This document shows, piece by piece, positions 1 through 64,000 of a DNA stretch of 64,000 bases. Source of the DNA: an uncultured beta proteobacterium (GTDB lineage Bacteria > Pseudomonadota > Gammaproteobacteria > Burkholderiales > Burkholderiaceae_C). The position numbers and the translations under genes are program-made. Location: positions 48,564 to 112,563 of the forward strand of contig CAVPMY010000012.1 in assembly GCA_963706685.1 (NCBI GenBank), given 5' to 3'. The notes beneath the pieces were generated by a model, which saw only the letters and a list, made by a program, of their open reading frames with translations, had not been told where the DNA came from and searched no databases. Numbering within the stretch: position 1 is the first letter of the stretch; each line of letters begins with the position of its first letter.

Positions 1-1163
1 CCGAAGGGCTCGTCGTTGAAGACCTTGGCCGTCAGCGGTACCTCGGTGAGCACTGTCGGCGCAAAGAAATTGCCCGACGAGCCGATGCGCTCGCCACCGG
101 CCAGCAGCTTGGCACCCAGTTTGACGGCGTCCTCAGTGAACTGCTGCATCGCCGCCAGGCGACGCGGATTGGCCAGGGGCCCCAGCGTCGTGTCCTTGGC
201 CATGCCGTCGCCGACCTTGTGCGCCTGCGTCTGCGCCACCAGCACGCGCTCGAACTCGGCGCGGATGCTGTTGTGAACGAGAAAGCGCGTCGGTGCGATG
301 CAGACCTGGCCGGCATTGCGAAACTTGGCCCCGCCCGCGGCTTTCACCGCCAGCGCGATATCGGCGTCTTCGGCAACGATCACCGGTGCATGGCCGCCGA
401 GTTCCATGGTGACGCGTTTCATGTGCTGGCCGGCCATGGCGGCCAGCTGCTTGCCCACCGGCGTGCTGCCGGTGAAGGTGATCTTGCGGATCACCGGGTG
501 CGGGATCAGGTAGCTCGAAATCTCGGCCGGGTCGCCATAGACCAGGCCGATGACACCCGCCGGCACGCCGGCATCGACGAAGGCCCTGATCAGCGCGGCC
601 GGCGAGGCCGGCGTTTCTTCCGGCGCCTTGACGATGATCGAGCAGCCCGTGGACAGCGCCGCGCTGACCTTGCGCACCACCTGGTTGAGCGGAAAGTTCC
701 AGGGCGTGAACGCGGCCACCGGACCGACGGGCTCCTTGAGCACCAGGGCCTGGTTGGCCATGTGGCGCGGCGGCACGATGCGGCCATAGACGCGGCGGCT
801 CTCGTCGGCGAACCACTCGATGGTGTCGGCCGTGCTCAGCGTCTCGCCCTTGGACTCGGCCAGCGGCTTGCCCTGCTCCTGGGTCATCATCGCCGCGATG
901 GCGTCGAGCCGCTCGCGGACCAGCGCCGCGGCCTGGCGCATGATCTTGGCGCGTTCGATGGCCGGCATGGCGCGCCAGGTGGCAAAGCCCTTTTGCGCCG
1001 CCGCGAGCGCGCGGTCCAGATCGGCGCGGCCGGCATGCGCGACACGGCCGATTTCGGCGCCGCTGGCAGGGTTGACCACCGCCAGCGTGCGGCCGTCGGC
1101 GGCGTCGCACCATTGGCCGTCGATCAGCAGCTGGGTGGAAGGGTAGGCGGGTGTTGTGCTCAT
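1..1163 (-). CDS. NAD(P)+-dependent aldehyde dehydrogenase (succinate-semialdehyde / 2,5-dioxovalerate dehydrogenase-like); 3' end runs off the left edge
   Basis: Own translation of the minus strand from ATG at 1163: [18 protein letters not shown]... ALDH motifs [10 protein letters not shown] and [13 protein letters not shown]. Absent from the ORF track because there is no stop inside the window. Confidence 0.85.
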
Positions 1164-1234
1164 GGCGTCAAGGACGGGTTGGTCGGCATGGGCGCATTGT
1201 CGCGCCGTCCGAATGCCCTTGAATGACGCCTGTC

Positions 1235-2167
1235 TCAGGCCTGGCCCGCGGGGCGCCTGCCGCGCCGGCGGCGCGTGTTGTCGAGCTCCGTCGGCACGGC
1301 CAGGCCCGCGGTGAGGACGTCGTGCAGCGCCGCCACCACGCGCAACGCTTGTATCTGGCGCGGTGCAGCCGGCGCTGTTGGCGCCCTGGCGGCGGGCGTC
1401 GCATCGGCGGGCCCGTGCTCCAACAGGCGTTGCAGATCAGGCTCGGGCGGGAGCGACGAAACCATGGCCAAGGGCAGCTCCGGAGCAACGGCGCGGGCCG
1501 GCGCGTGTGCCTGCCGGGTGAACAGGAACCCGCCGAACAGGCACAGCGCACCGAGCGCCAGCCATGCCGGACTTGGCACCGACAGCGAGGGCCAGGCCAT
1601 CGGCGCGGAGCCCGACCAGACCTGCAGCCGCACTTCGGTGATGTCCAGGTTGTGGGCGTGGACGAGCGACAGCATCGGCGCGACCCGGCGCTGGCTGCGA
1701 AAGGTCACCGGTGCACTGACGGCCGTCAGCGTCACCGGGGCGCCGGCCGAGGCTGTGTCGCGGGCGATGCCGTTGAGGGACATCAGCACCTCGCGCGTGG
1801 CCACCGCCGACTCTTGCACCTCCCAGCCGGTCTGCCAGCGCGAACGGCTGTCGCCTGCCCCTCGCGCGACGCCGCGGACGGTCAGCACCAGGGTGTAGGG
1901 GTTGCGGCCGGGGCCGACGCTCTGCACCGGGCCGACCCACATCGCGCTGTCGGCTGATGGCGGTTGCGCGGCGGTGTCGCCGCTTGTTGAGTCGGCCGCA
2001 GCGGCGCCCAGTGCGCCGTGGCGTCCCAGCAGGTCGGCCGGCAGGTCGTACTGCGCCACGAGTTCCTTGCCGTAGGCGCGGGGCTGGCTGCCCGCGGCCG
2101 GTACGGCAAAGGCAAACGCCATCACCGCCGCCAAGATCAACGCGACGCGAACTGCTCCCGTGCCCAC
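1235..2167 (-). CDS. hypothetical membrane protein
   Basis: ORF 1235..2266(-). Start placed at GTG 2167, 4 nt after AGGAGG (rc of 2172-2177). Two hydrophobic segments ([33 protein letters not shown]). No family recognised. Confidence 0.45.
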
Positions 2168-2337
2168 CCAGCCTCCTCTTGTCAGCGCCACATCGAGCGC
2201 CCTGTGAGGCACATTGTTAACAGTCGTGAGTGCCACGGCGATCCTTGGAATGGGTGCCCGCGCCACGGCAAACCTGCATCCGGATTGGTATCCCCGGCCA
2301 CGCTGCGGGCGCCGTTTGGCTGGCCCGCCTTACGCGC

Positions 2338-3051
2338 TCAGGCGAAGCTCAGCAGCGTGCGCACCACCTCTTGCGGCGCACTGATCATCGGGCAGTGGCC
2401 GGTCGCGATCTCGACGATCTGCCAGCCCGGCTGCGAGCGCACGCGCGCCCGCATGGCGTCGATGGTCGGGTAGGCGGGCTGCGTGCAATCGATGAAGCAG
2501 CGCGGCAGACGGGCCCAGCGTGCGCCGTCGAACGGCAACGCCACGCGGTACATGCCGAACGGGTGCGGCACCTGGCGGCGCAACAGCCAGTCGCGGTCAG
2601 CGCCCTCGATGCCGAAGTCGGCCGGGTCGGGCGGCGGCAACGCGTTGTCGTGGGCTTTCGCCGCAGCCAGCCGCGCCTGCACGATCTCGGGCGGATGGCC
2701 GGCGCCCCAGCCTTCGCCGGGCAGCGGCACCATGGCATCGACATACACCAGTTGCTTGATGCGCACCGCGCCGTGCGCCAGCAGCGCATCGGCTGCGCCG
2801 GTGATAACCATGCCACCATAGCTGTGCCCGACCAGCACGACGTCCTGCAGTTCCTCGGCATGGATCAATCCGAGCACATCGTCGATATGGTTCTGCAGCG
2901 AGATGTCGGCGCGTCTCAGGTGTGCGCGCTCGCCATCACCGGTCAGCGTCACCGCGTGCACCTCGTGGCCCGCGGCGCGCAGCGGGCCGAGGATGCGGCG
3001 CCAGATCCAGGCGCCGCCCCAGGCGCCGTGGACAAGAACATAGGTCGTCAT
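2338..3051 (-). CDS. alpha/beta hydrolase (esterase-like)
   Basis: ORF 2338..3336(-). Real start at ATG 3051 (MTTYVLVHGAWGG...). Nucleophile elbow VLVGHSYGG. Confidence 0.8.
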   Translation of the reverse strand: MTTYVLVHGAWGGAWIWRRILGPLRAAGHEVHAVTLTGDGERAHLRRADISLQNHIDDVLGLIHAEELQDVVLVGHSYGGMVITGAADALLAHGAVRIKQLVYVDAMVPLPGEGWGAGHPPEIVQARLAAAKAHDNALPPPDPADFGIEGADRDWLLRRQVPHPFGMYRVALPFDGARWARLPRCFIDCTQPAYPTIDAMRARVRSQPGWQIVEIATGHCPMISAPQEVVRTLLSFA

Positions 3052-3067
3052 GGCGCCACAATAAGCC

Positions 3068-3923
3068 ATGAAGCTGCTGAGCTGGAATATCCAGTGGTGC
3101 CGCGGCGTCGACGGCCGCGTCGACCCGCAGCGCATCGGGCGCACGATCCGCGAGCTCGCCGCCGATGCCGATGTGATCTGCCTGCAGGAAGTCGCGCGCG
3201 GCTTCGACACGCTCGCCGGCAGCGGCGGCGAAGACCAGTTCGCTTTGCTGGCGGCCGAATTCGCCGGCTGGACGGCGCTCGAAGGCGTTGCCGTCGACAT
3301 GGCAGCGGACCAGGGCCGGCGGCGCCAGTTCGGCAACCTGCTGCTGTCGCGCCTGCCGGTGCGTCAGGCCTGGCGCCACCTGCTGCCCTGGCCGGCCGAC
3401 GCCGACCATGCCGACATGCAGCGCGTGGCGATCGAAGCCGTGATCGAGACCGTGGATGTGGGCGACTTGCGCGTCACCTGCACGCACCTGGCCTACTACG
3501 CGGCGGCGCAGCGCCTGGCCCAGGTCGATGCGCTGCGTGCGCTGCATGCCGCCGCGCCGGGCCATGGCGCGCCGCCGGCGCGCGCCGACAGTTCGGGCGG
3601 CCCCTTCCACTGGCGGCCGCGGCCGGCGGCGGGCATTGTCTGCGGCGACTTCAACTGCGAACCCGATTCGCCGGGCCATGCGCGCATGCTCGAGCCCTGT
3701 GCCGACGCCACGCCGGCGTTTGCCGATGCGTGGCGGGTGGCGCACCCGGGCCGGGCGCACGACGACACCGTCGGCCTGTACGACACGGTGCAATGGCCAC
3801 GCCGCTTCGCCTGCGATTTCGTCTTCGTGTCGCAGGACCTGGCGCCACGGGTCCAATCGTTGAGCGTCGATGCGGCCAGTGACGCGTCGGATCACCAGGC
3901 GCTGGTCTTGAACGCTGAACTAA
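3068..3923 (+). CDS. endonuclease/exonuclease/phosphatase (EEP) family protein; in-frame stop missing
   Basis: ORF 3068..4372(+). The first ~285 aa look like an EEP fold (MKLLSWNIQW, CLQEV, CGDFN, SDHQALV). The frame then runs ~450 nt through the convergent permease. TAA at 3921-3923 is in the +1 frame. Confidence 0.65.
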
Positions 3924-4743
3924 CGCCCGACCATCGCCAGCACATCGGCCTTCAGGAAACGCTCGACGATCAGCATGAAGGCGATCGACGGCACGAGCAG
4001 CAGCAGCGCCGTGATCGAGGCGATCTGGTAGTTGCCGCCCATGCTGGCGTTGAACATCAGCAGCGGCAGCGTGGTCACGTCGGGCACGCCGACGAAGTAG
4101 GTGCCGGTGAACTCGTCGAGCGACTCGAGGAAGACGAAGATCGCGCTGGCGATCAGGCCCGGCGCGGCCAGCGGCAGCGTCACCGTGGCGAAGCAGCGCC
4201 ACGGGCCGGCGCCCATGTTGCGCGCCGCCTCTTCGAGCTGGCCGTCGACGGCGGCGAAGGCGGCGCTGGCGATCCACACCGCCAGCACCAGGCCATGCGC
4301 GGCATGCACCAGCACGACGCCGAGCACGGTGCCGTTGAGGCCGCAGCTCGTAGAACATGCGCGCGATGTTGACGTAGATCGGCAGATTCGGAATCGCCTG
4401 CGGCAGCAGGAACAGCAGCAGGATGAGCGCCGCGCCACGGCAGCTTCAGTCGCGCCAGCGCATAGCCGGCCGGCACCGCGACGGCCAGGCAGAAGGCCAC
4501 CGTCAGCACGGCGATCCAGACGCTGGTGACGAGCGACTGCACGGCATTGCCGCGCGGCTCGAAGACCCGCGCCCAGAAGGTGAGGCCGAACTGCTGCGGC
4601 ATCTTGCCCGGGAAGTACCAGCGCTCGGCAAAGGCCCACAGCAGCAGGTTGGCCAGCGGGCCGAAGATCAGGAAGGCGAGCAGGGCGATTGCCAGCGCGC
4701 GCAGCAGCATCTTCGCGGCCCGCGTTGCCGCCGCCGCATTCAT
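3920..4743 (-). pseudogene. ABC transporter permease (binding-protein-dependent type), at least 2 frame breaks
   Basis: Spliced from three minus-strand frames: MNAAAATRAAKMLLRAL...ARLKLPWRG / LILLLFLLPQAIPNLPIYVNIARMFYEL / GLNGTVLGVVLVHAAHG...EAARNMGAGPW...LAMVGR. Breaks near 4430 and 4342. Confidence 0.8.
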
Positions 4744-5581
4744 CGTGCCGCCTCGGCCGCACCCACCGCATGGCGCAGATAGACCCAGGCGCGCGAGCGA
4801 GGCGAACAGCATCGAGACCAGGCACAGCGCGTTGGCCACCGCGTAGTCGCCATGGGTGCTGATGCGGTAGGCGACGTCGACCGTCATCATCGTCGGCGAG
4901 TTGGGATTGATCATCAACGGCACCGACAGCACCGACAGCATGGTGACGAACGACAGCACCAGGCCGACGAGCAGGGTGCCGCGCACCTGCGGCAGCACGA
5001 TGCCCCAGAGCACGCGCCAGCGCGGCGCGCCGAGGTTGCGCGCGGCTTCGATGTGCTGGGCATCGATCGAGGCCATCGCGCCGGCCAGCAGCAGGGTGAC
5101 GAAAGGCGCCTGCTTCCAGACGAAGGCGATGACGATGCCGCGCCAGTCGAGCAGGCTCTGCGCGGCCAGCGGATCGATCAGGCCGCCGCCGACGAGCACA
5201 TGGTTGAGCATGCCGTTCTTGGCCAGGAAGGTGCGCATCACCTGGCCGGTGACGACGAAGGGAATGAACAGCGGCCAGCGGTAGAGCCAGCGCAGCGCAG
5301 CCTTCGTGCGTTGGTGTCCGCCGAGCGTCAGGTAGCCGCCGATGGCGATCGCCACCGCCGCGATCAGCACACACGACAGCAGCACGATCAGCACCGTGAA
5401 CAGCATGTCTTTCGAGTACAGCTCGAAAGACTTCTCGAAATGCGCCAGCGTCAATGCGCCCTGCCTGGGTGGTCAGCGCGCTGTGCACCGACAGCGCGAG
5501 CGGCACCAGGAAGAAGACGGCGATGACGGCGAGCGCCGGGCTGATCAGCAGCAGCCCGGCCGCTCGAGGCGACAACCTCAC
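4740..5581 (-). pseudogene. ABC transporter permease, at least 2 frame breaks
   Basis: GTG 5581 overlaps the stop of the upstream gene (GTGA). RLSPRAAGLLLISPALAVIAVFFLVPLALS... then LTLAHFEKSFELYS...EAARNLGAPRW... Plausible C-terminus AWVYLRHAVGAAEAAR with TGA overlapping the next ATG. Breaks near 5458 and 4792. Confidence 0.8.
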
Positions 5582-6725
5582 TTCAATACGACCCGCTCGT
5601 AACCCTCGACGATGTCGGTGAAGTAGTCCGACAGCGGGAACGGCCGGCCATAGCGCTGCAGCGCGTCGGGCTTGATGTCGGTGAACAGCTTGTCCCAGCT
5701 CGCCTTGTCGAGCTTGCTCTGCACATGCTGCGCATCGATGCCGGGGTACCAGTTGAACTTCTTGACGATGCCCTCGGCCTGGATCTCCGGGCTGGCCGCG
5801 AATTCGACGAACTTGCGTGCCACTGCTGCGTTGGCCGCTTTCGCCGGCACCACGTAGTACATCGGCTGGCCGGGCAGGCCGGGCTCGGGCAGCGCGAGCT
5901 TGAGTTTGGGACGCAGCTTGCCGTCGGCCTGCCAGGTGTAGAACATGTCGACCCAGACCGGGCCCATCGCGATCTCGCCGCGGTTGAGCATGTCCAGCGT
6001 GCCGGCATTGCCCGGCGTGATGACGACGCTCTTGTTGAACTCCTTCAGGCTGCCGAGCGCCTTGTCGATGTCGGCCTTCTTGGCCGCGTCGTAGGGCCCT
6101 TCTTCGAGCGTCTTGCCCAGACCGCTGTTGGCCGAGACATAGCCCATCACGAAGCCGACGCCCGACATGCCGCCCTTGACGCCGTTGTAGCCGAACTGCT
6201 TCGGGTATTTCGTGACCCAGGCCTCGAGTTCGGTGAAGGTCGTCGGCGGCGCCTTGACCAGGTCGGGGTTGTAGGCCAGCGCGATCTGGCTGTGGAACAT
6301 CGGGATCACAAAGCCGTCGACGTTCTGTGCCGAGCGCGTTCTTGGCCGTGTCGCGGGTCACCAGCTTGTCGGCGGCGATCTGGTTGCGGTACGAGGCCAG
6401 CAGGTTTTCCTTCACCATCGTCGCGGCGCCGCGCTGGTGGATCACGGCCACGTCGACGTCCCAGGCGGCGACGCCGGCCTTCGACTGCGCCGACAGCTTC
6501 TCGTAGATCTTCATGCGAGCCGGCGTCGCCCGGGCCGGTGCCCACGGCCTTGACCGACACGCCCGGGTTCAACTTCTCGAAGCGCGGCCCGAGAAAGGTG
6601 TTGACGTAGTCGACCATGTTCTGGTCGCCTGCGGTGACCACGTTGAGCGTGGTCTGGGCGGCAGCCGGCAGCGCCGACATCAGCGCGGCCATCGAGAGTA
6701 CAAGCAGCTTCATCGACGTCTCCAT
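5578..6725 (-). pseudogene. ABC transporter periplasmic solute-binding protein (family 1, PotD/AfuA-like), 2 frame breaks
   Basis: Signal peptide MKLLVLSMAALMSALPAAAQ, then KIYEKLSAQSKAGVAAWDVDV..., then NVDGFVIPMFHSQIALAYNPD...VVLK, in three frames. Breaks near 6514 and 6328. Confidence 0.8.
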
Positions 6726-6728
6726 AGT

Positions 6729-7748
6729 TCAAGTGGGGAAAAAGAGCAAAGCATCGCGCGGCACGATGACATGGGTGCGACTGCCCTCCGCGACCGGCGC
6801 CGGGTCATCGACCCAGACCTGGCCGCGGCCGACGCGCACGCGATAGCGGTAGCCGTTGCCGAGGTAGGACGCCTGCTCGACGGTGCCATGCAGGCTGAGC
6901 GCGGCCGGGTCGGCGGCCGCGGCGCTGGCCAGCCGCGCGCGGTCGCCGCGGAAATGCACGCGCGTGCGCCGTGTCGCGGCCTCGTCGGCCAGTCGCAGCG
7001 CGCCACCGTCGTCGACCAGGTCGACGGCGTTGTCGGCGCCCATGAAACCGGCCACGAAGGCGCTGGCCGGGCGATGGAACACTTCTTCCGGCGTGCCGTA
7101 CTGCAGCACATGGCCGCCGTCGATGACGGCGATGCGGTCGGCCAGCGTCAGCGCCTCTTCGCGGTCGTGGGTGACGTACAGGGCGGTGATGCCGACGCGC
7201 CGCTGCAAGGCCCGCAACTCATGCCGCAGGTCGAGCCGCACCTTGTAGTCGAGGTTGCTCATCGGCTCGTCGAGCAGCAGCAGCAGCGGATCGACCGCCA
7301 GCGCGCGGCCCATCGCCACGCGCTGCCGCTGCCCGCCCGACAGCGAGCCGACGCCACGCGGCCCGAAGCCGTCGAGCTGCAGCAGCTTCAACATCTCGGC
7401 CACACGCTCGGCAATCCGCCGCTTGGCCACGCCGCGCATGCGCAGGCCATAGCCGATGTTGGCCGCCACGTCCATGTGCGGCCACAGTGCGTACGACTGG
7501 AACATCATCGCCGTCTGTCGTGCCTCGGGCGGCAGGTGCGTGATATCGCGCCCGTCGACGACGATGCGGCCCGAGAGCGGCTGCACGAAGCCGGCGATCG
7601 AGCGCAACAGCGTCGTCTTGCCGCAGCCCGAACTGCCCAGCAGGGCCACCATTTCGCCACGCTGTACCTCGAGGCTGACGCGATCGAGCACCGGCGCCTG
7701 GGCGCCGTACGACACGCTGATCGATTCGATCGAGAGGTAGGCGGGCAT
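6729..7748 (-). CDS. ABC transporter ATP-binding protein (PotA/FbpC-like)
   Basis: Intact 339-aa ORF. Walker A GSSGCGKTT, signature LSGGQRQR, Walker B LLLLDEP. C-terminal TOBE-like region. Confidence 0.9.
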   Translation of the reverse strand: MPAYLSIESISVSYGAQAPVLDRVSLEVQRGEMVALLGSSGCGKTTLLRSIAGFVQPLSGRIVVDGRDITHLPPEARQTAMMFQSYALWPHMDVAANIGYGLRMRGVAKRRIAERVAEMLKLLQLDGFGPRGVGSLSGGQRQRVAMGRALAVDPLLLLLDEPMSNLDYKVRLDLRHELRALQRRVGITALYVTHDREEALTLADRIAVIDGGHVLQYGTPEEVFHRPASAFVAGFMGADNAVDLVDDGGALRLADEAATRRTRVHFRGDRARLASAAAADPAALSLHGTVEQASYLGNGYRYRVRVGRGQVWVDDPAPVAEGSRTHVIVPRDALLFFPT

Positions 7749-7876
7749 GGCAGCTCCCGGCCCGATGGACCGGGAGCGATCGAATCTACTCCCCGCCGGT
7801 GCTCAACGCATGAGGGTCTGTACCGGCGCGATCGCGGCGCGGCGCAGCCCACGCCGCGCGGCGGGTATTGCGTGCG

Positions 7877-8500
7877 TCAAGGGATGGTCTTGGAGGCCTC
7901 GGCCGAGAAGTCGCTTTCGTTGCCGGCACCGTCGTACGCGGTGGCCGCGAAGTAGTACGTGCGCCCGGACTGCAGGTTGCCGATGACATAGCTCGTGCCG
8001 GCTCCTGCCGGCACGCCTGCACCGCGCGCTTGCTGATAGTTGCGCGACCCCGTGCCCCAATAGACGCGATAGCCGACGACGCGCGCGTCGGGTGCCGGGT
8101 TCCATTGCAGCGTGGCGGTGCCGAAGGCCGGCGGCGCTGGTGCAGGGGCTGGAGCGGGCGCAGGAGCCGGCGCTGGGGCGGGCGCAGGTGCGGGACGGGG
8201 GGCAGGTGCCGGTGCAGGGGCAGGCGCCGGTGCAGGAGGCGGCGGCGCAGGCGCTGGGGCCGGCGTCGGCGCAGGGCTGGGAGCGGGAGACGGGGCAGGG
8301 GCCGGTGCGGGCGCAGGTGAAGGCGCTGGCGCAGGCGCAGGCGCAGGTCCAGAGACTGGCGCCGGCGTTGGGTCAGACGCACCAACCGGCGCTGAAGTGT
8401 CGGTGTTCGCGGAGCCGGATCCACCACCACAAGCAGCCAATACAGCGACCGACAAGGACAGGAACGCGAGCTTGGCGTGTTGGCAGGAGGGACGGGTCAT
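7877..8500 (-). CDS. lipoprotein with long Pro-Ala linker and C-terminal fibronectin type III-like domain
   Basis: ORF 7877..8599(-). Start placed at MTRPSCQHAKLAFLSLSVAVLAACGGG (lipobox LAAC). About 75 aa of (P-A/S-P) repeats. C-terminus LQWNPAPDARVVGYRVYWG...TYYFAATAYDGAGNES. Confidence 0.7.
   Translation of the reverse strand: MTRPSCQHAKLAFLSLSVAVLAACGGGSGSANTDTSAPVGASDPTPAPVSGPAPAPAPAPSPAPAPAPAPSPAPSPAPTPAPAPAPPPPAPAPAPAPAPAPRPAPAPAPAPAPAPAPAPAPAPPAFGTATLQWNPAPDARVVGYRVYWGTGSRNYQQARGAGVPAGAGTSYVIGNLQSGRTYYFAATAYDGAGNESDFSAEASKTIP
8130..8365. repeat. low-complexity GC-rich coding repeat, (Pro-Ala)n on the minus strand
   Basis: Runs of ggcgc[a/t]gg[g/t]gc units. Produces a (GA)n shadow ORF on the plus strand (8112..8567). 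Confidence 0.8.
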
Positions 8501-8827
8501 CACGGTGGCGCAGCCAAGGAAACAAGTCAGACCCCTAGTGTTGGGGGGGTCAGACCAGCCCCTGTAACAAAACGCCGAGCACCGGACTTTCCAGAGCACG
8601 CGCCAGCGCGGCCGGGGGCATCGACCTCTGTTACATGTGGGAGCGAATTAAGGCCTCCAGCGTGCCGTTGCCGGCGCTTCTCCGTCATTTATTCACGCCG
8701 CGGCGGCCTGGCGAGCTGCAGAGTTGTCTCAAGCTGCGTGAACACGATCGGCGGCCAAACGGGCGACGACGCCAGGGCTGGCGGTTCCTCAAAGGCGGCA
8801 TTCGATCCCGCAGCACACTACGCACCC

Positions 8828-10066
8828 ATGTCCCGACAGATCCTCATCGACTGCCGCCGCTTGCTGTCCGTGCGTGGCGAGGCCAACAGTCCGGTGTTGG
8901 CTGCGGGCATCGTGGCCCGACTGGACGCACTCGACGACAGCCAGCGCAACCGTTTCTTCGAGCGCCTGGCCAGCGATTTCAGCCCCGACCCCAAGACCGT
9001 GCTCGAAGCGGCACAGGCCTACGCCAACGATCCGCAGGCCGAGGCCATGATTCACCTGGCGCAGGTGGCCGAGCCGCCGCGCCAGGAGCTGTTTCGGCGC
9101 CTGAACCGGGCGCCCGGCGGCACCGCGGCCATCGTGCGCCTGCGCCGCGCGCTGCTCGACCGCCTGCCCAGGCAGAAGCCGGAGCTGGCCGCTGTCGAGG
9201 CCGACTTGCTGCACCTGCTGTCGAGCTGGTTCAACCCGGGATTCCTGGAGATGCGGCGCGTCGACTGGAACTCGCCTGCGCAACTGCTCGAACAGATCAT
9301 CCGCCACGAGGCGGTGCACGAGATCGACGGCTGGGACGACCTGCGCCGCCGCCTGCAGCCCGACCGGCGCTGCTTCGCGTTCTTCCATCCGCAGCTGCCC
9401 GACGAGCCGCTGATCTTCGTCGAGGTGGCGCTGGTGTCCGAGATGCCCGGCGCCATCGCGCCGCTGATCGACAAGCGCGCGCAGCCGTTGCCGAGCGAGC
9501 AGTTCAAGGTCGCGGTGTTCTACTCGATCAGCAATTGCCAGCCGGGCCTGCGCGGCGTGTCGCTCGGCAACTTTCTGATCAAGCGCGTGGCCGAACAGTT
9601 GAAGCGCGAGTTGCCGCAGCTCAAGACCTTCTGCACGCTGTCGCCGATCCCCGGCTTCATGGCCTGGCTCACCAAGTCGCGCCCCGACGCACTGCCCGTG
9701 AAGATTCAGCGCGCCCACGACGAGCTGCATGCCGCCTGCAGCGACGGCTTTGCCGCGCTGACCAACGCCTCTCGGCTGGCGGCGCTGCCGGGCTCGGCGC
9801 ACCACGTGTTGTGGCGTCTGGCCGCGCACTACCTTGCGCATGTCTCGCCGTTGCCCGAGGGCGATCCGGTGGCGCGCTTTCACCTCGACAACGGCGCGCG
9901 GCTCGAACGCCTGAACGCGCAGGCCAACCTGTCACCCAAGGGCCTCAGGCAGTCGGCCGGCCTGATGGTGAATTACCTGTATGACCTGTCGCGCATCGAA
10001 AGGCATCATGACCGTTTTGCGCGCGGCCAGGTGGCGGCCAGTCGGGCGGTCTCCGCGCTGTTGTGA
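8828..10066 (+). CDS. matA: malonyl-CoA decarboxylase
   Basis: ORF 8477..10066(+). ATG at 8828 (MSRQILIDCRRLL). MCD-family sequence FYSISNCQPGLRGVSLGNFLIKRV, FHLDNGARLERLN. Confidence 0.8.
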   Translation: MSRQILIDCRRLLSVRGEANSPVLAAGIVARLDALDDSQRNRFFERLASDFSPDPKTVLEAAQAYANDPQAEAMIHLAQVAEPPRQELFRRLNRAPGGTAAIVRLRRALLDRLPRQKPELAAVEADLLHLLSSWFNPGFLEMRRVDWNSPAQLLEQIIRHEAVHEIDGWDDLRRRLQPDRRCFAFFHPQLPDEPLIFVEVALVSEMPGAIAPLIDKRAQPLPSEQFKVAVFYSISNCQPGLRGVSLGNFLIKRVAEQLKRELPQLKTFCTLSPIPGFMAWLTKSRPDALPVKIQRAHDELHAACSDGFAALTNASRLAALPGSAHHVLWRLAAHYLAHVSPLPEGDPVARFHLDNGARLERLNAQANLSPKGLRQSAGLMVNYLYDLSRIERHHDRFARGQVAASRAVSALL

Positions 10067-10094
10067 ACCAACGAGACAGGAAAGGAGCCTGCGG

Positions 10095-10873
10095 GTGACC
10101 GGCTCGGTTCTCTACACGCTGCCCGACGCGGCCGGCGTCGCGCGCCTGACGCTGTCCAACCCCGGCAAGCTCAATGCGCTGTCGGTGGCGATGTGGCGCG
10201 AGTTGCGCTCGCATGTCGCGCGCCTGAACGCCCGCCATGGCGACGTGCGCGTGCTCATCGTCGCCGGCGAAGGCGGCCAGTTCGCCGCGGGCGGCGACAT
10301 CGAGGAGTTCCCGCAGTTCCGCTTCGACGCCACCACGCTGGCGCGCTTTCATGAAGAAGACGTGCGCCCGGCCCTGCAGGCCCTGCTCGATTGCGATCTG
10401 CCGCTGCTGGCGCAGATCGACGGCGCCTGCATCGGCGGCGGCCTGGAGATCGCCGCCTGCTGCGACATCCGCATCGGCGGTGCGGGCGCCGTTTCGGCGT
10501 GCCGATTGCCCGGCTCGGCTTTCCGCTGGCGCCGGCGGAGATGGAGATGATGGCCGCGGTGATGGGCCGCACGGTGTTGCGCGAGTTGCTGATCGAGGCC
10601 CGCGTGCTCGATGCGCAGGAAGCCTTGGCGCGCGGCCTGTTGACGCGTGTCGTCGCCGATACCGATGTGGCTGCACAGGCGCGCGCCGCCGCCGAGCGCA
10701 TCGCCGAGCTGTCGCCGCAGGCGCTGCGCCTGAACAAGCGCGCCCTGCGCCAGTTCGCGCACGCCAGGCACAGCACCGCGGCCGAACGCGCGCCGCACTA
10801 TGCCTACGCCGCCAGCGACGAGCACCGCGAGGGGCTGGCGGCGTTCATGCAGAAGAGAAAACCACGCTTTTGA
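10095..10873 (+). pseudogene. enoyl-CoA hydratase/isomerase (crotonase) family, 1 frame break
   Basis: GTG 10095 after AAAGGAG. ...AGGDIEEF...GACIGGGLEIAACCDIRIGGAGA / RFGVPIARLGFPLAPAEM... in two frames. Break near 10488. Confidence 0.75.
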
Positions 10874-10885
10874 AGGAGGGGCGTG

Positions 10886-12502
10886 ATGCCCGATCAGAAC
10901 CTGTACGCCGCACTGCGCGCCGGTTTTCCGGCCGACCTCGACGCCACTGCGATCGAGACCTGCGACACGAGCGAACCGCTCCACTACACCTGGCGCGACC
11001 TCGAACGAGCGAGTGCGCGCATCGCCAACCTGCTCGACGGCCTGGATATTCCGGCCGCGTCGCGCATCGCCGTGCATGCCGACAAGAGCGTCGAGGCGTT
11101 GATGCTCTACCTGGCGGTGCTGCGCGCGGGGCATGTCTACCTGCCGCTGAACACCGCCTACCAGGCGGCCGAGCTCGAATACTTCATCGGCAATGCCGAA
11201 CCGGCCGTGGTGGTCTGCGCCAAGCGCAACTTCCCCTGGCTCAGCAAGCTGGCTTTCGCCGCCGGCGTGCGCAACGTGTTCACGTTGGACAGCGACCGCA
11301 CGGGCACGCTGCTGGATCGCGCCGCGTTCATGGGCGAAGACCACATGGCGGTCGAGCGCAGCGCGGACGATCTCGCCGCCATCCTCTACACCAGCGGCAC
11401 CACCGGGCGCAGCAAGGGCGCGATGCTGACGCATGGCAACCTGCTGTCCAACGCGCTGGTGCTCAAGGACTATTGGGGCTGGGTACGCGAGCCCCAAGGT
11501 GGCGGCAAGCCGCCACCGTCCCCCAAGGGGAGCGAGTCAACTAGGGAGCGGCCCGGCGTCGACTCGGCTGACGTGTTGATCCACGCGCTGCCGATCTTTC
11601 ACGTGCATGGCCTGTTCGTCGCCATCCATGGCGCCCTGCTCAACGGCAGCAAGATGCTCTGGTTCGAGAAGTTCGACCCGCGCGCCACGATTGCCGAGAT
11701 GGCGCGGGCCACGGTGATGATGGGCGTGCCGACGCTGTACGTGCGCATGCTCGCCGAGCCTTCGTTGACGCGCGACGCGGCTTCGCACATGCGCCTCTTC
11801 ATCGCCGGCTCGGCGCCGCTGCTGCCCGAGACCTTCGACGCCTGGCGCGAGCGCACCGGCCACACCATCGTCGAGCGCTACGGCATGAGCGAAACCATCA
11901 TGCTGGCGTCCAATGCCTACCACCCCGAAGATGGCGAGCGCCGCGCCGGCACCGTCGGCAAGCCGCTGCCCGGTGTGCAGTTGCGCATCGGCGGCTCATC
12001 GCAAACCGGCGCTGGCGAGATCGGCGGCATCGAAGTGCGCGGCCCGAATGTCTTCAAGGGCTACTGGCGCATGCCGGAGAAGACCGCCGAGGAATTCACC
12101 GCCGACGGCTGGTTCAGGACCGGCGACGTCGGCATGATCAATGCGCAGGGTGTCGTCACCATCGTCGGTCGCAGCAAGGACCTGATCATCAGCGGCGGCT
12201 ACAACGTCTATCCGGCCGAGATCGAGGGCTACCTCAACGAGCAACCCGGCGTGGCCGAGAGCGCCGTCGTCGGCGTGCCGCACCCCGACTTCGGCGAAGC
12301 CGTGATCGCGGTCGTCGTGCCCAAGGGCAACGCGAAACTCGATGCCCAGGCGCTCATCGCGTCGATGAAAAACAAGATCGCCGCGTTCAAGGTGCCCAAA
12401 CGCGTCTTCGTCGAAACCGAATTGCCGCGCAACCAGATGGGCAAGGTGCAGAAGAACCTGCTGCGCGACGAGCATCGCGGGCTGTTCGGCGGCGCGGCCT
12501 GA
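10886..12502 (+). CDS. matB: malonyl-CoA synthetase (AMP-binding family)
   Basis: Intact ORF. ILYTSGTTGRSKG, LIHALPIFHVHGLF, GYWRMPEKTAEEFTADGWFRTGD, SGGYNVYPAEIE, MGKVQKN. Close in layout to rhizobial MatB, apart from a ~27-aa insertion. Confidence 0.85.
   Translation: MPDQNLYAALRAGFPADLDATAIETCDTSEPLHYTWRDLERASARIANLLDGLDIPAASRIAVHADKSVEALMLYLAVLRAGHVYLPLNTAYQAAELEYFIGNAEPAVVVCAKRNFPWLSKLAFAAGVRNVFTLDSDRTGTLLDRAAFMGEDHMAVERSADDLAAILYTSGTTGRSKGAMLTHGNLLSNALVLKDYWGWVREPQGGGKPPPSPKGSESTRERPGVDSADVLIHALPIFHVHGLFVAIHGALLNGSKMLWFEKFDPRATIAEMARATVMMGVPTLYVRMLAEPSLTRDAASHMRLFIAGSAPLLPETFDAWRERTGHTIVERYGMSETIMLASNAYHPEDGERRAGTVGKPLPGVQLRIGGSSQTGAGEIGGIEVRGPNVFKGYWRMPEKTAEEFTADGWFRTGDVGMINAQGVVTIVGRSKDLIISGGYNVYPAEIEGYLNEQPGVAESAVVGVPHPDFGEAVIAVVVPKGNAKLDAQALIASMKNKIAAFKVPKRVFVETELPRNQMGKVQKNLLRDEHRGLFGGAA
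11484..11564 (+). repeat. ~81-nt GC-rich insertion, in frame inside matB, with internal hairpin (possible REP/MITE-like element)
   Basis: Encodes VREPQGGGKPPPSPKGSESTRERPGVD between DYWGW and SADVLIHALP, where MatB homologues have only a few residues. Hairpin GGTGGCGGC-AA-GCCGCCACC at 11498-11517. Its 3' half resembles 43753-43835. Confidence 0.5.
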
Positions 12503-12521
12503 CGCGGCAGTACGACGCGCT

Positions 12522-13229
12522 CAGCGCAACGACAGTTTCTTCAGCCTGAGCAGGCGCCGGACCTCCGCGCTGCCCTTGAGCGCGAGCCACGCCATTTCGA
12601 TCTCGTCGCGCTCCGCCGACTCCAGCATGCGAGACAGGCAAGCGCGGCCAAAAGTGGCCTGGTGCAAGACGTGGTGGCGGCGGATGAGCGCCAGCCTTCA
12701 GACTCGTAATGACCTGGTTGGCCACCTTGGTGATCTGCCCGGCGCCGGCCGGGCCAACATGGTGATGTTCTTGCCCATCAGCGTGAGCAGCGGCTGCATG
12801 CGCGCGAAGACCTGGGGGGGCGGTCAGGCTGGCCGCCTTGGCGCCGACTTCGCCGCCGGACACCGGCGCGTCGAGCCAGTCGGCGCCGCTGGCTTCGATG
12901 CGCCGGGCGAAGTCCTGCGTCTCGATCGGCGCGATCGAGCTCATGTCGATGACGGTCTTGCCTTTGCCCTTGCCGTCGGCCAAGGCCTGCGCCACGCCGC
13001 CGTCGCCGAACAGCACCTTCTGCACATCGGGCGTGTCGGGCACCATGGTGAAGATCACGTCGGCCTTTGCCGCCACGTCGGCCGGCGAAGCGCAGGCCAC
13101 GGCACCAGCGTCGAGCAGGGCCTGCGGCGCCTTGCTGCGCGTGTTGACGACGAGGTCGTGGCCGGCAGCGCGCAGGTGGCCCGCCATCGGCGCGCCCATG
13201 ATGCCCAGGCCGATGAATCCGAGTTTCAT
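12522..13229 (-). pseudogene. 3-hydroxyisobutyrate dehydrogenase / tartronate-semialdehyde reductase family, degraded
   Basis: MKLGFIGLGIMGAPMAGHL...DAPVSGGEVGAKAASLT, then the conserved IMVGG block is missing. PQVFARMQPLLTLMGKNIT and HVGPAGAGQITKVANQVI are in different frames. The C-terminal part is short and only weakly family-like. Confidence 0.65.
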
Positions 13230-13263
13230 GTGAACGAGATCCTTGTGAACGACGGTGCGGCGA

Positions 13264-14544
13264 TCAGAAACGCGGCGCCTGGCCGCTGAAGGTCGGGTCG
13301 GTCTTGCGCATCTGCGCCAGATCGTTGCGGGTGCGGATGCCGCAGTGCAGGTACTGGTCATGCAGCCGTGCCAGCGCCGTGCGGTCGATCTCGACGCCCA
13401 GTCCCGGCGTGCGCGGCACCGCCACCGCGCCACCGCTGAAGGCCACGCGGCCGCCGGCGATGACTTCCTCTTCCTGCCACGGGTAATGCGTGTCGCAGGC
13501 GTAGCTGAGCTGCGGCACGCTGGCGGCCAGGTGCGTCATCGCCACCAGGCTGATGCCCAGGTGCGAATTCGAGTGCATCGAAATGCCCAGGCCATAGAGT
13601 TCGCACAGCCGCGCCAACTGCTGCGTGGCCCGCAGGCCGCCCCAGTAGTGATGGTCCGACAGCACGACCTGCACGGCGCCGAGGGCGACACTGCGCTTGA
13701 ATTCGTCGAAGCCGGTGACCACCATGTTGGTGGCCAGCGGCAGCCGGGTGTGGCGCGACAACTCGGCCATGCCCTCGAGGCCGGGCGTCGGGTCTTCGTA
13801 GTATTCGAGCAGGTTGTCGAGCTCGGGTGCCGCGGCGATGCTGGTGGCCAGCGACCAGTTGGCGTTCGGATCGAGCCGCAGCGGCAACGTCGGAAACGCC
13901 TCGCGCAGCGCGCGCATGCAGACAATCTCTTGCGCGGGCTCGAACACGCCGCCCTTGAGCTTGATGCTGCCAAAGCCGTACTGGCCGATCATGCGCCGTG
14001 CCTGGGCCACGATCTGCTGCGCGTTCAGCGCTTCGCCCCAGGCGTCGGCCGGGTAAGGCCGCTCGACATGCTCGGCCTGCTTGAAGAACAGGTAGGCGCT
14101 GTAGGGCACCTGCTCGCGCACCGCACCGCCGAGCAGGTCGCAGACCGGTGCGCCCAGGCGCTGGCCTTGCAGGTCGAGCATCGCCACTTCGAGCGCGCTG
14201 ATGACCTTGGCCGCGTTCTTGGCGCCGTGCGAGCCGGGCGCCAGTTCGAGTTCATTCGCCGAGTGCGTGGCCTTGACGGTGGCACGCACACGCTCTTCCA
14301 TCAGGTTGAGGTCGAACGGCGACAGGCCCGGCACGAGCGGCGCCGCCGCGGCCAGCGCCTCCTGCATCACCGCGTCGCCATAGGTCTCGGCGATGCCGAT
14401 GCGGCCGTCGGAGGCTTCGAGCTCGACGATGGCGCGCAGCGCCCACGGCTCGTGGATGCCGCTGGCGTTGAGCAGCGGCGGGTCGCGAAAGGCGATCGGC
14501 GTGACCTGCAGGCGGCGCAGTGACCAGTCGCTGTGGCCGGCCAT
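13264..14544 (-). CDS. enolase-superfamily protein, glucarate dehydratase-related (GudX-like)
   Basis: Intact 426-aa ORF. IKLKGGVF, RLDPNANW, LSDHHYWGG, ISMHSNSHLGIS. Confidence 0.8.
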   Translation of the reverse strand: MAGHSDWSLRRLQVTPIAFRDPPLLNASGIHEPWALRAIVELEASDGRIGIAETYGDAVMQEALAAAAPLVPGLSPFDLNLMEERVRATVKATHSANELELAPGSHGAKNAAKVISALEVAMLDLQGQRLGAPVCDLLGGAVREQVPYSAYLFFKQAEHVERPYPADAWGEALNAQQIVAQARRMIGQYGFGSIKLKGGVFEPAQEIVCMRALREAFPTLPLRLDPNANWSLATSIAAAPELDNLLEYYEDPTPGLEGMAELSRHTRLPLATNMVVTGFDEFKRSVALGAVQVVLSDHHYWGGLRATQQLARLCELYGLGISMHSNSHLGISLVAMTHLAASVPQLSYACDTHYPWQEEEVIAGGRVAFSGGAVAVPRTPGLGVEIDRTALARLHDQYLHCGIRTRNDLAQMRKTDPTFSGQAPRF

Positions 14545-14546
14545 CG

Positions 14547-15314
14547 TCAGGCTCGCGGCGCGCGCATGGCGGCGAGGATCTCCTGCGAGCCCGCCATCAG
14601 GATGCGTGCATCCGAGCTGACGGTGACGAGGTCGAAGCCTTTGGCAATGCGCGCAAGGGCAACGTCGGGGCGGCCGTTGTGCACGCAGGCCTTGATGCCA
14701 TGCGCATGGGCGCGCGCCAGGATGTGGTCCATGGCCTCGGCCACCGGCGGGTCGACGTCATCGAACACCGGCTTGCAGCCGAGCGACAGCGACAGGTCCG
14801 ACGGGCCGATGTAGACCGCGTCGACGCCCTCGACGCTGCAGATGGCGTCCAGGTTGTCGAGCGCCTGGGCGGTCTCGATCATCGCGATGACCAGCGTGTT
14901 GTCGTTGGCTGCGCTCGCATAGTCGGCACCATGCACCAGGCCCGCGCGCACCGGCCCGAAGCTGCGTGTGCCGCGCGGCGCATAACGTGAATACGAGACC
15001 AGGCGCTCGGCGTCTTCGCGCGTGTTGACCATCGGGCAGATGATGGCCTGCGCGCCGGCGTCGAGCGTCTTCATGATGATCGCCGGCTCCAGCCAGGGCA
15101 CGCGCACGATCGGCATCGTCGGCGTGGCCTGGATGGCTTGCAGCATCGGCACCAGCGCCGCGGCATCGATCAGGCCGTGCTGCAGGTCGATCGTCAGCGT
15201 GTCCCAGCCCTGGTGCGCCATGACCTCGGCGCAAAAGCTGTTGGGAATCGCCAGCCAGCCGTTGACGGCGGCCTTCTTGTTGGCCCACAGGGTGCGAAGT
15301 TGGTTGTCTCTCAT
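14547..15314 (-). CDS. HpcH/HpaI-family aldolase (2-dehydro-3-deoxy-aldarate aldolase-like)
   Basis: Intact 255-aa ORF. Layout comparable to E. coli GarL/HpcH (IVRVP..., [26 protein letters not shown]). Confidence 0.8.
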
Positions 15315-15330
15315 TGCAATGTCCTTCTCG

Positions 15331-16928
15331 TCATGTCACCGGTGCCGGATTGAACAGCACCAGTGCGTTGTGCAGCTTCCACTGCTCGGCCCAGGTTTTC
15401 TTGCGCCCGCTGGCCACGTCGAGCATCAATCGGAACAATTCCCAGCCGACCTCTTCGATGGTCGCCGTGCCGTCGGCGATCGCGCCGGCGTTGACGTCCA
15501 TCAGGTCGTGCCAGCGCCGCGCCAGGTCGCTGCGCGTGGCGACCTTGATCACCGGCACCGCGGCCAGGCCATACGGCGTGCCGCGGCCGGTGGTGAAGAC
15601 ATGCAGGTTCATGCCGGCGGCCAGTTGCAGCGTGCCGCAGATGAAATCGCTGGCCGGCGTGGCAGCGTAGGTCAATCCTTTGGCGCGCAGCTTCTCGCCG
15701 GGCGAGAGCACATTCGATATCGGCGCCGAGCCCGACTTGACGATCGAGCCCATCGCCTTTTCGACGATGTTCGACGAGCCCGCCCTTCTTGTTGCCCGGC
15801 GTCGTGTTGGCACTGCGATCGACCTGGCCGCGCTTCAGGTAGGCGTCGTACCAGGCCATCTCGTCGATCATGCGTTGCGCCACGTCGGCCGTCGTGGCGC
15901 GTGAGGTCAGCTGGTCGATGCCGTCGCGGACTTCGGTGGTCTCGGAGAACATCACGCTGGCACCGGCGCGCACCAGCAGGTCGGTGCAGAAGCCCACCGC
16001 CGGGTTGGCCGTGACGCCGGAGAAGGCATCGCTGCCGCCGCATTGCACGCCGACCACCAGCTCGCTCGCCGGCACCGTTTCGCGCCGGCGCGCGTTCAGG
16101 CGCTCGAGGTGTTCCTCGGCGGTGGTCATGATCGACTCGATCATCGACATGAAGCCGACATGCGCGTCGTCCTGCAGGCGAACCACGTCGAGTCGGGCTT
16201 CTTCGCTGGCGCCGACATCGGCGACGTTGCGTTCGTCGACGATCGCAAACGAACCCGGTGGCAGCAATCGCTCGGGCTGCAGTTTTTCGCAGCCGAGGCT
16301 GACCACCATCACCTCGCCGCCGAAGTTCGGGTTCAGGCTGATGTTGCGCAGCGTGCGGATCGGGATCTCGGCGCCCGGCGCGTCGATCGCCACGCCGCAG
16401 CCGTAGCTGTGCTCGAGGCCGATCACGTCGTCGACGTTCGGGAAACGCGGCAGCAGCTCCGACTTGATGCGCTGCAGCGCAAAGTCGAGCACGCCGGCGA
16501 CGCATTGCACGGTCGTCGTGATGGCCAGGATGTTGCGCGTGCCGACCGAACCGTCGGCATTGCGAAAACCTTCGAAGGTGTAGCCATCGAGCGCCGGTTG
16601 CGTTGCGGGCTTGACGGTGGCGATCGGCAGGCCGTCGAGTCCACGCGCTTCGGGCATCTTCAGCAGCCGCTCGTGGACCCAGCTGCCGGCGGCGATGTCG
16701 TCGTTGGCAAAGCCGATCGGGATGCCGTAGCGCAGCACCGGCGCAGCCGGCGGCGATGTCGACCAGCGCCACCTTGTGCCCCTGCGGCACGCGCTCGCGC
16801 AGCGTCAGTCCCGAGGGCAGCACCACGCCGGGCGGCAGGCCACCGTCGTTGGCGACGATGGCGACGTTGTCGCGCTCGTGCATGCGGATGGTCAGTGGCG
16901 CGGACATCGGTTTTTCGAGAACGGTCAC
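15331..16928 (-). pseudogene. garD: galactarate dehydratase, 2 frame breaks
   Basis: Three minus-strand frames join into a near full-length GarD: ...[11 protein letters not shown] / [20 protein letters not shown]...[11 protein letters not shown]...[18 protein letters not shown]...PGNKKGGL / [15 protein letters not shown]...[11 protein letters not shown]...VLFNPAPVT. Breaks near 16745 and 15777. Confidence 0.85.
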
Positions 16929-16932
16929 CGGT

Positions 16933-17946
16933 TCACTCGGGTTTGATGCCCGCGTTCTTGATGACCTTGGTCCACAGGTCGAGCTCGCTCTGCACGAACT
17001 TGGTGTAGGCGGCGGGGCCCGGCGCCGGCACGACGAAGCCCACCGACTCGAGGCGCTGCTTGATCTCCGGCGACGTCATGATCTTGCGCAGTGCGGCATC
17101 GAGCTTGTCGACGATCGGCTGCGGCGTGCCCTTGATCGCCGACAGGCCCGACCACGACAGCGCCTGAAAGCCGGGCAGCCCGCTCTCGGCGATGGTCGGC
17201 ACGTCCGGGTACAGCGGGTTGCGCTGCAAGCTGGTGACCGCCAGCGCCCGCAGCTTGCCGGCCTTGACGTGCGGCAGCGCCGTGTCCTGGTTGATGAACA
17301 TCAGCGGGATCTGGCCGCCCAGCAGATCCTGCATCATCGGCCCGCCGCCGCGGTAGGGGATGCCGACCATGAAGAAGCCCTTGCAGTCCTTCGTGCCGGC
17401 CGGGCATTCGCTGGCCCGTTGCTTGAGCAGTTCCATCGCCATGTGGCCCGAGGCTGCGTGCGTATAGCCGTAGTTGAGCTTGCCCGGATTGGCGCGCACA
17501 TAGTCGACCAGTTCCTTGTAGGTCTTGAACGGCGTGCTGGCATTGACCACGAGCAGGTTGGGTCCCGAGTGCACCTGCGTCAGGTGCACGAAGTCCTTCA
17601 TGCTGTCGTAGCCGAGCTTCGGGTCCAACCCATGCGCGACGGCGTTCTGGCCGACGCCGGTCTGCACGATCGTGTAGCCATCGGGTGTCATGCCCTTGGC
17701 GCGCAGCGTGCCGATGGTGCCGCCGGCGCCGCCGATGTTGTCGACGACGAACTGCTGGCCGAGTTCCTTGGACAGCGCCTCGGCGATCATGCGCGCCATC
17801 ACGTCGCTGGTGCCTCCGGCGGGGAACGGGCTGACGATCTTGACCGGCTTGGTGGGCCAGCTGTCCTGGGCCGCCGCGGGCAGCGCCAAGCTGCATGCCA
17901 AGGCTGTGAAGGCCGAGGCGGCCAGGACGTTTCTGCGCAAGCGCAT
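16933..17946 (-). CDS. Bug-family (TctC) tripartite tricarboxylate transporter substrate-binding protein
   Basis: Intact 337-aa ORF. Signal peptide. Motif [16 protein letters not shown]. No tctA/tctB next to it. Confidence 0.85.
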
Positions 17947-17965
17947 GTCGATGTCCTTTGCGAAG

Positions 17966-19312
17966 TCAGCCGGTGCGGTCGAGCGCCGGCCGTTTGGGGT
18001 TGAAGGTCCAGCCGGGAATCAGGGATTGCATCGCTGCGGCATCGTCGCGAGCACCCAGCCCGTGTTGCAGGTAGAGCTGATGCGCTTTCTCGACCTCGGC
18101 CATGTCGAGCTCGACACCGAGGCCGGGCTTCTTCGGCACCTGCACATGGCCGCCGACGATCTGCAACGGCTGTTTCGTCAGCCGCTGGCCGTCCTGCCAG
18201 ATCCAATGCGTGTCGATCGCCGTCACCTTGCCCGGCGCCGCGGCGCCGACCTGCGTGAACATCGCCAGCGAGACATCGAAGTGGTTGTTCGAATGCGAGC
18301 CCCAGGTCAGGCCCCAGTCGCGGCAGGTCTGGGCCACGCGCACGCTGCCGGCCATGGTCCAGAAATGCGGATCGGCCAGCGGGATGTCCACGGACTGCAG
18401 CGACAGCGCATGCACCAGCTGGCGCCAATCGGTGGCGATCATGTTGGTCGCCGTCGGCAAGCCGGTGGCGCGGCGGAACTCGGCCATCACTTCGCGGCCC
18501 GAGAAGCCTTCTTCGGCGCCGCAAGGGTCTTCGGCATAGGCGACGACGCCGCGCATGTCGCGCATCAGGCGGATCGCGTCCTTCAACAGCCAGCCGCCGT
18601 TCGGGTCGAGCGTGATGCGCGCGTCGGGGTAACGCTCGTGCAGGGCGACGATGGCCTCGACCTCGTCTTCGCCGCGCAGCACGCCGCCCTTCAACTTGAA
18701 GTCGTTGAAGCCGTAGCGCTCGCGCGCGGCTTCGGCCTGGCGGACGATGGCTTGCGGCGTCAGCGCTTCGGCATGCCGCACCCGAAACCATGCGTTGTCT
18801 GCGTCTGGTTCTTCGCGATAGGGCAGGTCGGTCTTCTTCTTGTCGCCGACGTAGAACAGGTAGCCGAGCATCTCGACCGACTCGCGCTGCTGGCCTTCGC
18901 CGAGAAGTGCGGCCACCGGCACGCCGAGATGCTGGCCGAGCAGGTCGAGCAGCGCTGACTCGATCGCGGTCACCGCGTGGATGGTGGTGCGCAGATCGAA
19001 GGTTTGTTGCCCGCGGCCGCCGGCATCGCGGTCGGCGAAGCGCTCCTGCACCGAACGCAGCACAGCCTGCACGTTGCCGACCGATTGGCCGACGACCAGC
19101 GGCGCCGCATCTTCGAGCGTGGCGCGGATCTTCTCGCCGCCCGGCACTTCGCCGACACCCGTGTTGCCGGCGCTGTCGGTGAGGATGACGAGGTTGCGCG
19201 TGAAGAACGGGCCATGCGCGCCCGACAGGTTGAGCAGCATGCCGTCGCGGCCGGCGACCGGGATGGCTTGCAGCGTGACGATCTTGGGCGTGGCACTCAT
19301 GGCAATCGGCAT
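17966..19312 (-). CDS. gudD: D-glucarate dehydratase
   Basis: Intact 448-aa [40 protein letters not shown]. Confidence 0.9.
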
Positions 19313-19356
19313 GGAGGTCTTAAGACAGTGGCGGCGGAAGTGAAACTGCCGCCATG

Positions 19357-19374
19357 TTGTACGTCATCGTACAA
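19357..19374. promoter_or_regulatory. inverted repeat TTGTACG-TCAT-CGTACAA, candidate GntR/FadR-type operator
   Basis: Perfect 7-bp arms in the gap between the GntR gene and gudD. A related AGTTGT-ACG-ACAACT lies at 20233-20247. Confidence 0.45.
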
Positions 19375-19389
19375 CTTGCATCGATCCTG

Positions 19390-20169
19390 TCAAGCGGCTT
19401 TGCGCGCCCCGCGCCCGGGCGCGCGAGCACGGGCCGGCAGCACCTGCGCCCGGCGGCGGCGCTCGCGGCTGTTGGCCAGGTGGGTGCGCATCGCCGCGCG
19501 CGCGGCCTCGGCATCGCGCGCCACGATTGCGTCGTAGATGTTCTCGTGCTCGGCGTTGACGCGGCGCAGGAATTCGCGCCGCTCGTCGGTCATCGCCACC
19601 GGGGCATCGAGGCGCGCGCGCGGAATCATGCTCGAGCCGAGGGTGGTCATCAGTTCGGCGAAATGCGGGTTTTGCGTGGCCCGCGCGATCTCCAGATGGA
19701 AACGGAAATCGGAAGCCACCGCGTCGTGCCCGGCGTGCAACGCGACGCTGAAGTCGTCGAGCGCAGCCCGCATCGCGCCCAGGTTGGCCTCGCTGCAGCG
19801 CTGAGCGGCCAATGCCGCGGCCTCGGTCTCGAGGCCGATACGCAGCTCGAGCATCGCGACCACGTCCTGCAAGGTCGACAATTGCTCGGGCGTGATGCGA
19901 AATGGCGCCGCCTCGCCGGGCCCCGTAACGAAGGTGCCGATGCCGTGCCGCGTCATCACCTGGCCGGCGGCCTGCAACTTGGACAACGCCTCGCGCACGA
20001 CGGTGCGGCTGACGCCGAAGCCGGCCATGATCTCGGCTTCGGTGGGCAGCTTTTCGCCACGCGCCAGGCGGCCGTCGCGGATGCGGTCGCCGAGCGATTC
20101 GACCAGTTCGAGCGCCAGGTTGCGGCCGCGCCGCGGCGCGGGAGGAGGGAGCGCTTTGCGTGCGGACAT
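19390..20169 (-). CDS. GntR-family (FadR/FCD subfamily) transcriptional regulator
   Basis: Intact 259-aa ORF. wHTH LPTEAEIMAGFGVSRTVVREALSKL plus an FCD-like C-terminal domain. Confidence 0.85.
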   Translation of the reverse strand: MSARKALPPPAPRRGRNLALELVESLGDRIRDGRLARGEKLPTEAEIMAGFGVSRTVVREALSKLQAAGQVMTRHGIGTFVTGPGEAAPFRITPEQLSTLQDVVAMLELRIGLETEAAALAAQRCSEANLGAMRAALDDFSVALHAGHDAVASDFRFHLEIARATQNPHFAELMTTLGSSMIPRARLDAPVAMTDERREFLRRVNAEHENIYDAIVARDAEAARAAMRTHLANSRERRRRAQVLPARARAPGRGARKAA

Positions 20170-20232
20170 CGCGATTCGTGAAAACCCTTAGTACAACGCC
20201 TTGACGGCGCCGAGACTTCAGTGAATCATTTA

Positions 20233-20247
20233 GTTGTACGACAACTG
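20233..20247. promoter_or_regulatory. inverted repeat AGTTGT-ACG-ACAACT, candidate operator in the regulator/udh divergent region
   Basis: Shares the TTGTAC core with 19357-19374. Lies between the divergent GntR gene and udh. Confidence 0.4.
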
Positions 20248-20313
20248 ATGACAACCCTGGATCGACCCGATGGTGCCGCAACCTGGGCAAACGATCAAGG
20301 CCGACAGACAAAG

Positions 20314-21135
20314 ATGCTTGCCACCCCCGCTTCGACAATCCGCTTTCGCCGTCTGCTGCTCACCGGGGCGGCCGGCAACCTGGGCGCCGAACTGCGCCCG
20401 CGCCTGAAGGCCTATTGCGAAACCTTGCGCCTGTCGCATCGCAAGCCCTTCGGCGACGCCGGGCCCGGCGAAGAGATCGTGCTGGCGTCGCTCGAAGACA
20501 AGGCGCAGGTGCTTGCGCTGCTGCAGGATGTGGATGCCGTGGTGCACATGGGCGGCGTCTCGACCGAACAGCCGTGGGAGCCGATCCTGGCCGGCAACAT
20601 CGTCGGCATGGTCAACCTGTACGAGGCGGCGCGCAAGCACAAGACCAGGCGCATCGTCTTTGCCAGTTCCAACCACGTCACCGGCTTCTACCGCCAGGAC
20701 GAGGTCATCACGCCGAAGGATCCGGTGCGCCCCGACGGCTACTACGGCCTGAGCAAGGCCTTTGGCGAAAACCTGGCGCAGCTGTACTGGGACCGGCATG
20801 GCATCGAGACGGTGAGCCTGCGCATCGGCTCGTCGTTCGGCGAACCGAAAGACCGCCGCATGCTCGCCACCTGGATGAGCTTCGACGACACCGAGCGCCT
20901 GGTCGTGGCCGCACTCACCGCACCGATCGTCGGCCACAGCATCCTCTACGGTGTCAGCGACAACACCACGACCTGGTGGGACAACACCAGCGCCAGACAC
21001 ATCGGCTACCGCCCGCGAGACAGCTCGGAGCCGTTCCGCGCTGCCGTCGAGGCGCGCCAGCAGACGATCGACCGCAGTGACCCGGCGGCCCTCTACCAGG
21101 GCGGCGGCTTTGTCAAGCAGGGTCATTACGACTGA
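20314..21135 (+). CDS. udh: uronate dehydrogenase (NAD-dependent epimerase/dehydratase fold)
   Basis: ORF 20221..21135(+). ATG at 20314. LLLTGAAGNLG, FASSNH, YGLSKAFGE, WWDN. Collinear with Agrobacterium/Pseudomonas Udh as I recall them. Confidence 0.8.
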   Translation: MLATPASTIRFRRLLLTGAAGNLGAELRPRLKAYCETLRLSHRKPFGDAGPGEEIVLASLEDKAQVLALLQDVDAVVHMGGVSTEQPWEPILAGNIVGMVNLYEAARKHKTRRIVFASSNHVTGFYRQDEVITPKDPVRPDGYYGLSKAFGENLAQLYWDRHGIETVSLRIGSSFGEPKDRRMLATWMSFDDTERLVVAALTAPIVGHSILYGVSDNTTTWWDNTSARHIGYRPRDSSEPFRAAVEARQQTIDRSDPAALYQGGGFVKQGHYD

Positions 21136-21207
21136 CCGCCACCCCTTTCCGACCGTTTAACCCTGCGCCAATTCGCGGCGCTATTCACTTCTCAGGAGAC
21201 ACGACTC

Positions 21208-22182
21208 ATGACGCTACGCAGAACCCTCATCGCCGCGGCGATCGGTGTGCTGGCCGCCTTCGGCGCCCAGGCCCAGAACTTCGTCCTCAAGGCCGCGGAC
21301 ACGCACCCGGCCGGCTACCCCACGGTGGTGGCGGTCGAGAACATGGGCAAGAAGCTCGAGGAGGCCACCAAGGGCCGCATCAAGATGCAGATGTTCCCGG
21401 GCGCCGTGCTTGGCCAGGAGAAGGAAACGGTCGAGCAGACGCAGCTCGGCGCGATCCAGATCGCACGCATCTCGCTCGGCGTGATCGGCCCGGTCGTGCC
21501 CGAGGTCAACGTCTTCAACATGCCTTTTGTGTTCCGCGACATCGCGCACATGCGCAAGGTGATCGACGGCCCGATCGGCGACGAGCTGCTGCAGAAGGTC
21601 AGCGACAGCCCGGCCAAGCTGATCGGCCTGGGCTGGATGGACGGCGGCTCGCGCAGCCTGTACACCAAGAAGCCGGTGCGTACGCCCGCCGACCTGGCCG
21701 GCCTGAAGGTGCGCATGATGGGCAACCCGTTGTTCGTCGACACGATGAACGCGATGGGCGGCAACGGCATCAGCATGGCTTATGGCGAAGTCTTCAGCGC
21801 GCTGCAGACTGGCGTCATCGACGGCGCCGAGAACAATCCGCCGAGCTACTTCACCGCCAACCACTACAACACGCCGGCCAAGTACTACGCGCAGACCAAC
21901 CACCTGATCATTCCAGAGATCTTCGTCATGTCCAAGGTCACGTGGGACAAGCTGAGCAAGGACGACCAGGCGCTGGTGAAGAAGGTCTCGCGCGAGGCCC
22001 AGCTCGACCAGCGTGCGCTTTGGGACAAGAGCGTCGCCGATTACACCGGCAAGCTCAAGGCCGCCGGCATCGAGTTCATCAACGTCGATACCAAGCCCTT
22101 CTACGAGGCGACTGCCCCGGTGCGCGCCAAGTACGGCGCCGACTTCACGGGCCTGATGAAGCGCATCGACGCCACCAACTAA
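21208..22182 (+). CDS. dctP: TRAP transporter substrate-binding protein (DctP family)
   Basis: Intact 324-aa ORF with signal peptide. RBS AGGAGA upstream. Confidence 0.85.
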   Translation: MTLRRTLIAAAIGVLAAFGAQAQNFVLKAADTHPAGYPTVVAVENMGKKLEEATKGRIKMQMFPGAVLGQEKETVEQTQLGAIQIARISLGVIGPVVPEVNVFNMPFVFRDIAHMRKVIDGPIGDELLQKVSDSPAKLIGLGWMDGGSRSLYTKKPVRTPADLAGLKVRMMGNPLFVDTMNAMGGNGISMAYGEVFSALQTGVIDGAENNPPSYFTANHYNTPAKYYAQTNHLIIPEIFVMSKVTWDKLSKDDQALVKKVSREAQLDQRALWDKSVADYTGKLKAAGIEFINVDTKPFYEATAPVRAKYGADFTGLMKRIDATN

Positions 22183-22200
22183 CAACAAAGCAACGACAGC

Positions 22201-22222
22201 AGCGCCACCCGCGGGTGGCGCT
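22201..22222 (+). promoter_or_regulatory. perfect 22-nt palindrome (stem-loop) between dctP and dctQ
   Basis: AGCGCCACCCG/CGGGTGGCGCT. No T-tract, so probably an mRNA-stability or attenuating hairpin rather than a terminator. Confidence 0.5.
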
Positions 22223-22236
22223 GCCGGGGCAGCGCC

Positions 22237-22755
22237 ATGGCCGAAACCTTTCACCGCTTCAACGATCGCCTGTACCAGTTCTGCATCTGGGTCTCGGCCA
22301 TCTCGATCGTCGTCATGTCGATGATCATCCCGTGGGGCATCTTTGCGCGCTACGTGCTCGGCACCGGCTCGCGCTGGCCCGAGCCGGTGGCGATCTTGCT
22401 GATGGTGCTGTTCACCTTTCTCGGCTCGGCGGTCAGCTACCGGGCCGGTGCGCACATCGCTGTCGCGATGCTCACCGACCGCCTGCCGGAGGGCATCGCG
22501 AAACCGCTGCGCGGCGTCATCCACCTGCTGATGCTGGCCGTGGCGCTGTTCATGTTGTATTACGGCACGACGCTGTGCATCGAAACCTGGCACCAGACCA
22601 TCGGCCAGTTGCCGTGGATGCCGGTCGGCCTGACCTACACGCCGGTGCCGATCGCCGGCTTCATCACCGCGCTGTTCGTCATCGAAGTGATCTTCTTCGG
22701 CAGCCAGAAACAACGCGAGGTGATCACGCTCGATCACCTCGCCGAAGAAGCCTGA
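22237..22755 (+). CDS. dctQ: TRAP transporter small permease (DctQ family)
   Basis: Intact 172-aa hydrophobic ORF in the expected position. Confidence 0.85.
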   Translation: MAETFHRFNDRLYQFCIWVSAISIVVMSMIIPWGIFARYVLGTGSRWPEPVAILLMVLFTFLGSAVSYRAGAHIAVAMLTDRLPEGIAKPLRGVIHLLMLAVALFMLYYGTTLCIETWHQTIGQLPWMPVGLTYTPVPIAGFITALFVIEVIFFGSQKQREVITLDHLAEEA

Positions 22756-22765
22756 GCGAGCTGAC

Positions 22766-24049
22766 ATGGACGCCTTCATCCTGCTCGGCTCGTTCGGGCT
22801 GCTGATCATCATCGGCATGCCGGTGGCCTACGCGATGGGCTTGTCGGCGCTGATCGGCGCGCTGTGGATCGACATCCCGATCGGCGCCATCATGATCCAG
22901 ATCGCCGCCGGGGTGAACAAGTTCTCGCTGCTGGCGATTCCCTTCTTCGTGCTCGCCGGCGCGATCATGGCCGAAGGCGGCATGGCGCGGCGCCTGGTCG
23001 CCTTCGCCGGCGTGCTGGTGGGTTTCATCCGCGGCGGGCTGTCGCTGGTCAACATCCTGGCATCGACGTTCTTCGGCGCCATCTCCGGCTCGTCGATGGC
23101 CGACACCGCGTCGATCGGTTCGGTGCTGATTCCCGAGATGGCCAAGAAGGGCTATCCGCGCGCCTTCGCCACCGCGGTCACCGTCAGCGGCTCGGTGCAG
23201 GCGATCCTGATCCCACCGTCGCACAACGCCGTCATCTACTCGCTGGCGGCTGGTGGTTCGGTCTCGATCGCGGCCCTGTTCGTCGCCGGCGTGCTGCCCG
23301 GCCTGCTGCTCGGCCTGACGCTGGCCGTGCTCTGCCTGTTCATCGCCAAGAAGAAGGACTTTCCGCGCGGCGAGCGCATCCCGCTCAAGCAGGCGCTGAA
23401 GATCTGCGCCGATGCGCTGTGGGGCCTGATGACGATGGTCATCATCCTCGGCGGCATCCTGTCGGGTGTGTTCACGGCCACCGAGTCGGCGGCGATTGCC
23501 GTCGTCTGGGCCTTCCTGGTGACGATGTTCATCTACCGCGACTACAAGTGGCGCGAGCTGCCCAAGCTGGCGCACCGCACGGTGAAGACGCTGTCGATCG
23601 TCATGATCCTGATCGGCTTTGCCGCGGCCTTCGGCTTCATCATGACGCTGATGCAGATTCCGCAGCACATCACCAATGCGTTCACGTCGGTATCCGACCA
23701 GCGCTGGGTCGTGCTGCTGATGATGAATGCGTTGCTGCTGATCCTGGGCACGCTGATGGACATGGCGCCGCTGATCCTGATCATGACGCCGATCCTGCTG
23801 CCGGTGGCGACGCAGCTTGGCGTCGACCCGGTGCAGTTCGGCATGATCATGATGGTCAACCTCGGCATGGGACTGATCACGCCGCCGGTCGGCGGCGTGC
23901 TGTTCGTCGGCAGCGCCATCGCCAAGGTGCCGATCGAGCAGGTCATCAAGGCGCTTTACCCGTTCTTCGGCGCGATGCTTTTCGTGCTGGCGCTGGTGAC
24001 CTATGTGCCGGCGATCTCACTCTGGCTGCCCGGGGTCTTTGGACTGTGA
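22766..24049 (+). CDS. dctM: TRAP transporter large permease (DctM family)
   Basis: Intact 427-aa polytopic ORF. Confidence 0.9.
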   Translation: MDAFILLGSFGLLIIIGMPVAYAMGLSALIGALWIDIPIGAIMIQIAAGVNKFSLLAIPFFVLAGAIMAEGGMARRLVAFAGVLVGFIRGGLSLVNILASTFFGAISGSSMADTASIGSVLIPEMAKKGYPRAFATAVTVSGSVQAILIPPSHNAVIYSLAAGGSVSIAALFVAGVLPGLLLGLTLAVLCLFIAKKKDFPRGERIPLKQALKICADALWGLMTMVIILGGILSGVFTATESAAIAVVWAFLVTMFIYRDYKWRELPKLAHRTVKTLSIVMILIGFAAAFGFIMTLMQIPQHITNAFTSVSDQRWVVLLMMNALLLILGTLMDMAPLILIMTPILLPVATQLGVDPVQFGMIMMVNLGMGLITPPVGGVLFVGSAIAKVPIEQVIKALYPFFGAMLFVLALVTYVPAISLWLPGVFGL

Positions 24050-24054
24050 GCGAC

Positions 24055-25002
24055 ATGCCCTTCACGATCAACGCGCGCTACCCCGATCCGTCGGTCGAGG
24101 TTCTCGACGACGCTTTCGCCTCGCTGCGGCTGTACAGCGCCAGCATCGAGCAACTCGCCACCGGTTGCCGCTGGAGCGAAGGCCCGGTGTGGTTCGGTGA
24201 CGGGCGCTACCTGCTGTGGAGCGACATCCCGAACAACCGCATCCTGCGCTGGGACGATGCGTCGGGCGCCGTGAGCGTGTTCCGTGAACCATCGAACAAC
24301 GCCAACGGCCACACCCGCGACCGCGAAGGACGGCTCGTCAGTTGCGAACACCTGACGCGCCGTATCACTCGCACCGAGTACGACGGCCGCATCAGCGTGC
24401 TTGCCGATCGTTTCGACGGCAAGCGCCTGAACTCGCCCAACGACATCGTCTGCGCCAGAGACGGCAGCCTCTGGTTCACCGATCCGAGCTTCGGCATCGC
24501 CGGGCACTGGGAGGGCGATCCGGCCACGCCGGAGCTGCCGCATGCGGTGTACCGGCTGTCACCCAAGGGCGAACTGCAGCAGGTGCTGATCGATCTCAAG
24601 GGCCCCAACGGCCTGGCGTTTTCGCCCGACGAGTCGGAGCTCTACGTCGTCGAAAGCCGCGCCGAGCCGCATCGGCGCTTGTGGGCCTATCGCGTCGGCA
24701 ATGATGGCGCGCTGGCGAACAAGCGCCTGGTCATCGACGCCACCGACGGTGGCGCGCTCGACGGCATTGCCATCGACGCCGAAGGCAATATCTGGTGCGG
24801 CTGGGGCGGCAACGGCCGCGTGCCTTCCGAGCCGCTCGACGGCGTGCGCGTCTTCGACGCCGCCGGCAAGGCGCTCGGCCACATTCATTTGCCCGAGCGC
24901 TGCGCCAACCTGTGCTTCGGCGGCGCCAAGCGCAACCGGCTGTTCATGGCGTCAAGCCATTCGCTCTACGCTTTGTACGTGAACGTACAGGGCGCGCTCT
25001 GA
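24055..25002 (+). CDS. SMP-30/gluconolactonase/LRE-family lactonase (probable uronolactonase)
   Basis: Frame of ORF 22864..25002. ATG 24055 (MPFTINARYPDP). EGPVW, NSPNDIV, LWFTDP, NGLAFSPD. Confidence 0.8.
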   Translation: MPFTINARYPDPSVEVLDDAFASLRLYSASIEQLATGCRWSEGPVWFGDGRYLLWSDIPNNRILRWDDASGAVSVFREPSNNANGHTRDREGRLVSCEHLTRRITRTEYDGRISVLADRFDGKRLNSPNDIVCARDGSLWFTDPSFGIAGHWEGDPATPELPHAVYRLSPKGELQQVLIDLKGPNGLAFSPDESELYVVESRAEPHRRLWAYRVGNDGALANKRLVIDATDGGALDGIAIDAEGNIWCGWGGNGRVPSEPLDGVRVFDAAGKALGHIHLPERCANLCFGGAKRNRLFMASSHSLYALYVNVQGAL

Positions 25003-25004
25003 AT

Positions 25005-25655
25005 TCAAGGCGGCCGGCGCTCGAATCCCTTGGCGAGCGCGGCGCCTGTGGCCGCGCCGAGAAGTTGCGCGGCCACGAACGCTGGCACATGGCCCGGCGC
25101 GATGCCCGCAAACGAATCGCTGAACATGCGGCCCAATGCAACGGCCGGGTTGGCGAACGAGGTGCTGGCGGTGAACCAGTACGCCGCACCGATCCACGCG
25201 GCAACGAGCACGGCGGCGCGGCCGGCCGGCGCACGCAGGATCGTCAACAACAAACCTGCCGTGGCCACGAACTCGGCGAGCCACTGGCCGTTGCCGCTGC
25301 GCAGCTTGGTGGACCACTGCGGGAACGGCAGTTCGAACATCGCCTGGGCCAGCCACGCGCCGAGCACCGCACCGGCCAATTGCACCAGCACATAGGGCAG
25401 CAACTCGTTGCGAGGCAACGCGCCGCGCCACGCCATCACGGCGGAGACTGCCGGGTTGAAGTGCGCGCCGCTGACGGGGCCGAAGATCTCGATCAACACG
25501 AACAAGCCGAACACCGTGGCCAGCGTGTTGGCCAGCAGTGCGACGGCCACGTTCCCGCCCGCCAGGCGCTCGGCCATGATGCCCGAGCCGATGACGATGG
25601 CCACCAGCAGCAGCGTGCCAATGCCTTCGGCGAGCAGCCGGCGCGGCAGGGTCAT
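25005..25655 (-). CDS. MIP-family channel (aquaglyceroporin, AqpS-like)
   Basis: Intact 216-aa ORF with two NPA boxes (HFNPAV, FANPAV). Last gene of the ars cluster. Confidence 0.8.
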   Translation of the reverse strand: MTLPRRLLAEGIGTLLLVAIVIGSGIMAERLAGGNVAVALLANTLATVFGLFVLIEIFGPVSGAHFNPAVSAVMAWRGALPRNELLPYVLVQLAGAVLGAWLAQAMFELPFPQWSTKLRSGNGQWLAEFVATAGLLLTILRAPAGRAAVLVAAWIGAAYWFTASTSFANPAVALGRMFSDSFAGIAPGHVPAFVAAQLLGAATGAALAKGFERRPP

Positions 25656-25701
25656 GTCCCGCGCCGGGCCGTCGGGGGCAGGAGCGAAGCGACTGGGGGG
25701 C

Positions 25702-26196
25702 TCACGTGCCAGCGATGTCCTGCAGTGCGCGGCGCAATGCGGTCTCGTCCAAGCTTTCGATCGGCAATGCGAGCAGTTGCAGCATTCGATAGCCCAACGC
25801 CTGACGTGTCAGCTCGAAGGCGCGGCGCTTGCCGTCGTTGCCGCCTTCGGCGTGGCTCGGGTCCGGATAACCCCAATGCACCTGCACCGGCGCGCCGGGA
25901 AAGAAGGGGCAAGTCTCCTTGGCCGCGCTGTCGCAGACCGTGATCACTGCGCTGAGCCTCGGCGCGCCCGGTGCGGCGAATTCGTCCCAGCTCTTGCTGC
26001 GCGGTGATCTCACGTCGATGCCGGCTGCCGCCAGCGCTTCGAGCGCGAACGGATTGACGCGCCCGCTCGGTGCGCTGCCAGCGCTGTGCGCGACCACGTC
26101 ACGGCCGAGCTTGCGCGCCCAGTGGTTGAGCATGGCCTCGGCGAGCACGCTGCGCGCCGAGTTGTGCGTGCACAGGATCAGGACATGCGCCGGCAT
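25702..26196 (-). CDS. arsC: arsenate reductase, LMW-phosphatase (thioredoxin-coupled) type
   Basis: ATG 26196 (MPAHVLILCTHNSARSVLAEA). CX5R P-loop CTHNSARS. Start overlaps the arsI stop (TGATG). Confidence 0.85.
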   Translation of the reverse strand: MPAHVLILCTHNSARSVLAEAMLNHWARKLGRDVVAHSAGSAPSGRVNPFALEALAAAGIDVRSPRSKSWDEFAAPGAPRLSAVITVCDSAAKETCPFFPGAPVQVHWGYPDPSHAEGGNDGKRRAFELTRQALGYRMLQLLALPIESLDETALRRALQDIAGT

Positions 26197-26654
26197 CAGC
26201 AGCAGCTCGCTGCGCCTGGCGCAGACGCGGCCTTGAGACGCGCGTCGGCCGGGCAGCAGGCTTGCGCCGCCGCCTGCCCGCCGAAGGTGGGAATGGCCGC
26301 CAGCGTGTGGAAGTGTTCCCAGGCCACGCCTTGCGGGTCGGTCACCCAATGCTTCTCGCTCGTCGCGTAGCAACAATTCGTCGTGCCCTCGACCTCGAGC
26401 GCCAGGTCGGCATTGCGGGCCCGCATCTGCAGCGCGGCCAGGTCGTCGCCGTTGTCGGTCTGGATGCCCAGGTGGTCGATGCGCCCGGCCTCGCCGCGCG
26501 TGGAGATCGCAAAGTTCAACGGCGGATCGTCGAGCATCCATTTCGCATAGTCGCTCTCGCTGCGTGCGGGCGTGGCCCCGAACAGCTTGGAATAGAAGCC
26601 GATGCTCTGCGCGAGATCGGCCACGTGCAGGTGGACGTGAAAACGGTGGCTCAT
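26196..26654 (-). CDS. arsI: ArsI/CadI-family glyoxalase-fold metalloenzyme (C-As lyase-like)
   Basis: [11 protein letters not shown]... Vicinal cysteines in GTTNCCYATSEKHWVTDPQGVAWE. Cys-rich tail. ATGA overlap with arsR. Confidence 0.7.
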   Translation of the reverse strand: MSHRFHVHLHVADLAQSIGFYSKLFGATPARSESDYAKWMLDDPPLNFAISTRGEAGRIDHLGIQTDNGDDLAALQMRARNADLALEVEGTTNCCYATSEKHWVTDPQGVAWEHFHTLAAIPTFGGQAAAQACCPADARLKAASAPGAASCC

Positions 26655-26971
26655 CGTGAAGTCCTCTGGGTTGGCGGGCAGCAAGCGGTGCCCTCGCAGC
26701 AGTTTTCGGTGAGGTAGGCCAGCAGGCCGTTCATGCGCTCGAAGTTGGCGCGGTAGATGAGGAAGCGGCCGTCGCGCTGCTGCGTCACCAGGCCGCTGGC
26801 CATCAACTCCTTGAGGTGGAACGACAGGGTGGCCGCCGGCACGCCGGCACCTTCGCTCATCGCGCCCGGCGTCAGGCCGCGCGGGCCGGCGACGACGAGG
26901 GCGCGGAACACCTTCAGCCGCAACGGCTGCGCCAACGCGGCAAGGGAGGCGACAACATTCTGTTCTTCCAT
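26651..26971 (-). CDS. arsR: ArsR/SmtB-family metalloregulator
   Basis: Intact 106-aa [23 protein letters not shown]-terminal Cys cluster [10 protein letters not shown]. Confidence 0.85.
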
Positions 26972-27030
26972 GTTTCCAGAATAGTAGAAATATAAAGAAG
27001 GCGCAAGCCCCCCGGGTGGACAATGCCCGC

Positions 27031-28064
27031 ATGGCCGAGACCCTGACCATCACCCGTCCCGACGACTGGCACCTGCATCTGCGCGATGGTGCGGCGATGG
27101 CGGCGGTCTTGCCGGCGACGGCGGCGCAGTTCGCACGCGCCATCGTCATGCCCAATCTGAAGCCGCCGGTGACCACGGCGGCCGCAGCGCAGGCGTATCG
27201 CGAGCGCATCATCGCCGCACTGCCGGCGGGCGCGGCGTTCACGCCGCTGATGACGCTGTACCTCACCGACCACCTGCCGCCGGAGGAGATCCGCCGCGCC
27301 AAGGAAGCGGGCGTCGTCGCCGTCAAGCTGTATCCGGCCGGCGCGACGACCCACAGCGACGCCGGCGTGACCGATCTGCGGCAGACCTACCGCACGCTGG
27401 AAGCGATGCAGCGCGAGGGCCTGCTGCTGCTGGTTCACGGCGAAGTCACCGACGCACGAGATCGACATCTTCGACCGCGAGGCGGTCTTCATCGAGCGCG
27501 TGATGCAGCCCTTGCGCCGTGACTTTCCGCAGCTCAAGATCGTCTTCGAGCACATCACGACCCTCGAAGCCGCGCAGTACGTGGCGGCGAGCGATCGTTT
27601 CACCGCGGCCACGATCACCGCCCACCACCTGCTGTACAACCGCAACGCGATCTTCATCGGCGGCCTGCGCCCGCACTACTACTGCCTGCCGGTGTTGAAG
27701 CGCGAAGCGCATCGGCGGGCGCTGCTCGACGCCGCCACGAGCGGCAGTGCGAAATTCTTTCTCGGCACCGACAGCGCGCCGCACGCTGCGCGTGCTGAAA
27801 GAAAACTCGGTCTGCGGCGCCGGCTGCTACACCGCGCCGACTGCCATGGCGCTGTATGCCGAAGCCTTCGAAGCCGCGGGCGCGCTCGACAAGCTGGAAG
27901 CCTTTGCCAGCTTCAACGGCCCAGATTTCTACGGCCTGCCGCGCAACAGCGGCACGGTGACGCTGAAGCGCGAATCTTGGACGGTGCCGGAGAGCGTACC
28001 GTTTGGCGACGCGACATTGAAGCCATTGCGCGGCGGTGAAACCCTGGCCTGGAAATTGACATGA
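27031..28064 (+). pseudogene. pyrC: dihydroorotase (type II, E. coli-like), 2 frame breaks
   Basis: [19 protein letters not shown]...[10 protein letters not shown] / [18 protein letters not shown]...[10 protein letters not shown] / [20 protein letters not shown]...LAWKLT in three frames. Breaks near 27458 and 27790. Confidence 0.85.
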
Positions 28065-28798
28065 ACCATGACCGCGTGATGCTGCTGATCGATGCCGACA
28101 ACGTCTCGCTCGACGTCATCGAGCAGGCCGTGCCCTGGGTGCACCAGCACTTCGGCGGCCCGCATGTCCGTCGCGCCTACTGCACGGCCGAATCGGCGGT
28201 CAAGCACCAGGCGGCGTTCAAGCGCCTGGGCATCCGGCCGATGGTCAACCTGGCAGCCGGCAAGAACTCGACCGACATCGCACTGGCGGTCGACGCGGTC
28301 GAGTTGTGCGGACGCGAGCAGCCCGACGTGGTCGTCATCGCCTCGTCGGACTCCGACTTTGCGCCGCTGGTGACGCGCCTGCGCGAGAAGGGCTGCCGCG
28401 TCATCGGCATCGGCCAGGAGGGCAAGACTGGTGACGAGACCATCGGCGTCTATGACGACTACGAGGTGCTGTCGCATCGCAAGAACGCCGCACGCGCAGT
28501 TGCGGCGCCGGCCAAGGCGCCGGCCAAAGTACCGGCCAAGAAACGGGCGCCCAGGAAGGCGCCGGCAAAGAAAGCTGTCGCGTCGGTCCCCGAGAAGGCG
28601 CAGGCGATCTTCGACGCGTTGCCGGCATTGGCTGCGGGCGAGTCGGTCGAGCTGCGTGTGGCCGCAGAGCGTCTTCGCGACGCGAACCTGCTCTCCCGGA
28701 GCGGCTCGTCGACCAAGCTGTTCGGCCAGTTCCCGGAGCTGTTCGAACTGCGACCCGAGAAGCAGCCGAACCATGTGCAGCGTCGCGCTGCGCGGTGA
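28061..28798 (+). CDS. NYN-domain (LabA/DUF88-like) protein with Lys/Ala/Pro linker and C-terminal OST-HTH-like domain
   Basis: Intact 245-aa [27 protein letters not shown] overlap with the pyrC stop. Confidence 0.7.
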
Positions 28799-28850
28799 AG
28801 TTCGAAGACCCCGCGTTTTATGAGGACAAGCAGGTCTTTCGGCCAGGCCG

Positions 28851-28878
28851 CTTGAATTCCGGAGCCAGGACCTAACAT
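28851..28878 (+). promoter_or_regulatory. candidate sigma-32 type promoter upstream of htpX
   Basis: CTTGAA (28851-56), 14 nt, CCTAACAT (28871-78), versus the consensus CTTGAA-N13-15-CCCCATnT. htpX is a heat-shock regulon member in E. coli. Confidence 0.35.
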
Positions 28879-28920
28879 CTCCGCCGTCCGGGGCCCTTCG
28901 CGCCTTGAGTCATCGACGCC

Positions 28921-29799
28921 ATGAAACGCATCGCCTTGTTCCTCGTCACCAACCTCGCCGTCATGCTCGTGCTCGGCCTGGTGGTGAACATTTTCGGCCT
29001 CAACCGCTTTCTCACCGCCAACGGCCTCAGCCTGCCGGGCCTGCTCGCGTTCTCCGCCGTGATGGGTTTCGGTGGCGCGATCATCTCGCTGCTGATGAGC
29101 AAGCCGATGGCCAAGTGGAGCACGCGCGCCCAGGTCATCAACGATTCGCCGGACGCCACGCACCAGTGGCTCGTCATGGCCGTCAAGCGCTTTGCCGACA
29201 AGGCCGGCATCCAGATGCCCGAAGTCGCGATCTACGAAGGCCAGGCCAATGCCTTTGCCACCGGCGCCTTCAAGAACTCGGCGCTGGTGGCGGTGTCCAC
29301 CGGCCTGCTGCAGAGCATGAACCGCGATGAAGTCGAGGCAGTGATCGGCCATGAGATCGCGCACGTCGCCAACGGCGACATGGTGACGATGACGCTGATC
29401 CAGGGCGTGATGAACACCTTCGTCGTCTTCCTGTCGCGTGTCATCGGCTACGTGGTCGACAAGGTCGTGCTGCGCAACGAGCGCAGCGGCCCCGGCATCG
29501 GCTACTACGTGACGACGATCGTGCTCGACATCGTCCTCGGCGTGCTGGCCGCCATCGTCGTCGCCTGGTTCTCGCGCCGGCGCGAATTCCGCGCCGACCG
29601 CGGCTCGGCTGATCTGATGGGCAATGCCGTGCCGATGCAGCATGCACTGGCGCGCCTCGGAGGCCTGACGCCCGGCGAGTTGCCGCAGACGGTCAAGGCC
29701 ATGGGCATCACCGGCGTGCCGAGCGGCCTGATGAAGCTGTTCTCGAGCCACCCGCCGATCGAAGAGCGCATCGCGGCGCTGCAGGCGCCGCGCTCGTGA
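28921..29799 (+). CDS. htpX: membrane zinc metalloprotease HtpX
   Basis: Intact 292-aa [13 protein letters not shown]. Four TM segments. Confidence 0.9.
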
Positions 29800-29830
29800 G
29801 GCGCCTGCTGCATGGGACAATCGCCGTCGT

Positions 29831-30160
29831 GAAGCGGGCCAGACCGCCGCTGGCACAAGTCCCGAAAGGGCGTGCTGGAGGAAGGTCCGGACTGCACAGA
29901 GCAGCGTAGCGGCTAACGGCCGTCCACCGCGAGGTGAGGATCAGAGCAACAGAGACGAGTCGGGGCGGGTACGCCCGCCACGGGTGAAACGGGCAATCTC
30001 TACGCGCAGCAACACCAAATAGGCCGGCATCGATGTCGCTCGCGGAGCCGGCGGGTAGGTGGCACCGAGCCGTTCAGTGATGAACGGCCCAGATGAATGG
30101 CGGTCACGGCGAGGGGTCAAAGCCTCGCTGCACAGAATCCGGCCTACCGGCCTGCTTCAC
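29831..30160 (+). ncRNA. rnpB: RNase P RNA, bacterial type A
   Basis: Conserved core GGAGGAAGGUCCGGACUGCACAGAGCAG...GCGGCUAACGGCC, AGAGCAACAGAGAC, 3' ACAGAAUCCGGCCUACCGGCC. P1 pairing of 5' GAAGCGGGCC with 3' GGCCUGCUUC. Ends approximate. Confidence 0.9.
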
Positions 30161-30309
30161 ACTTTCTTGCGCCACCCTAGATTCGGCAGCGCGGCTCAAT
30201 CGGGTGCGTAGCGCTGTCACCCGAAGAGTGCGGGTGGCCGTAGGTGCATGGGTCCGTGTCCATGCAGTGCATGCAGCGAAGCAAAGCGGTCAACTGCCGA
30301 GGCTAAGGG

Positions 30310-32487
30310 TTACTGCAGGCTGTCGATCCAGTTGGCCAGCATCTGCAGCGCCTTCTCGTCGACCAGCGAAACGCCCACAGGCGGCATGCGCACGTTGCCG
30401 TCGCTCGACGCGGCGCGCTGCCAGAGCAGGCTGTTGGCATGGTTGCCCGCAACGACGCGCGTGCCGGCGGTGCTGCCCTGGTTGCCAACGCCCACCAGCA
30501 GCGTGTCGGCCAGCGAGGTGGTGTAGCGCAAGTCCATGTTCACCGGCGTCGGGCCGCCCGGGCGGTGGCAGATCGAGCAATTGGTGTCGAGGTAGGCGCG
30601 CGCGCGCGTGCCCAGTGCCGCCGACTCGTTCGCCGGGTCGGGCATGGCGGCGAACTGACTGGCCGCGCCGATGTCCTGGCTGAACACGCCGATGTGGTTG
30701 AGCGTGCGCAGCTGGTTGTCGCTGCGGCCGGTTGCGGCATAGGTGTGGTTGCCGTTGAACTGCAGCGTGTTCAGGCCGAGCACGCGGCCGCTGGCCTGGG
30801 TGTGGCACTGCAGGCACTGCGCCGGGCTCGGGAAGTCGTAGGTCAGCGTCGTCGCCGTGTTGGTGGCCGGGTCGAGCGCCTGGTAGGTGGCGCTCGCCGC
30901 GCCGCTCAACAGGTCGGCGTCCTGCTGGTCGGCGCGCCAGCGGTAGGTGAAGCCAGCCCAGCCGTCGGTGCGGTGCACCATGACACGCGTTTCCACGCGC
31001 GTCGTGCTGCCGTCGGCCAGCGGCAGGTCGAAGTGCTTGACCGTGATCGTGCCCACCGGGAACGTCCACGGGTTGTCGGCTGCGAACTGGATGCTCTGTC
31101 CATCCGGCAGCACGAGCCAGCGCCGCTTGGCCGCGCCGTTGGACCAGAACGGCGCGTTGATGGTGTAGTCGATCATGAACGGTGCCGGCGTCAGCGCCGC
31201 GGTGTCGCTGAACAGGCCGGTGGCCGAAAGCGTGGCCGGCATCGTCGCACCGCTGCTGCCGCCGCCGCCGGTTTCCTCGAAGCGATAGACCTCGCCCTGT
31301 CCCGTCACCAGGTAGATCTCGCCATTGGGTCCCTGGCCGATGGTCTGCGGCTGCCCCTGGCCGATCGACACGGCTTCGGTGTTGTCGACGAAGTTGCCGC
31401 TGCCGTCGGTGCGCACGGCCCACAGCGCCGGCGTGTTGAAGTCCGAGTACAGGTAGCGACCCACCAAGCTCGGCAGCGCGCTGCCGCGATAGACGAAGCC
31501 GCCGATGATGGCCACGCCCGTGGCGTGGGAGTATTGATAGACCGCCGGCTCGAAGTCGCTGTACGGGCGGTTTCCGGGGTTGTCGTAGGCCAGGTCGCCC
31601 TCGAAATATGGCCAGCCGTAATTCGCGCCCTTGTTGATGCGGTTGACCTCCTCGCGGTCACTCTGGCCGACGTCGCCGCACCACAGGTTGCCGTCGGCCG
31701 TGGTCGCGGCCCGATCGAAGTTGCAGCGCCACGGATTGCGGAATCCGTAGGCCCAGACCGGACTGCCGGCGAAAGGGTTGTCCGCAGGGATGCTGAAGGT
31801 GGCGTTGCTGTTGACGCGGATGCGCAGGATCTTGCCGAACAGCGACGACGTGTCTTGCACGAGGTGCAGGTTGCCGCCGTCGCCCGTCGACAGATACAGC
31901 ATGCCGTCGGGACCAAAGGCGAGCCAGCCGCCGAAGTGGTCCTGGCTCGGGTGGTCATACTCGAGCACGGTGGTTTCCGACGCCGCAGAGGCGACGCTGC
32001 CGCCCACGCTGTTCATCGTGAAGCGTGAAACGCGCACCTTGCGTGTGCCGGTGGTGACGTAGGAGACGTAGAAGTAGCGATTGCTCGTAAAGGCCGGATC
32101 GAACGCCAGGCCCAGCATGCCGTTCTCGCCGGCGCTGTCGTCCACCTTGGCGCTGATGTCGACGACGGTGCTGGCCTGCGTCACGTTGCCGTTGATGGCG
32201 AAGACCTTGACCACGCCGTTGCGGTCGGTGCTGAAGAAGCGGTTGCTGCCATCGCCGGCCGCCACCAGGCTGGTCGCGCCGGGAAGCCTCAACCCGGGAA
32301 AGGCGTTGACCGCGCGCACCGGGCCGCTGCCGGCAGGCGCGGTCGGGATCTGCAGGCCGCTCACACCGACGCGCGCATCCAGGCCGTAATTCCCACTGCC
32401 ACTGCCACCGCCACCGCTGCTGCCCCCACCACCGCCGCAACCGGCCAGCGCCAATACAAGACTCAACGTCCCAACAAGAATTCTCAT
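30310..32487 (-). CDS. lipoprotein: PQQ-type glucose/sorbosone dehydrogenase beta-propeller fused to a C-terminal domain with two CxxCH motifs
   Basis: Intact 725-aa ORF. Lipobox LALAGC plus Gly/Ser linker. GENGMLGLAFDP, GFRNPWR, GANYGWPYFEG. C-terminal CLQCH and CSICH. Confidence 0.75.
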   Translation of the reverse strand: MRILVGTLSLVLALAGCGGGGGSSGGGGSGSGNYGLDARVGVSGLQIPTAPAGSGPVRAVNAFPGLRLPGATSLVAAGDGSNRFFSTDRNGVVKVFAINGNVTQASTVVDISAKVDDSAGENGMLGLAFDPAFTSNRYFYVSYVTTGTRKVRVSRFTMNSVGGSVASAASETTVLEYDHPSQDHFGGWLAFGPDGMLYLSTGDGGNLHLVQDTSSLFGKILRIRVNSNATFSIPADNPFAGSPVWAYGFRNPWRCNFDRAATTADGNLWCGDVGQSDREEVNRINKGANYGWPYFEGDLAYDNPGNRPYSDFEPAVYQYSHATGVAIIGGFVYRGSALPSLVGRYLYSDFNTPALWAVRTDGSGNFVDNTEAVSIGQGQPQTIGQGPNGEIYLVTGQGEVYRFEETGGGGSSGATMPATLSATGLFSDTAALTPAPFMIDYTINAPFWSNGAAKRRWLVLPDGQSIQFAADNPWTFPVGTITVKHFDLPLADGSTTRVETRVMVHRTDGWAGFTYRWRADQQDADLLSGAASATYQALDPATNTATTLTYDFPSPAQCLQCHTQASGRVLGLNTLQFNGNHTYAATGRSDNQLRTLNHIGVFSQDIGAASQFAAMPDPANESAALGTRARAYLDTNCSICHRPGGPTPVNMDLRYTTSLADTLLVGVGNQGSTAGTRVVAGNHANSLLWQRAASSDGNVRMPPVGVSLVDEKALQMLANWIDSLQ

Positions 32488-32666
32488 GTCGTCATGCTCA
32501 CAAATTTCGTTATGCCCCTTATGCCACGGTCCGGCAACTTCGCAGGTCGCAAGAGGTTACTGCAGCACGCACGACAGGGTTGAACCCCCCGAGCCGCGGG
32601 CTCTCGCAGGGGGTGGTTGTGGTGCCACGACAATGCTGTCCATGTGCCCGCTAGACAACAGCCTGC

Positions 32667-33875
32667 ATGAATCCTGACGCCGCCGCGCTGTGGCGAGGCC
32701 CGCGTTGGACGCTCGCGCTGATGCTGGCCGGCCTGGGCATGCTGGGTCCGTTTTCGATCGATACCTACTTGCCGGCCTTCGACGGCATCGCGCATACGCT
32801 CAGCGCGTCTCCGCTGCAGCTGCAGCAAACGCTGTCGGCGTACCTGTTCGGCTTCGCGGCGATGAACCTGTTTCACGGCGCGCTGGCCGACAGCTTCGGC
32901 CGCCGGCCGGTGGTCATCACGGGCCTGGCCGTATTTGCATTGGCGTCGGTGGGTTGTGCGCTGTCGCCGACCATCGGCAGCCTGATCGGCTTTCGCGCTT
33001 TGCAAGGCATGGCCGCAGGCGCGGGCATGATCGTCTCGCGCACGATCATTCGCGACATGTTCCCACCGGCCGACGCGCAGCGCGTGATGAGCCAGGTGAC
33101 GATCTACTTTGGCGTCGCACCGGCCGTGGCGCCGATGGTCGGCGGCTATCTGTTCGTGCATGCCGACTGGCACGCGATCTTCTGGTTCCTGGCCGGCGTC
33201 AGCGCGCTGCTGCTGGTGCTCAACACGCGCCTGCTGCCGGAGACGCTGCACGCCACGCAAAAGCAAGCCTTCAATGCACGCAACCTGATGCGCGGCTATG
33301 TGCAGCTCGGCGCCGACCCGCGCTTTCTCGCGCTGTGCCTGGCCAGCGGCGTGCCGTTCAACGGCATGTTCCTCTACGTGCTGTCGGCGCCGGCTTGGCT
33401 CGGTGGCCTGCTCGATCTGGCGCCGACCGAGTACTACTGGTTCTTCATGCTGACCGTGAGCGGCATCATGGGCGGCGCCTGGTTGTCGGGCCGTGTCGCC
33501 GGGCGCATCGACACGGGCAAGCAGATTCGCCGCGGCCTGAACATCATGGCGCTGGCGACGCTGGTCAACATCGCGCTCAATGCCCTGCTGCCATCGCCGC
33601 ACTGGGCCTGGGCGCTGCCGCCGGTGGCGCTGTTTGCATTCGGCTGGGCGTTGATGGTGCCGGTGGTGACGATCAAGGTGCTCGACCTGGTGCCCGAGCG
33701 GCGCGGCATGGCCTCGTCGCTGCAGGCCTTCGTCGGCAGCGTCGCCAACGGCCTCGTCGCCGGTGTGGTGTCGCCGCTGGTCATGCACTCGGCGCTGCTG
33801 TTGGCGTTGACCTCTGCGGGATTCTTGTTGGTGGGTCTGCTGGCGTGGCAGTGGGTCAAGAAACGGGTTCCTTGA
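32667..33875 (+). CDS. MFS transporter, Bcr/CflA drug-resistance subfamily
   Basis: Intact 402-aa ORF, 12 TM-like. DSFGRRPVVITG motif. Confidence 0.8.
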   Translation: MNPDAAALWRGPRWTLALMLAGLGMLGPFSIDTYLPAFDGIAHTLSASPLQLQQTLSAYLFGFAAMNLFHGALADSFGRRPVVITGLAVFALASVGCALSPTIGSLIGFRALQGMAAGAGMIVSRTIIRDMFPPADAQRVMSQVTIYFGVAPAVAPMVGGYLFVHADWHAIFWFLAGVSALLLVLNTRLLPETLHATQKQAFNARNLMRGYVQLGADPRFLALCLASGVPFNGMFLYVLSAPAWLGGLLDLAPTEYYWFFMLTVSGIMGGAWLSGRVAGRIDTGKQIRRGLNIMALATLVNIALNALLPSPHWAWALPPVALFAFGWALMVPVVTIKVLDLVPERRGMASSLQAFVGSVANGLVAGVVSPLVMHSALLLALTSAGFLLVGLLAWQWVKKRVP

Positions 33876-33973
33876 CCCCAGGCGGAGCGGGTTCGCCGCG
33901 ACGCCGCACGCTCGTCAGCAAAGTACTGGCCAAAGCGCCAATGCCTGCGTGGTCGGCACCGAGTCGGGCGCAC

Positions 33974-34954
33974 TCACTTGCAGTCGAGCGCGCGCGCCGC
34001 GCCGAGCAGAGCTGGCGCCGGCGCCGTGATCACCCACACAGGCACCGCTTCCAGGTACGAGCGAAAGCGCCCCTTGTCTTCGAATCGGCTGCGAAACGGC
34101 AGTGATTCAAAGCGCTTGCCCAGGCGTGGCACGATGCCGCCGCCGATAAAGACGCCGCCGCGTGCGCCGAGCGTGAGGGCGAGGTTGCCGGCCACCGTGC
34201 CGAGCAGCGCGGCAAAGGTAGAGACCGCTTCTTCGCACTGCAAATCATGGTTCGCTGCGTCGCGCTCGCTGCGCGCCACCACCTGCGCGGGGTCGAGTGA
34301 CTGTGCCGACTCGCCGTCGAGCCTGCACGCCGCTTCGTACAGATTGACGAGCCCCGGCCCGGACAGTGCGCGCTCGGCAGAGGCATGGCCAAAGCGCTCA
34401 CGCAAGACCGCCAGCAGCGCCGCCTCGCGCGCGTTGCCTGCGGCCAGCGTGGCGTGCCCGCCCTCGCCGGCGATCACACACCAGCCGCCCTGTCCATTGC
34501 TGACCAGGCCCGAGACACCGAGGCCCGTGCCGGGGCCGATCACGGCCAGTGCTGCGCCGGGCACTGTGGCACCGCCACCAACAGCCTGACGATCTGCGTC
34601 CGACAACACGGGCAGAGCGTGCGCAAGCGCCTCGAAATCGTTGAGTACCCGCAGGCGCTCGGCGCCCAGTTGCCGGCGCAAGGCGTCGATCGAGAACGAC
34701 CAGGGATGATTGGTCATCCTGACGACATCGCCGGTGACCGGTGTGGCGATGCCGAAGGCCACGTCGAGCGGCGTTGGCAGTGCGCGCTGCTTCAAGTAAG
34801 CCGCGATGCACTCGCCGATCGACGCATGCTCGCTCACTGCGAGCGTGCTCGCGTGCGATATCGCATCGCCGGGCGCAGCCTGCCACGCCCAACGCGCGTT
34901 GGTGCCGCCAACGTCACCCAGCAGTCTGGGGAACCTTGTTCGATGGTCCGTCAC
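33974..34954 (-). CDS. glk: glucokinase
   Basis: Intact 326-aa ORF. LLGDVGGTNARW, GPGTGLG, GGVFIGGGI. Confidence 0.85.
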   Translation of the reverse strand: MTDHRTRFPRLLGDVGGTNARWAWQAAPGDAISHASTLAVSEHASIGECIAAYLKQRALPTPLDVAFGIATPVTGDVVRMTNHPWSFSIDALRRQLGAERLRVLNDFEALAHALPVLSDADRQAVGGGATVPGAALAVIGPGTGLGVSGLVSNGQGGWCVIAGEGGHATLAAGNAREAALLAVLRERFGHASAERALSGPGLVNLYEAACRLDGESAQSLDPAQVVARSERDAANHDLQCEEAVSTFAALLGTVAGNLALTLGARGGVFIGGGIVPRLGKRFESLPFRSRFEDKGRFRSYLEAVPVWVITAPAPALLGAARALDCK

Positions 34955-34972
34955 CTGATTCTCGCGTTCGAC

Positions 34973-37177
34973 TCAGTCCGGCACGAACAGCGTGCGCTGC
35001 TCGAAGTTGATGCGCTCGCTGCTGGCCGGGCTGGCCGACCACTCCGGCACGTTGGCCATCGTGATCGCCGGCGCGCCGGCGCCGCGCGGCAGCGTGCGCA
35101 CGACCTGCGACGGCGGCAGGGCGCTGCCGTGGGTCAGGTGCGCGTGCATGGCATTCAAGGCCCGGATCAGGTAGACATGCAGCGGCACATAGCGCTCCGG
35201 GTAGCCGGGAAAGCCCAGGAAGGCATCGAAGTGCTGTGCGTTGGTCACTTCGATGTAGCTCGTCGTCGCCGCGTTGCCGTGGCGTCCGCGGCCTTCGGCC
35301 AGTTGTTGCGCGCCGTAGTAGGCCCGCGAGCTGTGGTTCACCGGGATCAACGCGTCAGATCGGCCGTGCACGATCAGCGCCGGTTTGCCGCGCAGCCTGC
35401 CGTCGAGCAACACGTCGTTGATGCTGTGGCGAACGCGCCGCGCGATTGACCCGCGGCCGGTGACCAGGTCGCGCTGGCACAACGCGCCGTCGAGCGCGAG
35501 GTCGAGCTGGCCGCTGGACGGCGACGCGGCGAACAGATCACGTTTGCCGGCGCCGGGCGTGGCGGCGTTGGCGGCGTCGTTGTAGACGAGGTTCACACCC
35601 GCGGTCGGCGGAATGCCGTTGCCGGTGGCGAAGCTTGCGAGTTGCAGTGCCGGCAGCAGTTCCACCGGGTCGCCGCTGGCGCTCGTCGCCGCAAAGCTGA
35701 AACCGCACAGGTTGTCGGCGACGCTGGCGCGCGCATAGGCGTTGCTGTAGGTCACCGCGATCGCCGGTGTTGCGAAGGCGTAGTGCGAGAGCTGCAGCGC
35801 TTCGCTGTCGGCGAGCCAGCCGTAGGTGCGAAGCTGGGCGCGCGCGTCGGCTGACTGTTCGGCCAGCGTGGCGCCGCTGATGACGCCGTTGGCGGCCAGG
35901 CCGGCGCAGCGCGCCGCCGCTTGCGACAACACGGTCGGCGTGAGCGCGGCGACGAAGAGATAGCCTGCGCTGTCCGCGGGCGCCAGCGTGGCTGCGGCGC
36001 AGGGCTGCAGCAGGTTGGCGACGCTGAAGTAGTCCATCAGCGGCTTGCCGATCGTCGGCTGTTCGACACCGCCTTGCACGATTCGCAGCCGCCTCACATC
36101 GCGCGGCTGGGCATTCGGCTCGGTCACGGCCACGCCGTCGATCAGACCGTCGCGATCCTGCTCGGCGGCAGCCAGGGCGGCGGTGGCGCCGTTTGAAATG
36201 CCCGAGGCAATGACGATCGTGTTCCTGCGGTCGAGCATGACGCGCTTGTGTCCGCGGTGGCCGCTGCTGCCGAACTGTTCGTTGAGCACGTAGAACGCCA
36301 TGCGCACCGCCTGCAGCGTGTTCCTGCCCCAATCGCTCTCGGGGTTGCGTTGCGAATGAGCGTGCTTGTAGGCAATGCGGTTCGGTGTTGCGGCATTGAA
36401 CGCGGCGCGTTCGGCGTTGCCGAGGGTGGCGGTGAAGTGCGAGGCCGCAGCCGCGGTGACGGCATCGGTGCGCGTGCCGTCGATCAGCCCGACTTGGTTG
36501 GATTCCAGGTCATGCAGACCGTTGCCGGTGCCTTTATCGGTGTAGGCCACAGCGCAGCCCTGCTTGAGCCCCCACTCGCCGGACGCGCCGATGGCGCCGT
36601 AGATGCCGCGCGAACCTGACGAGGTGGCGGTGACGATGCAGGCCCGGCCCGGGTCGAAGCTCGCCGGCACCTGCACCATCAACGTGACGTTGCGCCGGCC
36701 ACTGCCGTCGTCGGCATAGGCGATGTACTCCCAGCCCGCGATCTTGCCCTGGCCGGCGGTGATCAGGCCGGCGTTGCTGACGTTGGGGCCGTACAGCGTG
36801 CCGTAGCCGCCCGTGGGCAGGATGTCGAGCACCGCGCGGTAGTTGCCGTGGATGGCATTGCGCCGCAACTCGGCCGGCGTCGGCGCGAGGGGATTGGCGA
36901 ACGCCGGTGCGGCTGCCAGCAGGCCGGTGGCGCCGAGGCCGCCGGTCAGCAGGTCGTCGCCCGACTCGCCGCACCATGCGCCCGCCACCGGGCAGTCGCC
37001 GGCCGCGTAGTGGCGGCTCGAGATGTCGCCGCCAATGAAGCGCGGCTTGACGTTGGTGCCGCCGGAGCGGGCGGCGGCCAAGTCGTCGTTGTCGTGGGCG
37101 CTGGCCGGCGCGGACAGTGCCAAGGCGACGACGGCCAGCACAGCGAGTGCAGGATTCATGGAGACAGGGTGGAACAT
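34973..37177 (-). CDS. D-(-)-3-hydroxybutyrate oligomer hydrolase family protein, secreted
   Basis: ORF 34973..37294(-). Start placed at ATG 37177 after GGAGA. Signal peptide ...ALSAPASAH. Long family-typical sequence (TSSGSRGIYGAIG, IASGISNGA). Confidence 0.7.
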   Translation of the reverse strand: MFHPVSMNPALAVLAVVALALSAPASAHDNDDLAAARSGGTNVKPRFIGGDISSRHYAAGDCPVAGAWCGESGDDLLTGGLGATGLLAAAPAFANPLAPTPAELRRNAIHGNYRAVLDILPTGGYGTLYGPNVSNAGLITAGQGKIAGWEYIAYADDGSGRRNVTLMVQVPASFDPGRACIVTATSSGSRGIYGAIGASGEWGLKQGCAVAYTDKGTGNGLHDLESNQVGLIDGTRTDAVTAAAASHFTATLGNAERAAFNAATPNRIAYKHAHSQRNPESDWGRNTLQAVRMAFYVLNEQFGSSGHRGHKRVMLDRRNTIVIASGISNGATAALAAAEQDRDGLIDGVAVTEPNAQPRDVRRLRIVQGGVEQPTIGKPLMDYFSVANLLQPCAAATLAPADSAGYLFVAALTPTVLSQAAARCAGLAANGVISGATLAEQSADARAQLRTYGWLADSEALQLSHYAFATPAIAVTYSNAYARASVADNLCGFSFAATSASGDPVELLPALQLASFATGNGIPPTAGVNLVYNDAANAATPGAGKRDLFAASPSSGQLDLALDGALCQRDLVTGRGSIARRVRHSINDVLLDGRLRGKPALIVHGRSDALIPVNHSSRAYYGAQQLAEGRGRHGNAATTSYIEVTNAQHFDAFLGFPGYPERYVPLHVYLIRALNAMHAHLTHGSALPPSQVVRTLPRGAGAPAITMANVPEWSASPASSERINFEQRTLFVPD

Positions 37178-37374
37178 GGATTCTCCGCGGACAGTGGGAC
37201 CGATGGGACAGATCGGCTCATTGTGCAGTGCAGCGTGCCGCCGGCAGCCCCGTGGAAGCACGGGGACCCGGGGAAGGCACCGCTCGCGCCCCACAAGCTG
37301 AGCCGCCGGGCCTCGCGCCGTGCCGGTGGAAATGCCGATGACGCCGCGCAGCGAGGCAATACACTAGAGGGTTG

Positions 37375-38922
37375 ATGCCAGTCGCCGCCGTTTCTGAACC
37401 CGTCCCAGTCGATCTGCCGCAGGACTCGGCAGCCGTCGTGCAGTTGCCGGCGGGCCGCCGCGAACTCTGGCGGCCGCAGTATCACTACTCGCCGCACAAG
37501 CATTGGATGAACGACCCCAATGGCTTGATCTGTCACGACGGCGAGTTCCACCACTTCTACCAGTACAACCCGTTCGGCGCCCAGTGGGGCCACATGAGCT
37601 GGGGCCATGCGGTGAGCACGGACCTCGTCCATTGGCACGAGTTGCCGGTGGCGATTGCCGAGGACTGGCGCGTCTCGATTTTTTCGGGCAGCGTGGTCAT
37701 CGACAAGCGCAACCGGGCCGGCTTTGGCGCCGGCGCCTGGGTGGCCATCTACACCGGCTGCGTCGGCCTGCCGGTCGGCGGCCGGCAAGCGCAGGAGCTG
37801 GCCTACAGTACCGATCGCGGCCGCACCTGGACGAAGTACGAAGACAACCCCGTGCTCGACCTCGGTCTGCGCGATTTCCGCGCCCCCAAGGTCTTCTTCC
37901 ACACCCGCATCCTGCGTTGGGTCATGGTGGCCGCGCTGCCACCAGAGCGTTGCGTCGTCTTCTTCACCTCGCATGACCTGAAATGCTGGAGCGAAACCAG
38001 CCGCTTCAGCCTGCCGCTGCCGGGCGACTGGCGCAGCACCTGGGAGAGCCCCGACCTGATCGAGCTGCCGGTGCCAGGCGAGCGCAGCACGTGGATGCTC
38101 AAGATCGATCTGCTCGATCGCCTCGATCCAGGCCTGTCGGGTGGTTGTGGCACGCGCCTGTTCTTCGGCGATTTTGACGGCGAGTGCTTCACGCTCGATG
38201 CGCGCAGCACCCCTCACGGCGGCGCGTTGGCCGACCATGGTGCCGACTTCCACGCCGCGCTGTCGTGGGCGGGTCTGCCCGGCTGGCCGATCTGGATCGC
38301 GCGCATGAACAACCGCCGCTATGCGCGCCAGGTGGCCACGCGGCCGTGGCGCGGTTCGATGACACTGCCACGCGAGATCTCGCTGGCTCGAGGCGCTGAC
38401 GGCTACCTGCACCTGCGCCAGTTCCCGGTGCCGGCATTGCGAGGCTTGCGCCGCGAGCGCTTCGAACATGGCCGCATGACGCTGGCGCGCGGCAAGGGCC
38501 GCGCGCTGTTGCCCGACGAAGCCGATGGCCGCGCGCTGGAGATCCACCTCGACGGCATCGAGCCCGGCGTCGGCTGGCAACTGCACCTGCGGACCGGGGG
38601 CGAGGAGTACACGCGCGTCGGCTACTACCCGGCGCGCAGCGTTCTCTACATCGATCGTGGACGTTCGGGCCATATCCCGGGCGACGATGCCGGCTTCGTC
38701 GCGCGCAGCGAAGCGCCGTGTACGCCGCCGCGCAATCTGCGCGTCTGGGTCGATTGGGCATCGGTCGAGGTCTTTGCCGACGACGGCAGCACGGTCATCA
38801 GCGCGCAGATCTTTCCCAACGACAGCAGCCGCGGCGCCTTGCTCTACGCCGCCGGCGGCGACGCGAGTTTCGCGTCGGTCTGCGTCTGGACGCTCGACGC
38901 TGCGCGATTCACGCAGGCCTAG
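37375..38922 (+). CDS. glycoside hydrolase family 32 (beta-fructofuranosidase/levanase-like)
   Basis: Intact ORF. WMNDPNG, FSGS, FRAPKVF (RDP-box variant), WESPDL (EC-box variant). Confidence 0.8.
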   Translation: MPVAAVSEPVPVDLPQDSAAVVQLPAGRRELWRPQYHYSPHKHWMNDPNGLICHDGEFHHFYQYNPFGAQWGHMSWGHAVSTDLVHWHELPVAIAEDWRVSIFSGSVVIDKRNRAGFGAGAWVAIYTGCVGLPVGGRQAQELAYSTDRGRTWTKYEDNPVLDLGLRDFRAPKVFFHTRILRWVMVAALPPERCVVFFTSHDLKCWSETSRFSLPLPGDWRSTWESPDLIELPVPGERSTWMLKIDLLDRLDPGLSGGCGTRLFFGDFDGECFTLDARSTPHGGALADHGADFHAALSWAGLPGWPIWIARMNNRRYARQVATRPWRGSMTLPREISLARGADGYLHLRQFPVPALRGLRRERFEHGRMTLARGKGRALLPDEADGRALEIHLDGIEPGVGWQLHLRTGGEEYTRVGYYPARSVLYIDRGRSGHIPGDDAGFVARSEAPCTPPRNLRVWVDWASVEVFADDGSTVISAQIFPNDSSRGALLYAAGGDASFASVCVWTLDAARFTQA

Positions 38923-39016
38923 CGCAGTCCAACGCCATGGGCGTGGGCGTCGAACTTGCTCTGAATAAATCGATGGCTCGTTCGATATCTCGGGCCTGAC
39001 CAAAGTAGGATGCCGG

Positions 39017-41581
<2,565 letters not shown>

Positions 41582-41670
41582 ACGCCGCACTGGCCGCGCA
41601 CAGGTTCACGCTCCTGGCCGGCGATCGCCCGCAGAATCGCGGCATCGACACCACGTCCCAGCAGTAACCC

Positions 41671-43752
<2,082 letters not shown>

Positions 43753-43835
43753 GATGAAACAGCCCCCACGCTCACTCCGTTCGCTGCCCCCCGAGGGGGC
43801 GCCAGTGCGCTTGGGACGGCCCGGCACGCACTGAC
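43753..43835 (+). repeat. GC-rich 83-nt glgX-malQ spacer, possible second copy of the matB-internal element
   Basis: AGCCCCCACG...GCCCCCCGAGGGGGCGCCAGTGCGCTTGGGACGGCCCGGCACG versus 11484-11564 AGCCCCAAGG...TCCCCCAAGGGGAGCGAGTCAACTAGGGAGCGGCCCGGCGTC. Hand alignment gives about 70% identity over ~47 nt with the same order of blocks. Confidence 0.4.
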
Positions 43836-45338
43836 ATGAACTCTCAACAACGCGCCGCCGGCGTCCTGCTGCACATCACCTCGCTGCCCGGCCCGCACGG
43901 CATCGGCGATTTCGGTGCCGACGCCTATCGCTTCGTCGATTGGCTGGCCAGCGCCAAGCAGACCCTGTGGCAATGGCTGCCGACGACGCCGGTCGGGCCC
44001 GGCGACTCGCCCTACCAGAGTCCGTCGGCGTTTGCCGGCAGCCCGCTGATGGTGGCGCTGGAGCCGCTGGTCGAACGGGGATGGTTGGACACGATCACGC
44101 CGCCGGCCGAAGGCTTCTCGAGTGCGCGCGTCGAATTCAGCCGCGTCATTCCGTGGCGCGACGAGCAGTTGCGCCGCGCCGCGCGCGGCTTTTTCTCGCG
44201 CGCCGATGCCGATCAACGCACGGCCTTCACCGCCTGGTGCCAGCAGGAAGCGCCGTGGCTCGACGACTACGCCTTGTTCATGGCCCTGTTCTACGCCCAC
44301 GGCAGCACGCCGTGGTGGCAGTGGGCGCGGCCGCTGCGCAAGCGCGACAAGAGGGCGCTGGCGCGGGCGCGCACGCAACATGCGCAGGAGATCGACTTCT
44401 GGCGCTTCGTGCAATGGTGCTGGGACACGCAGTGCCATGCGCTCAAGGCCTACGCCAACGAGCGCGGCGTGCGATTGATCGGCGACATCCCGATCTATGT
44501 CGCCGACAACAGCGCCGATGTCTGGTCGCGGCAGGATCTGTACGAACTCGACGCCGAAGGCATGCCGGTGGCGGTGGCCGGCGCGCCGCCTGACGACCTG
44601 GGCCCCGAAGGCCAGCGTTGGGGCAACCCGCTGTACAAGTGGGAGCGCATGGCCAAGGAGGACTACGCGTGGTGGGCGCTGCGCGTGCAGCATGCGCTCG
44701 AGCAGGCCGACATCGTGCGCATCGACCACTTCCGCGGCTTTGCCGGCTACTGGGTCATCCCGGCTGACAGCCAGACCGCACGCGCCGGGCATTGGGCCTC
44801 CGGGCCCGGCTTGTCGCTGTTCACGGCCATCGAAAAGCGACTCGGCAAGTTGCCCATCATTGCCGAAGACCTGGGACTGATCACCCCCGACGTGGTGGCG
44901 CTGATCGCGGCCTGCGGCTTCCCGCGCATGAAGGTGCTGATCTTCGCCTTCGGCGGTGATGGCACGCATGAGTTCCTGCCGCACAACTTCGTGCCGGCCA
45001 ACATCGTCTACACCAGCACGCACGACACCGATACCGCCCGTGGTTGGTGGGACAAGGCCAGCGAGGCCGAGCGCCACTTCGCCGGCAGCTACCTGGCCTG
45101 TGACGCCGAGAGTTTTCATTGGGCGGCGATCCGCGCCTGCATGAACTCGGTGTCCAGGCTGGCGGTGTTTGCGCTGCAGGACGTGATCGGCTTGCCGAGC
45201 GAGCACCGCATGAACCTGCCGGGCACGCTCGGGGCAGAGAACTGGAGCTGGCGCTTCGAGTGGCCGATGGTCAACGGCGATCATGCGCATGTGCTGGCAC
45301 TGATGGCGCACACCAGCGGGCGCGGGCCGGTGTCGTGA
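43836..45338 (+). CDS. malQ: 4-alpha-glucanotransferase (amylomaltase, GH77)
   Basis: Intact 500-aa ORF. GDIPIYV, RIDHFRGF, IIAEDLG. Confidence 0.9.
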   Translation: MNSQQRAAGVLLHITSLPGPHGIGDFGADAYRFVDWLASAKQTLWQWLPTTPVGPGDSPYQSPSAFAGSPLMVALEPLVERGWLDTITPPAEGFSSARVEFSRVIPWRDEQLRRAARGFFSRADADQRTAFTAWCQQEAPWLDDYALFMALFYAHGSTPWWQWARPLRKRDKRALARARTQHAQEIDFWRFVQWCWDTQCHALKAYANERGVRLIGDIPIYVADNSADVWSRQDLYELDAEGMPVAVAGAPPDDLGPEGQRWGNPLYKWERMAKEDYAWWALRVQHALEQADIVRIDHFRGFAGYWVIPADSQTARAGHWASGPGLSLFTAIEKRLGKLPIIAEDLGLITPDVVALIAACGFPRMKVLIFAFGGDGTHEFLPHNFVPANIVYTSTHDTDTARGWWDKASEAERHFAGSYLACDAESFHWAAIRACMNSVSRLAVFALQDVIGLPSEHRMNLPGTLGAENWSWRFEWPMVNGDHAHVLALMAHTSGRGPVS

Positions 45339-45507
45339 CGCTGCTGGCTCGCTGAAGCGTCGGCCACGCTGCGCCAGCGGCGGCGTGAACCGTCGCGGGG
45401 CCGGTTCGTCGCACCGAGGTCGCGTCTTGCAGCGCTCGGCAGTTAAGCTTGTCGGTTATGGCCTGCGCCAACCCACGGCGCCACCAATGTTCTGCGGAGA
45501 TCCCGAG

Positions 45508-46689
45508 ATGCTTTTGCTTCGCCTGGCTGCGCTGTGCGCTGCTGCTTTGTTGATGACAGCTTGCGGCAAGCAAGGGGGCGATGGCGCCGCGCCTGTGGCC
45601 GGTGCCGCTTCGGCGGCCGTGAGCGCCGCGGTCGCCGATGCAGCCTCTGCCCCGGTGTTGCTGCTGTCGCCGGAAGACCTGAGCAAGGTGACGACGGCGG
45701 GCAGCGGCAACGGGCCGGTGGTGACCGGCTCGATCCAGCCTGAAATGCGAGCCGACCTGCGCGCCGAGGTGGCCGCCGTGGTGACCGGCGTGCTCAAAGA
45801 CAACGGCGAGACCGTCAAGCGCGGCGACTTGTTGATGCGCCTCGATGACACGGCGATCCGTGAGTCGCTGCAGTCGGCCGAGGCCGGCGCACGGGCTGCG
45901 GCGCAGGCCTTCGAGCAGGCCGAGCGCCAGGTTGCGCGCCTGAAGACGCTGCAGGCGCAGGGCATGACATCGGTGCAGGCGCTCGACGATGCCGAGGGCC
46001 GGCGCAACAGCGCACGCAGCGAACTCGTGGCCGCGCGCTCGCGGGTCGCCGCTGCGCAGCAGCAACTGCGCCGCACCGAAGTGCGCGCGCCGTTCGACGG
46101 TGTGGTCAGCGAGCGCAAGGCCTCGGTCGGCGACACGGCGCAGATCGGCAAGGAACTGGTCAAGGTGATCGACCCGCGCAGCATGCGCTTCGAGGGCTTG
46201 ATCTCGGCCGACCGCCTGGACGACGTGAAACTCGGGCAAGGCGTGAGCTTTCGCGTCAACGGCTTCGGCGACGAGGCATTTGCCGGCACCGTCAAGCGCA
46301 TCGACGCCACCGCCAATGCCACCACGCGCCAGGTCGAAGTGCTGGTGGCCTTTGCCGACGGCGTCAAGGCGCCGCGCGTGGCCGGGCTCTATGCCGAAGG
46401 CCGCATCGCCGGCGGCGGCCCGGCCGTGGCGCGCCTGGCCGAAAGCTCTGTCGTGCGCAGCGCCGCGGCCGGGACTGCAGGCGAAACGACCCATGTCTGG
46501 CGCGTCAAGGACGGCCGCATCGAGAAGGTGGCGGTGCAACTGGGCGCGCGCGACGAGCGCAGCGGCGAGTTCGAATTGAAGAGCGGCCTGGCCGATGGCG
46601 ACATCGTGCTGCGCCATCCGGGCGACGCCCTGGTTGACGGCCAACGGATTGAAATGGCCAAGCCGGTCGCGGCGGCGGCGCCGAAGTGA
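45508..46689 (+). CDS. RND efflux periplasmic adaptor (membrane fusion protein)
   Basis: Frame of ORF 45385..46689. ATG 45508 with lipobox LLMTAC. Coiled-coil plus beta-barrel layout. Confidence 0.85.
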   Translation: MLLLRLAALCAAALLMTACGKQGGDGAAPVAGAASAAVSAAVADAASAPVLLLSPEDLSKVTTAGSGNGPVVTGSIQPEMRADLRAEVAAVVTGVLKDNGETVKRGDLLMRLDDTAIRESLQSAEAGARAAAQAFEQAERQVARLKTLQAQGMTSVQALDDAEGRRNSARSELVAARSRVAAAQQQLRRTEVRAPFDGVVSERKASVGDTAQIGKELVKVIDPRSMRFEGLISADRLDDVKLGQGVSFRVNGFGDEAFAGTVKRIDATANATTRQVEVLVAFADGVKAPRVAGLYAEGRIAGGGPAVARLAESSVVRSAAAGTAGETTHVWRVKDGRIEKVAVQLGARDERSGEFELKSGLADGDIVLRHPGDALVDGQRIEMAKPVAAAAPK

Positions 46690-46709
46690 GCAGCGAAGGC
46701 TGAAGCGCC

Positions 46710-49700
46710 ATGTTCCTGTCCAACTTCAGCGTCAAGCGGCCGATCGCGATGGTCGTCATCATCATCGGCCTGATGGGCCTGGGGCTGCTCGCGCTGTCCA
46801 AGCTGCGCGTCAACCAGTTCCCGGATATCGAGCCGCCGCTGCTGGTGGTGACGATCACCTACCCCGGTGCGTCGCCCGATACCGTCGAGCGCGAGATCGT
46901 GACCCGGCTCGACAAGCTGTTTTTGTCGATCTCCGGCGTCGACCGCCTGAACGCCACGGCCCGCGAAGGCAGCGCGCAGTTCCAGATCTTCTTCGCCTTC
47001 TCCAAGAACCTGATCGAGGCCGCCGACGAGGTGCGCAACGCCATCGGCACGGTGCGCTACAAGCTGCCGCTGGAGATCCGCGAGCCGGTGATCACGCGCG
47101 CCGACCCGGGCGCGCAGCCGATCATGCAAATCGCGCTGTCGTCGACGGTGCAAAGCCATGCCGACATCTCGCGCCTGGCCGAGGACACGCTGGCCGACCG
47201 CTTTCGCGGCTTGCCGGGCGTGTCCACCGTCAACGTCAACGGCGCGCTGCGGCGCGAGCTGTCGGTGCTGCTGCACGCTGCGAAGCTGCGCGAGTATTCG
47301 ATCTCGGTGGCCGAGATCGTCAACGCGCTGCGTGCACAGAACACCACGGCGCCGGTGGGCAAGGTGCGCGGCGCGCTGGAGGACCAGAGCATCCGCCTGG
47401 TCGGCCGCATCGAGACACCGTCCGAGTTCGAGCAGATCGTGGTCCGCCGCCGCGGCAGCGAGCTGCTGCGGCTCGGCCAGGTGGCCACCATCAGCGACGG
47501 CTTCGCCGAAGTCACCGGGCACTCGTTTCGCAGCGGCCGGCCCAATGTCGGCCTGTCGGTGGCGCGCTCGCGCGATGCCAGCACGGTCAGCGTCGCCAAC
47601 GAGGTGCGCAAGACCGTCGACGAGATCCGCAGGACGCTGCCTGCCGGCAGCGCGCTCGAGGTGACGCAGGACGGCGGCAAGGACGCACAGAACAGCCTGG
47701 ACAACGTCATCCACGCGCTGGCATTCGGCGCCGTGCTGACGGTGTTCGTGGTCTACATCTTCCTCAACTCGTGGCGCTCGACGCTGATCACCGCGCTGTC
47801 GCTGCCGACGTCGGTCATCGCCAGCTTCATCGCCGTCTGGCTGGCCGGCTTCACGCTCAACTTCATGAGCCTGCTCGGCCTGTCGCTGGCCATCGGCGTG
47901 CTGATCGACGACGCGATCGTCGTCCGCGAGAACATCGTGCGCCACCTCGAGCGCGGTGCCGATCGCGTCAGCGCGGCGCTCAACGGCACCGCCGAGATCG
48001 GGCTGGCCGTGGCCGCCACCACGTTCTCGATCGTCGCCGTGTTCGTGCCGGTGGCCTTCATGGACGGCATCTCGGGGCAGTGGTTCCGGCCGTTCGCGAT
48101 CACGGTCGTGGCCTCGGTGGCGGTCAGCCTGTTCATCTCGTTCACGCTCGACCCGATGCTGTCGGCCTACTGGGGCGACCCTCCCGGCCACCACAAAGCC
48201 ACCAGACACGGCTTCAGCCGTGTTCTCCAATCCTTCAATACCTGGTTCGACCACCAGGCCGACCGCTACGGCGACGTCATCGCCTGGGCGCTGCACCACC
48301 GGCGCTGGATGTTCTTCCTGGCCGTCGCCACCTTCGCCGCGGCCATTGGGCTGCAGTTCAAGTTCGGCGGCTCGAGCTTCCTGCCGGCGTCGGACGCGGG
48401 CGTGCTGGCCATCGACGTGCGCACACCGGCTTCGTCGAGCCTGGACTACGCGCGGCTCAAGGTCGAGGCCGCGTCGACCCTGGCCCGCACGTTGGCGGAG
48501 ACCAAGGCCACCAACAGTTATGTCAACCCGAACGGCGGCCGCGTCTACGTGGACATCGGCAAGAGCATCGCGCGCAAGCGCTCGCACCGCGAGATCGCCA
48601 AGGACCTGCGCGCGCTGACGGCGCGCCTGGTCGGCGCCGAGTACGTTGTGTTGGAGGACTTCAACCTCGGCGCGCAAAAGCCGGTGCAGGTGCGCTTCAC
48701 CGGCCCCGATTCGCGCCAGCTGCTCGAGATCACCAGCGAGTTCATGGCCAGGCTGCGCCAGGTGCCGGGCGCGGCCGATGTCGGCTTGTCCGAGCAGGAC
48801 CCGCAGAACGAACTCAAGATCGAGCTCGACCGCGGCCTGGCCAACGCGCTCGGCATCTCGGCCAACGACGCCGCGCAGGCGCTGCGCGTGGCTTTTGCCG
48901 GCGTCGAGGTCGGCGACTGGGTGGACCCGACCGGTGAAACGCGCGACGTGGCGGTGCGCCTGGCGCCGGAGGACCGCGTCGATGCCAGCAACATCGAGCG
49001 CCTGCCGGTGGCCGTCGGCGGCGCCAACCAGATCGTGCCGCTCGAGCAGATTGCCACCATCACCGTCGGCAAGGCGCCGAGCCAGATCCAGCACAGCGAC
49101 GGCAAGCGCCAGATCACCGTCTCGGCCAACGCCCAGGGCCGCTCGTCGGGCGAGGTCACCGCCGACGCGCTGAAGATCGCCAACGCCATGACCTACCCGC
49201 CGGGCTACGGGCTCGAGCTGGCCGGCGGCTCGCGCGACCAGCAGGAGGTGTTCGGCCGCATGGCCGTGGCGCTGGTGGCCGGCGTGATGCTGATGTACCT
49301 GATCCTGGTCGTGCAGTTCGGCAGCTTCACCGCGCCGCTGCCGGTGATGTTCTCGCTGCCGCTGTCGCTGATCGGCGTCGTCACGGCGCTGCTGCTGACC
49401 AGCAACACGCTCAACCTGATGAGCTTCATCGGCGTCATCATGCTGATGGGGCTGGTGGCCAAGAACGCCATCCTGCTGCTCGACGCCGCACGCAACGAGG
49501 AGCGCGCCGGCGTCGAGCGCGAAGAGGCGCTGATGCACGCCGGCCGCAAGCGCTTCCGGCCGATCCTGATGACCACCTTCGCGCTGGTCGCCGGCATGAT
49601 GCCGGTGGCCATCGGCGTCGGCGAGGGCGGCGAGTTCTACCGCCCGATGGCCGTGGCCATCATCGGCGGCGTCATCACCTCGACGCTGCTGACGCTGCTC

Positions 49701-49814
49701 GTCATCCCGAGCTTCTACGACTCGATCGAGATCTGGCGCGAGAAGTTCATGCGGCTGGTGACGCGGCTGCGCGGCAAGGCGGGCGTGAGCGCGGACGTGA
49801 TCGGCGCGAAGTAG
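46710..49814 (+). CDS. RND efflux inner-membrane transporter (AcrB/AcrD/AcrF family)
   Basis: Intact 1034-aa ORF, 12 TM with two large periplasmic loops. Confidence 0.9.
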
Positions 49815-50016
49815 CAGTGCCGGTCCGCGCGCCGGCAGACCCTGCGGCGGCTGCAGCTCGAACCCAGCTGCGCCCACGGGCAGCGTGGCCGTTTCCAACA
49901 TCGACCAAGCCCTGAAAACCGGCCCTCTTTACCGAAGCTTCACACACGGCCGACATACGCGAAATGCTGCAGTGCACAATTGATCTTCACTCTACAGCCC
50001 ACGCTGATCAGCCCAC

Positions 50017-51513
50017 ATGAAGCCGAGAATGGCACCGCGCTCCGCCCGCCCGATGGGCCCAAGACTTTGGCCCATCGCCTTGGCCGTCTTGTTGACAGCC
50101 TGCGCCAGCTTGCCGGACCCCGCGGCGACAGAGATGCCGAGAGATGTGCCGACGCAATGGTCAACCGGCGCGGCACGCGCAGGTGAATCGGCCACTGACT
50201 TGTCCGCCTGGTGGCAACGCTTCGACGATCCCGCCCTCGCCGACTTGATCACCAAGGCACTCGAGGCCAACACCAGCGTGCAGAGCGCGCAGGCGGCGCT
50301 GCGCCAGTCACGTGCGCTGGCCGAGGTGGCGCGAGCGGGCCTGAGCCCATCGGTGAGCGTTTCGGGATCGGCGCAACGCAGTCGATCGGACAGCAGCGGC
50401 ACCAGCAATGCGTTCAGGGCCAGCGTGGGCGCCAGCTGGGAGCCCGACCTCTTCGGTGGCAACCGCGCTGCGGCCAACGCCAGCGAAACCGACGCGCAGG
50501 CCTCGGCCGCCAGCCTGGCGAGCGTGCAGGTATCCCTCGCCGCCGAGGTGGCGTCCAGCTACATCAACCTGCGCGGCCTGCAGGCCCGGCTGGCCATTGC
50601 GCGCAGCAATCTGGCCACACAAACCGAAACGCTGCAGATCACACGCTGGCGTGCCCAGGCCGGTCTGGTCTCGTCGCTGGACGTGGAGCAGGCAGTCAGC
50701 GCCGCCGAACAGACGCAGGCCCAGATTCCCGCGCTGCAAACCAGCGTGGCCCAGACCTTGAACGCGCTGGCCGTGCTGACCGGGCAAGCCCCGGGTACGT
50801 TGAACACCACCTTGGGCGACGCCGCACCGATCCCGCCCGCCCCGGCCGATCTGGCCCTGGCCTTTCCCGCCGACACGCTGCGCCAGCGGCCCGACGTGCG
50901 CGCCGCCGAGCTGAAGGTGCGCTCGGCGTGGTCGCGCGTGGCGGTGGCCGATGCGGCGCGCTACCCGAGCTTCAGCCTGAGTGGCTCGCTCGGCCTTTCG
51001 TCGCTGACGCTGGGCAGCCTCACCGACAGCGCGTCGCTGGTCAGGTCGCTGCTGGCCAGCGTGTCGGCGCCGCTGTTCGACGGCGGCGCAGCCCAGGCCC
51101 AGGTGCGTGCCCAGGAAGCGGCGCTGGACCAGGCCCGTGCGAGCTACCGCGACACCGTGCTCACCGCACTGCAGGACGTGGAGGACGCACTGGTCGCCAT
51201 CCAGGGTGACAGCGAGCGTCTGATGCGGCTGCAGGCCGCTGCCACCGCCGCGGCCAACGCCGAGCTGCTGGCACGCCAGCGCTACGAGAGCGGCCTGATC
51301 GATTTCGCCACCGTGCTCGGCACGCAGCGCACCCTGCTGTCGGCCCAGGACAGCGTGGCCATCACGCAGGCCAGCCTGAGTGCCAACCACGTTCGTCTGT
51401 ACAGGGCGCTGGGCGGTGGCTGGACGCCCGACAGCGCATCCGGCGCCCCCATCGCCCCCGTCGCCACCTCGCCAGCGACGGTCCGCCGGACGAGCCACGC
51501 CGTTGCGAACTGA
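50017..51513 (+). CDS. outer-membrane efflux lipoprotein (NodT/OprM family)
   Basis: Intact 498-aa ORF. Lipobox LLTAC. Two-repeat OMF architecture. The start may be at a later Met. Confidence 0.85.
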   Translation: MKPRMAPRSARPMGPRLWPIALAVLLTACASLPDPAATEMPRDVPTQWSTGAARAGESATDLSAWWQRFDDPALADLITKALEANTSVQSAQAALRQSRALAEVARAGLSPSVSVSGSAQRSRSDSSGTSNAFRASVGASWEPDLFGGNRAAANASETDAQASAASLASVQVSLAAEVASSYINLRGLQARLAIARSNLATQTETLQITRWRAQAGLVSSLDVEQAVSAAEQTQAQIPALQTSVAQTLNALAVLTGQAPGTLNTTLGDAAPIPPAPADLALAFPADTLRQRPDVRAAELKVRSAWSRVAVADAARYPSFSLSGSLGLSSLTLGSLTDSASLVRSLLASVSAPLFDGGAAQAQVRAQEAALDQARASYRDTVLTALQDVEDALVAIQGDSERLMRLQAAATAAANAELLARQRYESGLIDFATVLGTQRTLLSAQDSVAITQASLSANHVRLYRALGGGWTPDSASGAPIAPVATSPATVRRTSHAVAN

Positions 51514-51529
51514 CACCCACTGCCACGCC

Positions 51530-52834
51530 ATGAACAAGAAAACCGCCCCTCCCACCGACCTGCAAACCCTGCTGGGCGAGGACCATCCGCCGCGCTGGTG
51601 GCAGCGCAGTTCGCTCTGGATCGGCCTGGTCGCCCTGCTGATCGTGGCCGGCGGTGTCTACTACTGGCAGGCACAAAGCGCCAGCAAGGCCGCGCCCGCT
51701 TACGTGACCACCGAGCTGCGCAAGGGCCATCTCACGCTCAGCGTCTCGGCCAACGGCACGCTGCAGCCGACGCGCTCGGTGAATGTCGGCAGCGAGCTCT
51801 CGGGCACGGTCAAGCGCGTGCTGGTGGACGTGAACGACCGCGTCAAGGCTGGCCAGGTGATGGTGGAGCTGGATGCGTCGAAGTTCAGCGACCAGGTGAC
51901 CCGCTCGCGCGCCTCGCTCGCCGCCGCGCAGGCCCAGCTCGCGCAGAGCAAGGCCACCGTCACCGAATCCCGCGCCAGCCTGGCGCGCCTGGAGGAAGTC
52001 TTCAAGCTCTCGGGCGGCAAGGTGCCTTCGGCCGACCGAACTCGACACCGCGCGCGCCGCGCTGGCGCGCGCCGAGGCCAACGAAGCCAGCGCCGGTGCC
52101 AACGTCGGCGTGGCCAAGGCCACGCTCTCGACGGATGAGACCAATCTCTCCAAGGCCTCGATCCGCTCGCCCATCGACGGCGTGGTGCTCAGCCGCTCGG
52201 TCGATCCGGGCAACGCGGTGGCCGCGTCGCTGCAGGCCGTGACCTTGTTCACCGTGGCCGAGAACCTGACCCAGCTGCAGCTCGAAGCCAGCGTCGACGA
52301 GGCCGACGTGGGCTCGGTGAAGGAAGGGCAGAAGGCCAGCTTCACCGTCAGCGCCTACCCCTCGCGCCGTTTCCCGGCCACCATCAGCCGCGTGGCCTTC
52401 GGCTCGACCACCACCAACAACGTGGTGACCTACGTGGCCACGCTCGACGTGGACAACCAGGACCTCGCCCTGCGCCCCGGCATGACGGCGGTGGCCACCA
52501 TCGTCGCGACCGAGCGCAACGATGTGCTGCTGGTGCCCAACACCGCGCTGCGCTTCTCGCCCACCACGGCCGCCGCGGCGAGCACCTCTTCGGGCGGAAG
52601 CAGCATCCTGTCCAAGATGATGCCGCGCCCGCCGCGCAGCAGCAGCACCAAGGTGGCCGGCACCGAGAGCAAGGCCCCGGGCACGCGCCAGATCTGGGTG
52701 CTGCAGGACGGCCAGCCGGTGGCCGTGCAGGTGCAGACCGGCATCAGCGACGGCCGCATGACCGAGGTCAGCGGCGACCAGCTCAGGCCCGGCATGGCCG
52801 TCATCACCGACCAGCGCAGCGCAGGCGCCGCATC

Positions 52835-52838
<4 letters not shown>
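51530..52838 (+). pseudogene. HlyD/MacA-family periplasmic adaptor, 1 frame break
   Basis: MNKKTAPPTDLQ...LEEVFKLSGGKVPS / ELDTARAALARAEANEAS...IRSPIDGVVLSR... in two frames. Break near 52038. Confidence 0.8.
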
Positions 52839-53604
<766 letters not shown>

Positions 53605-53606
53605 CC

Positions 53607-54815
53607 ATGTGGCTCAACACGCTCCTGCTCGCGTTGCGTTCGATCCGGCGCAACCTGATGCGCTCCTTCCTCACCATCCTGGGCATCGTGATCGGCGTCA
53701 GCGCGGTCATCACGATGGTCACGGTGGGCAACGGCGCCACCGTGTCGGTGCAGAACCAGATCTCGGGGCTGGGCACCAACCTGTTGCAGGTCCGCCCGGG
53801 CCAGCGCATGGGTCCGGGCAGCGGCAGTTCCAGCGCGCCCTTCTTCAAGGACGGCGACGCCGAGGCCATCGCCACCCAGATCGGTGGCGTCGCGGCCGCA
53901 GCCCCCCAATCGCGCACGGGCGGCACGCTGGTGGCCAACGGCCGCAACTGGGCCAGCACCATCACCGGCAGCACCAACGAGTGGCTCAGCATCGGCAACT
54001 GGACGCTGGCCCAGGGGCGCGAGTTCTCCGACGCCGAGCAGCGCGCCGGCGCGGCGGTCTGCATGATCGGCGAGACCGTGCGGCGCGAACTGTTCGGCAG
54101 CAGCCCGGCGCTGGGCGAGTCGCTGCGCGTCAAGCAGATCAGCTGCGAGATCATCGCCGTGCTCGGCTCCAAGGGGCAGGGGTCGTTCGGCAACGACCAG
54201 GACGACCTGGTCTTCATGCCGATCAAGACGCTGCAGCGTCGCATCACCGGCAATACCCAGGTCAACGACTTGCTCGTGTCGATGGCCGATGGCAGCGACA
54301 GCACGCGCGTCAAGGCCAGCATGACGCAGCTGCTGCGCGAGCGCCGCAAGCTGGCCGACACCGACGAAGACAACTTCAACGTGCTCGACACCAAGCAGCT
54401 GGCCGATACGCTCTCGGGCACGACCAAGGTGATGACCACGCTGCTCGGTGCCGTGGCCGCGGTGAGCCTGCTGGTGGGCGGCATCGGCATCATGAACATC
54501 ATGCTGGTCAGCGTCACCGAGCGCACCCGCGAGATCGGCCTGCGCCTGGCCATCGGCGCGCTGGAGCGCGAGGTGCTGCTGCAGTTCCTGATCGAGGCCG
54601 TGGTGCTGGCCGCGCTGGGCGGACTGATCGGCATCGTGCTCGCCACCGCCGCCTCGATCGGCCTGTCGGGCTTGATGAACGTGCCCTACGCGTTCAACCC
54701 CGGCGTCAACCTGCTGAGCTTCGTCTTCTCGGCCGGCATCGGCGTGCTGTTCGGCTACTTCCCGGCCCGCCGGGCGGCGCGGCTGAACCCGATCGACGCG
54801 CTGCGGCACGAGTGA
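53607..54815 (+). CDS. ABC exporter permease (FtsX/MacB-type)
   Basis: ATG 53607, three nt after the ATPase TGA. Intact 402 aa. MacB periplasmic domain plus FtsX TM helices ([21 protein letters not shown]). Confidence 0.85.
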
Positions 54816-54893
54816 GTGACGGGCCGCGCCGCCGCGTCACGGACCCCCTCGTTGCAGGTGGTCACCGAGGCGCCCGGCACAAGCGCTCGTTCG

Positions 54894-56708
54894 TCAGTCC
54901 TCACCGCGACTGGCTGCATTGGTCGCCGGCGCGGGCGCGAAGCAGACGACGCTCCAACCCGCCTCCAGCTTGAAGCGTTGCTCCTTGGAGTTCAGGCGCA
55001 GCGTGCCGCTCGGTGAGACGCCCGCCAGCAACAGCCAGTCTTGGCCAGGTTTGCCCATGCGGGCCTTCAACGCGGCCCAGCCATAGCTCGGGGTGAGCTT
55101 GGACGTCTGAATGGTCCAGCCGTCGTCCATGTGCTGGTGCAGGACCTGGAAGTTCGCTTGCGGGTCGAAGGCGTCGTAGCCGCGTTGCTGCAGCGACATG
55201 CTTCTCAGCCCCTGGCCGGAGGCCTTGTGGGTGGCGAGCTGGAAGGTGCGGTGGTGGCCGAACCTGCGGCCCTGGGCCTTGCAGACCAGCGCGTTGTAGA
55301 AGTCGTTGTCGGTGGCGCACAGCAGGTGGTTCAGGTGCTGTGCTTCCAATGTGTGCTCAGCGTGATCGGACAGGATTTCGCCGTAGTAGACCTCGAGGCC
55401 CGCCATGCGCGCTTCCTTCAAGTGGTGGTACACACCGTCGACGATCAAGACCTCGATTCCGAGCTTGTTCAGCGCTTTCGCCAAGGCGCAGGACCAGCGC
55501 GTCGCACCGACGATCAGCAGGCCGTTGTCGCTCTTGGCGGCCAGGCCCAGCCGCCGGGCCAGGCGGCCGATGCTCAGGCCATGCGCGAGCACCGTGGCAA
55601 TGATGACCAGGAAGGTCACGGGCAGCAGCAGTTCGGCGTCCGGGTAGCCGGCAGCCACCAGCGCCGGCCCGAAGATGCCTGCCGTGGCGGCGGCGACGAT
55701 GCCGCGGGGCGCGATCCATGCGAGCAGCAGCTTGTCCTGCTTGCGCATCGGCGCGCCGATCGTGGCCAGGCCGATGGCGAGCGGCCGCACGATCAACAGG
55801 ATCGCCAGCACGAACCACAGCACGCGCCAGTTCAGCAGCTCGAGCTGGCTGACGTGCAGCTGTGACGGAATGACGATGAACAGCACCGACAACAGCAGCA
55901 CGGTCAGGCTTTCCTTGAAGCGCTGCAGCACTTCGCGCTCGGTCAGCTTCATGTTGCCGACGACGACGCCCATGACGGTGACGCTGAGCAGGCCGGCCTC
56001 GTGCTGCACCAGGTTGCTGACCCAGTAGACCGCCAGCACCAGCACCATCAGGATCGGCGGCTTCAGATGCTCCGGGACCACACCCCGCCGGTACATCCGG
56101 CCGGTGATCCACCCGCCCAGCCCGCCGAGCAGTGCAGCCGCGGCAACGGCAGCGGCCAGGCCGCTCAAGGTGTCGGCCAGCCCGCCGCCGGAAATGGTCA
56201 GGTACTGGAAGGTCAACACGGCCAGCAACACGCCCACGGGGTCGTTGACGATGCCTTCCCACTTCAGCAGCGAGGCCGACTCCTTGTTCAGCCGCGCCTG
56301 CCGCAGCAGCGGCAAGATGACGGTGGGGCCGGTGACCACCAGGATCGAGCCGAGCACCACGGCCACCGGCCAGCTCAAGCCGGCGAGGTAGTGGGCCGCC
56401 AGGCTGCCCAGCAACCAGGCCAGCGGCGGACCGACGATGGTCAAGCGGCCGATGCCATGGCCGACGCGACGAAACTCGGCGAGCTTCAGATCCATGCCGC
56501 CTTCGAACAGGATGATGGCCACGCCCAGGCCGATCAGATCGGCCAGTTCGGTCCGCGACAGCTGCAGTTCGATGACACCGGTCACCGGCCCCAGCACGAG
56601 CCCGGTGGCGATGAGCACGACGATGGCCGGCAGACCGAGCCGCCACGAGACCCACTGGCTGGCCAGCCCGGCCGCCAGCACGATCAGAAGCAGGGTTGCC
56701 GCATCCAT
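54894..56708 (-). CDS. CPA1-family Na+(K+)/H+ antiporter with C-terminal RCK/TrkA-N-like domain
   Basis: Intact 604-aa ORF. About 12 TM N-terminal exchanger domain. LLIVGATRW Rossmann-like segment. Confidence 0.85.
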   Translation of the reverse strand: MDAATLLLIVLAAGLASQWVSWRLGLPAIVVLIATGLVLGPVTGVIELQLSRTELADLIGLGVAIILFEGGMDLKLAEFRRVGHGIGRLTIVGPPLAWLLGSLAAHYLAGLSWPVAVVLGSILVVTGPTVILPLLRQARLNKESASLLKWEGIVNDPVGVLLAVLTFQYLTISGGGLADTLSGLAAAVAAAALLGGLGGWITGRMYRRGVVPEHLKPPILMVLVLAVYWVSNLVQHEAGLLSVTVMGVVVGNMKLTEREVLQRFKESLTVLLLSVLFIVIPSQLHVSQLELLNWRVLWFVLAILLIVRPLAIGLATIGAPMRKQDKLLLAWIAPRGIVAAATAGIFGPALVAAGYPDAELLLPVTFLVIIATVLAHGLSIGRLARRLGLAAKSDNGLLIVGATRWSCALAKALNKLGIEVLIVDGVYHHLKEARMAGLEVYYGEILSDHAEHTLEAQHLNHLLCATDNDFYNALVCKAQGRRFGHHRTFQLATHKASGQGLRSMSLQQRGYDAFDPQANFQVLHQHMDDGWTIQTSKLTPSYGWAALKARMGKPGQDWLLLAGVSPSGTLRLNSKEQRFKLEAGWSVVCFAPAPATNAASRGED

Positions 56709-56842
56709 GAGGGTTGGCTGTCCTCAGGCACGCCGCCTGGAACGCATGCCAGCGTGATCGCGGTTCAGAACGCGGCGCTCGGCTCGACCATCAGCTTGCC
56801 GGATCTGTCTTTGAACAAGGGCGCCTCCTGGGCAAAAAAGAA

Positions 56843-56858
56843 GGTCAACGCGTTGACC
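56843..56858. promoter_or_regulatory. perfect 16-bp palindrome GGTCAACGCGTTGACC in the antiporter/c-subunit divergent region
   Basis: Followed by an AT-rich TTGAATATAT. Conserved in the mirror copy at 62685-62700. Function unknown (operator candidate). Confidence 0.35.
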
Positions 56859-57101
56859 TGGATGCTTGAATATATCGGGCCGCCCTGCGGCGTCGGCAGG
56901 GCCGGCTTCGCAGATGCTTCGCCAACCTTGACCTTTCGACGGTCATCGCAGGTCGAAGTCAACAGGTCTGCGCTGCCACTCGCTGGCGGCCCCGATGCAA
57001 CTCCCTTGCCCCGGCGAGATGTTGCGCGTTCCGGCGGCCACCGCGCCGACGCTACCTGCGAGGTAATCGACAGCATGAACGGCGCGCGTCACAGTACCCC
57101 C

Positions 57102-57336
57102 ATGGCGCACATAGCAAATTCTCCCGCTGGCCGTCGCGCTCGTGATCGGCATCCCCGCGTGTGGATCGTGCATCGGCATCGGCCTGGCGTCGATGAAGCT
57201 TCTCGAAGGCGTGGCGCGCCAGCCCTTGCTCGCGAGCGAGCTGCAGATCAAGTACTTCCTGGCCGTGGGCGTCACTGACGGCGCCTTCATCATCGCCACC
57301 GGCATCGGCCTGTGGTTTGCTACGGCCAACCCGTTC
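57102..57336 (+). pseudogene. F-type ATPase c-subunit-like gene, left copy; N-terminal frameshift, cut off at the GC switch
   Basis: ATG 57102 (MAHIANS...) is out of frame with IGIPACGSCIGIGLASMKLLEGVARQPLLASELQIKYFLAVGVTDGAFIIATGIGLWFATANPF (frame of ORF 57142..57468). c-subunit hallmarks LEGxARQP loop and helix-2 Asp. Confidence 0.7.
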
Positions 57337-58299
57337 CCGAAAGAAAAGGATTATCTGACCAGTGCCTCACCCTTTGCTCAAAAAGGTGCACCAGTACAAG
57401 CACCTATTGGATTTTCTTATGATCCAAACCCAATCGGAAATCTATGGCCTCTAATCCACTCGCAGTAGACAAAACTCTTATTATCGGAGGCAGACGCGCG
57501 GCAATTACAGCTCCCTCAGATATTTGTTTTGGTTGGAAAACATAGACCCCGAGCTCAACTGGAATAGATATAGAGGAACTACGTAAAAGCAGTACGCTTA
57601 CAAGAATGGCTCGAAAAAAATGCAAGAGCAGGATCACGTCAACGTGTCAATCGAAGCACACTTCGCCGAACGAGTACCGGATTATACAGCTCAACGCCCC
57701 GTTTATCTTGGTGGCGGAAAAGTCCCTGTACAAATTTCGGAAGTATTACAAACATCTACTTCCGGGATACGCAAAATGTTCTCAGTCTCTGTAACTCCTC
57801 AAGGAAATATGAGGACACGGGATTGCTGTAGCTAAACACCAATCGGTTCAAAATCGCTTTACCGACATGGATGGGTAATCGTATTATGTCCGTTACTGCA
57901 GCACCTTGAACGTTGTTGGACACGCCTCGATAAATTCGATTATATGTGGCCGGAATTCGCTCAACTTGAGAACAGGAAGTTCTTAACAAAGAAGCCTACT
58001 TCGATTGGAGTAACCTTGAAAAAGATGATGATACCTTCGGTTATCAATCTCGCTATGCCGACCTAAAATATCGGAACTCACAAGTCTGGAAACTTCAAAG
58101 ACACATTAGCCTACTGGCAATTCCCGCTAAGGAATATCGCCTCTGCGCCTGCACTAAACTCTGACTTTGTTACATCAAATCCGCGAGAGGATATATTCGC
58201 GGTTATCGACGAGGACGTCGACAACCTTTGATGTTCAATATTTTCAACAATGTCAAAGCTATTCGCAAGATGCCTTATCACAACGTGCCTACTCTTTAG
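57337..58299 (+). pseudogene. Microviridae major capsid protein VP1/F, C-terminal ~55%, left copy, many frame breaks
   Basis: KDYLTSASPFAQKGAPVQAPIGF; IEAHFAERVPDYTAQRPVYLGGGKVPVQISEVLQTS; VTPQGNM; DDTFGYQSRYADLKYRNSQV; ends NVPTL-TAG at 58297-99. About 40% G+C. Confidence 0.75.
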
Positions 58300-58484
58300 A
58301 CCTGCGCAACTTACACAGCATCCTTTTACACTAAACACAATTTCTCTGTTGCCTCACGGTCACAGGGCAGGAGTGTTTTTACACGACGCACACCCGGGAG
58401 ATCCGTGCGGATGCCTCGCCAGAAATAAATGGAGCTACAGCACCATGTTATTTTGGTGAAGCTATAACTACAAAAAACAACACA

Positions 58485-58968
58485 ATGGAAAATCAATATC
58501 GCAAATGTCGCCTTATGTTCGGCCACTAACTGATGAGATGCTCGAAACACAACACACAGCCTCCTTACAATACGTAATGGGAGAGGCTTATTCTATTCAG
58601 GAACTCATCGACAAATAGTCCCATTGATATGTCAAAATCAAACAGGGTTACACTATGCAGATGATGCCGGATTATGATACGTTCGTTCCAGACCCGGACT
58701 TCGATCTACAGATGCTGAAAACTTGGCTAAAAATTCAGCAGAAACAATCGCGGAAGCCAAGCTCAAAATGGACGAGTCCTCCAAGAAAAGAAAGAAGCAT
58801 TCTGGGGACACGGAAGCGAGTAAACCAAAGTGAAAGTAACCTCAGAAAAAGCTTAACTCTTACCGAGTACGAAAATCCAAAAAACGAGCTTAAAACGCCC
58901 AATGATTAAAAGCCTCACACTTATTGACAGGATCGACAAAAAAAGAACGTATCTTTCACTCAAAATAA
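58485..58968 (+). pseudogene. small phage protein (possible internal scaffolding protein), left copy, frame-broken
   Basis: MENQYRK..., DYDTFVPDPDFDL, Lys/Glu/Ser-rich tail. Better preserved in the right arm. Confidence 0.4.
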
Positions 58969-58975
58969 ACTAAAA

Positions 58976-59677
58976 TATGCCTCGGAATCTGGTGGACAAA
59001 TAGCCCTACAAGGTGGCGTAGATATCGCCTCAGGAGTACTCGGAAAAACTCGTTCAAAAAAAACGCAACATTAGATTACAGAAAGAAGCCAACTTAGAAC
59101 TTGCAAATTATGCATACGATAAAGACCTTTCTAATGTGGGGATCTTCAGAACCTTTATAATTCTCCGCAAGCAGACCCGCTTTAAACAAGCAGGTCTAAA
59201 TCCTAACTTAATATACGGACAAGGAAATGCTGGAAATGCATCCTCTTGTCCCCAAGAATGGACAGGTGCAACAATCACTACATACGACACGAGTACCAAA
59301 ACTAAACATACTTGGAAACGCAAACAATCAGTGACAAGTGGAAGCTGGATTGCAAAAAAACCGAAGCTGAAACAGACAGGATCAAAGCAACTGATACTAC
59401 AGTCGGTATCTATAGATGAGCAAATAAATATGTGGAACTTAACAATGCTCGCCTTGCCTTTTGGCAAACTGGCGGAAAACCAATGTGTCGTAGGTATGGC
59501 AAAACCTTGCTGTTAACCCGTATAACTATGACTATTGCAACTCGATGTTAATGCAGCGCAAGTTGGATTCACAACTAATTATCAACAACCTAACAGCAAA
59601 AAAACAAATGTTGTTAGATGCAAACATCGAGAATGCATGGCAAAACCTAAAAATGAACCAACGGAAATATGCATGCA
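58976..59677 (+). pseudogene. Microviridae minor capsid/pilot protein VP2, N-terminal part, left copy, frame-broken
   Basis: ELANYAYDKDLS..., RFKQAGLNPNLIYGQGNAGNAS, KLDSQLIINNLTAKKQMLLDANIENAWQNLKMNQ. Confidence 0.65.
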
Positions 59678-59777
59678 CAATTCCCATCAACAAGGATGTA
59701 GCTTTTCCGATTCCGACTGCTCCGAGTGCTGTCTTTGCGGCTGTATTGACCATACCGAATCCTTGTTGATAGGGATA
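59678..59777. other. unique ~100-nt centre (loop) of the inverted repeat
   Basis: Arms end at ...gaaatatgcatg (59677) and resume at catgcatatttc (59778). On the minus strand the loop continues the VP2 frame (WYPYQQGFGMVNTAAKTALGAVGIGKATSLLMGI). Confidence 0.8.
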
Positions 59778-60480
59778 CCATGCATATTTCTGTTGGTTCA
59801 TTTTTAGGTTTTGCCATGCATTCTCGATGTTTGCATCTAACAACATTTGTTTTTTTGCTGTTAGGTTGTTGATAATTAGTTGTGAATCCAACTTGCGCTG
59901 CATTGACGTTCCGAGATTGCGATAGTCATAGTTATACGGGTTTAGCACAGTTTTGCCATACCTACGAGACATTGGTTTTCCGCCAGTTTGCCAAAAGGCA
60001 AGGCGAGCATTGTTAAGTTCCACATCTATTGCTGTAGAGAGCATACTGACTGCTGAAGAGCAATCCAGTTCTTTCAATCCTGTCTGTTTCAGCTTCGGTT
60101 TTTTCGAATCCAGCTTCCACTTGTCGCTGATTGTTATACATTCCGAGTATGTTTAGTTTTGGTACTCGTGTCGTATGTAGTGATTGTTGCACCTGTCCCA
60201 TTCTTGGGGACGAGGATGCATTTCCAGCATTTCCTTGTCCGTATATTAAGTTAGGATTTAGACCTGCTTGTTTAAAGCGGGTCATTTGTGCTTGCGGAAC
60301 AAATGGCGATAAAGGTTCTGAAGATGCCACATAGAAAGGTCTTTATCGTATGCATAATTTGCAAGTTCTAAGTTGGCTTCTTTGTAATCTAAATGATCGT
60401 TTGGAACAAATTCTCCGACTACTCCTGAGGATATCTACGCCACCTTGTAGGGCTATTTGTCCACCGGGTCCGAGAGGCAT
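59678..60480 (-). pseudogene. Microviridae VP2 pilot protein, right copy plus loop; truncated at the fold-back point
   Basis: ATG 60480. ...ELANYAYDKDLSMW, SPFVPQAQMTRFKQAGLNPNLIYGQGNAGNASS, ...MQRKLDSQLIINNLTAKKQMLLDANIENAWQNLKMNQQKYAWYPYQQGFGMVNTAAK. A few frame breaks. Confidence 0.7.
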
Positions 60481-60488
60481 ATTTTAGT

Positions 60489-61020
60489 TTATTTTGAGTG
60501 AAAGATACGTTCTTTTTTTGTTGATCCTGTCAGAAAGTGTAATATACCATCAAGTCGTTGGTATATTACACTATGTGTGAGGCTTTTAATCATTGGGCGT
60601 TTTAGCTCGTTTTTTGGACTTTCGTCCTCAGTTAAGGTTGAGCTTTCTGAGGTTATTTTTGCTTCCGTTTTACTCGCTTCAGTGTCCCCAGAATGCTTCT
60701 TTCTTTTCTTGGAGGACTCGTCCATTTTGAGCTTGGCTTCCGCGATTGTTTCTGCTGAATCTTTAGCCAAGTTTTCAGCATCTGTTAGATCGAAGTCCGG
60801 GTCTGGAACGAACGTATCATAATCCGCATCATCTGCGTAGTAACCCTGTTTGATTTTGACGAGCGTGTCTATTGGGAATCCGTTGTTTGGGGGATGGTTC
60901 GAATAGTTCCTGAATAGAATAAGCCTCTCCCGGTACGGTAAGAGAGGGCTGTGTGTTGTGTTCGAGCATCTCATCAGTTAGTGGCCGAACATAAGGCGAT
61001 TTGCGATATTGATTTTCCAT
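60489..61020 (-). pseudogene. small phage protein (possible scaffolding protein), right copy, 1 frame break
   Basis: MENQYRKSPYVRPLTDEMLEHNTQPSLTVPGEAYSIQELF / ...GFPIDTLVKIKQGYYADDADYDTFVPDPDFDLTDAENLAKDSAETIAEAKLKMDESSKKRKK... Confidence 0.4.
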
Positions 61021-61210
61021 TGTGTTGTTTTTTGTAGTTATAGCTTCTCACTGAAAATAACATGGTGCTGTAGCTCCATTTATTTCTGGCGAGGCATCCG
61101 CACGGATCTCCGGCGTGCGTCGTGTAAAAACACTCCTGCCCTGTGACCGTGAGGCAACAGAGAAAAAGTGTTTAGTGTAAAAGGATGCTGTGTAAGTCAC
61201 TGCGCAGCTG

Positions 61211-62206
61211 CTAAAGAGTAGGCACGTTGTGATAAGGCATCTTGCGAATAGCTTTGACATTGTTGAATACTTGAACATAAAGGTTGTCAACATCCTCGTC
61301 GATAACCGCGAATATATCCTCTCGCGGATTTGATGTAACAAAGTCAGAGTTTAGTGCAGGCGCAGAAAGGCGAAGATCCCTTCTGAAGTGCCAGTAGGCT
61401 AATGTGTCTTTGAAGTTTCCAGAGACTTGTGAGTTCCGATATTTTAGGTCGGCATAGCGAGATTGATAACCGAAGGTATCATCATTGTTTTCAAGGTTAC
61501 TCCAAATCGAAGTAGGCTTCTTTGTTAAGAACTTCCTGTTCTCCAAGTTGAGCGAATTCTGGCCACATGTTCGAACGGATCGAGGTGTGTCCAACAACGT
61601 TGAAGGTGCTGCTGATATGCAGAGCGTGGGGTAACGGACATAATACCGATTACCCATCCATGTTCGGTAGAAAAGCGAGATTTGAACCGATTGGTGTTTC
61701 CTACAGCAATACCGTGTCCACTCATATTTCCTTGAGGAGTTACAGAGACTGAGAGGTTTCTGTATCCGGAAGTAGATGTTTTCTGTAATACTTCCGAAAT
61801 TTGTACAGGGACTTTTCCGCCACCAAAGATAAACGGGGCGTTGAGCTGTATAATCCGGTACTCGTTCGGCGAAGTGTGCTTCAATAAATACTCACGTAAA
61901 ACGTGATCCTGCTCTTGCATTTTTTTGAGCCATTCTTGTAAGCGTACTGCTTTACGTAGTTCCTCTATATCTATTCCAGTTGACTCGGGGTCTATGTTTT
62001 CCAGTACGTAAAGCTGAACCTGAGGGAGCTGTAATTGCCGCGCCGTCTGCTCCGATAATAAGAGTTTTGTCTACTGCGAGTGGATTGCCGAGGCCATCAG
62101 TTCCGATTGGGTTTGGATCATAAAGAAATCCAATAGGTGCTTGTACTGGTGCACCTTTTTGAGCAAAGGGTAAGGCACTGGTCAGATAATCCTTTTCCCA
62201 GTTTCG
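61211..62206 (-). pseudogene. Microviridae major capsid protein VP1/F, C-terminal part, right copy, several frame breaks
   Basis: NWEKDYLTSALPFAQKGAPVQAPIGF; TPQGNMSGHGIAVGNTNRF..EHGWVIGIMSVTPRSAYQQ; NDDTFGYQSRYADLKYRNSQVSGNFKDTLAYWHF...NPREDIFAVIDEDVDNLYVQVFNNVKAIRKMPYHNVPTL. Confidence 0.8.
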
Positions 62207-62441
62207 GGAACGGGTTGGCCGTAGCAAACCACAGGCCGATGCCGGTGGCGATGATGAAGGCGCCGTCAGTGACGCCCACGGCCAGGAAGTACTCGATCTG
62301 CAGCTCGCTCGCGAGCAAGGGCTGGCGCGCCACGCCTTCGAGAAGCTTCATCGACGCCAGGCCGATGCCGATGCACGATCCACACGCGGGGATGCCTATT
62401 ATGAGCGCGACGGCCAGCGGGAGAATGTCTATGTGCGCCAT
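62207..62441 (-). CDS. F-type ATPase c-subunit-like gene, right copy; intact frame but fused to phage DNA at its last codons
   Basis: MAHIDILPLAVALIIGIPACGSCIGIGLASMKLLEGVARQPLLASELQIEYFLAVGVTDGAFIIATGIGLWFATANPF, then reads into VP1-derived sequence. Contains ATA ATA codons, unusual for this GC content. Confidence 0.6.
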
Positions 62442-62833
62442 GGGGGTACCGCGACGCGCGCCGTTCATGCTGTCGATTACCTCGCAGGTAGCGTCGGCGC
62501 GGTGGCCGCCGGAGCGGCGACACATCTCGCCGGGGCGGAAACTGCATCGGGGGCCGCCAGCGAGTGGCAGCGCAGACCTGTCGACTTCGACCTGCGATGA
62601 CCGTCGAAAGGTCAAGGTTGGTGAAGCATCTGCGAAGCCGGCCCTGCCGACGCCGCAGGGCGGCCCGATATATTCAAGCATCCAGGTCAACGCGTTGACC
62701 TTCTTTTTTGCCCAGGAGGCGCCCTTGTTCAAAGACAAGTACCGCAAGCTGATGGTCGAGCCGAGCGCCGCGTTTGAACCGCGATCACGCTGGCATGCGT
62801 TCCAGGCGGCGTGCCGAAGGACAGCCAACCCTC

Positions 62834-64000
62834 ATGCATGCCGCCACCCTGCTGCTGATCGTGCTGGCCGCCGGGCTGGCCAGCCAGTGGCTGGCCTGGC
62901 GGATCCGGCTGCCGGCGATCGTCGTGCTGATCGCCGCCGGCCTGGTGCTCGGGCCGGTGCACCGGCGTCATCGAGCTGAGCTGTCGCAGGACCGAACTGA
63001 CCGAGCTGATCGGCCTGGGCGTGGCGATCATCCTGTTCGAAGGCGGCATGGACCTGAAGCTGGGCGAGTTCCGCCGCGTCGGCCACGGCATCGGCCGGCT
63101 GACCATCGTCGGCCCGCCGCTGGCCTGGCTGTTCGGCAGCCTGGCGGCGCACTACGTCGCCGGCCTGAGCTGGCCGGTGGCCGTCGGTGCTCGGCGCGAT
63201 CCTGGTCGTCACCGGCCCGACCGTGATCCTGCCGCTGCTGCGCCAGGCGCGGCTGAACAAGGAATCGGCCTCGCTGCTGAAGTGGGAAGGCATCGTCAAC
63301 GACCCGGTCGGCGTGCTGCTGGCGGTGCTGACCTTCCAGTACCTGACGATCGGCGGCGGGCTGGCGCGACACCGCTGATGCGGCGCTGGGCGCGGCGATC
63401 GCCGCCGCCGCCGTGCTCGGCGGGCTCGGCGGCTGGGTCACCGGCTGGCTGTACCGGCGCGGCGCGCGTGCCCGAGCACCTGAAGGCGCCGATCCTGATG
63501 GTGCTGGTGCTGGTGGTCTACTGGGCCAGCAACCTGGTGCAGCACGAGGCCGGCCTGCTCAGCGTCACGCTGATGGGCGCTGGTGATCGGCAACATGAAG
63601 CTGGTCGAACTGCGAGTCGCTGCAGCGCTTCAAGGAGAACCTGACGGTGGTGCTGCTGTCGGTGCTGTTCATCGTCATCCCGTCGCAGCTGCAGGCCAGC
63701 CAGCTCGACGCTGCTGGACTGGCGCGTGCTGCTGTTCGTGCTGCGCGATCCTGTTCGTCGTGCGGCCGCTGACGATCGGCGCTGGCGACGATCGGCGCGC
63801 CGATGCGCAGCGAGGACAAGCTGCTGCTCGGCTGGATCGCGCCGCGCGGCATCGTCGCCGCGGCCACCGCCGGCATCTTCGGGCCGGCGCTGGTGGCCGC
63901 CGGCTACCCCGACGCCGACACTGCTGCTGCCGGTGACCTTCGCGGTCATCATCGCCACCGTGCTGGCGCACGGCCTGAGCATCGGCCGCGCTCGCGCGCC
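62834..64000 (+). pseudogene. diverged, heavily frame-broken inverted copy of the CPA1 antiporter (5' ~1.2 kb; continues beyond the window)
   Basis: MHAATLLLIVLAAGLASQWLAWRIRLPAIVVLIAAGLVLGPV / AIILFEGGMDLKLGEFRRVGHGIGRLTIVGPPLAWLFGSLAAHY / ILVVTGPTVILPLLRQARLNKESASLLKWEGIVNDPVGVLLAVLTFQYLTI... scattered over all three frames. Confidence 0.8.

Follow-up and report, generated by a model that had tools for sequence, protein, structure and literature searches.

A palindromic metagenome contig joining Burkholderiales and microvirus DNA: very probably an artefact of a folded-back read

The window analysed here, a stretch of 64,000 nucleotides of metagenomic DNA, ends in what appears to be its own mirror image, with bacterial genes and a piece of a microvirus repeated in reverse complement around a common centre. 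The question that this locus raises is whether any organism carries such a palindrome or whether it arose between the DNA and the assembled contig. We consider it very probable that the palindrome is an artefact of an error-prone long-read metagenome assembly, introduced via a chimeric folded-back read, and we are correspondingly confident that no organism carries it and that the feature is not real biologically.

The symmetry itself is plain. An inverted-repeat search of the 64-kb window gave 45 collinear arm pairs that together form a single anti-diagonal; the earlier note, which had described the right end of the window as a mirror image, had named the lack of an anti-diagonal through about 59,727 as the observation that would overturn its claim, and the anti-diagonal is present. 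In a gapped global alignment base 55,553 pairs with base 64,000, every 250-nt bin is 80-97% identical and the right arm exceeds the left in length by a measurable amount. According to both methods the two arms are reverse complements, the same locus read on opposite strands and collinear up to one turn-round. The features of the region are, from left to right:

54,894-56,708, minus strand: intact Na+/H+ (CPA1) antiporter of 604 aa (Pfam Na_H_Exchanger and TrkA_N)
55,553-59,698: left arm, as far as its partner is visible in the window (collinear inverted matches)
56,709-56,894: natural intergenic region upstream of the antiporter, holding a conserved 16-bp palindrome; twin at 62,649-62,833
56,895-57,102: 208-nt segment with no counterpart in the relative L085 or in natural c-subunit loci; twin at 62,441-62,648, 93% identical
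57,103-57,336, plus strand: orphan ATP-synthase-c-like (atpE-like) gene (Pfam PF00137, 34.5 bits)
57,337-58,299, plus strand: Microviridae major capsid protein fragment, residues ~185-517 of ~517; twin at ~61,211-62,205, minus strand
58,655-58,909, plus strand: small phage ORF between the capsid and pilot genes, fragmented; better-preserved twin of 161 aa at 60,489-60,974, minus strand
58,960-59,698, plus strand: Microviridae DNA pilot protein (VP2) fragment, start approximate, cut by the fold-back; twin from 59,759 to ~60,480, minus strand
59,699-59,758, minus strand: apex loop of ~60 nt, continuing the pilot-protein ORF of the right arm
59,759-64,000: right arm, running past the end of the window (collinear inverted matches; contains the exact ORF of P0124)
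62,834-64,000, plus strand: frameshifted twin of the antiporter N-terminus, with 120 substitutions and 17 insertions relative to the left copy

All four pairs of landmarks listed in the earlier note (57,336/62,206, 57,102/62,441, 56,843-58/62,685-700 and 56,708/62,834) were recovered, as was its order of features: pilot (VP2) fragment, small ORF, capsid (VP1) fragment, c-subunit, antiporter. The GC content drops from 0.68 to 0.42 at 57,336 and climbs back at 62,206; the 16-bp palindrome GGTCAACGCGTTGACC, for which no chance matches are expected, occurs at 56,843-56,858 and again at 62,685-62,700; and the ATG of the antiporter lies at 56,708 on the minus strand in the left arm and at 62,834 on the plus strand in the right. 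The one dimension that had to be revised is that of the apex, previously taken to be a 100-nt loop (59,678-59,777): the arms extend inward to 59,698 and 59,759, leaving a unique loop of about 60 nt. A search of the apex for the core sequences of the ONT and SMRTbell adapters, allowing up to 3 mismatches, found no match. The distance between the switch points is 60 nt, and both arms are error-laden near the apex, which masks any overlap microhomology. The right end mirrors the left as a structure but not as a plain copy: the antiporter differs by roughly 10% natural-looking substitutions and 17 single-base insertions. The identity of the arms is uneven, at 94-97% in the intergenic DNA and the c-subunit gene, about 89% in the antiporter and about 87% in the phage part; the excess of the first over the phage part would be unexpected if both parts were equally raw, and it requires either an error that depends on composition or polishing that was only partial.

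A public metagenome contig of 120,488 nt (NCBI/ENA) contains the window. That same contig encodes P0001, identical to the left antiporter at 604 of 604 residues, as well as P0123, which is exactly the left fusion ORF of c-subunit and capsid, P0124, which is exactly a right-arm ORF, and nine of the ten other window ORFs tested. Exact-pattern scans of viral and metagenome collections gave no match to the tested 48-mer or to a phage 57-mer. A cluster look-up revealed one further product of the contig, P0364 (102 aa), which is identical at 95 of 95 positions to residues 534-628 of the gene at 46,710-49,814 and is frameshifted thereafter. The source gene lies 11 kb to the left of the palindrome centre and its matched stretch is single-copy within the window, so that the twin lies outside and the mirror continues for ~7 kb or more beyond base 64,000. 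A search with the malonyl-CoA decarboxylase N-terminus for a far-left twin returned neither a twin nor the window's own protein. The centre of the palindrome falls at window base 59,727, and 120,488 equals 2 x 59,727 + 1,034, a mid-contig fit that is exact only if window base 1 is contig base 1. With its centre then at about half of the contig, the whole contig is probably a single palindrome of 2 x 60 kb, an extent that the earlier note could not have seen. The flanking content is that of an ordinary chromosome (RNase P RNA, glycogen genes, transporters), and the left-arm side also holds split genes: ECH at ~10,490, GD_AH_C at ~15,760 and the N-terminus of MacB.

The core of the palindrome is a truncated microvirus fragment, a partial genome of 2.4 kb whose GC content of 42% is 26 points under the host's 68%. 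It carries the capsid gene from residue ~185 to its end, the small ORF and part of the pilot protein gene, in the same order as in PQ006317, and the capsid homology begins exactly at the junction between bacterial and phage DNA. Neither a replication-initiator gene nor an integration function was found in the phage core. Over ~1 kb the capsid gene contains 8-9 frameshifts in the left arm and 6-7 in the right, mostly at different sites, a pattern that points to raw-read quality in both arms. An integrated Microviridae prophage would look different: this genome is incomplete and has no initiator, its ORFs are not intact and the frameshifts differ between the arms.

Between the phage and the antiporter the DNA bears other signs of joining. 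Homology to L085, a natural relative that is 95% identical and in which the structure is absent, ends at 56,894 in the left arm and, in mirror image, at 62,649 in the right; upstream of its antiporter L085 has an unrelated gene, CDO_I. The 208-nt segment that follows (56,895-57,102) probably contains a further chimeric junction. The left copy of the atpE-like gene is frameshifted at ~57,115, lacks only its last codon and stop, and continues in frame into the capsid fragment; its twin at 62,206-62,441 on the minus strand is intact. Natural 79-aa homologues of this c-subunit are 88-92% identical and end in ...ANPFK/Q. The nucleotide homology stops at 57,335, the phage junction falling at the last codon, and a synteny comparison shows that the natural homologues are orphan genes in varied contexts.

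The two copies of the antiporter are of quite different character. The left copy is 95% identical to P0122 and carries no more than 2 private substitutions where column conservation is at least 90%; on sequence grounds we regard it as natural, belonging to the host genome of what we call population A. The right copy is frameshifted by its 17 single-base insertions. Its mismatches with the left copy fall at codon positions 3, 1 and 2 in the numbers 76, 33 and 11, and the 120 substitutions comprise 82 synonymous and 38 non-synonymous changes. At 88 of the 120 substituted sites the right copy has the base of the majority of the relatives; its GC3 is 0.98, it shows no deviation at any of 141 columns conserved at 90% or more, and it is closer than the left copy to every one of 56 relatives. 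Relative to P0002 the alleles alternate site by site, the right copy agreeing with the left at 102 sites and with P0002 at 72. None of the 17 insertions is homopolymeric, the expected share matching a neighbour being 53%, and 13 of them are the allele of natural relatives at the flanking site, placed beside the left-arm allele (null 22%). The intergenic DNA next to the right antiporter resembles the left arm, and the change is abrupt, right at the start codon.

Random sequencing error alone was rejected as the origin of the right antiporter, whose mismatches are biased to the third codon position, avoid all conserved columns and move towards the relatives. Taking the right arm as a clean orthologue of a single related organism B fits the three-way tree with P0002 and P0122, but it leaves unexplained the insertions that keep both alleles, the left-arm-like intergenic DNA and the RND-gene twin that is identical to the left copy; it is kept only as a variant of the main model. 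The right antiporter is best read as a consensus of mixed related populations, a feature that the earlier note had missed.

How could such a contig have been formed? We infer a physical fold-back molecule, together with its chemistry, the sequencing platform, any amplification step and the competition for reads described below. One or a few reads would have come from a concatenated molecule that ran from the Burkholderiales chromosome of population A through the orphan atpE-like piece and 2.4 kb of microvirus to a turn in the 60-nt loop, and then back through the same sequence on the opposite strand. Such molecules are made by polymerase strand switching or self-priming in whole-genome amplification, and also in library preparation. 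Fold-back reads occur with both ONT and PacBio (PMC12870357); after ONT ligation preparation, inverted repeats make up 0.18-7.33% of reads (PMC13141652); whole-genome amplification gives palindromic reads that lead to inverted duplications in assemblies (PMC6218980); and inverted chimeras account for 85-91% of MDA chimeras (PMC9984789). The assembler would have followed the hairpin round and retraced the genomic region it had just covered, probably yielding the 2 x 60 kb palindromic contig. The phage core, covered by the chimeric read(s) only, would have kept raw-read quality in both arms, while the duplicated right arm would have competed with the true left arm for reads. The right antiporter would then have been polished with A reads and with cross-mapping reads of related populations into a mosaic consensus, which may sometimes have retained both alleles side by side as 1-nt insertions and hence frameshifts. 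Read competition is a plausible cause of the mosaic right arm; a switch of the layout to reads of one related organism B, in its place, would explain most of the same data. Two observations count against the folded-back read: the arms are more alike in the intergenic and c-subunit DNA than in the phage part, and three junctions within 3 kb are dense for random chimerism.

Of the three explanations that the earlier note had put forward, the data favor the first, a fold-back/snap-back chimera that entered the assembly, given the deposited contig, a truncated and frameshifted phage core joined within genes, the loss of L085 homology at 56,894 and a centre near mid-contig if contig and window share their first base. 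A purely in-silico mis-join, in which spurious overlaps joined the contig both with its reverse complement and with phage reads and no physical fold-back was involved, appears improbable to us, despite being the strongest competitor. It would accommodate arms of probably 60 kb, far beyond what one read need cover, a right arm that is a mosaic of populations, and the other consensus errors of the assembly. However, bacterium and phage meet at the identical base in either arm, and phage coding sequence runs unbroken through the 60-nt loop, which together look like a single real molecule read through its turn-round; moreover, bacterial DNA of 68% GC and phage DNA of 42% GC offer no common repeat to seed a false overlap. 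A real inverted duplication, by palindromic amplification in the chromosome around an integrated, decaying microvirus remnant, was the second explanation, and we hold it to be very improbable. Both arms are indeed present in the deposited contig, and they are diverged rather than identical, but the divergence is not clock-like: non-coding DNA and the c-subunit gene are 94-97% identical, whereas synonymous sites of the adjacent gene differ by ~10%. The arms are thus not equally aged, and it is the frameshifted right copy, with alleles of related organisms that appear even as insertions, which is nearer to all 56 relatives than the intact left one. The phage genes are cut mid-gene, with no replication-initiator or integration function and a GC content of 42% against 68%, L085 has an unrelated gene at that position, and the centre lies at the contig mid-point (exactly so only if window and contig begin at the same base). 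Long perfect palindromes are, in addition, cleaved in bacteria by SbcCD.

We attach a similarly slight probability to a real hairpin formed in vivo, by template switching during microvirus replication to give a host-phage recombinant, followed by snap-back synthesis and capture by sequencing. Read-through of the covalently closed hairpin telomere of a linear replicon can legitimately give a double-length palindromic contig, and a contig-wide symmetry (from 120,488 ~ 2 x 59,727) and an apex without adapter are what it would produce. This apex, however, sits within a pilot gene that is truncated and joined to capsid and atpE-like genes, themselves truncated, and is not telomere-like; the arms should match apart from errors, yet the antiporter differs by natural-looking alleles, and the flanks are ordinary chromosomal sequence. 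We regard this reading as extremely improbable, and the same is true of a non-natural design, either a DNA language model copying its context in reverse complement or splicing by hand. A model-generated or synthetic sequence was seriously considered, as the drift of the right arm to the family consensus and its GC3 of 0.98 resembled a generative prior leaking into the copy. What rules it out, unless the deposited record is itself synthetic, is that a single public contig encodes exactly both arm-specific ORFs, the fusion ORF and nine more ORFs of the window (P0001, P0123 and P0124 among them); the contig being public, deliberate synthesis or model generation is excluded. The third explanation of the earlier note, a non-natural origin, consequently survives in the sense of a laboratory or assembly artefact and fails in the sense of a designed sequence.

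If the palindrome is the product of a folded-back read, its biological importance is none and its practical value is one of database hygiene. The public MAG contig probably has about double its true length, all of its genes being duplicated, and these duplicates inflate contamination and duplication estimates. In the contig a microvirus also appears, falsely, to be physically linked to a Burkholderiales chromosome; virus-host or prophage-mining pipelines could infer integration from this, and the frameshifted, mosaic pseudo-proteins of the right arm (e.g. P0123, P0124 and P0364) enter protein databases. On the other hand, the signature of the right arm, relatives' alleles together with non-homopolymer 1-nt insertions that keep both alleles, may help to recognise a mixed-population consensus elsewhere.

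The locus resembles several known systems to varying degrees. Integrated Microviridae prophages have been reported in Bacteroidota and Enterobacterales, and here, too, microvirus capsid and pilot genes adjoin bacterial genes. Unlike such prophages, this is a partial genome of 2.4 kb, cut within the capsid and pilot genes and devoid of an initiator, with 6-9 frameshifts per kb, a GC content 26 points below the host's and an in-frame fusion to the end of a host gene. The hairpin-telomere replicons of Borrelia and of the phage N15 type give palindromic double-length contigs in which, as here, a sequence and its own reverse complement are joined head to head; the present apex, in contrast, is chimeric phage coding sequence, and what separates the two arms is alleles of related organisms. 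Among the templates that MDA strongly over-amplifies are small circular ssDNA phages. The inverted chimeras and palindromic reads of phi29 MDA (PMC9984789; Pacasus, PMC6218980) share with this locus the inverted orientation and the short switch distance (a 60-nt loop), as well as the joining of unrelated templates and the artificial inverted duplications in long-read assemblies. Typical MDA junctions have 5-13 nt of overlap microhomology, which is unscorable in this error-laden palindrome, and a chimeric distance below 10 kb, here 60 nt. Fold-back artefact reads from ONT and PacBio (Heinz, Meyerson & Li 2026, PMC12870357; PMC13141652) arise in library preparation, and their two halves, like the two arms here, map to one locus on opposite strands, often with no adapter between them; their breakpoint is near the centre, as it would be here if the window starts at the first base of the contig. 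Whereas those are single reads, this is an assembled contig, whose arms were probably grown to ~60 kb by the assembly and one of which would have been re-polished into a mosaic.

As the earlier note had described, the window ends in an imperfect palindrome of ~8.4 kb. An inverted-repeat search of the window gave 45 arm pairs, all collinear on a single anti-diagonal, and when the left side is aligned globally, with gaps, to the right side in reverse complement, 55,553 falls opposite 64,000 and the arms are 80-97% identical in every 250-nt bin. The GC content falls from ~0.68 to 0.42 at 57,336 and goes back up at 62,206. All four landmark pairs proposed from the sequence are correct; the inner limits of the arms require revision, since they go deeper, to 59,698 and 59,759, leaving a loop of ~60 nt. 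From the centre outwards, the arms carry:

Inner part: Microviridae DNA pilot gene (part), small ORF, major capsid gene (C-terminal two thirds)
Outer part: ATP-synthase-c-like gene (Pfam PF00137; 57,103-57,336, +; twin 62,206-62,441, -), ~400 nt of non-coding sequence, start of a CPA1 Na+/H+ antiporter (left copy 54,894-56,708, -; right copy 62,834-64,000, +)

The genes of the phage piece are ordered as in bajarodmic virus 217 (PQ006317), and the piece lacks a replication-initiator gene. Capsid homology starts at residue ~185, coinciding exactly with the GC switch, and the c-subunit ORF, which lacks only its final codon, reads in frame into the capsid. In frameshift-aware alignments with three natural capsid proteins, the left arm requires 8-9 frameshifts and the right arm 6-7. 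Since these are numerous and mostly at different positions in the two arms, both arms are independent, raw-quality copies of a single real phage sequence.

The palindrome is present in the public databases. The antiporter of a 120,488-nt contig (P0001, NCBI and ENA) is identical to the left copy at 604/604 residues, and two further proteins, both from a contig of that same length, are exactly the c-subunit/capsid fusion ORF of the left arm (P0123) and the right-arm ORF (P0124). Nine of ten further window ORFs, between 16.9 and 51.5 kb, are also exact products of this contig. The window thus belongs to a deposited metagenome contig, chimera included. A generated sequence, which had seemed possible from the drift of the right arm towards the family consensus, was dismissed on the strength of these exact matches. 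The mirror had been said to be still running at base 64,000, and this is borne out by a 102-aa protein of the same contig (P0364), which is identical at 95/95 positions to residues 534-628 of a 1034-aa protein (46,710-49,814) and then goes out of frame. As that stretch occurs only once in the window (48,309-48,593), a second, damaged copy must lie outside it, and the right arm reaches to at least ~71 kb in window coordinates. The contig, at 120,488 nt, exceeds twice the centre coordinate by 1,034 nt, and the right arm is measurably longer than the left. On the simplest reading, which is probably correct, the window makes up the first 64 kb of a contig palindromic from end to end.

The notion of a mirror copy holds for the collinear reverse-complement arms, but plain mirroring does not, as the two antiporter copies diverge at 120 aligned sites. 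These differences, among which G<->C changes dominate, are distributed 76/33/11 over codon positions 3, 1 and 2, and 82 are synonymous. Although frameshifted, the right copy is nearer than the intact left copy to 56/56 natural relatives at the protein level, with no deviation at the 141 columns conserved at ≥90%; at these columns the left copy, a normal orthologue, carries two private substitutions, a number that lies in the natural range. The natural relative P0002 is 78% identical to the left copy and 89% to the right, which alternates site by site against it (left allele at 102 sites, P0002 allele at 72). The single-base insertions of the right copy are all non-homopolymeric (17/17; 53% expected to equal a neighbour), and 13 of the 17 match an allele found in natural relatives at a flanking position (22% under a random model); at such insertions the right-arm consensus retained both alleles. 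Left-identical sequence gives way abruptly to relative-like sequence at the antiporter start codon, and between the arms the identity of the non-coding and c-subunit parts is 94-97%. Such a pattern agrees with a consensus to which mixed read populations contributed during polishing, homologous reads being cross-mapped, and fits neither a duplication diverging over time nor plain sequencing noise.

A 95% identical antiporter (P0122, JGI) leads to a natural locus, L085, that is 92.7% identical to the window over 54,850-56,894. There the homology ceases, as it does at the mirrored point, 62,649, in the right arm; beyond 56,894, L085 has a cysteine dioxygenase gene at the place taken in the window by 208 unmatched nt and the orphan c-subunit gene. 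Since the natural c-subunit homologues (88-92% identity) are likewise orphans, in differing surroundings, 56,894 may mark either a third junction of the chimera or a rearrangement of natural origin. The c-subunit-like gene is one of a Burkholderiales family of 79-80-aa ATP-synt_C proteins outside atp operons; among the neighbours of the family at three loci (L086-L088) are an MLTR_LBD regulator, an RND membrane-fusion protein and small ORFs. Upstream of the antiporter lies a perfect 16-bp palindrome, GGTCAACGCGTTGACC (56,843-56,858; twin 62,685-62,700), kept in L085 (~9,860) while the adjoining intergenic bases vary; it is probably an operator of a dimeric regulator. The window also has a TolC-like/MacA/MacB efflux cluster (OEP, MacB_PCD and FtsX domains) at 49,815-54,850, the L085 counterpart of which (11,860-14,035) contains just two small ORFs; this difference is a natural insertion/deletion between related genomes.

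Several genes in the left arm are split by frameshifts:

9,972-10,873: enoyl-CoA hydratase, break at ~10,490, Pfam profile positions 4-118 and 120-248 in different frames
15,311-16,804: altronate/galactarate dehydratase, C-domain split, break at ~15,760
52,835-52,970: MacB, N-terminus divided among three frames at 52,850-52,965, around the Walker A region
3,920-6,568: solute-binding protein and permease, probably broken, at 4.4-6.4 kb

Such splits indicate residual indel errors throughout the contig, a pattern typical of a modest-depth, long-read-only assembly. Elsewhere the window contains a full-length bacterial class A RNase P RNA (29,831-30,162, +; 204.8 bits) and a glycogen/starch cluster (39,017-45,338, +), whose starch phosphorylase, isoamylase and 4-alpha-glucanotransferase take their names from JGI cluster mates; a search of the 64 kb gave no tRNA genes.

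The explanation that the earlier note had put first, a fold-back chimera carried into the assembly, is supported; the palindrome is not a biological feature. A long read would have been obtained from a molecule in which host DNA was joined to a microvirus fragment and which then folded back; in assembly, the path would have passed the hairpin and returned over the region already covered. The phage core, having no other coverage, would have kept its raw quality, and the redundant arm would have gathered mixed reads, producing the mosaic. A scan of the apex for ONT and SMRTbell adapter cores gave no match at up to 3 mismatches, and the loop is continuous pilot-gene sequence on the - strand; both observations point to a physical strand switch rather than to unsplit reads. 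The finding is of use as a warning about a public contig that is chimeric and probably doubled, with a phage-host link that is false. Comparable artefacts are documented: adapter-less fold-back reads are known from both ONT and PacBio (PMC12870357), 0.18-7.33% of the reads from ONT ligation preparations are inverted repeats (PMC13141652), MDA chimeras are chiefly of the inverted type (PMC9984789), and palindromic reads arising after amplification lead to false inverted duplications in assemblies (PMC6218980).

Follow-up and report, generated by a model that had tools for sequence, protein, structure and literature searches.

Known Microviridae prophages are near-complete, carry Rep, have two distinct junctions at dif-like sites and lie close to their host in composition. 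Integrated Microviridae prophages in Bacteroidetes were reportedly described by Krupovic and Forterre in 2011, and integrated gokushoviruses in Enterobacteria are said to have been described by Kirchberger and Ochman in 2020. Covalently closed hairpin telomeres occur in Borrelia, in phage N15 and on the Agrobacterium linear chromosome. Multiple-displacement amplification (MDA) over-amplifies small circular single-stranded DNA phages, and the mechanism by which it produces chimeras was reportedly described by Lasken and Stockwell in 2007. Whole-genome amplification (WGA) is documented to yield palindromic inverted chimeras in long reads, and these enter assemblies (PMC6218980; PMC13265396).

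The locus analysed here lies in a window of 64,000 nucleotides, the whole stretch of DNA studied, in which Microviridae sequence adjoins genes of a Burkholderiales bacterium. In contrast to the known Microviridae prophages, it holds a fragment without Rep, a mirrored junction, no match to E. coli dif and a G+C content far from that of the host. The feature is very probably a technical artefact, namely a fold-back chimeric DNA molecule or long read that was taken into the metagenome assembly.

A microvirus fragment at the pivot of an inverted repeat

The sole long self-match in the window is an imperfect inverted one at 55,563-63,989 (88% over 8,648 columns), and its arms are 80-97% identical. 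The phage DNA lies at its centre as mirrored copies at 57,338-59,697 and 59,759-62,206. A sequence-only reading of this DNA had described a single fragment embedded between two host borders; what is present is the same 2.4 kb twice, mirrored around a 61-nt loop. The framing of that reading left out the decisive feature, which is a fold-back palindrome with phage DNA at the pivot and noise in both arms. The features are as follows.

54,894-56,708, minus strand: arm A, intact CPA1 Na+/H+ antiporter gene of 604 aa, clean consensus (Pfam Na_H_Exchanger, E 1.6e-42, and TrkA_N)
56,709-57,101, no strand: arm A, intergenic DNA, similar to the closest relative, L242, as far as 56,894
57,102-57,336, plus strand: arm A, orphan F-type ATPase c-subunit gene (Pfam ATP-synt_C) with a 1-nt frameshift near codon 5, without its last 1-4 codons and stop
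57,337, no strand: single host-virus junction, one ambiguous C; blunt join, no usable microhomology
57,338-58,299, plus strand: arm A, C-terminal part of VP1 (major capsid), beginning near aa 186 and including the stop, several frameshifts
58,372-58,470, plus strand: arm A, conserved non-coding hairpin block 3' of VP1, part of the phage
58,485-58,909, plus strand: arm A, small scaffold-like phage ORF, frameshifted (L081 ORF, phrog_22155)
58,977-59,697, plus strand: arm A, N-terminal part of VP2 (DNA pilot), frameshifted
59,698-59,758, minus strand: pivot, 61-nt single-copy loop in VP2, encoding GFGMVNTAAKTALGAVGIGKA; authentic VP2, which here reaches about aa 264 of about 306
59,759-62,206, minus strand: arm B, mirror copy of the phage DNA; VP2 ends at 60,480, small ORF 60,586-61,020, VP1 C-terminal part 61,211-62,206
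62,207, no strand: mirror image of the single junction
62,208-62,441, minus strand: arm B, c-subunit gene mirrored from arm A, called as fusion ORF P0001 (116 aa)
62,835-64,000, plus strand: arm B, mirror copy of the antiporter gene in at least 4 frames, about 88% identical to arm A, running off the window

The sharp G+C drop that had been noted at 57,336 and 62,206 was borne out (68% to 42-43%). The G+C content is 0.679 at 1-57,336, 0.423 and 0.433 in the two low-GC halves and 0.691 at 62,202-64,000; each step is complete within about 40 nt, with the drop at 57,337 and the rise at 62,207. The 42-43% of the phage DNA compares with 43-45% in its free relatives and 68% in the host.

These relatives are free environmental Microviridae in IMG/VR of about 4.1-4.4 kb, and we found them by a protein-guided search: L081 (IMGVR_UViG_3300030243_000228), L084 (IMGVR_UViG_3300030302_000110) and L087. 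All of the VP1/F and VP2 pilot peptides that had been quoted as Microviridae hallmarks are present, and the profiles agree with them. Phage_F (PF02305) matches the raw ORF fragments with E 2.6e-10 and 1.9e-12, and the stitched C-terminal part of VP1 (330 aa) matches phrog_514, 'major head protein', with E 2.8e-97 over profile positions 189-515 of 531; it is 67% identical in amino acids to the VP1 of L081. The stitched VP2 matches phrog_8689 and phrog_31272, 'pilot protein for DNA ejection' (E 7.6e-24 and 1.4e-18), and tblastn to the VP2 of L084 covers aa 17-261. The small scaffold-like ORF resembles the L081 ORF at 2,119-2,829 (phrog_22155, E 1.7e-6). Against GenBank phages, blastn gave only an 81-bp match, under the 'DNA pilot protein' feature of MH572465, and an exact 47-mer search of IMG/VR for the parent virus gave no match. 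A known RNA family was rejected, as Rfam gave no credible match in the region.

A comparison of gene order with Microviridae relatives had been proposed as a check, and the phage segment has the same order as the relatives of about 4.2 kb: VP1, the conserved non-coding hairpin, the scaffold-like ORF and VP2. It is collinear with L081 positions ~1,240-3,700 of 4,151. Each arm holds VP1 from aa ~186 to its end, the scaffold-like ORF and VP2 aa 1-264, from a source virus of about 4.2 kb; the earlier estimate that about 2.4 kb of the virus is represented stands. Unlike its IMG/VR relatives, the segment amounts to about 58% of a genome, is noisy in sequence and is missing the VP1 N-terminus, the VP2 C-terminus and Rep; it belongs to a distinct lineage, with about 68% nucleotide identity at best. 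Because only some 2.4 kb is present and the low-GC DNA holds no Rep ORF, this is a fragment and not a complete circular genome of 4-6 kb. No further occurrence of the phage DNA was found elsewhere in the window.

A single host-virus junction

Homology to the host ends at 57,336 (..AACCCGTTC) and the phage codon CGA of R-N-W-E-K-D-Y begins at 57,338, which places the junction between TANPF and NWEKDY as had been proposed, with one nucleotide ambiguous. The c-subunit gene matches PF00137 with E 9e-8 (a hairpin with the conserved carboxylate in helix 2), the motif GVTDGAF can be read directly in the sequence, and the product is 77-90% identical to 79-80-aa proteins annotated 'F0F1 ATP synthase subunit C'. 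Those homologues end in ANPF followed by K, Q, AK or KG, and c-subunit homology in 80 loci stops at 57,336-57,339. The view that both genes are broken in the middle is correct for VP1, which is cut at aa ~186 of ~513, but not for the host gene, in which only the last 1-4 codons and the stop are missing. The exact junction pattern was absent from JGI metagenome contigs.

Since the flanks are mirror images of each other too, there is just one host-virus junction. That Microviridae capsid and pilot genes adjoin bacterial genes could suggest a degraded integrated prophage like the XerCD/dif-dependent ones of Bacteroidetes and Enterobacteria. We rejected this origin, which of all the readings weighed is the least probable, on the strength of the palindrome, the mirrored single junction (borders and flanks are reverse complements), the absence of Rep and the lack of a match to E. 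coli dif; the join at the 3' end of a coding gene, the 25-point G+C difference and frameshifts that differ between the copies also count against it. The sequence-only reading was right that the low-GC block holds no integrase ORF, no Rep and no dif-like site, the last judged by the E. coli dif core, the only consensus tried, with up to 3 mismatches allowed. The missing target-site duplication, Rep and integrase are explained by the two 'junctions' being one junction mirrored.

A different possibility is that the host-virus join existed in a real molecule and the fold-back alone is technical. Illegitimate recombination or end joining, either within one cell or on free DNA, would have linked a fragment of the replicative form to broken chromosomal DNA, and the rare molecule that resulted would have been sequenced once. 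The clean blunt join without adapter would fit, as would a phage segment that is collinear and looks intact once the noise is removed. However, the support resembles a single molecule, judged by the noise, the G+C content of the phage is 25 points from that of the host, neither a second junction nor Rep nor a match to E. coli dif was found, and chimeras formed in vitro yield an identical picture. We regard a real junction as unlikely.

The antiporter has full-length matches in 80 genomes and is 92.7% identical in nucleotides, with a single gap, to JGI contig L242, the closest relative, where its upstream neighbour is cysteine dioxygenase; the strains differ by other indels too. None of the 80 antiporter loci has a c-subunit gene within 10 kb, and none of 80 c-subunit loci has a matching antiporter nearby. 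The adjacency seen here could be natural gene-content variation, or it could be a further chimeric joint between 56,895 and about 57,050.

The pivot and the two arms

The VP2 of L084 reads GMGMVNQAAKTALGAVGIGKA at the pivot, and the match to it continues through the loop. No adapter sequence was found in the pivot loop, and a SMRTbell or nanopore adapter at this point was rejected, as the loop is VP2 sequence; nor is the pivot an att site. A read through a hairpin telomere would also take a contig down one strand and up the other, but here the pivot lies in a truncated phage gene with a 61-nt loop and the arms are not identical. This explanation was rejected, since the arms match at 80-97% and the pivot consists of VP2 coding sequence; nor did the surroundings suggest a protelomerase.

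Between the phage arms, of 2,355 and 2,443 nt, there are 98 indel events, which total 218 nt, against 92 mismatches. Thirty-five of the indel events fall in homopolymers, deletions reach 32 nt, and the differences are clustered, with perfect runs of up to 113 nt between the clusters. As the frameshift sites differ between the two arms, and a mosaic of the two can be aligned over its whole length to the VP1 of the relatives, the differences appear to be read noise and not decay. Arm A reads cleanly as far as about 56.7 kb; its frameshifts begin at the c-subunit gene and continue from there, and the antiporter of arm B is shattered. Taking consensus noise as a proxy, we infer that junction and pivot are probably supported by one or a few reads.

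The antiporter behaves differently. Its copies differ by about 10%, mostly at codon position 3 (72/30/12 by position), which is real allelic divergence and not error. The arms are therefore more than the two strands of a single molecule, and a fold-back artefact needs the extra assumption that a strain mixture was sorted between the arms during polishing. Divergence is uneven, at about 10% in the antiporter and 2-4% in the adjacent c-subunit gene, and arm-to-arm identity rises from about 88% to about 96% near 56,750.

The mirror arm also reaches beyond the window. A public protein collection includes the fusion ORF P0001, from a contig of 120,488 bp, and a second protein from the same contig, P0245, which consists of the RND-pump residues encoded at window positions 48,309-48,593 followed by a +1-frame reading of window DNA. 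P0245 is a frameshifted second copy of the efflux pump and is not encoded in the window, so the mirror arm continues at least 11 kb past the pivot; the two pump copies share 95 residues without amino-acid change, plus one indel. Same-contig variants were sought for 17 window proteins, and only the RND pump gave one, in a test that would miss any copy that is either identical or less than 90% identical. Twice the pivot position (59,727 in window numbering) is 119,454, close to the length of the source contig, and this coincidence of length, together with the one mirrored gene fragment, suggests that the whole contig may be a palindrome.

The third-position divergence in the antiporter and the reach of the mirror arm of at least 11 kb would favour a genuine genomic palindrome, in which phage DNA was captured at a chromosome break and the end folded at a short inverted repeat, was capped as a hairpin, replicated and diverged. 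Against such a palindrome, the divergence is wildly uneven across the antiporter, the c-subunit gene and the RND pump, and the indel-dominated phage differences and a mosaic that restores intact genes fit noise and not age; in addition, a 120-kb palindrome in perfect order would not be stable, and dozens of genes would be present twice. We consider it highly improbable. The same low standing applies to a version in which a broken Burkholderiales end captured microvirus DNA, was sealed by intrastrand fold-back 61 nt from its tip and was replicated into a giant palindrome, the noise reflecting difficulty in sequencing the hairpin.

A probable fold-back artefact and its consequences

The locus shares several traits with the palindromic WGA/MDA chimeras (Warris et al. 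2018, PMC6218980; PMC13265396): an inverted duplication in the assembly, a pivot without biological landmark, unrelated DNA joined with little or no homology, and arms that differ by read-type errors. Unlike in such chimeras, real allelic differences separate its arms at a distance from the pivot, and these must stem from assembly and polishing and not from the chimeric molecule. The sequence shows bacterial DNA that stops 1-4 codons short of the c-subunit stop joined bluntly to the middle of VP1; from there the phage sequence is collinear for about 2.4 kb into VP2, turns back at the 61-nt loop and runs in reverse complement through the phage, then the junction, then the bacterial genes. In the fold-back scenario, join and snap-back would both have arisen in vitro, the candidates being polymerase template switching as in MDA, self-primed fill-in, ligation, or ligation combined with an unsplit template/complement read. 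The assembler may then have extended along the fold-back read, first out of the locus and then back over it, giving the mirrored second arm. Close to the pivot, the noise would come from a consensus built on a single read or very few; at greater distance, polishing could have let the arms take up different strain alleles.

The lean of the sequence-only reading, from the G+C mismatch, towards a contaminant or chimeric join rather than infection is supported by the mirrored single junction and the read-level noise. A fold-back artefact is no good evidence of phage integration, and the locus demonstrates neither integration of the phage into the Burkholderiales bacterium nor infection of this bacterium. 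The 120-kb contig in NCBI/ENA appears to be a mirror-image construct that would double-count tens of genes, adding frameshifted pseudo-paralogues and the fusion ORF P0001 to protein databases. It would also suggest a false link between Microviridae and a high-GC Burkholderiales host, which prophage finders and virus-host predictors would adopt. The contig can be cleaned up by cutting it at 57,336/57,337 and dropping everything beyond. The phage itself is a genuine member of the virome of the sample, and two results remain mildly useful: part of the sequence of a microvirus lineage that is new, judged by its VP1 identity to the nearest IMG/VR genome, and the conserved non-coding hairpin 3' of VP1 in that lineage.

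Microvirus DNA at the pivot of an inverted repeat

At 57,337 the G+C content drops over some 40 nt from 0.68 to 0.42-0.43, and at 62,207 it goes back up, in agreement with the sequence-only reading, which had seen the drop at both borders and had assigned the low-GC DNA to the Microviridae. ORF fragments of this DNA match Pfam Phage_F (E 2.6e-10 and 1.9e-12). A 330-aa C-terminal sequence of the major capsid protein VP1, stitched from the two copies present, matches phrog_514 'major head protein' (E 2.8e-97, profile 189-515/531), and the DNA pilot protein VP2, stitched likewise, matches 'pilot protein for DNA ejection' (E 7.6e-24). Comparison with Microviridae genomes, which that reading had proposed, found the closest relatives among free 4.1-4.4-kb IMG/VR genomes of 43-45% G+C, with VP1 amino acid identity of at most 67%. 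One of these, L081 (IMGVR_UViG_3300030243_000228), has the order Rep, VP1, small scaffold-like ORF, VP2, with which the phage DNA of the window is collinear. The profile matches, the relatives and the collinear order together mean that what had been observed from the sequence holds.

The further claim, that this DNA is an embedded fragment, had to be given up. A repeat search, a global alignment of the arms and self-BLAST gave a single inverted self-match, 55,563-63,989 (88% over 8,648 columns), and the window has no other long self-match. The borders at 57,337 and 62,207 are one junction on opposite strands, and the 4.87-kb block between them is twice the same 2.4-kb phage segment, forming the pivot of a fold-back.

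Parts of the mirrored structure and of its phage segment
55,553-59,697: arm A
59,698-59,758: single-copy loop between the arms, 61 nt
59,759-64,000: arm B
phage segment: VP1 from aa ~186 to the stop, conserved non-coding block, small ORF, VP2 from aa 1 to ~264
58,372-58,470 (+) and 61,020-61,120 (-): conserved non-coding block
the same block in relatives: L081 ~2,330-2,420; L083 1-99; L086 2,053-2,107 and 6,220-6,273

The minus strand of the loop encodes GFGMVNTAAKTALGAVGIGKA. Its counterpart in the VP2 of another free microvirus, L084 (IMGVR_UViG_3300030302_000110), is GMGMVNQAAKTALGAVGIGKA, which ends at about aa 264 of 306, and the turn-around therefore sits within phage coding sequence. 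Since the loop is VP2 coding sequence, the pivot is no adapter, telomere or attachment site.

Three explanations that would leave something real at this locus have to be weighed. A rare but real host-phage recombinant molecule, of which the fold-back alone is artefactual, is unlikely; a genuine palindromic duplication, hairpin-capped and with captured phage DNA, is very unlikely, and a degraded prophage is the least probable of all. Against each of them stand the single, mirrored junction, the 25-point gap in G+C content between phage and host, the lack of a Rep gene in the low-GC DNA, and the lack of any match, at up to 3 mismatches, to the E. coli dif consensus.

The non-coding block just 3′ of the VP1 stop is conserved at 84% of nucleotides in this microvirus lineage, versus about 68% for the flanking coding DNA. 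It is predicted to form an imperfect hairpin of about 53 nt, GCCTCGCCAGAAA..ATGGAGC....GCACCAT..TTT..GGTGAAGC; where its stem is A/T-rich, the changes are compensatory. The block has no match in Rfam; the hairpin might act as a terminator, or as an ssDNA origin or priming hairpin. The relative L086 (IMGVR_UViG_3300030243_000136, 8,207 bp) consists of two tandem microvirus copies of about 4.1 kb that differ at a few residues, with VP2 at 2,685 and 6,852, and is probably a concatemer or an assembly of mixed strains, not a genome of 8 kb.

The host-phage junction and the host locus

The host gene at the junction is an orphan F-type c-subunit gene (79-80 aa, PF00137), whose homologues have ANPF plus K, Q, AK or KG before the stop codon. 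DNA homology with 80 c-subunit loci stops at 57,336-57,339, i.e. ..AACCCGTTC, and the phage relatives have (Q/K/N/I)-R-N-W-E-K-D-Y where the window reads CGA-AAC-TGG from 57,338. This makes the join a blunt one, in which a single nucleotide is ambiguous, and it removes the last 1-4 codons of the c-subunit and about 185 N-terminal residues of VP1. The arm alignment places a 4-nt deletion directly after the junction in arm A relative to arm B, which is an error in one copy. The junction sequence was not found in JGI metagenome contigs, and this too counts against all three alternatives.

The c-subunit (57,102-57,336 and 62,208-62,441; cf. L161 4,001-4,240 and loci L162-L241) is a member of a widespread family, made up of stand-alone F-type paralogues of 79-80 aa that sit apart from any atp operon. 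In one Rhodoferax MAG the genes around the paralogue encode a P-type cation ATPase, DUF2062, DUF2164 and an MFS transporter, and in some loci (L165, L168) about 50-65 nt 5′ of the start codon are also kept.

The host, a Burkholderiales bacterium, has a CPA1 Na+/H+ antiporter that is at most 79% identical in amino acids to GTDB representatives; with one JGI contig the identity is 90% or more. Antiporter and c-subunit did not occur together at the antiporter loci or the c-subunit loci of relatives. Similarity to L242, a JGI contig and the closest relative, ends abruptly at 56,894 (mirror 62,649; L242 9,816) in the upstream intergenic region of the antiporter; past that point comes a cysteine dioxygenase (CDO_I) gene in L242 and the c-subunit gene in the window. 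This break may be natural gene-content variation or rearrangement, or a second chimeric joint. Elsewhere, a strain-level replacement sets 5 kb of the window (49,815-54,850) against 2.2 kb of L242 (11,860-14,034, two small ORFs) between flanks that are 93-96% identical; the ORFs in the 5-kb segment are possibly an efflux system.

ORFs of the 5-kb segment
50,017-51,513
52,110-52,838
52,971-54,815

Differences between the arms

Between the phage copies, which are 2,355 and 2,443 nt long, there are 98 indel events, 218 nt in total, versus 92 mismatches; 35 of the 98 events lie in homopolymers and the longest deletions are of 32 nt. The differences are bunched in bursts with perfect runs of at most 113 nt between them, and the sites of frame breaks differ between the arms. 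With the in-frame version picked at each site, the VP1 part matches relatives and the family profile over its full length. The pattern looks like that of an intact template read twice with errors. Mutational decay was rejected, since it would give substitution-rich differences common to both copies, and the noise pattern likewise speaks against the three alternatives. Arm A is clean as far as the antiporter start, with an intact ORF of 604 aa and one gap in 2,045 nt versus L242, and from the c-subunit gene on it is not, that gene being frameshifted near codon 5; in arm B the antiporter is broken across at least four frames. Consensus quality therefore collapses toward the pivot, an indirect sign of lower depth there.

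Within the antiporter (55,553-56,708 versus 62,835-64,000) the difference between the arms is about 10%, chiefly substitutions, which fall at codon positions 3/1/2 as 72/30/12. Arm A is 95-96% identical to L242, and arm B is about 90% identical both to L242 and to arm A. The difference is real allelic divergence. The neighbouring 56,770-57,336 is 96-97% identical between arms, and a mirrored RND-pump fragment, in the protein P0245, has no amino acid change versus window 48,309-48,593. An ancient genuine duplication was rejected because neighbouring segments diverge by 10%, 3% and 0% and the phage part is indel-dominated. Instead, co-existing strains in the sample could account for the divergence: polishing may have sorted reads of different strains between the arms wherever the strains differ, because the assembly holds the locus twice, and the part adjacent to the pivot would be covered by fold-back read(s) only.

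Extent and origin of the fold-back

All 17 proteins of the window that an exact look-up returned, and P0001, the 116-aa fusion ORF of arm B, lie on one contig of 120,488 bp in NCBI and ENA. On the same contig P0245 (102 aa) equals window 48,309-48,593 in residues 1-95, and its last 7 residues are the exact +1-frame reading of the window's following bases; it is not encoded in the window itself. A near-identical second pump copy with a 1-nt deletion must therefore lie elsewhere on the contig, as expected if arm B runs at least 11 kb past the pivot. The other 16 looked-up proteins have no visible second copy in a test that misses copies if they are identical or have less than 90% identity. Twice the pivot coordinate is 119,454, within 0.9% of 120,488 bp, which suggests a palindrome over the whole contig, with the window as its first 64 kb.

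The sequence itself shows that host and phage are joined bluntly once, that the DNA snaps back around a loop of 61 nt, and that the arms mirror each other with noise of the read type. MDA over-amplifies small circular ssDNA genomes, microviruses among them. Template switching in whole-genome amplification yields inverted chimeras of just this kind, which turn up in long reads as palindromes and in assemblies as inverted duplications (PMC6218980; PMC13265396). We infer that a chimeric fold-back molecule formed in vitro and that the assembler then followed it; polymerase template switching during whole-genome amplification is a possible source, and self-primed fill-in, or ligation together with an unsplit template/complement read, could have had the same outcome. 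The block is very probably a fold-back chimera artefact and no real genomic feature, and its use is as a warning for databases and for phage-host inference.

Follow-up and report, generated by a model that had tools for sequence, protein, structure and literature searches.

Toward its right-hand end, the 64,000-nt window (the whole stretch of DNA analyzed, part of a 120,488-nt metagenome contig) carries a cation:proton antiporter gene twice, once intact and once as an inverted copy. According to an earlier note on this DNA, the mirror copy differs from the intact gene mainly at synonymous sites and yet is riddled with frameshifts, which raises the question of what kind of sequence could have both properties. 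The mirror copy proved to be the second arm of a fold-back chimera in a metagenome contig and not a second gene. The contig end probably derives from a chimeric fold-back long read, the right arm of which was then "polished" with orthologue reads from other members of the community. The features of the region, in order, are as follows.

54,894 to 56,708, minus strand: CPA1-type cation:proton antiporter "A," intact, 604 aa (Pfam Na_H_Exchanger, 1.6e-42; TrkA_N, 5.3e-08)
56,709 to 57,101: intergenic region, left copy, between the antiporter and the divergent c-subunit gene
57,102 to 57,342, plus strand: ATP synthase c-subunit-like gene, left copy (Pfam ATP-synt_C), stand-alone
57,342 to 57,343: bacterium/microvirus chimeric junction, left, from 68% GC bacterial to 42% GC microvirus DNA
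57,343 to 59,675, plus strand: microvirus fragment, left arm, with capsid VP1/F from about residue 180 to its end, an unassigned stretch, and a partial DNA pilot gene
59,676 to 59,778: palindrome center (fold-back turn), inside the pilot-protein gene
59,779 to 62,201, minus strand: microvirus fragment, right arm, the same sequence reversed with a different set of indels
62,197 to 62,202: mirror junction in the right arm, with 4 extra bases (CTGG)
62,202 to 62,441, minus strand: c-subunit gene, right copy, N terminus intact, reading through into phage DNA
62,442 to 62,833: intergenic region, right copy, nearly identical to the left copy, with an 18-nt palindrome at 62,684 to 62,701
62,834 to 64,000, plus strand: antiporter, right "mirror" copy, first 1,156 nt, ending at the window edge

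A single inverted repeat at the end of the window

BLAST returned a single segment in which positions 55,563 to 63,989 are reverse complementary to themselves, with 88.25% identity over 8,648 columns. This inverted repeat makes up the last 8.4 kb of the window and is centered near 59,727, its right arm being truncated by the window end. Approximately 60 nt (59,698 to 59,756) have no mirror partner, and the center overall spans roughly 60 to 100 nt. Gene order is mirrored between the arms, and the junction between bacterial and microvirus DNA recurs in the mirror position too. As in a fold-back read, the two arms are reverse complements about one center with a short unpaired turn, and every landmark of the first arm, the accidental junction included, is mirrored in the second. 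Noise of the type found in reads also separates the arms in the microvirus part, where other reads cannot support them.

Adapter sequences (ONT ligation, rapid, and PCR; PacBio SMRTbell; and Illumina) were compared by local alignment with positions 55,000 to 64,000. None aligned above the background given by the rest of the window, and none matched at the palindrome center or at the bacterium/microvirus junction. The segment at 62,001 to 62,020 has an apparent likeness to an ONT adapter, but this was unsupported by alignment against the same background. An adapter or hairpin at the turn is expected only of the missed-adapter and unsplit-duplex subtypes of fold-back, and neither was seen in this region. 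The fold-back may have originated from library ligation, an MDA template switch, or an unsplit duplex read.

A Burkholderiales neighborhood joined to part of a microvirus

The left antiporter is a genuine gene of the assembled Burkholderiales genome. It combines a full-length Na_H_Exchanger membrane domain with a C-terminal TrkA_N/RCK domain, the arrangement of CPA1 monovalent cation:proton antiporters. Close full-length homologues were found, and identity to the antiporter on the independent JGI contig L161 is 96% at the amino acid level and 94.8% at the nucleotide level. The gene is clock-like in relative-rate tests and is listed as P0001 on the 120,488-nt NCBI/ENA contig; an exact look-up of its protein found no record. 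The intergenic region beside it carries an 18-nt perfect palindrome (AGGTCAACGCGTTGACCT) at 56,842 to 56,859. The 185 nt adjoining the antiporter ATG are homologous (78%) to the DNA preceding the A-lineage antiporter on L161 and have no homology to the upstream regions of the other relatives. In the relatives nearest the right copy, an EncFtn-like gene lies upstream of the antiporter, and no upstream homology is shared.

The c subunit is 86 to 87% identical to 79- to 80-aa stand-alone c subunits of Rhodoferax and Burkholderiaceae, which sit outside atp operons. A c-subunit gene adjoined the antiporter in none of 160 loci of relatives, which suggested a further chimeric junction between the two genes. 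That idea was given up, since the c subunit is a member of a stand-alone gene family and homology to L161 extends over the 185 nt beside the antiporter. In the right arm, the c-subunit reading frame continues across the mirror junction to give a false 116-aa protein (62,468 to 62,118), which has been called as P0123 on the public 120,488-nt contig. The left copy has a one-base frameshift near its start, at ~57,115, relative to the right arm and to homologues. As a counterpoint to the polishing proposed below, this frameshift persists though the genome's own reads should have removed it; coverage may therefore be thin there, or the segment may be supported mainly by the chimeric read.

The junction falls in the last codons of the c-subunit gene and at approximately residue 180 to 185 of a 507-aa capsid protein. 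Beyond it, the left arm was identified as microvirus DNA by Pfam Phage_F, PHROG 514, and pilot-protein PHROGs. The capsid part occupies 57,343 to 58,296 and the gene for the DNA pilot protein starts at ~59,178, with only residues ~66 to 107 of 325 matched. Using tblastn with the proteins of MH572379.1, frame switches were identified in both microvirus arms. Neither INPHARED nor IMG/VR held a close reference from which the error of each arm could be taken, the nearest capsids being 46 to 62% identical. An integrated Microviridae prophage would be expected to be a whole or nearly whole phage genome flanked by dif-like attachment sites in noncoding phage DNA. The fragment instead comprises only capsid residues ~180 to 507, the unassigned stretch, and a partial pilot gene, has no replication gene, and meets the bacterial DNA inside the capsid gene.

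The three segments of the arms differ in kind

The antiporter, the intergenic region with the c-subunit gene, and the microvirus fragment differ between the arms in three distinct ways, none of which is due to chance. Across 1,156 nt the two antiporter copies are 89.7% identical, and the 120 substitutions fall on codon positions 1, 2, and 3 in the proportions 33/11/76. Of the 109 differing codons, 73 are synonymous, as the earlier note had described for the copy in general. Its tally for the first 150 codons (~43 differing, two-thirds silent) was right in pattern, with 29 synonymous and 26 third-position-only differences, and slightly off in number, the count being 41. By the Nei-Gojobori method, dS was 0.30, dN 0.049, and dN/dS 0.165. 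At the alignment columns where the arms differ, related genomes match the right arm in 118 of 154. Both results uphold the view that the substitutions bear a signature of purifying selection and are not read error. Changes from left to right lean toward G or C (27 T>C versus 4 C>T), and GC3 is 0.917 in the left antiporter and 0.977 to 0.982 in the right. At least eight single-base frame disruptions had been noted by eye, and more were found, namely, 17 one-base insertions and 3 one-base deletions. There is also one three-base deletion, an in-frame gap common to 7 of 8 relatives.

The intergenic and c-subunit segment (56,709 to 57,338) is indeed only a few percent different between the arms, with 96.6% identity and 21 mismatches and 5 gap events in 632 columns. 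The boundary is abrupt, with 23 mismatches per 200 nt inside the antiporter gene versus 6 per 200 nt upstream (Fisher p 0.0016). The first difference between the arms is at position 4 of the gene, within 3 nt of the ATG, and homology to other genomes likewise begins at the antiporter ATG. Flank and coding sequence are thus 96.6% and 89.7% identical between the arms, whereas in the genuine relative L161 the relation is the opposite (78% and 94.8%). The greater similarity of the noncoding part, which the earlier note took for the reverse of neutral expectation, is therefore real, but its cause appears to be technical, an overwriting of the coding region only. An even spread of substitutions over codon positions, or equal divergence of coding and intergenic parts, had been named as the outcomes that would speak against the description, and neither was seen.

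The microvirus arms are 95.9% identical at aligned bases and are separated by 95 gap events in 2,486 columns (3.82 per 100). Gaps reach 32 nt and are accompanied by scrambled blocks, among them the pair at 57,519 to 57,536 and 62,001 to 62,020 that had been singled out from the letters. As had also been held, no single simple mechanism covers the patterns of all three segments.

The right antiporter is a centroid of other lineages

A search for a second, intact antiporter locus matching the right arm, which the earlier note had recommended, found none in GTDB species representatives, metagenome contigs, or a collection of 5.8 billion proteins, the closest proteins being 87 to 90% identical. 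When compared with relatives drawn from public databases rather than from this sample, the right copy has no private nucleotide states, while each of 16 real sequences has 10 to 54. Its identity to the majority consensus of 14 relatives is 93.3%, while real sequences reach 81 to 87%. Its mean distance to the other lineages is the lowest at all codon positions, its terminal branch is short, and its GC3 (0.982) is the highest. Where the left copy has a nonconsensus base, the right copy has the consensus base at 16 of 17 sites with a consensus frequency of ≥0.9, at 37 of 50 with 0.7 to 0.9, and at 39 of 81 with 0.5 to 0.7. In Tajima tests with the high-GC outgroups L012 and L004, each of 10 real lineages had roughly twice as many unique changes as the right copy (p between 1.9e-2 and 4e-8), and all 28 control pairs were clock-like (p ≥ 0.096). 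The relative-rate signal was weak with L010, a compositionally distant outgroup.

Private states were also counted at the protein level among 119 relatives, where the median was 2.5 and 11 sequences, the right copy included, had none; the count did not discriminate. This panel was biased, its members having been picked by similarity to the right copy, and it was not used as evidence.

The frameshifts were suspected to be of another nature than the substitutions, and this was confirmed by the identity of the inserted bases. In 16 of 17 cases the inserted base matches an alternative allele at the neighboring polymorphic column, where an allele counted as alternative if at least 2 of 16 homologues had it. 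In 5,000 permutations the null mean was 4.7 and none reached 16. In at least seven of these doublets, the base kept is the minority allele of the left copy and the base inserted is the majority allele of the relatives; at position 779, for example, T is retained together with C, the base found in 14 of 14 relatives. In the relatives' alignment, all 14 one-base insertion columns are empty in every relative. The indels of the right copy are concentrated in regions that are variable among relatives.

Because the inserted bases are second alleles placed beside the left copy's own allele, the right copy can be read as the left sequence partly overwritten. On these comparisons it appears to be an A-type backbone largely overwritten by the consensus alleles of other lineages, that is, a consensus artifact. 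The lack of private states, the departure from clock-like change, and the indels at polymorphic sites where both alleles are retained are all features of a mixed pile-up. As in a collapsed cross-strain consensus, a majority allele is taken from such a pile-up, the product is a centroid that corresponds to no organism, and indel artifacts arise where reads disagree. However, in the usual collapsed consensus the dominant strain wins, whereas here the second arm of a palindrome would have lost the reads of its own genome and become a sink for foreign orthologue reads. It is also unusual that the coding region alone was rewritten and that 17 sites keep both alleles in tandem.

The synonymous excess, the dN/dS of 0.165, and the in-frame 3-nt gap common to relatives are what a real paralogue or orthologue under purifying selection would have, and the earlier note had proposed such an origin. 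That proposal failed, since the right copy has no private substitutions, lies nearer the consensus than real sequences do, and does not pass relative-rate tests; its flanks are more similar than its coding sequence rather than diverged, and no intact counterpart was found in the GTDB, metagenome-contig, or protein collections. Nor does the copy resemble a pseudogene, for which dN/dS would be near 1 and the indels unrelated to the polymorphisms of other lineages.

Proposed origin of the contig end

The read behind the contig end would have run through genuine genome sequence (antiporter, intergenic region, and stand-alone c-subunit gene), across an artificial junction into an internal 2.4-kb piece of an unrelated microvirus, and, after a turn-back, through the reverse complement of the whole. 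MDA over-amplifies small circular single-stranded DNA genomes such as those of Microviridae, which would account for a microvirus as the partner DNA. The palindrome, the junction common to both arms, the noise, the centroid character of the right copy, the allele doublets, and the switch at the ATG are seen directly in the assembled sequence. From these traces we infer one or very few such fold-back reads, together with the recruitment of other reads, the coverage, the platform and polisher, and the make-up of the right-arm pile-up.

The reads available for consensus and polishing would have varied from segment to segment. For the microvirus DNA and both junctions, the chimeric read would have been the sole support, and both arms would for that reason keep raw long-read noise. 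The intergenic and c-subunit segment would represent the same genome in both arms and hence be nearly identical apart from residual errors. In the left antiporter, the genome's own anchored reads would have produced a clean, intact gene, and the right antiporter would have drawn orthologue reads from other community members. Since foreign reads align only where they are homologous, overwriting would have been confined to the conserved coding region from the ATG onward, and this would leave noncoding DNA more similar between the arms than coding DNA. As the right-arm consensus drifted from the genome's own sequence to the centroid of the community alleles, the changes would be mostly synonymous. 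Wherever the new allele was written without deletion of the old base, a one-base insertion, and with it a frameshift, would result. The reason why foreign reads should favor the right arm is not obvious a priori, and positive feedback over polishing rounds is assumed.

A simple alternative is that a single related organism, B (a different species or strain in the sample), gave rise to the fold-back read, which overlapped the abundant genome A through the antiporter that both carry. A's reads would have corrected the left arm to A, and the right arm would be a single noisy read of B's orthologue in which the frameshifts are raw errors. It would fit the placement of the right copy as sister to A plus L161 in a neighbor-joining tree (62% bootstrap), substitutions with a dN/dS of 0.165 that match states seen in relatives, and the errors present in both arms of the intergenic and c-subunit segment, which a single read behind the two arms would produce. 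We nevertheless consider it unlikely. A lineage ~10% diverged from its closest neighbor should have private changes and a clock-like branch, and the right copy has neither; moreover, the random substitution errors of a raw read would themselves appear as private states. Random errors cannot make 16 of 17 insertions equal to the adjacent alternative allele, often beside A's minority allele. Organism B would also need intergenic DNA 96.6% identical to that of A next to coding DNA 10% different, the opposite of what the true relative L161 has (78% versus 94.8%). At the other extreme, all differences, substitutions included, could be sequencing error between two passes over one molecule. Sequencing error does account for the microvirus arms, and probably for the greater part of the intergenic and c-subunit differences, but it is refuted for the antiporter by the 33/11/76 distribution over codon positions, the 73 synonymous codons of 109, and the siding of relatives with the right arm at 118 of 154 columns, and as an account of the whole region it is scarcely credible.

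Explanations in which the palindrome exists in a cell are unlikely too. The structure is present in the deposited contig and P0123 has been called from its right arm, and large palindromes are known in bacteria, as is gene conversion between inverted repeats. A real inverted chromosomal duplication around a captured microvirus could therefore be envisaged, with the right antiporter as a decaying pseudogene or an imported recombinant allele and with gene conversion keeping the intergenic and c-subunit segment similar. This is very improbable, because some 20 frame-breaking indels at a dN/dS of 0.165 are incompatible with decay, and the indels, mostly insertions (17:4), are linked to sites at which other lineages are polymorphic. 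Homologous recombination cannot cross over at the ATG when donor lineages lack upstream homology, and a recombinant allele from the same species was rejected on the same ground. In addition, the indels that disable the microvirus arms differ from one arm to the other and reach 32 nt, the phage fragment breaks off within the capsid and pilot genes, and its DNA is 42% GC within a 68% GC host. Reads that round a hairpin telomere yield fold-back contig ends, and Microviridae prophages are known in some bacteria, but it is hardly conceivable that the region is the covalently closed hairpin end of a linear replicon or an integrated microvirus prophage. The arms of a hairpin end should be exact complements rather than 88% identical, and the turn falls within a phage gene; the presumed prophage would be an internal 2.4-kb fragment without the capsid N terminus, the replication gene, or the rest of the pilot gene, joined to the host in coding sequence. 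Also very unlikely is a real and rare cellular molecule that was sequenced once, for example one in which a broken chromosome end near the c-subunit gene was joined to a fragment of the microvirus replicative form and copied by fold-back (hairpin-primed) replication. If true, it would be direct evidence of this microvirus inside this Burkholderiales host, and the overwritten right-arm antiporter would even then remain a consensus artifact.

Relation to known chimeras and consequences for the deposited contig

A chimeric fold-back read followed by cross-community polishing has partial precedents. Fold-back or inverted-repeat chimeric reads are documented for ONT and PacBio (Heinz, Meyerson & Li 2026, PMC12870357) and, in ONT ligation libraries, their share of the reads was 0.18 to 7.33% (Xie et al. 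2026, PMC13141652). As in those reads, a molecule is followed by its own reverse complement about a single turn, and a false palindrome is the result. Those papers deal with single reads and false structural-variant calls, whereas here the read was incorporated into a metagenome contig that has been deposited. A second junction, between genomes, and a second arm later altered by consensus further set it apart from published fold-back reads. Chimeras are likewise a known problem of MDA-amplified DNA (review, PMC9984789), and the locus resembles them in the illegitimate junction of unrelated templates combined with an inverted segment. Unlike that case, the sequence here bears no sign of MDA use, and microhomology at the junction is obscured by the 4-nt difference between the arms.

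For this locus there is no second antiporter, pseudogene, prophage, or genomic palindrome to explain, and the matter is one of assembly quality and not of biology. From 57,343 on, the deposited 120,488-nt contig has at least 6.7 kb that is false, and protein collections already list the false fusion of c subunit and phage (P0123). The record could be mended by cutting it back to 57,342 and retracting the protein at 62,468 to 62,118. Host prediction would be misled by the seeming physical linkage of a microvirus to a Burkholderiales genome, and the seeming frameshifted paralogue would make pseudogenes and duplications look more numerous than they are. Counts of private states, relative-rate tests, and a comparison of each inserted base with the neighboring alternative allele are diagnostics that can be used on other suspect duplicates in long-read metagenome assemblies.

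Structure of the terminal inverted repeat

The 64-kb window consists of bacterial DNA (~68% GC) in which reading frames are long and intact. Its last 8.4 kb form an inverted repeat (55,563 to 63,989), which was recovered by BLAST as a single segment with 88.25% identity over 8,648 columns and a center at ~59,727; no further repeats were found elsewhere in the window. The order of elements is as follows.

Features of the window end
54,894 to 56,708 (−): antiporter gene, 604 aa, intact (Na_H_Exchanger and TrkA_N)
Left arm, between antiporter and c-subunit gene: intergenic region, 393 nt
57,102 to 57,342 (+): ATP-synthase c-subunit-like gene, divergent from the antiporter (ATP-synt_C)
57,342/57,343: abrupt junction from bacterial to 42% GC DNA
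Beyond the junction: microvirus DNA, 42% GC, encoding a Microviridae major capsid protein (C-terminal two-thirds) and a DNA pilot protein (in part)
Thereafter: turn of the fold-back, then all elements mirrored as far as the window end

The nearest relatives of the antiporter were from Burkholderiales metagenome-assembled genomes. The antiporter protein (P0001) and a right-arm protein (P0123) are recorded on one 120,488-nt NCBI/ENA contig, and the structure is therefore present in the public record. Elsewhere in the window, a bacterial class A RNase P RNA (Rfam RF00010, 204.8 bits) was located at 29,831 to 30,162 (+), no tRNA genes were found within the 64 kb, and a mild GC dip (0.644 to 0.650 versus ~0.68 elsewhere) spans 20,001 to 24,000.

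Microvirus fragment and chimeric junction

The bacterial/phage junction is common to both arms, save 4 nt absent from the left arm. On its bacterial side the break comes at the final codons of the c-subunit gene, whose homologues stop 1 to 2 residues past ...ANPF; on its phage side, the sequence enters the 507-aa capsid protein at approximately residue 180 to 185. The turn is located within the pilot-protein gene, and neither a replication gene nor an attachment site was identified in the fragment. The microvirus arms share 95.9% identity at aligned bases but carry 3.82 gap events per 100 columns (gaps of ≤32 nt plus scrambled blocks), with differing indels in each arm and frame changes in both; the earlier note had already described indels and short scrambled blocks here. 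A prophage or hairpin telomere is contradicted by arms only 88.25% identical and phage genes cut internally; together with an evolved duplication, both were rejected on the shared junction, the cut phage genes, and the arm-specific indels. The tail has the layout of one chimeric molecule read forward, then backward. Fold-back or inverted-repeat reads are documented artifacts of ONT and PacBio libraries (PMC12870357), with a share of 0.18 to 7.33% of all reads when ONT ligation libraries were examined (PMC13141652), and chimeras are a known problem in MDA-amplified DNA (PMC9984789). No sequencing adapter was found at the turn or junction.

The microvirus itself (57,343 to 59,675; 59,779 to 62,201) is an undescribed small microvirus. 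Its capsid C terminus is 46 to 53% identical to INPHARED records and 62% identical to one IMG/VR contig (L168), and no nucleotide matches exceeded ~70 nt. P0123 (116 aa; 62,468 to 62,118, −) is called in the public annotation of the source contig; it is a c subunit whose frame continues past the chimeric junction into the phage sequence, a false fusion protein that is now in protein collections.

Divergence between the arms

Computed alignment bore out the three distinct patterns previously described for the antiporter, the intergenic plus c-subunit segment, and the phage DNA. The antiporter copies are 89.7% identical. Their 120 substitutions fall unevenly across codon positions 1, 2, and 3 (33/11/76), with dS of 0.30, dN of 0.049, and dN/dS of 0.165, in agreement with the mainly synonymous divergence claimed. 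Within the first 150 codons 41 differ, slightly fewer than the ~43 counted by hand, and most changes are silent as reported (29/41 synonymous). Where at least 8 single-base frame disruptions had been noticed, the right copy carries 17 one-base insertions and 3 one-base deletions, plus 1 three-base deletion. The intergenic and c-subunit segment is 96.6% identical with 0.79 gap events per 100 columns, thus only a few percent different, as noted.

The switch from diverged to near-identical sequence is abrupt. Mismatches number 23 over 200 nt within the antiporter gene but 6 over the 200 nt preceding it (P = 0.0016); the first antiporter difference lies at gene position 4. The left-arm c-subunit gene has a frameshift at ~57,115, and likely errors of the right arm fall at 57,142 to 57,148 and 57,250 (left-arm coordinates); therefore, neither arm is perfectly polished there.

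The right antiporter copy behaves as a centroid

At 118 of the 154 columns that differ between the copies, eight relatives agree with the right arm, and its in-frame 3-nt gap is common to 7/8 of them. All of the relatives are gapped at the 14 one-base insertion columns in this alignment. The centroid tests were run on the frame-corrected right copy. It had 0 private nucleotide states, versus 10 to 54 in each of 16 real sequences, and matched the majority consensus of 14 relatives at 93.3%, versus 81 to 87% for real sequences. Its mean distance to other lineages was the smallest at every codon position, and its GC3 (0.982) the highest. Where the left copy departs from the consensus of the relatives, the right copy matches that consensus at 16/17, 37/50, and 39/81 sites, following it more as consensus strength rises. 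In Tajima relative-rate tests, all 28 real-lineage pairs, left copy included, were clock-like (P ≥ 0.096). Against each of ten lineages, the right copy had about half as many unique changes (P = 1.9e−2 to 4e−8 with two high-GC outgroups), a signal that was weak with a compositionally distant outgroup. A protein-level private-state test against 119 relatives, a panel biased by the way it was chosen, gave no discrimination. The right copy behaves as a centroid, not a tree tip, and does not correspond to a real gene from a single organism.

In 16 of the 17 insertions, the inserted base is the allele of at least 2/16 homologues at the immediately adjacent column (chance expectation, 4.7; 0/5,000 permutations reached 16). 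The right-copy indels cluster where relatives vary, and the P value of this association is overstated because the indels are clustered. Site by site, the right copy in most cases retains the left copy's allele, with the relatives' alternative as the inserted base.

Examples of allele doublets in the right copy
Position 126: C added beside retained G (C in 9 relatives, G in 4)
Position 742: C added beside retained G (C in 10 relatives, G in 2)
Position 779: C added beside retained T (C in all 14 relatives)
Position 939: G added beside retained C (G in 11 relatives)
Position 970: G added beside retained C (G in 10 relatives)

The left copy's allele is replaced outright by the foreign (consensus) one at 94 further sites. 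Since left alleles are kept beside foreign ones, the right copy still holds alleles of the left copy. The right arm is thereby shown to have started as a copy of the left arm's genome, the expectation for a fold-back; editing toward a mixture of other organisms' alleles followed.

Limits of the overwriting

L161, an independent JGI contig of the left copy's lineage, has an antiporter that matches the left copy at 96% (amino acid) and 94.8% (nucleotide). Upstream of its ATG, 185 nt match the window at only 78%, and beyond them lies a different neighbor, a cysteine dioxygenase gene. This is the normal pattern, with noncoding sequence diverging faster than coding. In the relatives nearest the right copy, the upstream region holds an EncFtn-like (encapsulated-ferritin-like) gene and is not homologous to the window, and a c-subunit gene near the antiporter was found in 0/160 related loci. 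Foreign community reads are therefore alignable only inside the coding region, from the ATG on; the overwriting starts exactly at the ATG, where foreign homology begins.

Probable origin of the tail

The contig was probably extended by a chimeric fold-back long read. The phage part and junctions, backed by that read only, would retain raw noise in both arms, and the intergenic and c-subunit part would be nearly identical as the same genome in both. Reads of the genome itself, anchored there, would have polished the left antiporter. The right antiporter probably drew in orthologue reads that came from other populations, which would have shifted its consensus to the centroid of foreign alleles and left 17 unresolved allele doublets. 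The earlier note was right that no single simple mechanism suffices for the three patterns.

That note had read the right copy as a paralogue or another strain's orthologue. Selection-filtered substitutions favor the gene of a single real organism, and the copy at first resembled a related organism's orthologue. This reading is contradicted by the lack of private states, the relative-rate failure, insertions matching adjacent alternative alleles, and the opposite flank/coding pattern of L161 (78% versus 94.8%). An intact antiporter locus matching the right arm, which had been proposed as a search target, was not found in any collection searched (best, 87 to 90% amino acid identity). A real duplication with a pseudogene or recombinant allele would have to combine dN/dS of 0.165 with ~20 frameshifts and a crossover where homology is absent; also against it are an insertion bias that follows foreign polymorphisms and phage arms that are noisy and truncated. 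Pure read error, already doubted in the note, is incompatible with the codon-position bias, the dN/dS ratio, and relatives siding with the right arm. The explanation is technical, not biological. The public record should be trimmed at 57,342, and neither the c-subunit/phage fusion protein nor the phage-host link is to be trusted.

Antiporter neighborhood

The c-subunit gene (57,102 to 57,342, +; 62,202 to 62,441, −) is natural at this locus. It belongs to a family of stand-alone ATP-synt_C proteins (79 to 80 aa) of Burkholderiales, with members in Rhodoferax and Burkholderiaceae that are 86 to 87% identical and lie outside atp operons. In the window it adjoins the cation:proton antiporter; in comparison contig L166 (4,001 to 4,240), it lies between DUF2164 and an MFS transporter gene, downstream of a P-type cation ATPase gene. 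In several relatives (L162, 4,651 to 4,938; L163, 939 to 1,226; L164, 4,666 to 4,875, truncated to 69 aa; L165, 289 to 576), the EncFtn-like gene (95 aa) shares the antiporter's strand and precedes it by ~60 nt; the gene is absent from the window's lineage and L161.

A perfect 18-nt palindrome, AGGTCAACGCGTTGACCT, occurs ~135 to 150 nt upstream of the antiporter start (56,842 to 56,859; mirror, 62,684 to 62,701). It is exactly conserved in L161 (~5,850 to 5,867) despite the 78% identical intergenic surroundings and looks like a putative operator site. An open frame with the same stop is also shared upstream (window, 56,765 to 56,830, −, ending ...EPSAAF*; L161, ~5,890 to 5,950, ending ...APGAAF*), which may represent a small upstream ORF that is conserved, or just conserved noncoding sequence. 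Downstream of the antiporter, the window has ~5 kb (49,649 to 54,850) that includes a MacB-like ABC transporter (52,971 to 54,815), in place of which L161 has 2.2 kb of unrelated sequence (7,860 to 10,200); homology resumes at window position 49,814 (95.8%). With differing sequence on both sides, the antiporter thus lies between two variable flanks.
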